This document shows positions 1-64,000 of a stretch of 64,000 bases of DNA, piece by piece (position 1 is the stretch's first letter; every line of letters begins with the position of its first letter). The notes beneath the pieces were generated by a model that was given only the letters and a program-made list of their open reading frames with translations, searched no databases and was not told where the DNA came from. The stretch comes from Hemiscyllium ocellatum (taxonomy: Eukaryota), in NCBI RefSeq assembly GCF_020745735.1, contig NC_083444.1:4898001-4962000 (forward strand), read 5' to 3'. Made by a program: the position numbers and the translations under genes.

Positions 1-443
1 TCCACCCTAACCTTCACATCCCTGGGCACTATGGGACAATTTAGCATGGCCAATCCACCCTAACCTACACATCACTGGACACTATGGACAATTTAGCATG
101 GCCAATCCACTCTAACCTGTACATCCCTGGTCACTATGGGATAATTCAGCATGGCCAATCCACCCTAACCTGCACATCCCTGGACACTATGGACAATTTA
201 GCATGGCCAATCCACCCTAACCTGCACATCCCTGGGCACTATGGGACAATTTAGCATGGCCAATCCACCCTAACCTGCACATCCCTGGTCACTATGGGAT
301 AATTCAGCATGGCCAATCCACCCTAACCTGCACATCCCTGGACACTATGGACAATTTAGCATGGCCAATCCACTCTAACCTGTACATCTCTGGGCACTAT
401 GGGGTAATTTAGCATGGCCAATCCACCCTAACCTGCACATCTT
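1..443. repeat. Minisatellite, 52-53-bp unit, at least 8 copies, expanded from the body of an HE1 SINE
   Basis: Unit TCCACCCTAACCTGCACATCCCTGG(G)CACTATGGGACAATTTAGCATGGCCAA starts at 1, 54, 106, 159, 211, 264, 317, 369, 422. Confidence 0.95.
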
Positions 444-576
444 TGGATGGTGGGGGGAAAACAGAGCACCCAAAGAAAACACCGACATGGGGAGAACATA
501 CAAACTCCATACAGACAGTCACCCGAGGCTGAAATTGAACCTGGGTCCCTGGCGCTGTGAGGCAACAGTGCTAACT
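422..576 (-). mobile_element. HE1-type (V-SINE) tRNA-derived SINE, 5' part, continuous with the minisatellite
   Basis: Reverse complement carries tRNA-like boxes (TTAGCACTG.., GGTTCAATTTC) and the V-domain text seen in the other copies. Confidence 0.85.
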
Positions 577-1484
577 AAATGCCCTGCTTGTCAGTGCACG
601 TAATTTGTAATTTGTTTAATTAGTCAAATGGGTGATTTGGGTGGGGGTGGGGGGGTCTTTAAAAACAAACAGCTAATTAAATCTGGGATCATCCCTGACT
701 TCATTGTGCTCTACCATACTGGGAGAATCCCAGTGAATGGTTGTGTGGGCTGCAGCCACCTGGAGATGCAGGGAACGAATGGCCTGGGAATGGGTGGTAC
801 ACAACTCCTTTACGGAAGTAGGACAGATTGAAAATACAGTTTCAAAAGAGTTAATAAAGAGAGGAATAAAGGCAAGCAAGTTTCACTAAACCTTGTTGAA
901 ATATTACTTATGCTTCAATTGTGGCAAAATCATCTTACCACATTTTAGGAAACATGTCAATACCACAGAGAGGATGCAGGGAAGATACGCTGGAATGCTA
1001 CAGCATTCCAGTTATGTGGAGTGGCTGGAAAAGATGGGATCATTCTCTTCAGAGCTGGGAAGATGGGAATTTAATCACAGTGTTCAAAATCATGATCACC
1101 TTAAAAATAAGGCAGGATGGTGGGTGATCAAAGGCCACAGATTTAAAATCATCACTATATAAAAAAAAAGGGATGACGTAAAATTTTTAAGTGCAGTGAG
1201 TTCTTACACTGTGAAAGGGCAATGGAACCGGATTCAATAATATCTTCCAAAGAGGCATTGAATACGTATGTGAGGGAGATTTGTGCAATGGTTAAGAGCA
1301 GGGGTTGTAGGGCTAGTTAGACAGCTTTTTGCAGAGTTGAACCAAAATGTTTTCTCTTGTGCTGTCAGGTTCTGTGGTATTTTAACATATCTACATGCCT
1401 GGGTGTTTTGTTCAGGCTGTAAATCAGAAATTTCACTTAGAAAGGAGAGTGCTGCAGGAGGGAGCCATTATGCCCCTACCAGGA

Positions 1485-1838
1485 TTCATAAAATCATGAG
1501 GGACATGGATAAGGTGAGGAGCAAAGATCTTTTCCTGAGAGTTGAGGTTCATAAGTAGAGGGCGTACTTTAAGGTGAGAGGACAAATACTTCAAAAGGAC
1601 CTGAGGGGCAACTTTTTCACACAGAAGGTGGTTTATACATGCAATAAACTGTCAGAGGAAATGGTAGATGCAGGGACAGTTACAACATCAAAAGGACATT
1701 TGGACAGGTACATGAATAGGAAAGATCTGGAGAGATATGGACCGAGTGCAGGTAAATGGAACTACTTTAGTTTGGGAAACGTGGTCAGCATGGATGAGTT
1801 GGACCCGAGCAGTCTATTTCTATTCTGTATGACTCTAT
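1485..1838 (+). mobile_element. CR1/HER1 LINE 3' fragment
   Basis: RGNFFTQKVV..WN.L..V.AGT..FK.HLD type ORF2 C-terminus plus 3' tail ATGACTCT. Confidence 0.85.
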
Positions 1839-2010
1839 AATTAGAAAGTGGAATATGTGGCTGTTTATGCAGTACAGCTCCAAATGATTGCGAGTGTGAG
1901 GAGAATTAATATGTTAAGTAAAACATGCAAAAAAAAAGACACTCAGAAAGAAGGATATGTGAAAATCCCTATTCATATTCTGTAAGAAAAACAGTTGCAA
2001 ATGCTCTTAC

Positions 2011-18103
<16,093 letters not shown>

Positions 18104-18149
18104 AGTGGTCTCTTACAGTCCTTCGCACAAGTGTGCTGCTCTGCTTGCA

Positions 18150-18250
18150 AGGGGCTATTTTTGGTTTTTTGGGAAGGGTTTCACCCATCCTCTTGATTGA
18201 GTCCCAGCTGTTGGATAGATCTCTGGAAGTTTCTGGGATTGCCAGCTGGT
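18150..18250 (-). promoter_or_regulatory. Putative muscle-specific proximal promoter of the nAChR subunit gene (MEF2 site plus two myogenic E-boxes)
   Basis: CTATTTTTGG (CCAAAAATAG on minus, MEF2-type) at 18155-18164; CAGCTG at 18205-18210 and 18243-18248; all 50-145 nt upstream of the ATG. Confidence 0.6.
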
Positions 18251-19439
18251 GAGTTAACCCTGCCCACCACAGTAACTCTATCTGTCAGAGCAACAGCAGG
18301 CCTCAGGGTCCCAGGGAGAGTAGTGAAGCTGGAAGAGTAGAATTTACTCTTTGTCTGCCTGTGGGAGGAAATCAGAGCAGCCGGCAGAAACCCAGGCCGA
18401 CAAGGAGAGAATGTGCAAACTCCACACAGACAGTCACCCGAGGCTGGAATCGAACCCTATGGCTGTGAGGCAGCAGTGCTGCTGACCACTGGGCCACCGT
18501 GCTGCCCCCATTGCTCGGACCCTCCAACCCCGGTAACATCCTTGTAAATCTTCTCTGCACCCTTTCAGGTTTCACAACACCTTTCTGATACCAAAAAGAC
18601 CAGAACTGAACTCATAACACTTTTCCCGACCTCAGGATATTCCAGAACACAGTGCAGTATTCCTGGCGTGGAGTCACTGGTACTATGCTGGTAACACGAC
18701 ATCCTATTTACATCCTAGAAAATAATAGGATCGTGGACAAATTATATGCTATTTAATGGTACTGACAGAGGGACAGATATGGGTCACCACATTATTACAC
18801 ATCTCTTGTCTTGAATACCCATCAGGACCTTGGCACACATGACACTGCAGCACTGAGGTTTCAGCTTTGATTTTTGTACCTAGTCATCTGAAGTTAAGCT
18901 GAAACACACATGGGAAAAATGGCATTGAGACAGATGATAGATTGTGATATCATGGAATAAAAGGCTGTCTCCACTTGTATTGTGGAGGATAGGCACAGAT
19001 TTTACAAAACCTGCTGCAAGAGAGGAAAATGCACCTTGGGGGAATAAAAGTACCTTGTCATGCATTGAGTAGCTGTGTCCTAGAAGACAGTGCCTAGAAA
19101 TGTGGTCGGGAGAGAATCCAATTGTTGCAGGGATGGGAATTGCAGGTGTTCTGATGAGCAGCAGAGGGCGCCTGTGGTTCAGCCTGGGGAGGCCATTCAG
19201 CCTCATATTGGTCGCCAGCCTCTAGCCCTGCCTTGTGGCTGCAGTAGGGATTGCAGCTTCAACACCCCCCGCCCCCATCCCCCCCCCCCCCCCCCCCCAC
19301 AATGAATATTTGATGCCTGGTTTGACAACGATACCCAAAACATGGCAAATAAAACAAAAAGATGTATCCCCTGGTTCCAGGTGAAGGTACCTATGGGTTT
19401 GTGGGTGGGATAGGGGGTCGTTGGGGAGAGTGGCACAAG

Positions 19440-20335
19440 CCAAGAATGTCAAAGGGAACGGTCTTTGTGGAAGGCAGAGAGGGTTGGGGAGGGGAAGGTG
19501 GTATTGGTGATGGAGTCTTGTTGAAGTTGGCAGATATGTTTCAGGATGATGCGTTGGATTCTGAGCCTGTTTGGGTGGTAGGTGAGGACCAGGGGGACTC
19601 TGTCTTTATTGTGTTGGGACGGGGTGGTTTAGAGCAGTGGAGCAGGCAATGGAGGTGGTGCAGCGGAGGGCTCTCTGGATGACAAAAGGGGGGACAAGCA
19701 CATTGTTCGAAGTAGGTGGACATCTGGGATACTCGCGAGTTGAATGGACTTGGGAGAATAGAGGGAGTTCTTGCAGGAAACTGGATGGAAGGGGGTGTAG
19801 TCCATGTAGTTATGAGAGTCCGTAGGTTTGTAGTAACATCCGCCTGGAGACTGTCATTGGAGATAGAAATGGTGAAGTCAAGAAAGGGGAGGGAGGTGTC
19901 CAAGATGGACCAAATGAATTTAAGGGCGGGGTGGTGGTTGTAGGTGAAGTTGGTGAACTACTCCATGTTAGCCTGGGTGCAGGATGCTACACTGATGTAA
20001 TCGTCAATGTAATGGAGGAAGAGTCGGGGCACAGTGCCTGTGTAGGCACTGAACAGGCACTGCTCGATATACCCAACAAAGACGCAGATGTATTGGGACC
20101 CATCAGGGTGCCCATGGCCACCCCCTTGTGTGGGGCCATGGAAGGGTATCAGGGAGGAGCAGTCTACATTGGGAAGGGGATTCAGTGAGGGGCCTTTCAG
20201 GGGCAAATCCTGAAGGAAGCCAGGGTGGCAGGACATAGGACATTTAATAGAAGGGGGATAGACACGATGGGCTGAAATGTTGTTGTGCAGTGAGGGTGGC
20301 GGTCCATGCAGACTCAGGTACCCTCCCTCCCCTGG
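19440..20335 (-). mobile_element. Penelope-like element RT remnant
   Basis: Frameshifted GVAMG..GP motif, LFLHYIDD catalytic motif, SLPFLD motif. Confidence 0.85.
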
Positions 20336-20588
20336 CATGGGGTGTAAGGGCTGGGTGGATTGGCTGTGGGATGTGCAGGGTTACATGGAAAGGGTAGGTC
20401 AGTGTGGACTCAATGGGCTGAATGGCCTGCTTCCAGACAATAGGGAATCTATGATTCCCTCTGTCGCTGTATTCTTTAAAGTTGTATCATTTAGTTTATC
20501 GTTCACCAAGCCACATGAGGAGATATTAGAGTGTGTGACCAGATGTTTGGTCAAACAGCATTCTAAAAAGGAGAGAGAGAGAGACATA

Positions 20589-20740
20589 CAAAGGAACCTC
20601 AATTATCTGGCATTCAATTAACCGAATTTCGGATTATCCCAACAAGATTGGAAGGCCATCTGGCATTCGATTATCCGGTATTCGATTAACCGAACAAAAT
20701 ACTCCCCTCCTGTGTCCTTCGGATAACCGAGGTTCCTCTG
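20589..20740. mobile_element. Tigger/pogo-type MITE (about 152 bp)
   Basis: TIRs CAAAGGAACCTCAATTATC / GATAACCGAGGTTCCTCTG, TA target duplication on both sides, internal TTCGATTA(T/A)CCG repeats. Confidence 0.8.
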
Positions 20741-21592
20741 TACAAACAGTTTGAGAAGGAAATTCCGTAAGACCTTGGCAGCTAAAGGCAAGGCTGTCAA
20801 TGATGCTGCAGTGAAAATCGAGGTAGGATAATACATCAGAACAGGACGTCAGCAGAGGTCTCTGAAGGTTTGTACGTGATGAGGAAAGGGACGAGTGGAC
20901 GTGTTTGAATAACACCAAACTAGCAAGCGAAAGGGGGAATGCGACTCGGTGTGAGTTAGGATAAGGTAGCCAAGTTTTGGATGAGCTGAAGTTTTACAGA
21001 AGGTGGAAGGTGGACACCAAGCAGAAGTCTATTGGAAGAGTGAAGCCAAGATGTGGCAAAACAAAGAGTTTCTCTTCAATCTGACTCAAATTGGCTGTTG
21101 TGTTTTCTAAATTACAACAGTTCAAAAATAATTTGTTGAGCCATGAAGCACTTTGGGACATCCTGAGATAATTCTATAAAAACACAATATTTTTCTCCCT
21201 TATCCAGCCTAATTCTCTCTCCAATCTCCCTCCGATAATATGAGCCATGACACTTACACTCCACACACATCTCCTCTGATGAAGGGCTTTTGCCCGAAAC
21301 ATCGATTCTCCATGCTACTCGGATAATAGACAATAGCTGCAGGAGTAGGCCATTCAGCCCTTCGAACCTGCACCACCATTCAATATGATCATGGCTGATC
21401 ATTCCTAATCAGTATCCGCTTCCTGCCTTATCTCCATAACCCTTGATTCCACTATCTTTGAGAGCTCTATCCAACTCTGATGCTGCCTGACCCGCTGTGC
21501 TTTTTCAGCACCACACTCTCGATTGTAATCTCCAGCATCTGCAGTCCTCACTTTCACCATCTCCTCTTAGTAGTCACATATCACAAGTAAAA

Positions 21593-21848
21593 CATAGAAC
21601 ATAGAACATGGAAAAATACAGCGCAGTACAGGCCCTTCGGCCCTCGAATATGCGCCGAACCAAGCCCACCTAACCTACACTAGCCCACTTTCCTCCATAT
21701 GCCTATCCAATGCCCGTTTAAATGCCCATAAAGAGGGAGAGTCCACCATTGCTACTGGCAGGGCATTCCATGAACTCACAACTCGCTGAGTAAAGAATCT
21801 ACCCCTAACATCTGTCCTTTACCTACCACCCCTTAATTTAAAGCTATA
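21593..21848 (-). mobile_element. CR1 LINE 3' end with (AACATAG)n tail
   Basis: Tandem tail repeat plus ORF2 C-terminal sequence. Confidence 0.75.
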
Positions 21849-22040
21849 ATAAGCTATTTAGCTTCTTTCCTGATCCATTTATCATATTCCTGTTCATTTT
21901 TCCTCGGACGCACTTCTTTCCAATTCAAGCTTCCTGCTTCTCCATGATATGGTCCACAGTTCCTTTCCATTAAGGATCATCCAGTGTATACTCTTAAGCT
22001 TCTATGTCAACACAACCAACAACCATGTTGTATCATTTCA

Positions 22041-22046
22041 TTTATT
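22041..22046 (-). terminator. Putative polyadenylation signal (AATAAA) of TMEM95
   Basis: tttatt on + strand, 277 nt past the inferred stop codon. Confidence 0.5.
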
Positions 22047-22322
22047 GTGGAGTTTGGAGGTTATGGTCGGTAAAGATCAGCAGAAGTACATTATTAAGCA
22101 ACAGCAGTTCTCGAGCACATGTTCTTTATAATAATGCGAATAAATTAAAAGCATCGACAATTGTGAATTGAATCGGTTTTCAAGTCAGACTTTGAATATA
22201 CAGCTTGATTTAACGAAGGTTAATTTGGATTTATACAATGAGGCAGCATCGGAACCTGTCTGTAGGCCTCATTTTTACTTTGCAATTTGATTCTGGGGTG
22301 TGCATTCTCTAAACTCCGTCCT

Positions 22323-22365
22323 CTACTCAAACTGATGGTCTGCCTCAGCTCTGAACTTCCTTGAT
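22323..22365 (-). CDS. TMEM95: TMEM95 exon 7 (cytoplasmic tail and stop)
   Basis: ctttcccaacag|A TCA AGG AAG ... GAG TAG = (E)SRKFRAEADHQFE*; correct phase 2; AATAAA about 280 nt downstream. Confidence 0.72.
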
Positions 22366-25300
22366 CTGTTGGGAAAGATTTCACAAAATTTTGGACATTT
22401 ATTGTGGAAAGGAAGAGAAACGCACTGGAGGCTTAAAACTGCGAAAGAAAAACGTGAAATTATGGAAACTGCCAGTGAGGCAGCAACTGTGGGGAGAGAG
22501 AGAGAAAAACAGTGAACATTTTAGGTTGATGAACTTTCATCGGAAAAACTTGTTTTCCCATAGTGCCTTGCATGATCTTAAAAACCCAACAGACCCTTCC
22601 AGCTAATGAAGCATCTTTTGTCAATGGTAATCCTGTTGCAAATGTGTTGCTGGTCAAAGCACAGCAGGTTAGGCAGCATCTCAGGAATAGAATCCTGTTG
22701 TAAAGCTAGAGGCACATGTGCACTGAATGGTATAATGGTAATGTTAATGTTACTTTACCAGTGATCCAGAGGCCCAACCCAATGTTCTGGAGACATGGAT
22801 TTGCATCCCACCACCTTGAATCATGAAAATTTAATTCTAGAGAAAGCTGGAGCTGCAAGATGGCGTCACATCCAATTGTGAATGGTGGTGGACAATTAAC
22901 AGTTAACAGGACGAGGAGGAAAGGTTGTTGTAATTGATCCCATCCCAAATCCATTCCCTTCACCAGCAACGACAGAGGAGCCTAGCACATAAAATCAAAA
23001 GACAACACTGATGCATTTATAATCCATCTTGGCCCCATGTGATGGTCCCAAGCATCGCAGACACCAGTCTTCAATCAGTTTGGTTGAATCTGATGCTGAG
23101 AAACAGCTGATGTGTGGATATTGCAAAGGCTATGGACCCTGACACATTCCAGCTATGGTATTGAAAACTTGTCCTTCAGAACTATCTGCACACCTAGCCA
23201 AGCCAATCCAGTCCAACAACAACATAGGCATCACGTATTGTTGCTCAGGTGAAAAGCAGGGGCAAATCCAGCCCAGCCAACAGTGCTATCAAGCAGCACT
23301 TTGAAAGGAAATAGCGTGCTCACTGATGCTCAGTTTGACTCCCACCAGAACCATGATTTCACCTGACTTCATTATCGCCCTGGGTCAGTAAGCTGAATTC
23401 CAAAAGTAACATGTACAGGCCTGCCACTGAAATCAAGGCAGTATTCACTCTATCCATGCCCCTCATGATTTTATAGACTTCTAAATGGTCACCTCACAGC
23501 CTTGGAGACTCCAGGGAAAATAGCAGTCTATTTAGCAGTCTCCCTACAGCTCAACATTTTGGGCATAAGCCCTTCTTCAGGAATGATTCCTGAAGAAGGG
23601 CTTATGCCTGAAACGTCGAATTTCCTGCTCCTTGGATGCTGCCTGACCTGCTGCACTTTTCCAGCAACACATTTTCAGCTCTGATCTCCAGCATCTGCAG
23701 TCCTCAATTTCTCCTCCCTATAGCTCAAACCATTCTACCCTGGAAACACCCTTGTAAATTTTTTCTGCACCCTTTTAATTTTCACATCTTTCCTACAGCA
23801 GGGAGACCAGAACTGAATGCAGTATTCCAAAAGTGGCCTAACCAATGTCTTGCCGGGGAAGAGTGAGGCCACTGCTTTTTTGGGGGGGGGGGGGGGGGGG
23901 GGGAACACTTTAAGAATGAGATAAGTGTCCTGAAAGCTGTTATTTTTATTACATTCCAACTAGGATCAGGTAGCTCAGCAGAAAGTGGAGACTGAGCCTA
24001 GAACTGTCCCACTTGTTTGGCCAGTTTGAGTCACCATCAGGCAGGCTGCTCGACAGAGAATTTATTTTAATATTACCAACTTCTTCCCTTGCTCATTTGT
24101 GTCAGGTTTAAACTGAACAATGGTTACAAATGCTGTAACCTTTCCAGTCTGGAAATACATGATTCAGAAATTGCAGCTATCGGGAAATACATCTTGCCGG
24201 CTGCAAAGACTCATGGCAGCATTTTAGGACAGTAGTTCGGGTGTAGAAACAGTTAAGATGCTTGGATAAGTAAAACTATTTTTATTACTGTTTTGTGCTT
24301 CCAATAAGTGTCTTATATCTGCAGCGTTTACTGGTACATGTACTTGTGGTTAGGCATTCTGATTTCACTCTATAACCGAGAAAACTCCAAAATGTGGAAA
24401 TAGCTCAATCCCAAGCATTCTGGACTAGAGAGGTTACAGCGTATAGTAGAGAGAAAGACATGTTACAAAGGCTGTTAATCACATTTACTGGGAAGCTTGA
24501 TAAACACTTCGAGGAGAAATGAATAGAAGGTTCTGTTAGAGGGAATTGAAGAGTGGGGTGGGTGACAGGATGCTTGTTTGAAGCATAAACATTAACACAG
24601 ACTATATGGATTAGAATGGTCTGTTTTGTTGCTTTAAGTTACAGGCAATTTGGTCGTAATCTCTCATTAACTTACTCGAAAATTAGCGTTATGCAACCAA
24701 TCAATATCGAGCTGCTTGATAGGCCAACTATCAGATAAATGGATTCTTTCAGATCTAGCCTGTCTGTTGGAAGATCAAGGTGAATCGTTAGAATCTTACA
24801 ATATAGACGAAGGCTATTCAGACCATCATGCAAGTGAAAGCTCTTTGAGAGAGCTATGCTATTCATCCCTCTGTTCCCATGTCACACCCTCCCCACAGCC
24901 ATGACAAAAGGGACTTGTTACTTTGGTCAGTTTTATCCAGGTGATGAACACTGAACTGTCCAGCTGAGCGAGATATGACACCCACCCTATAGAGTGTTGG
25001 GCAGCTGTAGCCCAAATTATTATCCGACTTGCTGCCCTAAAACCCCATCCTATCCCACTGCTGTCCTTCCATTCTCCCAATCTACAACGGCAACACAAGA
25101 TCAGATCATGAGCTTGGTGGTTTCTCAGGGGTTAGTGGTGGTGGTGTTCTATTTTATTCACGGGATGACGGTTTTGCTGGTTAGGCCAGCATTTATTGCA
25201 TATCCCTAATTGCCCAGAGGGCAGTTCAAGAGTTAAGCACATTGCTATGGGTGTGGAGTCACATATAGGCCAGACCACATAATGATGTCAGTTTCCTTCC

Positions 25301-26429
25301 CTTAAGGACATTAGTGAACCAGACGGGTTCATGGATTTGTGGATTCATGGTCATCATTAGATTCTTAATTCCAGATCTTCTATTGAATTCAAATTCCACC
25401 ATTTACCGTGGCGGGATTTGAACCCAGGTGCCCAGGCATTATCTGGGTCCCTGGATTAACAGTCACTGATTAATTGTCACTGTATTTGTTACAAATACAG
25501 GAGGGATTTGAGAGGGAAGTAGGGAGGTCGAGGTAAGAATACCTGTTGGGAGTTGGACATTGGGCTGGAAGGTGAGTTTCGGTTTCTTTGTGGCTCAGTG
25601 GATAACCTTCTAGCCCTTGAGCGTCTACTGTGTCAGGTTTCATGATCCCTTTACGATCCGTGCTCAGAATGGAGTCCCCTTCAACTTCACTACCTATCCA
25701 TCCAAGAAATGTCTTCTCAAGCCTCCCAATCTGCATCTGCTCTCAATTATTCCACAGGCCTCCCTCCTCCAATAAAGCTACGTTCACACAGGCCTCCCCT
25801 CACTCCCAGAAGGCCCTGACCCTGTCCATTCATTGGGTGGGCCCCTGTGAAAGTTGACTGAAATGAAGTTGCCCCATATCCTTCCGACTGTCCCTGAAAA
25901 CTCAGACCCTCAGTGTTTGGAGACATTGTGGCCCTGCGTCTCGTTCAACATTGAGGGTGGTGTGATGGTGGTGAGAGGCTTTACTCACTAGGCCAGCAGG
26001 TCTTCAGACTCCAGCAGTTGACCTCCACCTCCAGGCATGTGGTGCAGTTTATAACAGTCGTGGAGTCCCCTGGACAGACAAGGAGAGCAGGACCAGCTCA
26101 GCAACAACCAGAAGCCATACCGGGATATTCCAACGATGAGTTGCTAGGCACCTTTCCCACCGCCCCCCACCCCCCCACCCGCCCTGATGGTCCAAGTGAC
26201 AGGAAAGTGCAGAGCAGGTCAGGAGACATCTGTGAAGGGGAAATAACTGTTGGATTAGTTGGGGGGGGCGGGGAGCATTTCAAACCCCAGTAGCATATGT
26301 TATCTTCTGTTGGGGCTTGAGTTCAATTTCCATCTGATGTCATGGGATTCCAGACTGGCTAAAATTGCCACTCATTCACCTTCCTCTTTCTCCTACCACC
26401 CTGCAACTCTTGGTAAACTCTTTCCCCTC

Positions 26430-26466
<37 letters not shown>

Positions 26467-29400
26467 CTGAGGTTCCATGATAAAATGCTTCCCACTGAGG
26501 TTCCAGTTCTGCTTAGATGTATTCTGAGGCTGAGTGAAGCAACATGAAGAAAATGTGCTGCAACTTTTTTTAGGCTTCTTTTATTATAACTCAGCTTTTC
26601 TTCCCCACATCAGTGTCCAAGAGATTAGCCCTTAATTCCTGGAGACCACAGAACTATATAAGCAGTGCTAGAAAGTTGGCCAACCTGATTACTCTAACAT
26701 TTCACATATTTACACCGTTCACCTTTCTGTTTAAATTGGAAGGTGAGGCATTTTGACATGTGTTAGCTTTCACCAGGGTGGCACAGTGGTTAGCACTGCT
26801 GCCTCACAGCACCAGGGTCCCAGGTTCAATTCCATCCTTGGGCAACTGTCTGCATGGAGTTTGCACATTCTCCCTGTGACTGTGTAGGTTTCCTCCAGGT
26901 GCTCTGGTTTCCCTCCAAAGATGTGCAGGCTATGTGGACTGGCCAAGGGAAATGCGGGGTTACAGGGATAGGGTAGGGGGTGTCGGTCTGGAATGGGATG
27001 CTCTTTGGATGGTTGGTGTGGACTTGATAGGCCAAATAGATGCTTCCACACTGCTGGGATTCAATGGTTTCCATCTATAGAAGCCAAAGGGTCGAAGTCT
27101 CTCTCTGTCTGTCCTGAAGTCACATGACACCAGATTATTGTCCAACAGGTGAAACAGCAGTGCTCCGAAAGCTTGTGATTTCAAATAAACCTTTTGGACT
27201 ATAAGCTGGTGTTGTGTGACTTCTGAATTTGTCCAACCCCATACCTTCATATTATCTCTCTCTCTGTCTAAGATGCTCTGAACAGGTTCGGGATTAAGCC
27301 AAGGAGACTTCCTGATCTGTGAGACTCAAGACATGATTACACACACTGAATTTCCAATGGAGTGCATTTTGGTGATGTTTCCATAGTGGGGCTTTGAATT
27401 CCAGGCTGTCCATCCCAGATCTGATAGCTTGCTGTACCCTAACCATAATTTTAAGGAGGCTGTAGGCTATACTCACTGCATTTGGGGGCACACATGGCTG
27501 CAGAGAAAAAAAGAAGAGTTTAATCAATTACCAAGAAGTAGCACTTCTATCACATCTTTAATACATTGAAATGCCCCAAGGCAATAGCATTGTTATCAGA
27601 ACAAAACTCACATGGGCAAATATTGGGTCACGAGACTAAAATCCTGGGCACATAAGTAGGCTTTAAGAAGCACTTTAAAGGAGGAAGAGGCAAAGATGTT
27701 GAAGAAGAAACCTTCAGTGTTAGTGCACTACAGGCACGGCTACCAATGGAAGAGTAAAGATAAAGTGATACATGAGAGGGTGTAGGGAGACACAGATGTC
27801 ACAGCACAGGGAGGAGCGAAGCCATGGAGAGATATGGACGAGTTATTGGACTGAGTTAGCAAGTACAGGCATAATGAGTGAACAGCAAGTTCAGGATACA
27901 GGTAACAGAGCTTTGGATTCACCAATGGCTTTCTGACCTGGCCTGACTGACAGCAAGTCTGACGCTGCCACAAAACCATACAGGAAACAAGTAGAAAATG
28001 TCTGACCTAATTTTTCATCTGAAGAAACAATGAGATTCTCCTGTGGTTTGCTCAAGAGTTTTCATAGATTTGCAATGATAGAGTGTCTTTCTCAATCTTG
28101 GGATGTCCCAGAATGCTTTGCAGCAAACTCCTATAAATACCAATGGGATAAGATGATGAGATAATCTATTTTTGGTGGTGCTGGCTAAGAGATAAATATT
28201 TTTCAGGATGCCAGCGATAACATGTCTGCTCTTTAAGAGTATCTCTTTACATCCACCTGAGAGAGCACAGGAGGGGCCTTTGTTAAACTTTTCCACTTAA
28301 AAATGACACTTCCAACAGTGTGGCACACTCTCTCTGTACTACAGTAGGAGTATAATGCTAGGCTTTGTGATCAGGTTTCTACAATATGAATTGAACCAAC
28401 ACTTTTCTGACACAGAGACGACCCACAGTTACGCCACGATCAATTCTATTAATATCCAGTAGTGGGAGAGTTATTATCTAGAGCACTGTCTCTGAGGCAG
28501 AAGGTGAGAGGAATTAGCATAACACCAAACAGCCCCATTATGGAGCAACAGCTCTCATTGTTGGATGAACATCTAGTGTTGACAGTTGTCTCTGATGAAT
28601 GTGGGTGTCCACCATCCACTTTTGCCAACTGAGTGTTGCTCATGTTTGATGTTTGAGTAAGGATCTGTCTTCAGGATGGCAACAATTATTTAAAAGTATC
28701 AACAACAAATGTCTTCTCACCCTCTTGGGTCAATTTTGGAAGCTTTACTTCATAGAGCCAGTTCCAAAAGATAGGCAAGTCTGTTAGGGTCTGGTTGATC
28801 TCTGTGGAGACAAATGCACATGCAGAGATTGTGATGGTCATTTTCAAGACTAGCATCTATAGTATAGTATACAGGTAGAAGAATAATCCTGCCTACCTAT
28901 CACTCGTAGAACACGGTGGACCTTTTCTGAGATCGTATCAACCAACACTTCATCTGGGCAGAAAAATAGCAGTATCATATTTTTACCATTATTGAATAAA
29001 ATTGATCTCTTATATATTAGAGTTGATCTTTCTCTGCACCGTCTTTATAGCTGTAACACTATATTCTGCACTGTGCTCTATTACCCGGATGTAGTTATGT
29101 GTTTGTCTGGTTAGCAGCAATATGATATTTTTCACCGCATCTCAGTACATGGACAGTAGCAAGTCAAATCAAAATTCCCTCCCACAGAATCTCAGTGAAC
29201 CCCCGTCTTATTCATTTCCACTGGACAGAATTCTACTGCACTCAAACTACTTGCGGGCGGCACGGTGGCACAGTGGTTAGCACTGCTGCCTCACAGCATC
29301 AGAGACCTGGGTTCAATTCCTGCCTCAGGCGAATGACTGTGTGGAGTTTGCACATTCTCCCCGTGTCTCATGGGTTTCCTCCGGGTGCTCCGGTTTCCTC

Positions 29401-30380
29401 CCACAGTCCAAAAATGTGCAGGTTAGGTGAATTGGCCATGCTAAATTGCCCTTAGTGTTAGGTGCAGGGGTCAATGTAGGGGAATGGTCTGGGTGGGTGC
29501 GCTTCAGTGGGTCGGTGTGGACTTGTTGGGCCGAAGGGCCTATTTCCACACTGTAAGTAATCTATCTACTTCCTTTCCATTACCATTACAGAGAACTCAA
29601 ACATAATCTTTCCCTCCCATTTTATAGGAAGACTTAGGAACCAAATGCCTTCCTGTGCCTTCTCATTGCTCATGGACAGGTTTCTCTGATTGAGGAGAGA
29701 CATCAACAAATGAATGGTCTGTTCCTGTACTGTAAATACTTGCTAATTAATGTTTCCACAGCTGGAAATCTGATAATACTTAGAGGTAACAATAATGATC
29801 TTGATTTAAAGTACCTCTATTTGTCTGATTTAGCCAATTGCAAACAGTCTTTCCTAAAAATAAGGCAGTGGTGATTCTAACAAATAAAAATAAATGTATA
29901 AGAAATAGGGCAGGGATGACAGAAGCAAGACAGCGAATGTTTTAGTTGCAAGGAGGAACCAGTGTTAAAGTCTCAGGCCTGATAGGGTGGTGGATACAGA
30001 CCAAATAGTAGTTTTCAAAGGAGAAGAAGAAACACAGGACGGAAGAGAAAAAAATAGTTGAAGGGATATGTGGAAAGGACACAAAAGTGGAACTAACTGG
30101 ACTGGCATTCAAAACTGCTGCCAAATAGCTGTCGGTGTGCTGCATCACACAATGATTCTATTCTGTAATAGGTCACCTCACCAAATAGAAATTTATTCAG
30201 GTCTGCATCTGTGTACTTTGTGCAGTTTGTAGTCTCTGTCAGTGCCTTGTACTCCCCACACAGCTTCTCGAATCTGTCTCTTACTCTTTTGTGTGGAAAA
30301 GCACAGAACATACAGGCTTCAGCCTTCAATGAGACTCCCAGCCAGAAGCTGGCCACCATCACAGCGCTGGCTGTCTTCAT
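22323..30380 (-). CDS. TMEM95: Sperm-egg fusion protein TMEM95 (IZUMO1/SPACA6/TMEM95 superfamily), complete 7-exon gene, 189 aa
   Basis: join(complement): 30182-30380, 28897-28953, 28721-28801, 27477-27497, 25989-26069, 24676-24763, 22323-22365 = 570 nt open frame, all GT-AG. Signal peptide, CMFC, DEVLVDTISEKVHRVLRVIEI, LPIFWNWLYEVKLP, CAPKC, NCTTC..CW....CWP, single TM. Matches recalled human TMEM95 motifs (CVFC, DEVSMNKVTEKTHRVLRVMEI, LPSYWSWLRKTKLP, CPPAC, NCSTC..CW...CFP). Confidence 0.93.
23586..23621 (+). ncRNA. Minimal type I hammerhead ribozyme in a PLE-derived insertion (about 23555-23713)
   Basis: AUUC-CUGAAGA-A-GGGC(UUAU)GCCU-GAAA-CGUC-GAAU; the insertion is flanked by CTCCCTA(C/T)AGCTCAA. 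Confidence 0.65.
24676..24763 (-). CDS. TMEM95: TMEM95 exon 6 (transmembrane helix)
   Basis: cag|NRLDLKESIYLIVGLSSSSILIGCITLIFE|gtaagt. Confidence 0.88.
25989..26069 (-). CDS. TMEM95: TMEM95 exon 5
   Basis: cag|RDSTTVINCTTCLEVEVNCWSLKTCWP|gtgagt. Confidence 0.93.
26432..26464. repeat. (TC)n microsatellite
   Basis: Direct reading. Confidence 0.95.
26777..27075 (+). mobile_element. HE1-type SINE
   Basis: A box GGTGGCACAGTGGTTAGCA, B box GGTTCAATTCC, V-domain, tail. Confidence 0.88.
27477..27497 (-). CDS. TMEM95: TMEM95 exon 4 (21-nt microexon)
   Basis: ttttctctgcag|CC ATG TGT GCC CCC AAA TGC A|gtgagt = AMCAPKC (human ALCPPAC). Confidence 0.88.
28721..28801 (-). CDS. TMEM95: TMEM95 exon 3
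   Basis: cag|EINQTLTDLPIFWNWLYEVKLPKLTQE|gtgag. Confidence 0.93.
28897..28953 (-). CDS. TMEM95: TMEM95 exon 2
   Basis: cag|DEVLVDTISEKVHRVLRVI|gtagg. Confidence 0.93.
29255..29566 (+). mobile_element. HE1-type SINE, full length, in TMEM95 intron 1
   Basis: GGGCGGCACGGTGGCACAGTGGTTAGCACTG..GGTTCAATTCC.. tail TTTCCACACTGTAAGTAATCTA. Confidence 0.92.
30182..30380 (-). CDS. TMEM95: TMEM95 exon 1 (signal peptide, CxxC)
   Basis: MKTASAVMVASFWLGVSLKAEACMFCAFPHKRVRDRFEKLCGEYKALTETTNCTKYTDADLNKFLF, donor G|gtgag; the start could alternatively be the second Met. Confidence 0.9.
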
Positions 30381-30909
30381 TTGAAACCTCACGAAGGACA
30401 GTTCAGTAAAGAGGTTGCAGGCTAGTGTAACTGCTCAGTCTAACAGCTGTTGGTTGTATGTGTTTGAAATAAACCAGTCAATTTCAGGTTTATTGGGCAA
30501 TTAACAGTGTTCTACATTCTATGCTGTCATAAAGATAGCAGAGAGAGCTGTTGGTGTCAGTAACATCGCTTGGCTACTTCTGGTGATTCTATATTTATTC
30601 TATGGATGTAGGCTTGCTCGCTGAGCTAGAAGGTTCATTTCCAGATGTTTTGTCAATATATTAGGTAATATCATTCATGCCTCCAGCTTTACTGATGATG
30701 TTACCTCGTATGGTGACAAAACATCTGAAAACAAACCTTCCAGTTCAGTGAGTAAACTTACACTCAGAACCTCAACCTGAGTTACAAATCTTCTCAAAAA
30801 CTCATTAATATTTATTCTATACTTCCTGTGATTCTTCGTGATTTACAATAATTGAGTTTGTAAATTTGAATTTGGCCAGATTTTCCAAAGGTCTTAAATT
30901 GTACATTGG

Positions 30910-30982
30910 AGACAGAGAGAGAGAGACTGAGACTGAGTGTGAGAGTGAGAGTGTGTGTGTGTGTGTGGTTTGTTTGTGTGTT
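30910..30982. repeat. Compound (GA)n/(TG)n microsatellite
   Basis: Direct reading. Confidence 0.85.
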
Positions 30983-31687
30983 TGTTTTGGTTAGCAGGAT
31001 GGCTGATATACAATGCAGAATTCGTCAACAGCATGGGTTCAATTCCTGTACATGAAGGACTCACCTTCTCAACATCTGTCCTCACCTGAGGTGTGGTGAC
31101 CCTCTCTTTAATGAGAAAGCAGACCTTTGGTCTGGTTGGACTGAAGTGACTTTATCTTTTAAACTGTACATTACAAATAGTAGCAGGCATTTGAGATACA
31201 AATGACTGGAGTTGTCGTATCTTAGCAATACAAAACAAATCAAACTGCCTTCCCTCCTCTGTATGTACTATGCCTTGTGAGAAAGGGTTTCTCTGATTTT
31301 TATTTCTGGTTAGATATTGGAATTTGGTTGACAAATTTTTAAAAAGACAAGGGTTATTGTATCTTTCCCTACCTCAGGATACCCCAAAGGCAGCCAACAT
31401 CATCAATGATCCTCCCAACCTGGTAATACTCTCTTCCAACCTCTCTTCCGTTAAACAGAAGATACAGAAGCTGAAACGCACAGGTTCAAAAATGGCTTTT
31501 TCCCTGCTGTTATTGATGAAAGGACTGCTCCAATTTCAAATCTAACTCTCGTGCTTTTGATCTTGCTTTCGTGTACCTCCTGTGCACCCATGACCTTGCC
31601 TGCCTCACTCTGTCCAAACAATTTATGTTCTATATGACCTTGTTTGCTGTGATCTGCCTGTGCTGCACGCAAAACAAAACTTTTCAC

Positions 31688-31780
31688 TGTCCTGATGAAG
31701 GGCTTTTGCCCGAAACGTCGATTTCGCTGCTCCTTGGATGCTGCCTGAACTGCTGTGCTCTTCCAGCACCACTGATCCAG
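31688..31780 (+). mobile_element. Short PLE-derived insertion with hammerhead core, between TMEM95 and RADX-like
   Basis: CTGATGA-A-GGGC(TTTT)GCCC-GAAA-CGTC at 31692-31719, followed by the family tail. Confidence 0.75.
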
Positions 31781-31999
31781 AATCCAATGGTACATGTGGC
31801 AACAGTAAACCATAGGAAATGATTTCATGCTCATCATTGGTCCCTGTATTAATTATAATTGCCTGCCCTTTGAACTGTCAAGAGTCTAGAGTGCTTTTAT
31901 TTAACAAATCAACCTGTTTTGTTATGGGTCACCTGGTCCACAGGTAAGGACACACCTACAGCACCAGAAGGGGCCTCAGAAGCAGAGAAAGTGCTGCCA

Positions 32000-32720
32000 C
32001 CTTTCGGGAAACGACCGCCAAACCCGCCCCGTGACGCCATCACGTCGGCCCCTCCCCCCTCTCATTGTGTCGCGGGGCGGCGCGCTGACGTCACGGCGCC
32101 GCCGGCCGTTTCCTTCAGCCTGCACCAAGATGGAAGTGGGCGAGCGGAGCAAGTGCGCCTTCAGGGCGATGTTCCCGGCCTTCGGGGCCGGCCGCGGGCC
32201 CGTCCGCTCGTCGCTGGTGTGCCAGCAGCCGGTGGTCGTGCTGTCGGTGGAGAGGTACCCGCGGGATCCGGGGAGCGGGGACGGCCTGTGGGAGGCGCCG
32301 GGCGAGGGCGACCTGTACGACCTGAGCCTGTCGGAGGGCCACTGCCGCCTCCGGGTGGTGCTGCGGCCGTCCCTCAACTGGACGGTCCGCCGCAACCTGC
32401 TGAGCAGCGGCTGCGAGCTGAGCAACGTCCGCCTCGCTCTGGAGTACGACGAGCGGCGCCTGGGAGTTGGCTTACTGGTCTTCGTGCTGCTGGAGGCCCA
32501 GGTCGTCGCCAGGGGAGACTGCAAGGCGCCACCTGCCGCCCGGAGGCTGAGACTGCAGAAGCTGCACGTGTTCAACGAGGGCACTGAGCTGCCCATTGGC
32601 CCAGAGCTGCCCATTAAAGCCAAGAGGCGCTACTACCTTTCTCTGTGGGATGCTGCCAACTACTACGGGGAGGCTTGGCACCGACACCCGCCTGGGCAGC
32701 CCGCTCAGCGACTTGAAGGT
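32000..32720. promoter_or_regulatory. CpG island / promoter of the RADX-like gene, possibly shared with TMEM95
   Basis: Sharp GC/CpG-rich block in otherwise CpG-poor DNA; palindromic CRE TGACGTCA at 32086-32093, CRE-like TGACGCCA at 32032, GC boxes at 32023-32030 and 32074-32080. Confidence 0.8.
32130..32718 (+). CDS. RADX: RADX-like exon 1 (OB1)
   Basis: MEVGERSK..VVVLSVERY..LYDLSLSEGHCRLRVVLRPSLN..YDERRLG..YYLSLWDAANYYGEAW; donor G|gtgaac. Confidence 0.9.
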
Positions 32721-35700
32721 GAACTGGGCAGTGTTCAGACCCAAAGAACGGTCACAGCAGATGTCAACTGCTGAAAGAACTGCGGTTGCTGTAAACAAAA
32801 AAAAAAGGAGCAATTGCGGGGAAAGCTCAGTAGGTCTGGCAGCATCTGCGCAGAAGAGAAATCAAGAGTTCCCGTTTCAGGTTGAGTGACCCTGCCTCGT
32901 GGCTGCGGGCAGACTCAAAACATTAACCCTCTTTCTCTCCCTTTGCCGATCCTGTCAGAAATCACAGGACATTAGTCCCCAACAGGTTTCTTTGAGGTCA
33001 CGAGCTTTCAGAGCACTGCTCCTTCGCCAGGGTGAAATGTCAGATCAGGAGTGTGGTGGCTCAGTGGTTAGCACTGCTGCCTCACAAAGCCAGGAACACA
33101 GGTTCGATTCCAGCCTCAGGGCGACTGTGGAGTTTGTACATTCCACAATCTGGGTGGATTGGCCATGTTAAATTGCCCACAAATGCCCGAAACATCGAAT
33201 TTCCTATTCCTTGGATGCTGCCTGACCTGCTGTGCTTTAACCAGCAACACATTTTCAACTGTGATCTCCAGCATCTGCAGACCTCATTTTCTACACAAAT
33301 GGGATTACATAGGATTACAGTGTCTGGGTGGTGGGATGCAGTTTGGAGTGTTGGTGTGGACTCAATGGGCTGAATGGCTGCCTTCCATACTGTAAGGATT
33401 CTATCGTTCCATGTTTATATCTCTACAGAGAACAGTGCATCTCGCAGCACTTCCGCAGTTGGTGGTCTTTTTCCTTGAACCATAGCCCACACCCCACATC
33501 AAGATCCCAGTCCAACTCTGAAACAAAACCGAAAACTGCAGGTGCTGGAAATCTGAAACAGAAATTGCTGGAGAAATTGACCCAGACCAGAAGCATTTGT
33601 GGAGAGAAAGCAGAGTTAACGTTTCAATTCCAGATGGGTGGCATGGTGGCTCAGTGGTTAGCACTGCTGCCTCACAGCACCAGGGACCCAAGTTCAATTC
33701 CATCCTCTGGCAACTGTTTTTGTGTGGAGTTTGCACATTCTCCCGAGTGTCTGCGTGGGTTTCCTCCCACAGTCTAGAGATGTGCAGGCTAGGTGAATTG
33801 GCTATGCTAAATTATCCATCGTGTTCAGGGATGTGTATGTTCGGTGCCTTAGAGGGAAATGAGTCTGGGTGAGGGTCGGTATGGACTTGTTGAGCTGAAT
33901 GGCCTGTTTCGATTCTATGATCTGCTGAGTTTCTCCAGCAGTTTCTAGTTTTGTCCAGACCCACCCGGGATTTTTCAAATCTGCAGCCAAATCAAATCAC
34001 TAATGTTTTTCCTTCAACCGCTTGCCCCTGCCAAATTCATCCATCCCAACCTCTTCCCCTCCATCCCCTTACCCTCACCGCGATGCTTTGCTAGGCTACC
34101 ATTCTAAACCGAACAAGCTCCCAGTCGACAGCAACGTAATGATGACCATTCAGGGTGAATGTTGGGTAGCCAAATATTGGGTAGGCTGCTAGGAAAACTC
34201 TCCTGTTTTCAGGACCAAACCACGCCTCAAACCACGTGGCCTCAGTATTCTTTACTTCAAACCCAAGAGCTGAAAATGTGTTGCTGGTCAAAGCACAGCA
34301 GGTTAGGTAGCATCCAAGGAACAGGAAATTCGACGTTTCGGGCCAGAGCCCTTCATTTGCAATGATTGTTGAGGAGCTGCACAAGTTAGGGGATGGCGAG
34401 CATTAAAAGGTGTTTATCTGTCATTGCTGCTACTCACCTTGAGCAATAATTCTTTTATTTTTAAGAGTATCTTAAAGGCATTGAGTAGAATTGTTGCTGA
34501 GTAATGGTTGTTTACTTTGATCAACTTCAAAGTATGAATTCAAATCCATTATAGAAAGGTGTACAATTCATAGATTGACCTCAGAAATTTAAATGAGGTA
34601 TTAAAAACTCAACTGATTCATTAATGTTCTACGTGAAAGAGCTGGCATCGCCCTTACTTATGACATAATTTCATTTGATAGCTAACTGTGTCATCTGAAG
34701 TAACTTAGTAAAGCACTCAGTAGTCAAAACAATTGCTGGCATGTCCATCACCTACACAGGACAAGGGATGGCCATTAAAACTGATCACATCCCAGTCACA
34801 TGTGTTGATATCAGTAGCTGGTTGGTGCTATATAGGGTAATTTGATTTTTTTAAATTGATGGGAAGTGGGTGTTATTGGTAAAGCAAGCATTTATTCTTG
34901 TCCAGTGCTCTTCTGAGAGGTGGTGAGCTGCTGCCTTGAGTCACTGCAGTGTGTTTAGAATATGTAGATTACATATTTCCAAGTGAGTGGCTTGTTAATG
35001 GTGTTGTTTCCATATATCTTCTGCCCTTGTCTTGTAATGGTTGTGGGTTTTGAAATTGTTATCAAAGGATCATTGTGGAATTCCTGCAGTGTACCTTGTA
35101 GATGATCTACAATTCTGCAACTGAGCGGCGGCGGTGGTGGAGGGAGTGGATGTTTGTGAATATGATGCCAGTCAAATTAATTACTTTGTTTTGGATGATG
35201 TCGAATGTCGTGAGTGTTGGAGCTACACACATCCAGTGCTGTTTTGCTTCAAAGGGAAAGGGAAGAGTCAGGCTTGCTTGCAGGTTTTATGGAGAGCTGA
35301 GATCCCAACTGGTGTCTTTTCTCTCAGTTCTGTGACAGACTGCTACTTAAAACCAATCCAAACACCATTGCTGGACATTTTCAATTTTTTCAATTCATAC
35401 GTACCTGATGCTAGTTTGTGTCTCAAAAATATCAAATCCAGCTTCATTAAAAAAACGTCTTCACATAACTAATAAGTGATTGCTTGTTCTATGTTTGTTT
35501 TAAATTATTTTTAAAAACTGGTAATCCAGACGTTCATATTCCAGTTTTTAGATTTCAAACCAAGAAATATTTAGTCCTTATAGTGAAGAGATTAGTGAAG
35601 TTGTAATTTTTCACCTTAGAGTAACGAAGGTTAGGGGAAAAGAATTTAATAGAAGTATTTAAAATCATGATGGCTTTAAAAGAGTAGAAACTGTTTTCAC

Positions 35701-38700
35701 TGAATGAACATGGTATCTGAGGGATATTGATTAAAGTTAATTGGCAAAATTCCTGGGGGCCTTTGTGAGTACAGTTTTTCTTAAGCAGTGAGATGTGGGC
35801 TGGAATGTTCTACCTGATAGGGTGGTGCAAGAAGATGCACCAGTAACTTTCAAAAGGGAATTGCATCAGTATTTGTTTGGGATTAATTGGATAACTCCTA
35901 CAAAGGGCTGGCACAGATGTGATGGCCCTAATGACCTTCTATGCTGTATGATACTGTAATGCGCACAGGATGAAGGAGCGGGGACATAGCATAATGTGTG
36001 TGGCAGGAGCAGATGTTCACCTGGATCTGACTTGTTTCTGCTGGATGTACACAGGATCTTATAGCATTGATGTAAGACAGCTAGAAGGTTACATCCAGAA
36101 AAAGAAAAAGGATCTTCCACCAGTGATTGTTCGTGTCCTCCGCAAGTTCAGACTTTGTCATTTTGGACGGCCTGACAGATATTCAGAATGTCCATTTCAG
36201 GTAAACACCATTATTGTTATTTTCTCATTCCAGTTTACTTTCGCTGTCTGTGTACACTTGGAATTTTTCAGCACATGACCAAGTGGACGTTCTCATATAA
36301 GACCCCAGAGAGTGCCAGCAGACTGAGACATTGAGGAAACTAGGTTTGCTCCCACAGAATTGACAAGAATTCTCACTTTCTATGTTAGTTCTCTTGAGCT
36401 TGGTTGTACGTTCCTTCTGAACTGTTTCTTATTGATCTTTGACAGCATCTCCATATTCTCTGGCTGGTTTATTTGAAGGCCTATGGATCTAATTTGCAAA
36501 CTCCATGGTTTTCCTTCACTTTGCCTCAGTGTGGTGTTCAGCCTCCTGTTCCAATGTGCACTCACCCTTCTCGTTCCTTTACTTGGCTCAAGTCATTCTA
36601 CATTCCCTCTTCCTTCATGGAGCATCAAACTCCATTAAAATCTTTCTTTTTCATTCTACTAACTTCTTTGCGTTCTTCCTGCCTGGCACTTAACTACTCA
36701 GAGTCAAAAAGGACTGGAAAAGCACAGCAGGTCAGGCAGTATCCACGGAGCGGGAGAGTTGACATCTCGGGCATAAGCTCTCCATCAGAATTTCTGATGA
36801 AGGGCTTATGCCCAAAATATCGATTTTCCTGCTCATTGGATGCTGCCTGACCTGCTGTGCTTTTCCAGTGCTACCCTTTTTGACTCTGACTCTCCAGCAT
36901 GTGCACTCCTCAGTTTCTCTGACTTATCCACTCACTGCTGATTTGGTGTAAATTTTCACTTTGGGGCAAGAAGATTGGCATTGTACTCCTCTCTAGTCCA
37001 ATAGCTCCAGATGCTAGTTCCTCACCTTGTTGTTTCTCATGGTCATGAACCTGCTGAAAAATACATATATTTAGATGTCAGAACTGGTTGGCTGTAATGG
37101 GCCACTCGGACAATTGATTGTTGAGACTTAATCCAAGCTAACAATGAGCTCTTGAGGGCGGAGGAGAAAAGACTATAGCAATAAAGTTTGCAATTAAGTG
37201 GTTTCCGTGCACTTGCAAACTATTTAAAGTAGGAATGCTTTTATTTTAGTGAACATGTTCTCAATTTCTATCCTTTAGGCCAAATTTCTAGTAGCTGATA
37301 AGTCAGGCTCAGCAACAGTTGTGTTGTGGAACTCCCTGTGTATGGATTGGTACAGACATCTAGAACCAGGGATGGTGGTGCATCTGCGCAACTATGTTGT
37401 GAAGAAAAGTTACACCACACGTATGGGGCAAAACCCTGAAGTTTCAAAGGAGCCAGCACTAGGTACTGTAATAATGCAGCTGTCTTGTTTTGTCTGTTTA
37501 AGACACTGAAGCTTTCCGTTCTGCATTTGTAGTTTTAGAGTAATGTTCCCTCTATACTGCTCCACCAAACGCTTGCTGGATAAGTCCACATGGGTTAGAC
37601 ACAAATAAAACACTATTACCTCAAACACTTAGTGTTACAGCTAGATAGATCTCAGAAGGAATCCAAGCTTGACAGATAATATGTTTAATTATTGTATAGA
37701 ATTAGAAAACGTGGAGAATAGGAACAGGAGTAAGCTATTTGGCATGTTCCAGTATTCAGCATGATAACGTCTGATCCTCTTTCTCAATGCCCATACTCCT
37801 ACCTTATGCCTACACTATGTTTCCTTTGGTCAATAGGAATCTGTTTCTTTATTAATGTATTCAGTGTATTGGCTTCCATAGCCTTCTTGATCAAGCATTC
37901 CAAAGGTTCACCACCATCCGAGTGTCGGAATGTCTCGTCATCTCAACAGAAGTAGCCTGTTCTGCTTCCTCAAGTGCTGAAGATGGTCGTTACACCTGCC
38001 TCAGGAGAGAAGAGCCCTGGGACCAATGCAAGACACTTGGAATTGGATTCACCATCAAGAACAAACTTGTTACTGACTCTGAGGTTCCTGAGGGCATCAC
38101 GATCACATCCTGACTGTCTACAACTTGCCAAGAACCGCTAAATAACAGTCATGAGTGTCTGCTCCAACTCTTTATGCCATAGATGAATCCAAAGAAGGCT
38201 TCTATTCTATCTTGGATACCATAATCATCAACCTCCTTTGGGAAGATAAAATTATCTTTCTTGGAACTTCACTGCAGGGTTGGAAAGGACTTGCAATCCT
38301 GGAAAGGAACTATCAGAAAGGAAGGAGTTCAGAATTGCAACTGCAGCATGATTCTTCTGCTCACCAAATATGTGGAACACCAAATACGTTGGCCGTCTCC
38401 AACACATTCTTCTGCCAAAAAGACCATTTCAGGACTTTGGGGAGGCATACATGGTTTACGTATTGGGACATGATCAAAAACACCATCATTTGATCCCGAG
38501 ACCAAGGTGCTGTCCTCGTTACCGAAGTGGTCACCAAAGCAGACAACTGCTGCACAGGCCGCTGTCTCATTCGTTCCTCTGTGTCCATCACATGCCATCA
38601 GAAACAGCTGAAAACTAGGAAACAGTTCAGGGAAAGGCTCAAAGCTGAGTGGCTTCAAGAATGACTTTCTAATAATGTCTTCACCAAAATCCCCAAAGAG

Positions 38701-41700
38701 TTGATTGTAAGGGAGTGAAGGAAAGAACTGAAGATGGTCATCAATCTATGCTGTGAAGAAACCATCAGCTACAAGACGGGGAAAGACCAAGACTGTTTTG
38801 ATGAGAATGACCCCATTATTCATCCGGAAGAAGTGGAAAGCTATCCGGGCCTGGCAAATCAATGTCATCAGCGGGGCAATGAGGAGAACTCAACAAAGGC
38901 AGTCCTACAAAGAAGAACTAGGGAAATAAAGAACCACTGGCAGACTGGAAAAGTTAAAGAGCTGCAATTCCTTGCCAAGAAGCACAACATGGGAGACTTC
39001 TTCAGTGCCACAAAGGAAATTATTATATCCAGCAGCATTGGCACCAAATCAGTACTAAATCAGGATAGAACTAAGAGGCAGAGGAAAATATCAGCCTCTG
39101 GTAGAAACATTTAATGGAACTCTTAAATCACGATGCAATAGTAGGTGAGGAAGTGTGGATGAACTCCCCAACTCCCCATCGAAGGTTATCTTAGACTCCC
39201 ACCTAGTGTGGCAGAAATCAAAGCCACCATTAAACATGAAGAATGGGAAAGCTGTTGGAGTGGACGGGATACCAGTGGACATTTTAAAACTTGGAGCAGA
39301 GCTTACCTGTCATCCCCATCCAATGTTCCTGAAAATTTGGGACAAAGAAGAAATGAAAATGTGTTGCTGGAAAAGCGCAGCAGGTCAGGTAGCATCCAAG
39401 GAACAGGAGATTCGACGTTTCGGGCATAAGCCCTTCTTCAGGAAGGGCTTTTTTCTTGACAAAGAAGAAATCCCTGCCGACCTCAGGCACGCTGCCAATG
39501 CCGCTGTCTTCAAGCAAGGAGACAAAGTGGACTGTAGGAATTACCAGGAATCTCTCCAGTCTCCATCAGGAAGATCAATGCCTGAATCCCTTCTGAGGAA
39601 ATCCTTTCTGAAAGCCAATGCGACTTCTGACCAAGCTATGCAAGTATGGACATGATTTCACTGCTCAGCAACTCGAAGAGAAATTCCATGAGCAATCCAA
39701 CTCGCTGGCGTTCATTGATCTGACCAAGACTCCTGATTCAGTTAATCAGGGAGTGCTATAAAGACCTAGTCAAAGGTCGGCTCTCCAGAGAAATTCGTAT
39801 CATCATTCATGTCATCCATAGTAAGATGTGGTGACAGTCCTCACTGACAAAATGTAATAATCCTTCTGAGGTCAAGACAGGAGTCAAGCAGGGATGTGGC
39901 ATTTCCGCACCCTTTTCTCCAGCTTCATCACTACTCTTTTTTTTATCTTGTCAAGAACAAGCTTCTGATGTGGACATTGTCGTCACGATGGACAGAAACG
40001 TTTTCACCCTCAATGGATTGAAATCTAAGGGGGTAACTCTGACCTTGTTTGTAAAACTTCAGTATGCGGATGACAATGTCTCCGAAGACCATCTTTAAGC
40101 CTGGCTCAACACCTTTTGTGGAAACATACCGAAGAATTGGTCTCCGCGTCAACCTGAAGAAGACTCAAAATCTTTTATCAACCTATCTCAGTCAAGTTCA
40201 ATAGACAAAACCTCTGAAATGTGGATTGTTTCCCCTTCCTGGGAAGTTACCTCTCGTCTAAGGCAGGCATTAATGTGGAGATTCAACATCACATCCAATC
40301 TGTGAGCGCTGCCTTCAGACGCCTAAGGATGAGAGTCTTTGACAATCGTGACTTCAGTGCTGATAGCAGGATTCTTGTGTATAAGGCAGTCAGCTTTTTG
40401 ACTCTCCTACATAACTCCAAAACTTGGACTAAGTATATACATAACCTCAAGGACCTGGAGACCACATCAGCTGAGAGTTTAGGTATACTAATGTCAGTGT
40501 CCTTGGAGCAGCCAGTAGCACTACCGACAAGACCATATTCATTGAAACTAACACCACTGGGCCAGCCACAAGCTTAGGATGCCTGAGTTCCAACTGCCAA
40601 AGCAAATCTTCTTTGCCTAGCTCAGGGAAGATACTTAAATGAGAAGAGAACAAAGAAAGCACTTAAGAGACTTGCAAAAAGTTTCCCTCAAGAAGTGCAA
40701 CATAGGTATCAATGCATGAAGGACACTCTTTCAGGAGAAGCTGACTTGGAGGAAGCGTGTGTTTGAATGGAGACAATTCTTTGAGAACACACAACGGCAA
40801 GAGGAAATATGGAAAAGGAGCCAGGCATAGGAATGTCAGCGATCTCAAGGCCAACGAACAATTATACCTCGTGGAAGCACCTCTCAGATATGTGGTCGGG
40901 CTCATCAGCCACACAAGGACTCTCAGAACCCATGACCTGTGACACGCAACTTCGTAGGTGTCCATTCCTGTTAGTGAGGGATTGCCAATGGCACCAATTG
41001 AGGGTAATGTGTATGAGATGCTATGTGGGAATAGATGGACATAGAGACCATGAAGGGCCGTGGGGATGCGTGTTTAGAATAACTTGGCATGAGGAGCCAT
41101 TGGTGTGGAGCATGAGGGGGTGTATACCCTGACATGGGTAGGCATGAGAAGAATCTTTTGCACTTGTATTTCAAAAGATTCTCCCATTACCAATTCTGGT
41201 TGTAACGTCTTTGAATCGTGACTTTGAAAAAGTTATCCAACTCCATTAAGATTGTGGAGGACCAGGACTTGCCTACCTGTACACTGGAGCTAGCCATATT
41301 GGGAGTGGAAGGTGCATGCTTACCACCTGAAACAATCCCCACTCTTGAAAGGCTGTGGTGAAAATTCATAACTGGGGAATAGAGGATGGGATTCTGAGAA
41401 TCTGGTTTTGGTCGTCTCTCCCTGACTTAATGAAAATCTTAGCCTTTATATCCACCTAAGAGAGCAGACAGGTTTTGTACGAAAGCTGCTGTTTTTCTGA
41501 ACTTGAAGCAGTCCCTTAGTACTGTAGTGACGGCCTATATTCTGTCATGTGTATCAGGGGTAAGTTTCTCATTAATCATGGTGCCATGGCTCAAACGTAT
41601 TGCTTCTCCAAGCTCCCCAGACGTGTTAGCCAAGTAGTAATTTGTACAATAAACCTTATACAAAATTATAAAATCAAGGCCTTAGATGGAGACAAGAGAG

Positions 41701-44700
41701 AATAGCAGATCTTCAAATGGATGCGTTATCACAGAATTACCTGCTCTGTATCTCCACTTCAACCGAAAATGACAATTTTTGTTGATTGCATGTATGTGTA
41801 ACCACAGAAGATACACTTTTAATTAAGATAATGTCAATGACCTTTAGTTCGTTATTGAACTTTGCTGTTTAACCTTTGCACTGTTTCCAGAGCTAAATTT
41901 AAACCCAAGGAATCCAGCAGCTGAAATTACCGTGATCAATGACGAGGATGTTAGAGAAGAGTGGCACTTACCAGCGCTGCAGTATTGCTTTGTCACCAGG
42001 TAGCACACACTTCCTGCTTTGTGCTAAATAACTCAAATAACCCTTAAGCAAAATAGCAGCCTTGAAGAAAAGAGTGGCCTTAAAGCGTGATCCAACCTCA
42101 GGACCAGATGTTTTCCATCCCGGGGTTTTAAATGAAGTAGGTAACTATAATCTTTTAGAGTCTCCCTGATTCTGGAACCGTTCCTTTACATCGGAAAGTT
42201 TTGCACATTTCTTCACTGTTTAGGAAAGGTGAGAGGAGAACCAGGGGATTATAGACCAGTTAGCCAAATATCTGTTGCCATGAAATTGCTAGAGTCTTTA
42301 AAGAAAAATGAATTAATTACAGCAGCAGAAAGCCTTGATCAGAAAGAGCAAATGTGAATTTGTAACGGGTGAGCTGTGTCTGATGAATCAGATTGCATTT
42401 TTTTTGAAGTTCTGACTGAAGTAGTGAATGGAGGATTGTTTTTGGTCGTTATTTGAATTGACTTCCAGAAGGAATTTTAGGAAGTTCCTAAAGAGACTGT
42501 TAGCTACAATTGAAACTTCTGAAGTTGCTGGTCTAGTTAGGAAACTGCCTGGCAGTCAGGAAAAATGGAGAGGTTATTTAATTAGCAAAATGAAATCAGT
42601 GGTCATAGAGTCACAGTGATGTCCCTCATGTATTGGTACTGTGGACCTAAACAGTTCACCATATCTCTTAATAACTGAGCTGATGGGTTAGAAAGCCATG
42701 TAGCCAAATTTGCCAATGCAACAAAGATAAGTAAGCAGTGTAGATGGTAGTAACCACTGTCATGAACAGTTACAGAAGGTTATCAAAAAGAGTAATGGAA
42801 GTCTGACCTTTACATTGAGATGAAAACAATACAAGGTGGTTGAACCTGTATTTTAGCTGTACAAAACATAGTTTAGACCATGTCTGGAGTGAGTGCAAGG
42901 AGTTTTGTCAACTGCATCTATCTATTGATCATGGACACAGTACAAATAATTTGCCTTAGGAGAAGGGAAATATTTTTAAAAAGGACATGAGTAATACCTT
43001 GTTCACACAGAGGGTGGTGCATCTATGGAATGAGCTGCCAGCGGAAGTGGTTGAGGCAAATGCAATTACAACATATAAAAGGCATCTAAATGGGTATATG
43101 AATAGGAAGGGTTTAGAGGGATATGGGTCAAATGTTGGCAATTGGGACTAGGTCAGATTGGGATGTCTGGTTGTGGCGGACAAATTGACCTGAGGGTCTG
43201 TTTCTCTCCTGTATAGCTCTGTGACTCTATATCTGGACATCCAGGGTTACATTACAGTTTTTTAAAATTAGAATTTTATTGTCACGTGTATCAAATATAG
43301 GAATACCTCAATATAGTTTTTAAAAAAGTATAAAGTCTTACATAAACTAGGGATCTGTTTCTGGAATTAGATGGTAAAGGGGTGATCTAAGTGAAAATGT
43401 TCCTACCTCCATGTTTTAGGGGATGAATATTCATAACTAGGCTGGAGAGGGCGCAAGAGGAATATCTTAGTTTTTCAGAAGTGTAATTAGGAAACACTTT
43501 TGTTCACTCTCAAAGTTGTTCTGAACTCACTACACTGACATTTATTGGTAAATTTCAAACTGAGATTGATGCTTGTTAATTAAAAGAACATTTTTGGGAT
43601 ATGAAGTTAGGTTGTAAATCAGTCATGGTTTTGTTGAACGATGAAACAAATAATTTTAATTAACCTGCCTTGACTTACATCCAGTTCAGGTGAAGCTTTA
43701 ACTTGGGCTTTTAGGCCAAAACATAGGGACACTACCACTGCCCCACAGGTACCCCTTAACATTTATGACACCTCTGGGACAGGTGGGAGTAAACCTGGAC
43801 CTTCTGTCCCAAAGTTAGGGACTGTACCATTGTACCTTAAGAGTCCTGAATGGTGGATTAGGGTTGGATAGAATTCCATTTATGTCATGATGAACTTTCT
43901 AATAACTGACGAGGCTAAGCACCTTGTGCATTGCATGATAAGTTGAAATGATGTAGTTACATATTTTACTAACACTGAAATGTATTGGGATTGAGTAATG
44001 TTTCACTTTCGTCAGTGTGCTAGTCATGGATGTTGGTCATTCTCTAGCTCCTTATCCCAGAATCCATTGAAACTATGGGCAGAGTCTTATTAAAACACTA
44101 TCCAACTGTAGAAAAACATTGACGATCCCTGACAAAGTTCATGTCAGAAAGATGGATCTTAGTTGTGACGGCCATCCATATTAGAATAGCCTGTCGACAT
44201 ACTTTTAGAGTTCATTTTTTAAAAATTTGTGCATCGGGGTGCTGAGATCACTGACCAGTTCCTCATTCATTTTCCTGGAAAACGTGTGGTAAACCACATT
44301 CTTAAACTGCTGCAGTCCTCGGGTTCTGTAGACATCTGCAGTGCCGCAGGAAGCATGTTTCAGGATTTTTGATCCTGTTATTATGAATGTACGTTGATGT
44401 GGTATTTTCATGCATCTGCTGCCCTTGTCCTTTTCGATGGTAGAATTTGGGTGTTTGGAAGGTGATGGTTCTTAATTATATGCTATTTCTATAAATTTGA
44501 CATGATCTTTAGCTAACTACGAACTCCCTTTTGAATCCTCTTCTTTCTCGTCGGGGTCTCTGCTATTGTACCAATATTGACCTCTCCTTTTTGTTTTTCA
44601 CTCATTGGGACAATTCACAAGAATTGGAGGCGATGGCAGTCACTCGCTACCGAATATAGTTGTCTACTTTGGGTAGAGTGTGTCATCAGTTCTGTGGGGT

Positions 44701-47700
44701 TTTTGCATGGCTGCTGAGCCCAATTCTAGAGCCACATCTCCAACCACACATTTGGCAGCTATTTCCAGGAGGTGGCATTGATCCTTGGCATTGAGGGTGT
44801 TTGCATTTCTTTCTCTGCTTCCTTTTCTGTGCTTCCTCTTGCTGACTGTCATTCTCGAAGAATTCTATTCCTTCATACAAGAATTCCCTCTGAGTTGGTT
44901 TCTTCTGAACGGGGATCTCCCATGCGTTGATATCTGTGTTGCATTTCATAATGGAAGCATTCAGGGAGTCTGAGACACTCTTCCTTTGTTCTCTTACTTG
45001 AGTATCTTCCTGGAGCTGTATGAAGATGATTTGCATTGGCAGTTGGAGCTCGGGCATCCTAAGTCAAAAGGTGTGGCACTGGAAAAGCACAGCTGAAAAT
45101 GTGTTGCTGGTTAAAGCGCAGCAGGTCAGGCAGCATCCAAGGAACAGGAAATTCGACGTTTCGGGCATAAGCCCTTCATCAGGATTTCCTGATGAAGGGC
45201 TTATGCCCGAAACGTCTAATTTCCTGTTCCTTGGATGCTGCCTGACCTGCTGCGCTTTAACTAGCAACACATTTTCAGCTCTGATCTCCAGCATCTGCAG
45301 ACCTCACTTTTTACTGGAAAAGTACAGCCGGTCAGGCAGCAGGAGAGTCGGTGTATCGGGCATTAGCCCTTCCTCAGGAATATTGGGGGGGGGGACACGG
45401 GGCTGAGAGATAAATGGGAGGGGGTTGGGACTGCAGGGAAAGTAGCTTGGAAGGCGATAGGTAGATAGGTCAGAGCAGAGGGTAGAGCGGATAGGTGGGA
45501 AGGAAGATGGACAAGTAGGATTGTTCGAGAGGGCAGGGTCAAAGAGGAGGGTTGGATCTGGAGTGGGATGGGGGAGATGAAGAAACTGGCGAAATCGGCA
45601 TTGATGCCATGTGGTTGCAGGGTCCCAAGGCAGACGATGAGGCGTCCCTCCTCCAGGCATTGGATGGGTTGGATTTGGCGATGGAGGAGGGCCAGGACTT
45701 GCATGTCCATGGGGGAGTGGGAGGTGGAGTTGAAGTAGCTGGCCATAGGGCGATGGGGTTGTTGGGTGTGTTGCCCTATGCTTGTCCTCCCGGCTGATGT
45801 GGGAAATCCATCTCAAACAGCCTTAATGCTACCTCTCAGGGGCCTTGAGGCAGCATCTATACATAATCTCAAGTTTTGGAGCAATATAGAAGAGTCAGAA
45901 GAATAATTGTAGTCAGTTCTGATATCACACGATAGTTCCTTTTTCATTCAAACTCTGGTTATAAGACAATTGTGCAATAGCCACGTCATTTAAGCTAATG
46001 GGACTGAAATTGCTTTCTAGACAATACAGGTAAAGAAAGTTCACATTTTGCAAATAATGGTATAAACTCTTCAATTGTGTTAAAGCCAATTTGAGTTATT
46101 AGCAGAATCAGCTGTACTTTTGCATTGCAAGATCTTGGTACCAGCATGAAAGTTAAAGACCATCATCCTTAGGCATCTAAAAGCAACACTCACAGATTGG
46201 ACGCAATGTCAGATCTCCGCATTAATGCCATTCATAGATGAGATTTAGCTTCCTTGGTAGAGGAAATGTTCGATGTTTCGATTTTTGTTGATCTTAATGG
46301 AGGAATGGACTGAAATTTGACTTGGGACAGGTTTGTAAAAGGTTTGAGTCTTCTTGAGGTTGAGGCTGAGATTAATTCTTCGGTATGCTTCCACAAAGGC
46401 ATTAAGTAAGGTTTGAAGATTCAATTCCGAGAGTGCGGAGATGATCTCCTCCGATTACCGAAGTCAAGTGAGCTCTGTGTTGTTGTCTTCGTGAATTTTG
46501 ACTGGTTGAGGTGGAAACATTTTCTCTCTATTCTGTAGATGGTGTTGGTGATGAAGATGGAGCAAAGGGAGGGGTTGATGACACATCTTTGCTTGACCAC
46601 TATCTTGCCCTCAAAGGATTCTGTTATATTACCATTGATGAGGACCGTCACCAATATCTAGCCATAGAGGAGACAGAGGATGTTAATTAATTTCTTTGAG
46701 TAGCTGGTCTTTGACAGGGTCTTTCAAAGCACTTCTGGATTGACTGAGTCAAATACGGAACATTGTTACAGTATGAGTAGATTTGATTTGACGTATTATT
46801 GTCACATGTACTGAGATACAGTGAAAAGTATTGTTTTGTGTGCTAACCAGATACATCATACCTTACATAAGTGTACATTAGAGTAATAGAACATAATGTA
46901 GAATATAACGTTATAGCTACAGAGAAAAATCAACTCTAATATATGAGAGGTCAATTCATAAGTCTGATAACAGCAGGGAAGAATGAGTTCCTAAATCTGT
47001 TGGTGCATGTATTCAAACTTTTGTATTTTCTGTCCAATGGAAGATGGTGCAGAGAATAGAACTGGGGTAGAAAGGGTTTTTGATTATGTTGACTGCTTTC
47101 CTGAGGCAGCAGAAGTGTAGACAGAGTCATAGAAGGAAGGCTGGTTCGTGTGATGGACTGGGCTGTTTTCACAACTCTTTGTACTTTCTTGCAGTCTTGG
47201 TTAGAGGGTTGTGATGTATCCAGACAGGATGCTTTGTATGGTAAGAGTAAGAGTCATTGTGGATATACCAAATTTTTTTAGCCCTCTGAGAAAATAGAGC
47301 CATTGGTGTGCTTTCTTGACTGTTGCATTGATGTGCATGGACATAGAATGCTGATTGGTGGAGGTGTTACAATGGAGAATGCAACAAAGTAGATAAATCA
47401 CCTGGGCCAGTTGAAATATTTCCCACGCTGTTGCAAGAGGCTGGGGTCAAAATAGCAGGAGCATTGGCAAGAATTTTCAATTCCTCTCGGGCCACAGGAG
47501 AGATGCCAGAAGCAAGAACAAATGTTTCTGGAAAAGCTCAGCAGGTCTGGCAGAGTCTGTGAACAGAAATCAGAGTTAATGTTTTGGGTCTAGTGACCCT
47601 TCAAAGTTTGTGAGAAGATTTGTAGCTCGGGTGCTAGTTGCTGTGGTTCTGTTCGCCAAGCTGGGAGTTTGTGTTGCAAACGTTTCGTCCCCCTGTCTAG

Positions 47701-50700
47701 CTGACACCAACTAGCCACGAAACGACATGACCAGCTATCCTTAGTAGCCACAAACGCAGATGACAAGCAACATGAGTTTGACTGGGACAACACTACTATT
47801 TATAGGGCAAGCCAAACAGAGAACAGCCAGGGAGTTCCTAGAGGCATGGCACTCATCCACAGATTCTATCAACAAACACATCGACCTGGATCTAATATAC
47901 CGGCCACTGCAGCGGACAGCAAGAACTGACAACCGGAAGCGGCAGAGACAAGCCACTATAAATGCCGGAGGAAACATCACAGAAGCGCTTCACAGGAGGC
48001 TCCCAAGCACTGAGGATGTCACCTAGAAAGGGGACGAAACGTTTGCAACACAAACTCCCAGCTCGGCGAACAGAACCAGAACATCTAGTGACCCTTCCTT
48101 AGAACCTAAGATATGCCAGAAGATTGGAGGGCAGCCAATATGGGGCTGTTATTCAAGAACGAGCAAGGGATAAGTGAGGAAACTACAGGTTGGTCAGTTT
48201 AATCTTGGCAGTGGGAAAACTGTTGGCGCTGCAGGTCATATCCACATCCCTCAAGTGAATTAAGGAAAACATTGCTGAGCGATAAAATTAACCAACACTT
48301 GGAGAGGCAGGGATAAGTCAAAAACAGGAAAGTAATTTTTCGAAGAGGTAACCACGTGTGTAGATGAGGGCATTGACATAGTCAAGGCTTTCAATAAGGT
48401 GCTGCATGGGAGACTGATAGTGCAGATAAGAACCCATAGGATCCGAGGAAATTTGGCTAATTGGATCTAGAATTGGCTGAATGGCAGGAAGCAGACATGA
48501 TGGTGGAGGGATGTTTCTGTGACTGGAATGCTGTGTCCATTGGGGCTACGCAGTGTTGGGCCCTTGCTGTTTGTAATATACATTAATTATACAGACTTGA
48601 ATGTAGGAGTGCTGATCAGTAAGTTTGTAGATGATAAAATTGATGGGGTGGTAAATAGTGAGGAGGATAGCCTTAGATTTCAGGAGGGTATTGACGGGCT
48701 GGTCAGTGGTAAATGGAATTCAATCTGGATAAGTGTGAAATGATGCACTTGGGCTGGACAAAAAAGGCAAAGGAATTAATGATGTACCGTAGGATCCTGG
48801 GAAGCATGGAGGATTGGGGGATCTTGATGTACATTACATCGGTCTCATACGTTGCAAAGAAAGTAGATAAAGTGATTAGGAAGTCATATGGGGTATAGAG
48901 TTTAAGATTGGAAGGTTGTGCTAAAACTGTACAAAAAGTTGGTTAGGCCACAGCTAGATAATTGTATGAAGTTCTGGATTCTACACTCTGGAGGGATGTG
49001 ATTGCACCAGTGAGATTACAGAGGAGTTCATTTACCAGGATGTTGTTTGGGCTGGCGAGTTAGTAACTAAGAGCAATTGGATAGATACACAACATACAAC
49101 ACACACACACACGACATGATTGAGGGGCATAGATAGTGTAGATAGGAAGAAACGTTTCCTTTTGTTGCAGGGCTCAGTGACCAGAATCATAGACTTACAG
49201 TAAAGGGCAGGGGGTTTAGAGGGAATGTGAGAAAACTTTCTTCATTAAGGGGGTGGTGGGAATCTGGAGCTCACTGCCTGTAAGTTAGTAGAGGCAAAAA
49301 CCCTCATCACATTTAGAAGTATTTAGATATGCTTTTACAATGTCAAGGCATTACAAGGTCATGGGCCAAGTGCTGGAAAGTGGGGTTAGAATAATTAGGT
49401 GGTGGTTTTTGATCATTGCAGACTTGATGGGCTGAAGGGCATTTTCTGTGCTGTAAACCTCCGTATTCTCCAACTTAAGCTTAAACGTGCTTGCTAAATT
49501 GTACATGGTAACAGATTGGTAATTGTATCTGTATCATTGTTGATGCAGGAAGGAACTATCAGAACTTGCCTCTGGCAATTTGTGCAGTATCATTGGCTAT
49601 GTTACTTTTGTCGGTAGACAGGAACGCATTCGAATCAAAGGTATGTATCTCACTCTCCCAGGCATTTCTCACTTCCTGTACTTAACCATAGATTTGTATT
49701 ACTCCCAAGGCCTGTCAACCTCTCTACCTCATTCCCAGGCATCTGTCATTCACTGTACCTCACTCCCAGGGTGCCTGTTACTCCCTTTTCCTCTCTCAAG
49801 CATCTTTCACTCCCTCTACCTCAGTTCTTAGATTGGTCAGCTTCTCCTAGCATTGTTCATGCTGTGTACCTTACAGATTTGTGAGATTAATGGCCAGCTG
49901 TGCTGTAAAGTTCAGTGACATGGATTATACAATGGTCTTTTAATGGTCTTCCTTAATATCTCCTCACATATGAGGGCACGCACATTGGGTTAAGGGAACT
50001 CAGTCCAGTTGTTTCATGTTCAGTTGATCTTTGCAGAGCGACCTGACGAATTCCTGGTTTACCGCTGGCTGCACCTGATTGATGGAACATCCTCAGAACC
50101 TTTTGTCCTGAAGCTTTTCTCAACCTCTCAGCCCGAGATTCAGAGTCAGATATCCCCGTGCAGCATAGCAGACAATACCGGTAAGAGACTTCACGTCACT
50201 TGGCGTTTGTGGTCTTTGTGAAAAAATGTGCTCCCATGGCTTACTATGTAGCTTGACATGAAACTGGGGGGAAAAATAAAGATGCATCTCTGCCGTGTCT
50301 TTCACAATCTTGGCATGTGTAAAAGCAACCAGCTCTGCTAAAATATGGAACATGTGGCAGCCAGGTTGTGCACAGTAAGGTTCCACAATATTGCATGCAG
50401 TTCTGGTCTCCCTCCTGATCAGAAGGATGTTGTGAAACTTGAAAGGGTTCAGAAAAGATTTACCAGGATGTTTCCAGGGTTGGAAGGTTTGAGCTACAGG
50501 GAGAGGCTTAATAGGCTGGGGCTGTTTTCCCTGGAGAGTTAGAGGCTGATGGGTGACCTTGTACAGGTTTATAAAACCATGAGGGGCATGGATGTAGGGT
50601 CTTTTCCCTGGTGTCCAAGGATGTTATAGGCTATGTGGTTTAGCCATGGGAAATTCGGGTGTGTGTGTGTGGTGGGGTGGGGGGGGGGGGGGGGGGGGGG

Positions 50701-53700
50701 GGGTGTTGGATGAGAGGTGTTTCACTGGGCTATTGGGGACATGATGTCCCAAATAGCCTTCTCCGCTCTGTAGGGATTCTATGATTCAACAGGGATGAAA
50801 ATTATTGGGAGTATGCAGGAATGTAGACTGGAGGTTAAAATTAGCCATGATCTTATTGAATGGCAGAGCAGGCTTGAAGGAATGAGGGGCCTATTCTTGT
50901 ACTTTGTTCATACTGTTCAGTAAGGAATATTCTGAAAGGGACACACCAGTGTGTTGGTTGTGCATTATTACCAATTTCCAGATTCCAAACTGTTCAGGAA
51001 CATTAGCAAAGGGGGGCCTCAACTTAGATGATGCCAAGATAAACTGAATGATTCAACAAAAACCCATGCTCAAAAGTGTTTCTTTTTTTTTGATTTAAGT
51101 GACCTTGCTTGTGTGTACGAATGTCATACTGGAATGCAAAACGATCAATCCCAGTGGGGAAAGAAAAGCATTTCCTTACCTGCAAAGCACAGCATACAGC
51201 CAGGTATATGTCAATGGTATGTATATGGCGAGAGGACGTCTAGTGCATGTATTGTTGGGAAACTGTGAAGGAAGGGGCCCTGTTTTCTTGGACTTCCTCA
51301 TGACTATAGGGATGGGAATGAATAGAGTGTGGGGTGAAGCCTAACAATAGAGGGTAGGTTAGAAAATATTGTAATCTGTAGATTTTTGTTGGGTAAACAT
51401 TTTGAGTGTCTTGGACAGAAGGCAGATTGATGAAGTTAAGATATAGATCAATCTAAGAGTTTGACAGAATGATCTCCCGTTCTATGTCAGTCTCCTGATG
51501 TAGGTTACTTGGAGGGGAGAGAGACTTGAATTTGGTTCAGCTGACACTTTTTAACGAAAGCCTGATCAGATGAGAAAAAGTTTAGTGCTTTGTTGGAGAT
51601 GCAGAGGACCCTTAACAGAATCGTTCTATGAATGAAGTTAAACTAATCCTCTGCAGCGCACTATGTTTGATTGCTAGAGGCACATATGCCATCGCAAAAC
51701 TGTCCCATAAAACAGAATAAGGGGACGCCCTTTTAAGATGGAGATGAGAACTTGTTTAGTTATAGAAGCTCATGAGACTTTGGACCTCTACTTTGGAAGT
51801 AGAATCTTTAAATAGTTTTGAAGGAGGAAAATATATTCTTGATATTAAAGCAGGTGAAAGGTTATTGAGGGTAGGTGGGAAAACGGCATACTCACATGAG
51901 TCATGATTTTATTGAATGGTACAGCAGGCTTGCGGGACTGAGTGATCCCCTCCTGAACCTGATTGATACTTCTGTAAACTTAAGAGCAATTTGAGGCCCT
52001 AAAAACAGCTGAGGATTGTCCTTGTCTTTTAGACCAATTGAGATAGGATGTTTTGGTCACTGCATTGAGTATAGGAGTTGGGAGGTCATGTTGCAGCTGT
52101 ACAGGACATTGGTTAGGCCACTTTCAGAATATTGCGTTCAGTTCTGGGTCTCCCTGCTATAGGAAAGATGTTGTTAAACGTGAAGAGGTTCAGAAAAAAA
52201 AATTACAAGGATGTTGCCAGGGTTTGAGCTATGGGGAAAGGCTGAATAGGCCCAGGCTTTTTTTCCCCAGGAGTGTTAGAGGCTGAGGGGTGATTTTATA
52301 GAGGTGTATAAAATCTTGAGGGGCATGGATAGGGTGAATATCCATGGTCTTTTTCCTTGGGTAGGGGAATCCAAAACTAGAGGGCATAAAGTTTAAGGTG
52401 AGAGGAGAAAGATATAAAAAGGACCTAAGGGGTGACTTTTTCATGCAGAGGGTGGTATTTGTATGGAATGAGCTGCCAGAGGAAGTGGTGGAGGCTGGTA
52501 CAATTCCAACATTTAAAAGGCATCTGGATGGGTATATGAGTAGGAAGGGTTTAGAGGAATATTGTCCAAATTTTGGCAAATAGGACTAGATTAATTAAGG
52601 ATATCTGGTCAGCATGGACAAGTTGGACTGAAGGAACAGTTTTGTTGCTGTACAGTTCTGACTCTATGTAGACAACTATTGCCCCAACTCATTATCAGTT
52701 CAGAATGGTAAATGAGCCTGGAATTTGGTGGGCCTGCCACTGCACCAGATCTATCCAGGAGGCAGGAAGTGGTGTGTGACATTATGAGCAGTTCCCCTGG
52801 CCTCTGAGTATTGAAATAATTCACTGCAATAATTCTTAACTTAGGTCTTAATGTTTTTACCTTCACCTGTCCCCTTTAGGCCATCATCACGGGAAATTAT
52901 ATGTGAAAAACCCAAAGGTAAAGGAGTTTATTAATTGGATACAATCTGCCAAGGATCAAGAAAGGGACACGTTAAGTCAAACTCAGATTGGTGGATGTTA
53001 CACCTATCCTCCCCTTCCTTCCAGTGAGCGGGATTATCGACGTGAAATACTTGGTGAGGAAGCTGGAAAACTGGTCTCTTGCTTAACATTGGTGTTGCAT
53101 ATTTCTTTTATCTGTTTTAGCCTTCTCTGCTCCGCTGCTGTCTGCCTTCCCTCTTAGAAGGCTATGGCCTTCACTACCACTGCAGAATGTTGGGACATGA
53201 TCAAAGCTGATACGTCCATTGCAGCCAATGCTGACCAAGTGCTTTGCTGTAGGAGTTGCAGTCTGTCTGTTGCTCTGCCTGTCCTTATGGTGGATATAAA
53301 AGATTTCAAGGCCACTATTCAGAGATCTCCCTGGTGTCCTGCAATTATTCAACATGACTGTCAAAACATTGTTACTTTAAGGTAGGTTGCCCTCCTTTCT
53401 ATGCTATAAAAGTTAGATTCACAAAGACCTACAGCATGGAGACAGGCCTTTTAGCCCGAACAGGTCCACGCCGACCAACACTAAACCCATTTCCTTGCAC
53501 TTGGCTAAATGCCTTTTAAATGTTACTAAGGTACCTGCCACAACCACTTCTATTGGCAGCTCATTGCACATGCTTACTACTCTCTGTGTAAACATAAATT
53601 GCCTCTCAAGTTCCCTTTTATTCTTTCCCCTCTAACCTTAACTGATGCCCTCGAGTCCTTGATTCCCCAACCCTGGGAAAAAGAAGCATGCACCTGAACT

Positions 53701-56700
53701 CCAAGGTCTCTGTGTTCCACTACACTCCTTATAAGGCTCTACCATTCATCATGAAACTCCTACTTTGATTTGATTTTCCAAAATGCAAGATCTCACACTT
53801 ATCTGTATTAAACTCTATTTGCTATTTCTCAGCCCACTTCCCCAGCTAATCAAAGTCCTTCTGCAATTTCTGATAACCTTTCTCAAGGTTCACGAGATCT
53901 CCTATTTTAGGGTCACCTGCAAACTTACTAATCATGCCTTGTATATTCTCATCCAAATCATTGCTATAAATAATAAACAGCGATGGGCCCATCACCAACC
54001 CCTGAGGCACTCCACCACTCGCAGGCCTCCAGTCTGACTAGCATCCTTCTACTGTTGCCCTCTGATTTGTACCATCAAGCTATTTGTGAATCCAATTTGC
54101 CAGCTTCTCCTGGATTCCATGTGATCTAACCTTCCAGAGCAGCATACCATGTGAAACCTTATGAGAGGCCTTACTGAAATCCATATAGCCTGTCCTGCCC
54201 TTGTCAACCTTCCTGGTCACTTCATTAAAGAACTCTAACAAATTCTATGCTGCTTACTGTGATCTAATATAATCTTGTCGAGCATATGATATAGAAACCA
54301 GCAGTGCCTACAGGAACATTTCTACCTTTAATTTTAAGGAAAGTCAAATCTATCTTTCTTAGGTATGTCTCCCTTGACTACGATGTCTGAGCTGAAGCAG
54401 TGTATGAATCAGCTGGAGTACCGAGAGTATAGGCAGGTCACCATCCAGGGACGAATCAAATCTGTAAAATACCAGATACTGGGCAAAATGGATGAGGAGG
54501 TAACAGAGATGTCTAAACAGTTGTTTTACATTGGGATTGGGGGCAAAGGGAATAGGCTAAGAATGGAACATTGTACGAACACATTGACTCAAGTAGTGTT
54601 GGGAAAGGAAAAAGTTGTATTTGTTTGTGTACGTCCAGACATGCTGGGTGGAATCACCAGGGCAGCATTACCTTACTCAGAGACACCTTGTGTCATCTGT
54701 GCTCAGAGATTGCACTTTAACGTCTGTGGGTTCAGATCCCACTGCAGAGAATTGTGCATTATATCCAAACAGATTCTCAAAAAGTGGATTACGGATGAAG
54801 GTAACAGATGAAACATCAAATGAAGGCCCTCTCTGAATTCTGGTTAACATAAAAGAACCTAAGGAATTCTTTGAAGAAGACTGGGAGGGGTGTTTGCCTA
54901 GTCTCGTGGCTGATGTGTATACGTGACATAACATTATGAGAAAACAAGTTTTCTGACCATTATCTGATGACAGCTTGCTGAACACAAATTGCTACTGTGC
55001 TTCCTACATCGTGACAAAGACATTACAGCCAAATGATTATTTTTAAAGTTGTTTTAAAATGTTTCAGTGTCATTTTGCACGGAAACATGTTTTGTTATTT
55101 TTTTCATGTCAGTGCACCGATATTACAAGATACCCTCCCTATCTTACAAGGCTTTAATATGATTCTCACCACCTTTCACCATATCAGTGGTTTGTGCTGG
55201 GTAAAGAAGACACTGACGTAGGCTTTTGTGACGTTACATCTTGGCGGTAAACAGGAAGTTTCTGTCATTATCAGATTTCCAGCCTATCAGGTAGCCAGTT
55301 GGTTTATCTGGCAAGTTCTTGTCTTACAGTTCACTGAAGTCTATAATGCTGTTGGAGGAACTGAGGAGTATGAAGAATTGCTTGACGCTGACCAGCCATT
55401 TCAGCGCACAAGAGGAAACAAAAGTCCTGTAATCCCTATCGTGAGGTGAGACTTATTTTCCATACATGGAATTATTTCCTGTTGTTGGAAATTCGTGTTT
55501 GTGAAGGCAAGATATATTTATTTCTAAGGTCTCCAGTTGGGGACTCGTTCAGGCAATTCTAAGTCAGTTATTTTCCTGGGTAGGAAAATCAGCTACTTTG
55601 TGCTGGAGATCTCCTGTCCCCTGGTGAAGGCAATGCCCAACATATGGGGTCTGAATTCGGATCTCGCTCTGCCTGTTTCACATTCATGAATTTGAATAGT
55701 GAGTGTCAATAAGTTAGTTGACTGCAAAGAGCTTTGTGATGTCACCTGGTGTTCAGCCAGTTACATTTCTAGGAGGGTGGGAGTCGGTCATTGGGAAGAT
55801 TATCAGAAGTAGGAATCTTGGGTGATGTTCTCCTCCATCTTCCAGAATCCTCATGTTTTGCTGCCAGGGCTAATGCCAGATAATTCACTGCAGACTAGAG
55901 AATGGATCAGAGGGTATTCCTCATCTTGTTGGGCAAGTTACTGTGTCAAACAACTGAAGCAACAATCAAAAGACATAATTAGCAGCAGTAATCCAGGAGA
56001 GTGAAACCAAGATTGGAAAGGTAGTCAAAAGGTTGTGATGAGGTGACGAACTTGGCTTTTAGTTCCTCTATGTTGAGATGTAACTGAAGGAGCTAACAAT
56101 TCACACAGTTTAGAGATATTGGTGGGGCAGAGGAGGGAGAATGAGGCATACAGTAGGAGGCACTGCAGTGAGACCTAACCTCAGCAGAAAGGAAGACGCC
56201 ACCTTCTCTGTGTTGGAAATGTGACTGAATTAATATGCTGGAACTTTGTTTCACCAGTGGACCTCCTCCGAAGAAACAAGCTGGCTTATCACAGAAAAGA
56301 AAAAGAAAAGGTGTATTCTGCGAGAAAAAATGTACACTAGTGAGGTAACTGAAGCATTCACTCGCTCTGAATGTCTTGCTGCTAGTGCTGCACATCTAAT
56401 GGCTGAACTCCAATTCTTTTCTCAGGTTGCTGACTAATTCTAAATAAGTGAAAGAGGGAATTTGTGACAAACCTTTTAGCCCAGCCAATAGTGAGAATGT
56501 GAACTTGCTACAATAGTGACTGAGGTGAATTGTATCGATATATTTAAGGAAAATCTGGATAAATACATGATGCAGAAAAGAATAGAAGACTGTGCTGGTG
56601 GGGTCTGGTTAAGAGGTAGCTTGTATAGAGCATAAAGTTTACCATGAGCCAAAAGGGGTGTTTCTGTGCTGTAAGCACTGTGTAATTCTTGTAGCTCTGC

Positions 56701-59700
56701 ATTTGAATTCTCCATGAGCTCATTTGTCTTCACAGCCCAGCAATGCCTCGCCTTTAGGCTGGAGATTTTCTCTATGTTCCCTTGCTTAGCTCCACTGTGC
56801 ACAATTTCCAAATTGTTCAGAACTCGAGAACAGTGTTGTAGCTTGTACAGCATACAGAAACATCATCCTTTTAAACATCACAAGCTGCATTTCTTTTAAT
56901 GCACTGACACCATGTTCCATTGTTTAGATCCTCTGCTCTCCAACTTCTGACAGCTCCATGTTTTTCTGCCTCTACTGCAAATGTGGTGATAATGCCCCTG
57001 GACACCTTTTTAAACCTCTTTACTGAATTAAAGCTCTCCACTTAAAAATAGATTGACACGGTTATTTAGCATAGAACGTAAAGAGTGGGAATAGACGTTA
57101 GCCTCTTGAACTGACTCTGCCATTAATTAAGATCACAGCTAATCTGATTATGGCCTTACCCACACTTCTGATTTCTGCCCACCATAACCTATGACTGTTT
57201 TGTCGATCAAAAGTATGTCTCAGCCTTGAACATTAGTCATGGCCAGGAGAAAGTGAGGACTACAGATACTGGAGATCAAAGTCGAGAGTGTGTTGCTGGA
57301 AAAGCACAACAGGTCAGACAGCATCCAAGGAGCAGGAGAATCCACGTTTCGGGCATAAGCCCTTCATCAGGAATGAGGTTTCTGGGCCAGGGATGAAAGA
57401 TAAATGGGAGGGGGTAGAGCTTGGGGAAGGATTGTCCCAGCCCCAAGTCTCCATCTCGGCACCACCCTCCTGACCTGTCCATCACCTTTTCCAATCTATC
57501 TGCTCCAACCCCCTGACCTCTCCCTCACCTTCATCTACCTATCGCTTTCTCAGCTACCTTCCCCTAACCCACCCCCATCCCCCATCTTTCAGCCCCCGTC
57601 CACAAGCCTCATTCCTGATGAAGGGCTTATGCCCGAAATGTCAATTCTCCTGCACCTCGGATGCTGCCTGACCTGCTGTGCCTTTCCACTGACACACTCT
57701 TACCCCATATTCAGTGGCCGGCTTTCACTGCTGTCTGTTGGAGAAAATTTCAGAGATTGACAATCCTATGAGAGAAGGAATTTCTCTTTTGCTTCTGTCT
57801 TAATGGGAGCTCCTTTATTATTTAACTCTGTTGCATAGTTTCAGATTCTTCCATGAAAGGAACCTCCTTTCAGAATTTTGTAATTCAACAAGATCACCTC
57901 TTCTATTTGCTGTTTAGCCCCAGTTTGATTAATGTTTCTTCATAAGGTAGCTGCTTCGTCTTAGGTATCAACCTGGTGAACTTTCTGTGAACTGCCTCCT
58001 TAAATAAGGAAACCAAAAGTGCACACAGTACTCTGAGTGGCATCTCGCCAATTCCCTTTTTACTTGTAGCAAGACTTCCTACATTTATGTTTTTAAAAAA
58101 AGTACCCTGGACTTGAGGTACAGAGTACAAATTCAAAGCATCTGTGTGAAAGTTTGGTAAACTACTGGTTGGGCCTCAGCTGGAGTGTTGCTTCAAATAT
58201 TACGTTTCACATTTTCAAAAGATACTGAGGCTTGGAGAGAGTGGAGAAGAAATTTACGAGGATGGGGGACTTCAGTTCTCAGACAAAATTGAGCATCTGA
58301 GATTGTTCTCCCCAAGGTTTAAAGGGAGATTGGCAGAACGAGAGGGGAAATGAGGGCAGTTGCTTTCTATGGGTTGAATTGGAGAGATCTGAAACACGCT
58401 GTCTAAAAGGATGGTAGAAATCAATTTAAAAATGGCTTTCAAAAGGGGGTTATTTGCAGGGCTATACGGAAAAAGCAAAGAAATTGGGCTAATGGGAAGA
58501 CTGTGTTTTAAAGAGGCACAATGGGCTGAACGGCTTCCTCGGCCATATCATTTTGTAAAACTGTATCTCCTCAACTCTGATTTCTGCCACCTTTAGTACT
58601 TGTAACAATAAATTCTGATTCTCACTTAACCTCTCTCCAGTTTAGAACATTGGCATGTGAAAGCACCACATAATATAATTGGTTCCTTTTTAACCTAGAC
58701 TCTGTAGGGATACAGGATCAGCTCGGGTGGAAGAGAACGCAGCTCACCATCCACGAAAGCACGAGAAGGACGTGAACCGTGATGCAAGTCCTGGGAAAGG
58801 TTCGAACAAACTGAGCTTCCTTGCAGCGTTCTGTGCTTTGTTCTGTTGTTAGGATGTGGCATGGGGTTATCATCCCAAAAGTGATAACTCCTGAAGTCAG
58901 AAAATGACCGAGCTGTGACCCTACTTTCCACCATTATCCTTAGCATCTAAAGATCTGGATGTACTCTGTGACTAGGTTCTCAAGTGCAGCCTGCCAGTGT
59001 TGGTGAGAGACCAGAAGCCAGCCAGTCGCTGACAAGCTCAGAAGCCCTCACTTTTAAGAGCAAGTCAGAGGGCTGACATCTTGTGGCTGTAGAGATTACT
59101 TACGTGTGGAACCACGTCTGCTGTGTTCGAATTGGGTTTGGGAAGGAGTTAATTGACCCGTTGCTATCTCTAAAAGGGATTACACACGTTATTGAGAGGC
59201 TCATGTGATATTATCTGTTGGCACCAATTCATGTTCCAGCTTATTTTCATTCAGATAGTTTATCAGTGTGCAAGCAGTCTTATGTAATGGAGAAAACCAG
59301 GATTAGTTTGAGATTGTTGTAATTAGAATCATGGCTCTTATGGAGGCAATCTTGCCTATGCTAGCTTTTTAGTATCAAGCTAGATTCTGCACACTGCAGT
59401 TAAATATCTTTTAAATTGTTATTGAATCTGTGTCCACTCATTAATTTCAAGTAGCGTATTACAGATCATCACAACAACAAAATTGAAAAGTCTCTGTTCC
59501 TGCACCTTCCTACCAAATTGTTTCAGATTAGCTTCTATTGCTGACCTTATTCTTAAGTGAATCCCTTAACATTTCTTTGCCTTAAATTTCATCTGCCAGG
59601 CGTCTGAAAGACAGCATAGATAAAGGCACTTTGGCCCATTGGGTCTGTGCAAGTCAAAAATAACCACCTAACTATTCTAATCTCATTTTCCAGCAATTAG

Positions 59701-62700
59701 TCCATAGCCTTCTGTGCCTTGGCATCACAAATGCACAGCTATTTCTTCTGTGTCCTCCTGAATGAAGTCTGTTATTTTGTTCAATTTACTCACCTTTGAT
59801 TTTTGTGTTATCTTAAGTTATGTCCGAGGTCATCAATATATTTCAGTAATAACTTTTCATCTTTATAGATAAAGATGTATATGCATTTCCGGATAGTAGA
59901 TTAATCTGAGCTTGATACAGGTCGAGAAGGGGAGAGTGGAGTAATGAGGTTAGTCAGGGATTGAATCAGGTTATGAAGAGAAAATGAGGCAGTGGGATTA
60001 GTGTGGGAATGATGATAAAGAACAATGGGGAGGGAGGAGAGCAGTATGATTAGTTTGGGATACATACATGGCTATATGGAGACAGTATGTCAATGGAATT
60101 AGTTTGGGGATTGATATAGGGTGTAGGAAAGGCAAGAGTCAACAGAATTAATTTGGGTATTGCTACAAAGTTGTAAGGAGAGCAAGTTGGATTATTTTTG
60201 CATTGGTATAAGGATTTGGGGAAATAAGGCAATGGGAATATTCAGGATTGATCTGCAAAGCAAAAAAGGATGGGCTGAATGGCCATCTCTTGAGCTCTAA
60301 ATTTCTGTGACTCTCTCTTGTGGATTCACACTGTATCTAATGTTTAAGATAGGGTTTCCTCCCACAATCCAAAGGTCAGGTGAATTGGCCATGTTAAATT
60401 GCCCATAGTGTTAGGTGCATTAGTCAGGGGATTGGGTCTGGGTGGGTTACTCTTCGGAGGGTCGGTGTGGACTTGCTGGGCCAAAGGGCCTGTTTCCATA
60501 CTGTAAGAAATCTAATCTAATCTAAAAAAAATCAATATAGCGTGGCTGGTTGAAATGTTAAATATCATTGCTGTCCACCTGTTCAAATGAAGGTATTTTA
60601 CAAGTGAGTTGAAGAGCAGAGATTTTTCTTAGTCTCATTCCTAAAGCAATACCATTTAAAAGTAAATTCATAACCATCAGTCTAATCAGTGCATGTGAAT
60701 TGTACTCTGCACAAAATGGCTGCTGCATTCACTTACATAATAGTGGCTGTACTGTAAAAATAAACTCTTTTGTATGAAGTAGATTTGGATGTGAAGTTTG
60801 GAATGGTATGAATGCAGTATAGCATTTCTTTCTTTTTGAAGCCCTCAACTTCATAAAAGCATGTGAGGAGTTCTACACAGACTCTGATGATGTGGAGGAG
60901 ACTCCAAGTGCAATGAGCTTAGCCCAGCCCATCTTCTCTCGGATTGATTGCTCATCACAGCGAGAGCATATTGCCCATCGGGGAGACGTTTCCCAAATGG
61001 TAGCTCGTTGCTTCCACTTCAGAGACAAGTCCTTCCTCCTCAAAACCTTTGGTCTCCAGCCGTCCAATTTTTCTGGAATCCCAGCAGGTCAGACTGAGGA
61101 TCTGGAACAATGTGAACCAGCATGTTGCTATGGATACTACACTGTGACCATTTTAGGTAAAGTGAGTTTGGTTAACAAGATCTGGAAGTTTTAACATTTT
61201 GCTATTATCAGCATGTATTGGCAATTTGTGCAGGAGCTTCTGTATCTTAGGACTAGCCTGTACATAACAGTTTTTAATTGTCATGAGGCTTTTGGGAAAG
61301 TGTGGACAGAGGTTAGTTTGACATACAAATCTCTAAGGGGAGTGTAACTGCTTTGAAATTGATACAGGGAGAATGTGAGGACTGCAAGTGCTAGAGATCA
61401 GAGTTGAAAAGTGTGGCACTGGAAAAGCAGAGCAGGGCAGGCAGGTCTGATAGGAAAGTCTTATTTTGTTCAGTTTACTACCTTTGAATTTTGTGTTATC
61501 TGAAGTTATACCCGAGGTCATCAAAATATTTCAGTAATAACTTTTCATGTTTATAGATAAAGATCTGTAAGCATTTCAGGATAGTCGATTAGTCTGGGCT
61601 TGATACAGGGCTAGAAGGGGAGAGCAATTCCACTCCAGGACATGCTGGATGGCCTCCTAATCAAGGACCGCAATTTCCCCTCCCAGTTGATCAACCATGC
61701 CCTCCAGAGCATCTCCTCCACTTCCTTCCCCTCTGCCCTTTAACCTCATCCTTCCAACCACAAGAAGGATAGAACTGCGCCCCCCCCCCCCCCACGTCCT
61801 CACCTTCCACCACATTAATCTCCAGATACAGTGCATCATCTTCTGCCATTTCTGTCACCTACAGTCAGACCCCAGCACCAGGGATATATTTCCCTTAACC
61901 CTCATCTGTGTTCCATTCGTGGCTCCCTCGTTAGGTCCACACCCCCCACCAACCCACCCTCCACTCCCTGCACCTTCCCTTGCTACCGCAAGAGATATAA
62001 AACCTGCACACACACCACCCACCCTTTCCCTGTATCCAAGATCCCAAAGGATCCTTCCGTATCTGGGAGAGATTTTCCTGCACATCCACCCACTTCACCT
62101 ACTGTGTCCATTGCTCTCGATGTGGTCTCCTCTACATTGGGGATACAGGATGCCAATTTAGGGAACATCTCTGTGACACACACATCAAACAACCGCACTG
62201 CCCTGTGGCTGACCATTTCAACTCCCCCTCCCACTCTGCCAAGGACATGCAAGTCCTGGCCCCCTCCCCTGCCAAATCCTAGCCACCTTACGCCTGGAGG
62301 AAGAATGCCTCATCTTCCGCCTTGGGCCCACCAACCAGATGGCATCAACGCCTATTTCACCATTTTCCTCTTCTCCCCTCCCCCACCTCTTTATCAGATC
62401 CAACTCTCCAACTCGGCACCACCCTCTGTCCTACCTGTCCATCTTCCTTCCCACCTATCTACTCCATCCTCTCCATTGACCTATCCCTATCACTATCACC
62501 CCCCACCACCCTCGACCTATTGCCTTCCTAGCCGCTTCACCCCCACCTGCATTCTCTGATTGATCTCAGTCCTCTTCCCACCCCCCCTCCCCGGCCAACC
62601 CACCACCACATTCCTGATGAAGAGCTTAAGCCCAAAACATTAGTTCTCCTGCTTCTTGGAAGCTGCCTGACTCGCTGTGATACAGCTGTGGTGAGAGAAT

Positions 62701-63523
62701 AGAGCAGTGGGATTGATTTGGGATAGTATTCTACAGGGAGATATTGGGACAAAGAGAATTAGTATTGGATCCCTCTTACAAGGAGTTTATAAACACCGGG
62801 CCAAATGGCCTTCGGTGGACTCTAGACCTGCTTGGTTCTAGTGCTGTAGATTGCAATTTTTGTTCCTTTTCTTTGTAAGGTGTTCTGTGTTAACTGGTAT
62901 ATAATGTCTCTGATACTAATGCCCTTCTGAAGGCTTCTCCAAGAGTTCATATGTGACCTATGCGTCAGTCCTTTTAAGATCTCCCAGGGATATGGACAGT
63001 AATCAGGTAAAAGTTACTTGTTTTCAAATCATTCCCATGAATGGAGGCTTTACATTTATTTGTCTATCCCCAGTTGCCTTAAGGTTGTTGTGTAGACCTA
63101 TTTGTCTGATCACATCTTTTTTGCCTTATTTGAAATTTGCACCCCTAATGTTTGGTGGGAGGGATGGTTTTGATGGTGATCTCAAGCAGGAATCCTGTGT
63201 TCCTTAATCTAAGGGTGTAACCAATCAGCAGATGAGATTATTACAGCAAAGACTAGAAACACCCTCAACAACTTGATCTTGAGATAGGACAAAAGGGGAA
63301 ATATGAAACAGGAATCTTACTTGTTTTGTCCTCTCTCCCGTTCCAGGACTGAATGAAGAACTGTCTTTAGATGCCATCTTTCTCCCTATCGTTTCCAGGT
63401 TGGATCACCGAGCTATGCATCCTGCCAAGCACAGCAACACTCTGATCTCCATTTTGGCTCATGGAGGGCTAGCATTTAGCCAGACCTGCCACACTGGCAC
63501 AGATTGCTCAACACCTTCCCCTG
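32130..63523 (+). CDS. RADX: RPA-related ssDNA-binding protein RADX-like (CXorf57 family), exons 1-14; final exon lies beyond the window
   Basis: join: 32130-32718, 36055-36200, 37279-37462, 41891-41999, 49549-49640, 50037-50180, 51100-51216, 52880-53053, 54363-54499, 55330-55445, 56258-56344, 58699-58799, 60842-61156, 63347-63523. All GT-AG, phases consistent, no internal stop. Motifs match recalled human RADX (YLSLW..[71 protein letters not shown]). May be a paralog. Confidence 0.85.
33050..33405 (+). mobile_element. HE1-type SINE split by a PLE-derived insert (about 33186-33293)
   Basis: SINE head at 33050 and tail to 33405; insert flanked by CACAAATG. Confidence 0.75.
33637..33920 (+). 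mobile_element. HE1-type SINE
   Basis: A/B boxes and V-domain. Confidence 0.85.
36055..36200 (+). CDS. RADX: RADX-like exon 2
   Basis: GSYSIDVRQLEGYIQKKKKDLPPVIVRVLRKFRLCHFGRPDRYSECPFQ|gtaaac. Confidence 0.9.
37279..37462 (+). CDS. RADX: RADX-like exon 3 (OB2)
   Basis: AKFLVADKSGSATVVLWNSLCMDWYRHLEPGMVVHLRNYVVKKSY.. Confidence 0.93.
37960..40960 (+). mobile_element. RTE-clade LINE, near full length, decayed
   Basis: APE fragments (GIGFTIKNKL, SAPTL..EGFYSILD), RT fragments (KNGKAVGVDGIP, AFIDLTK, GVKQGC, QYADD), C-terminal GLISH.R; many frameshifts. Confidence 0.85.
39355..39457 (-). mobile_element. Short PLE-derived insertion with intact hammerhead (39411-39444) inside the RTE
   Basis: Perfect 14-bp TSD GACAAAGAAGAAAT at 39341-39354 and 39458-39471; UUC-CUGAAGA-A-GGGC(UUAU)GCCC-GAAA-CGUC-GAA. 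Confidence 0.88.
41891..41999 (+). CDS. RADX: RADX-like exon 4
   Basis: ELNLNPRNPAAEITVINDEDVREEWHLPALQYCFVTR. Confidence 0.9.
42100..43230 (+). mobile_element. CR1 LINE fragments (old RT part plus a younger 3' end)
   Basis: YRPVS..IS, KFA and ORF2 C-terminal sequence with tail GTGACTCTAT. Confidence 0.7.
45094..45312. mobile_element. Near-perfect palindromic PLE-derived element with two back-to-back hammerhead cores, nested in an older PLE
   Basis: About 90-bp arms around 45185-45186; TSD ACTGGAAAAG(C/T)ACAGC at 45078-45093 and 45313-45328. Confidence 0.9.
45329..45795 (-). mobile_element. Penelope-like element 3' end (GIY-YIG C-terminus plus pseudo-LTR)
   Basis: ASYFNSTSHS..LEEGRLIVCLGTLQPHGINADF. 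Confidence 0.82.
46780..47390 (-). mobile_element. Rex1/Babar-like LINE 3' fragment
   Basis: VKKAHQWLYFLRGLKKFG and RFRNSFFPAVIRLMN motifs; a related tail lies at about 31390-31688 (+). Confidence 0.7.
47603..48083 (+). mobile_element. Penelope-like element, second family: inverted 5' pseudo-LTR piece plus GIY-YIG 3' end
   Basis: IGQAKQRTAREFLEAWHSSTDSINKHIDLDLIYRPL; 47644-47705 is inverted relative to 48020-48078; 14-bp TSD TCTAGTGACCCTTC. Confidence 0.9.
48007..48046 (+). ncRNA. Minimal type I hammerhead ribozyme of the second PLE family
   Basis: GCA-CUGAGGA-U-GUC(ACCUAGAAAGGG)GAC-GAAA-CGUU-UGC. Confidence 0.72.
48110..49470 (+). mobile_element. CR1 LINE RT and 3' region, decayed
   Basis: GPLLFVIYIN..ISKFVDD, MEFNLDKCE motifs; the upstream part continues at about 47400-47510. 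Confidence 0.82.
49549..49640 (+). CDS. RADX: RADX-like exon 5
   Basis: KELSELASGNLCSIIGYVTFVGRQERIRIK|gtatgt. Confidence 0.92.
50037..50180 (+). CDS. RADX: RADX-like exon 6
   Basis: [48 protein letters not shown]|gtaaga. Confidence 0.88.
51100..51216 (+). CDS. RADX: RADX-like exon 7
   Basis: TLLVCTNVILECKTINPSGERKAFPYLQSTAYSQVYVN|gtatgt. Confidence 0.88.
52050..52667 (+). mobile_element. CR1/HER1 LINE 3' fragment
   Basis: RGDFFMQRVVFVWNELPEEVVEAGTIPTFKRHLDGYM. Confidence 0.9.
52880..53053 (+). CDS. RADX: RADX-like exon 8
   Basis: GHHHGKLYVKNPKVKEFINWIQS..QIGGCYTYPPLP..|gtgagg. Confidence 0.92.
53410..54240 (-). mobile_element. CR1 LINE fragment
   Basis: Reverse-strand GVPQG / KFAGD RT region and 3' tail. 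Confidence 0.75.
54363..54499 (+). CDS. RADX: RADX-like exon 9
   Basis: MSPLTTMSELKQCMNQLEYREYRQVTIQGRIKSVKYQILGKMDEE|gtaaca. Confidence 0.88.
55330..55445 (+). CDS. RADX: RADX-like exon 10 (poorly conserved linker)
   Basis: Good acceptor and donor, phase 0->2, FTEVYNAVGGTEEYEELLDADQPFQRTRGNKSPVIPIV; supported by phase fit only. Confidence 0.65.
56258..56344 (+). CDS. RADX: RADX-like exon 11 (basic, NLS-like)
   Basis: Phase 2->2, GPPPKKQAGLSQKRKRKGVFCEKKCTLV. Confidence 0.65.
57247..57700. mobile_element. Palindromic PLE-derived element with degenerate hammerheads
   Basis: Inverted family arms at 57290-57375 and 57610-57695. Confidence 0.78.
58699..58799 (+). CDS. RADX: RADX-like exon 12 (linker)
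   Basis: Phase 2->1, LCRDTGSARVEENAAHHPRKHEKDVNRDASPGK; an alternative in-frame acceptor lies 9 nt downstream. Confidence 0.55.
60842..61156 (+). CDS. RADX: RADX-like exon 13
   Basis: ..MVARCFHFRDKSFLLKTFGLQPSNF..CCYGYYTVTIL|gtaaag (cf. human IPRKFMFEHRKFL..SLGHFEVTIL); 5' boundary less certain. Confidence 0.82.
61367..62690 (+). mobile_element. Penelope-like element remnant (GIY-YIG region plus pseudo-LTR)
   Basis: C..C.LLYIGDT endonuclease motif at about 62100-62150, degenerate hammerhead at about 62613, inverted terminal piece at 61367-61450. Confidence 0.82.
63347..63523 (+). CDS. RADX: RADX-like exon 14
   Basis: GLNEELSLDAIFLPIVSRLDHRAMHPAKHSNTLISILAHGG.. (cf. human GLNHEIAIDVAFLP); donor G|gtaaat. 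Confidence 0.9.
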
Positions 63524-64000
63524 GTAAATGTCTTTACTATTACCTTCTTTCTATTTTCCTGAATGGACTGACTGACTGACTGAATTCCAACTGCCTATTG
63601 ATATCTCGACTCAGTCCCCACTCTTCATTTATAAACTGAAACAGCGTAGATTGTATAGCAGATAAACAGGCCATGCTAGCCATATAACCTTTGCTGATGG
63701 TTATGCTGCACTTATTTGTATCCCATTCTTCTTCTTCATCTCACCCTTCATTAGCACATCGTTCTGTTCCCTTATCCTTTAATGTTGAAGGCATGACAAT
63801 TTTTCCCAGCAGGCTGAATTCAAAGAGGTCCTATTTTGACTGTTACAAGAGCCTTCATTTTGCTGTGTTGGGAGTTTTGAATTAGACAACAAATAATAGG
63901 TGCAGGAGTAGGCCATTCGATCCAGCACCACCATTCATTATGGTCATGACTGATCATCCACAATCAGTATCCTGTTACTACCTTATCTCCATAACCCTTG

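What the first reader, a model, noticed from the sequence alone, without database searches (positions are those of the whole stretch)
22323..30380. Intact TMEM95 sperm-egg fusion gene in a cartilaginous fish
Seen: seven GT-AG exons join into an uninterrupted 189-aa type I membrane protein, with the full Cys scaffold (CxxC, C, C, CxxxC, CxxC, C, C), EKxHRVLRV, WxWL and NCxTC motifs. The ORF track shows only fragments of it. Known: TMEM95 is an IZUMO1/SPACA6-fold factor required for mammalian sperm-egg fusion and is studied almost only in mammals. From memory, the HRxxR arginines (human R70/R73) were implicated in egg binding, and they are conserved here. Inference: TMEM95 and its putative receptor-binding surface go back at least to the jawed-vertebrate ancestor. 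Sharks (internal fertilisers) may use a TMEM95-based gamete-recognition module that I am not aware of being characterised.
Basis: partly seen in the sequence, partly recalled or inferred. Interest (0 to 1): 0.85.

Follow-up and report, generated by a model that had tools for sequence, protein, structure and literature searches.

The report
Intact shark TMEM95 gene, already annotated
The window carries a complete, conserved shark copy of TMEM95, a sperm protein needed for sperm-egg fusion in mammals. The gene call is right, but public databases already list this gene in about sixteen sharks and rays, so the real gain is a corrected full-length gene model.

Summary
This includes a 21-nt microexon that supplies the CxxxC.

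It is TMEM95, not IZUMO or SPACA6:
- Separate exons hit Pfam PF15203 in colinear order.
- The spliced protein scores 194 bits against a profile built only from bony-vertebrate TMEM95.
- The catshark orthologue (77% identical) matches human TMEM95 structure 7UX0 at E=7e-34, with no IZUMO/SPACA6 hit.
- The gene sits in a 100/99-supported chondrichthyan clade.
- Bowfin gene order (KCTD11–RADX–TMEM95) links the shark locus (RADX–TMEM95) to the alligator locus (KCTD11–TMEM95).

R70 and R73, and seven of the eight residues of the conserved surface, are identical to human.

Novelty is low. NCBI already names TMEM95(-like) genes in about 16 chondrichthyan species, plus bowfin, coelacanth, amphibians and reptiles. 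One such model, Hemiscyllium ocellatum isoform X1, is encoded exactly by this window. A 2026 preprint reports that the conserved arginine surface binds the sperm protein FIMP. A role in shark fertilisation remains inferred.

The parts
30182..30380 (-). Exon 1 (199 nt). It holds the ATG, the signal peptide, the first CxxC (CMFC), C41, C53 and helix 1-2.
   Evidence: Searches give the ATG and the GTGAGG donor. Pfam PF15203 matches profile positions 1-34. It is 74% identical to exon 1 of S. canicula TMEM95-like X2. There are 3 nt differences from C. punctatum.
28897..28953 (-). Exon 2 (57 nt), encoding DEVLVDTISEKVHRVLRVI. It carries K77, R80 and R83, which correspond to human K67, R70 and R73.
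   Evidence: One search gives the AG/GT borders. This is exactly the segment missing from S. canicula X3 and Narcine X4.
28721..28801 (-). Exon 3 (81 nt), encoding helix 4 with FWNWL.
   Evidence: Pfam PF15203 matches profile positions 61-86, E=1.9e-4.
27477..27497 (-). Exon 4, a 21-nt microexon encoding (A)MCAPKC, which supplies the CxxxC.
   Evidence: It is the only phase-compatible AG..GT interval with CxxxC between E3 and E5. It has a strong polypyrimidine tract and a GTGAGT donor. It is identical in C. punctatum. It is present in the S. canicula X2, Hypanus, Amblyraja and Rhinoraja models and skipped in several others.
25989..26069 (-). Exon 5 (81 nt), encoding the beta-hairpin with NCTTC, C138 and C144.
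   Evidence: Pfam PF15203 matches profile positions 96-120 at 28.2 bits, above the 27-bit cut-off. It matches 7UX0 at E=8.6e-5 on its own.
24676..24763 (-). Exon 6 (88 nt), encoding the juxtamembrane stretch and the single transmembrane helix.
   Evidence: One search gives the acceptor and the GTAAGT donor. The hydropathy maximum lies at residues 155-175. It is colinear with the TM segment of shark and ray models.
22323..22365 (-). Exon 7 (43 nt including the stop), encoding the short cytoplasmic tail SRKFRAEADHQFE.
   Evidence: The same tail ends C. plagiosum models P0013 and P0018. Narcine has SRKFQAK.... The annotated C. punctatum gene ends at the orthologous stop.
22041..22046 (-). AATAAA, a candidate polyadenylation signal about 280 nt after the stop.
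   Evidence: Pattern scan only. Its use was not shown.
31956..32040 (-). Alternative upstream 5' exon used by the public H. ocellatum isoform X1. It splices to exon 2 and skips exon 1, so the product has no signal peptide. It lies in the GC-rich island shared with RADX.
   Evidence: The N-terminus of P0021 is encoded exactly here. GC content is 0.56 at 32001-34000.

Best explanation
The locus is the functional shark orthologue of TMEM95.

The 189-aa product has these parts, in order:
- a cleavable signal peptide
- an ectodomain of about 125 residues, made of a four-helix bundle and a beta-hairpin
- ten ectodomain cysteines, including two CxxC motifs, that tie the bundle and hairpin together
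- no Ig domain
- one transmembrane helix
- a 13-residue cytoplasmic tail

By homology with mammals (inferred, not shown), it is made in spermatids, sits in the acrosomal membrane and is needed for sperm-egg membrane fusion. It would act through the conserved basic surface of helices 3 and 4. In the window protein this surface is K77, R80, V81, R83, V84, I87, F97 and W100. In human TMEM95 the same surface binds the sperm protein FIMP and is required for egg binding.

The canonical transcript presumably starts just upstream of exon 1. Transcripts that start in the RADX-shared CpG island skip exon 1 and are probably non-productive.
For: **Gene structure and intactness:**

**Family assignment:**
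- Per-exon Pfam PF15203 hits fall in colinear order.
- The spliced protein scores 194 bits (E=9e-56 at Z=1e6) against a profile of 14 bony-vertebrate TMEM95 sequences.
- It is 76.7% identical over its full length to S. canicula TMEM95-like X2.
- That S. canicula protein matches 7UX0 at E=7e-34 with all ten Cys aligned.
- An AlphaFold2 model of the S. canicula protein (pLDDT 77) has 7UX0 as its only significant Foldseek hit: E=1.8e-9, TM 0.78. IZUMO1 comes next at E about 0.13.

**Small single-copy family:** an exhaustive hmmsearch of 1.84 billion representatives found 49 hits. Every one that was named is TMEM95, apart from one turtle entry labelled IZUMO3 and one unnamed hit that appears spurious.

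**Phylogeny:** the chondrichthyan clade has 100/99 support, and the remaining groups are consistent with the species tree.

**Synteny:**
- RADX lies head-to-head with TMEM95 here and in Mustelus, S. torazame and C. punctatum.
- Bowfin has KCTD11–RADX–TMEM95, and alligator has KCTD11–TMEM95.

**Constraint:**
- Exons differ from C. punctatum by 2.46% and introns by 4.62% (Fisher p=0.015).
- dN/dS is 0.42.
- Identity to skates is 65%, with the HRVLRV block invariant.

**Functional surface in human:**
Against: - No expression data are available. Testis specificity, use of exon 1 and the six junctions are not shown for this species.
- All six orectolobiform models retrieved (NCBI isoforms and one GenBank entry) start elsewhere and lack exon 1.
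- dN/dS against C. punctatum rests on only 14 substitutions and is not on its own significantly below 1.
- The structure model used a 77%-identical proxy, not the window protein.
- TMEM95 has not been tested functionally in any non-mammal. The representatives found include no bird or teleost, so it is evidently dispensable in some lineages.
Confidence: 0.9

Rival explanations
1. It is a lineage-specific paralogue ('TMEM95-like') or another member of the IZUMO/SPACA6/TMEM95 superfamily, not the orthologue of mammalian TMEM95.
For: NCBI labels most chondrichthyan models 'TMEM95-like'. The immediate neighbours here, RADX and a muscle nAChR subunit gene, are not the neighbours I recall for human TMEM95. 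That recollection is my own knowledge and was not tested.
Against: - Only one family was recovered in the exhaustive search, with no second chondrichthyan group.
- The groupings in the tree are consistent with the species tree.
- Bowfin KCTD11–RADX–TMEM95 bridges the shark locus to alligator KCTD11–TMEM95.
- No IZUMO1 or SPACA6 chain is hit at E<=10 by sequence.
- There is no Ig domain: only about 9 residues separate the last Cys from the TM helix.
Confidence: 0.04
2. The canonical secreted or membrane form is not made in this lineage. The locus is transcribed only from the RADX-shared CpG island as isoforms without a signal peptide, so it is functionally decaying or repurposed.
For: All six orectolobiform models retrieved (C. 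plagiosum X3, X4 and X5, H. ocellatum X1, R. typus X2 and X4) lack exon 1. Several also skip the microexon or read through into introns.
Against: - Exon 1 keeps its ATG, reading frame and donor here and in C. punctatum, with 3 differences in 199 nt.
- Exon 1 is 74% and 67% identical in protein to catshark and electric-ray exon 1, where models include it. That is not expected for unused sequence over more than 150 My.
- All ten Cys and the TM exon are intact.
- Gene models built without testis RNA-seq would give the same picture (inference).
Confidence: 0.06

Closest known systems
Human/mouse TMEM95 (Pfam PF15203; PDB 7UX0)
   Same: - Type I topology, with a four-helix bundle and beta-hairpin and no Ig domain.
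- All ten ectodomain cysteines, including both CxxC motifs and the CxxxC.
- The N-glycan sequon in the hairpin.
- The surface residues K67, R70, V71, R73, V74, I77 and W90 are identical, and Y87 is replaced by F.
- The window protein is about 39-40% identical to bear and platypus TMEM95. The catshark proxy is 43% identical to the human 7UX0 chain in the Foldseek alignment.
   Different: - The first two helices are divergent: exon 1 alone finds nothing in PDB.
- There are two extra N-glycan sequons (N52, N88).
- The genomic neighbours differ: RADX lies head-to-head and KCTD11 is not adjacent in the window.
- No functional or expression data exist for any cartilaginous fish.
NCBI RefSeq 'sperm-egg fusion protein TMEM95-like' of sharks and rays (e.g. 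Scyliorhinus canicula X2, Hypanus sabinus, Amblyraja radiata)
   Same: Same seven coding exons, the same length (189-190 aa) and 65-77% identity. The H. ocellatum X1 model is encoded exactly by this window.
   Different: The orectolobiform models, including the one for this genome, lack exon 1 and often lack the microexon or the TM exons. The model here is full length.
[quoted passage not shown]
   Same: They share the four-helix bundle, hinge and paired CxxC architecture. Foldseek ranks IZUMO1 second (E about 0.1, TM about 0.3).
   Different: There is no Ig-like domain and no significant sequence similarity. TMEM95 does not bind JUNO in mammals (Tang et al. 2022).

Membership tests
TMEM95 (Pfam PF15203) | Significant match to the family profile over the ectodomain | tested here: met
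   - E1, E3 and E5 hit PF15203 at profile positions 1-34, 61-86 and 96-120, with 19.4, 21.5 and 28.2 bits against a cut-off of 27.
- The whole spliced protein scores 194 bits against a local profile of bony-vertebrate TMEM95.
- The spliced protein itself could not be sent to the Pfam tool because it has no reference.
TMEM95 (Pfam PF15203) | Type I membrane topology: signal peptide, single C-terminal TM helix, short tail | tested here: met
   The N-terminus is hydrophobic and ends in KAEA just before C23, which aligns with residue 1 of the 7UX0 chain. There is a single hydropathy peak at residues 155-175. No dedicated signal-peptide or TM predictor was run.
TMEM95 (Pfam PF15203) | Ten ectodomain cysteines, including two CxxC motifs that link bundle and hairpin | tested here: met
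   C23, 26, 41, 53, 115, 119, 128, 131, 138 and 144. All are aligned with the Cys of 7UX0 in the catshark orthologue.
TMEM95 (Pfam PF15203) | Four-helix bundle plus beta-hairpin fold without an Ig domain | tested here: met
   This was tested on a proxy, S. canicula P0001, which is 77% identical to the window protein. The AF2 model has helices at 34-49, 59-62, 69-89 and 92-115 and strands at 123-128 and 133-138. Its best PDB match is 7UX0 with TM 0.78 and E=1.8e-9.
TMEM95 (Pfam PF15203) | Conserved basic surface on helices 3 and 4 (human K67, R70, R73 and neighbours) | tested here: met
   K77, R80, V81, R83, V84, I87 and W100 are identical to human, and F97 replaces Y87.
TMEM95 (Pfam PF15203) | Positional orthology with tetrapod TMEM95 (KCTD11 neighbourhood) | tested here: inconclusive
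   KCTD11 is not seen in the window. The evidence is an indirect bridge: bowfin has KCTD11–RADX–TMEM95, alligator has KCTD11–TMEM95, and sharks have RADX–TMEM95.
TMEM95 (Pfam PF15203) | Testis/acrosomal expression and requirement for sperm-egg fusion | not testable with these tools
   No transcriptome or functional data were reachable.
IZUMO1 / SPACA6 | Ig-like domain between the hinge and the TM helix | tested here: not met
   Only about 9 residues lie between C144 and the TM helix. There is no sequence hit to any IZUMO1 or SPACA6 chain at E<=10.

The most novel reading that the evidence does not exclude
The pocket that binds FIMP in mammals is almost unchanged in sharks. Yet a 2026 preprint places the origin of FIMP after that of TMEM95. 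If that dating holds, shark TMEM95 must use this pocket for an older ligand. The ligand could be an undetected, fast-evolving FIMP-like aromatic-motif protein or the long-sought egg receptor. The slowly evolving shark protein could serve as bait to find it.
Probability: 0.35. Interest if true: 0.6.

Novelty: already known. Interest (0 to 1): 0.3.

Why it matters
Papers as late as 2021 stated that TMEM95 lacks clear non-mammalian homologues (PMC8488580). The shark gene is a clean counter-example. It dates the protein and its functional surface to the jawed-vertebrate ancestor or earlier.

Public annotation and two 2026 preprints already reflect this ('TMEM95 predates FIMP'; 'limited and scattered distribution'). 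The practical value here is modest and has three parts:
- a correct full-length model, with the signal-peptide exon and the 21-nt microexon, for bamboo and epaulette sharks, whose retrieved public models all lack exon 1
- a synteny bridge that supports orthology
- the observation that the FIMP-binding pocket is conserved in a lineage reported to lack FIMP

Tried and rejected
- **Exon 1 alone against PDB:** no hit at E<=1. The N-terminal helices are too divergent, so this does not count against the family assignment.
- **Exon 5 alone against PDB:** a designed Kelch repeat protein (SAKe6AR) ranks above 7UX0, but only because six 5.8-bit repeat matches are summed. I treated it as spurious.
- **Multi-species dN/dS:** not possible. 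The look-up of encoding contigs had no record for P0001 and returned no DNA for Hypanus, Mustelus, S. torazame or Rhinatrema. Only C. punctatum DNA was usable.
- **Spliced 189-aa protein in remote tools:** it has no reference, so it was not sent to the Pfam, structure, atlas or database tools. Single exons, a 77%-identical proxy and local HMMER were used instead.
- **Broad multi-term literature searches:** swamped by unrelated papers. Pairwise searches found no text that discusses TMEM95 in cartilaginous fishes or coelacanth.
- **The search of earlier findings:** returned nothing for this window.
- **Downstream nAChR gene as a link to human 17p13 (CHRNE or CHRNB1):** rejected as evidence. Its exons match Torpedo and mammalian gamma at least as well as epsilon.
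Full report
**1. What is in the sequence**

| Exon | Coordinates (minus strand) | Length |
|---|---|---|
| E1 | 30380..30182 | 199 nt |
| E2 | 28953..28897 | 57 nt |
| E3 | 28801..28721 | 81 nt |
| E4 | 27497..27477 | 21 nt |
| E5 | 26069..25989 | 81 nt |
| E6 | 24763..24676 | 88 nt |
| E7 | 22365..22323 | 43 nt, with the stop |

- Every intron begins GT and ends AG, with pyrimidine-rich acceptors.
- The joined CDS is 570 nt and encodes 189 aa without a stop.
- E4 is a microexon. It is the only interval between E3 and E5 that keeps the frame and encodes CxxxC. It has a T-rich tract and a GTGAGT donor.
- The listed motifs are all present: CMFC, C41, C53, CAPKC, CTTC, C138, C144, EKVHRVLRV, FWNWL and NCTTC.
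- There are three N-glycan sequons and one hydrophobic helix at about 155-175.
- The window contains no N.

**2. Independent support for the exon structure**

- A search with the exon-1 part of a stop-free ORF found NCBI models of Scyliorhinus canicula and Narcine bancroftii.
- The spliced window protein aligns end to end with S. canicula isoform X2 (190 aa) at 76.7% identity, with a single one-residue gap.
- The segments absent from other isoforms match my exon borders exactly. S. canicula X3 and Narcine X4 lack residues 67-85 (E2). Narcine X2 lacks 113-119 (E4).
- The window is collinear with, and mostly 89-94% identical in DNA to, a Chiloscyllium punctatum scaffold (L001).
- All seven exons are present in L001 with identical lengths, AG/GT sites and an open frame. 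There are 14 differences in 570 nt.
- Exons differ by 2.46% and introns by 4.62% (Fisher p=0.015).
- NG86 dN/dS is 0.42, from 8.5 non-synonymous and 5.5 synonymous changes. The sample is small, so this is weak on its own.
- The retention of 65% identity to skates, with an invariant EKVHRVLRVIE block, is the stronger sign of constraint.

**3. Which family**

- E1, E3 and E5 each hit Pfam PF15203 (TMEM95) and nothing else, at successive profile positions.
- A profile built only from 14 bony-vertebrate TMEM95 sequences scores the window protein at 194 bits. 200 shuffles score 7.8 bits or less.
- The catshark orthologue matches the human TMEM95 ectodomain (7UX0) at E=7e-34 over residues 24-148, with all ten cysteines aligned. 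No IZUMO1 or SPACA6 chain appears even at E<=10.
- An AlphaFold2 model of that orthologue (mean pLDDT 77) shows four helices, a two-stranded hairpin and a TM helix.
- Foldseek gives 7UX0 as its only significant match: E=1.8e-9, TM 0.78, 43% identity. IZUMO1 entries follow at E about 0.1-1.

**4. Distribution and orthology**

- A word-based search with the catshark protein returned 23 clusters, all chondrichthyan and nearly all named 'sperm-egg fusion protein TMEM95(-like)'. The genera are Scyliorhinus (2 species), Mustelus, Carcharodon, Chiloscyllium (2 species), Hemiscyllium, Rhincodon, Heterodontus, Heptranchias, Hypanus, Amblyraja, Rhinoraja, Narcine and Pristis.
- An exhaustive profile search of 1.84 billion cluster representatives found only 49 hits at E<=1e-3.
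- The 20 that I looked up are mostly named TMEM95. They come from snake, geckos, turtle, alligator, caecilian, frogs, platypus, carnivores, bowfin and coelacanth. A few carry no family name: a newt hypothetical protein, two uncharacterised squamate entries, and one turtle entry labelled IZUMO3. One is a spurious hit with no name or organism.
- No bird, teleost or jawless fish appeared among those looked up.
- In a maximum-likelihood tree the window protein falls in a chondrichthyan clade with 100/99 support. The mammal clade is also well supported, the amphibian and sauropsid groupings more weakly, and the basal branching is weak.

Gene order supports orthology:
- Here, RADX (Pfam PF17659; exon from about 32031 on the plus strand) lies head-to-head with TMEM95.
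- The same pair is annotated in Mustelus asterias, S. torazame and C. punctatum.
- Bowfin has lectin–KCTD11–RADX–TMEM95.
- Alligator has lectin–KCTD11–TMEM95.
- From my own knowledge, not tested here, KCTD11 is the neighbour of human TMEM95 at 17p13.1 and human RADX is X-linked.
- The bowfin order thus bridges the shark and amniote arrangements.

**5. Functional surface**

- Tang et al. 2022 showed that R70A, R73A and the double mutant drastically reduce binding of human TMEM95-Fc to hamster eggs.
- In the 7UX0 alignment these residues are the two arginines of HRVLRV. They are R80 and R83 in the window protein.
- A 2026 preprint (PMC13192804) reports a cryo-EM structure in which this same surface (K67, R70, V71, V74, I77, Y87, W90) forms the pocket for an aromatic motif of the sperm protein FIMP. 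The preprint states that TMEM95 predates FIMP.
- In the window protein seven of the eight surface residues (those seven plus R73) are identical, and Y87 is F.
- A second 2026 preprint describes TMEM95 as having a 'limited and scattered distribution' among vertebrates.
- An older paper said it lacks clear non-mammalian homologues.

**6. State of public annotation for this genome**

- The 110-aa H. ocellatum 'TMEM95-like isoform X1' (P0021) is encoded exactly by the window. Its first 27 residues map to 32040..31960 on the minus strand, in the GC-rich island next to RADX. It continues through E2-E5 and ends by reading into intron 5 ('SE' then stop).
- The window is therefore from Hemiscyllium ocellatum or a near-identical genome.
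- All six orectolobiform models retrieved lack E1, the signal-peptide exon. Several also lack the microexon or the TM exons.
- The likely reason is gene models built without testis transcripts (inference).

**7. Verdict**

The mechanism is inferred from mammals, and no expression or function is shown for sharks. Novelty is low because the gene is already named in this and many related genomes, and its pre-mammalian origin is noted in recent preprints. No paper text in the searchable library discusses the cartilaginous-fish gene. The points worth keeping are the corrected model, the synteny bridge and the conserved FIMP pocket.

Noticed in passing
window 32031-32774 (+) and 54365-54811 (+): The RADX gene (Pfam PF17659) starts in a GC-rich island about 1.7 kb from the TMEM95 start codon, head-to-head, and runs through at least 54.8 kb. 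The same RADX-TMEM95 pairing is annotated in Mustelus, S. torazame, C. punctatum and bowfin.
   Followed up: partly
window 1972-16559 (-): exons at 16323-16559, 15044-15232, 9219-9590, 6832-6990 and 1972-2157: Downstream of TMEM95, on the same strand, lies a muscle-type nicotinic acetylcholine receptor subunit gene. It is closest to the Torpedo gamma subunit (E=6.6e-33 and 1e-27). Mammalian gamma scores as well as or better than epsilon.
   Followed up: partly
window 31956-32040 (-) and whole window vs L001: The window encodes the H. ocellatum TMEM95-like X1 model exactly. It is collinear with, and mostly 89-94% identical in DNA to, Chiloscyllium punctatum scaffold BEZZ01001387. The source is therefore an epaulette or bamboo shark (family Hemiscylliidae).
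   Followed up: yes
public models P0006, P0010, P0012, P0013, P0017-P0019, P0021-P0023: Many NCBI chondrichthyan TMEM95 models are defective. Faults include the 21-nt microexon skipped (QE-GD-STT junction), exon 1 replaced, intron read-through, and a missing TM exon. Carcharodon's model is labelled 'uncharacterized protein'.
   Followed up: partly
L003 18756-22944 (bowfin): In bowfin a zona-pellucida-domain gene (ZP-N plus Zona_pellucida, 525 aa) lies immediately downstream of TMEM95, so a sperm gene and an egg-coat-type gene sit side by side. No equivalent is seen in the shark window.
   Followed up: no
window 12140-12517 (-), 3000-4200 (-), and 8548-8979, 23580-23717, 31451-31837, 39155-39655, 45020-45406: The window contains interspersed repeats. 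There are reverse-transcriptase fragments of LINEs. There is also a short element whose translation repeats '[20 protein letters not shown]', present in many copies on both strands, including in TMEM95 intron 6.
   Followed up: no
window 26393-26480: A (GA)n/(CT)n microsatellite, read as an ERERER run, lies in TMEM95 intron 4.
   Followed up: no
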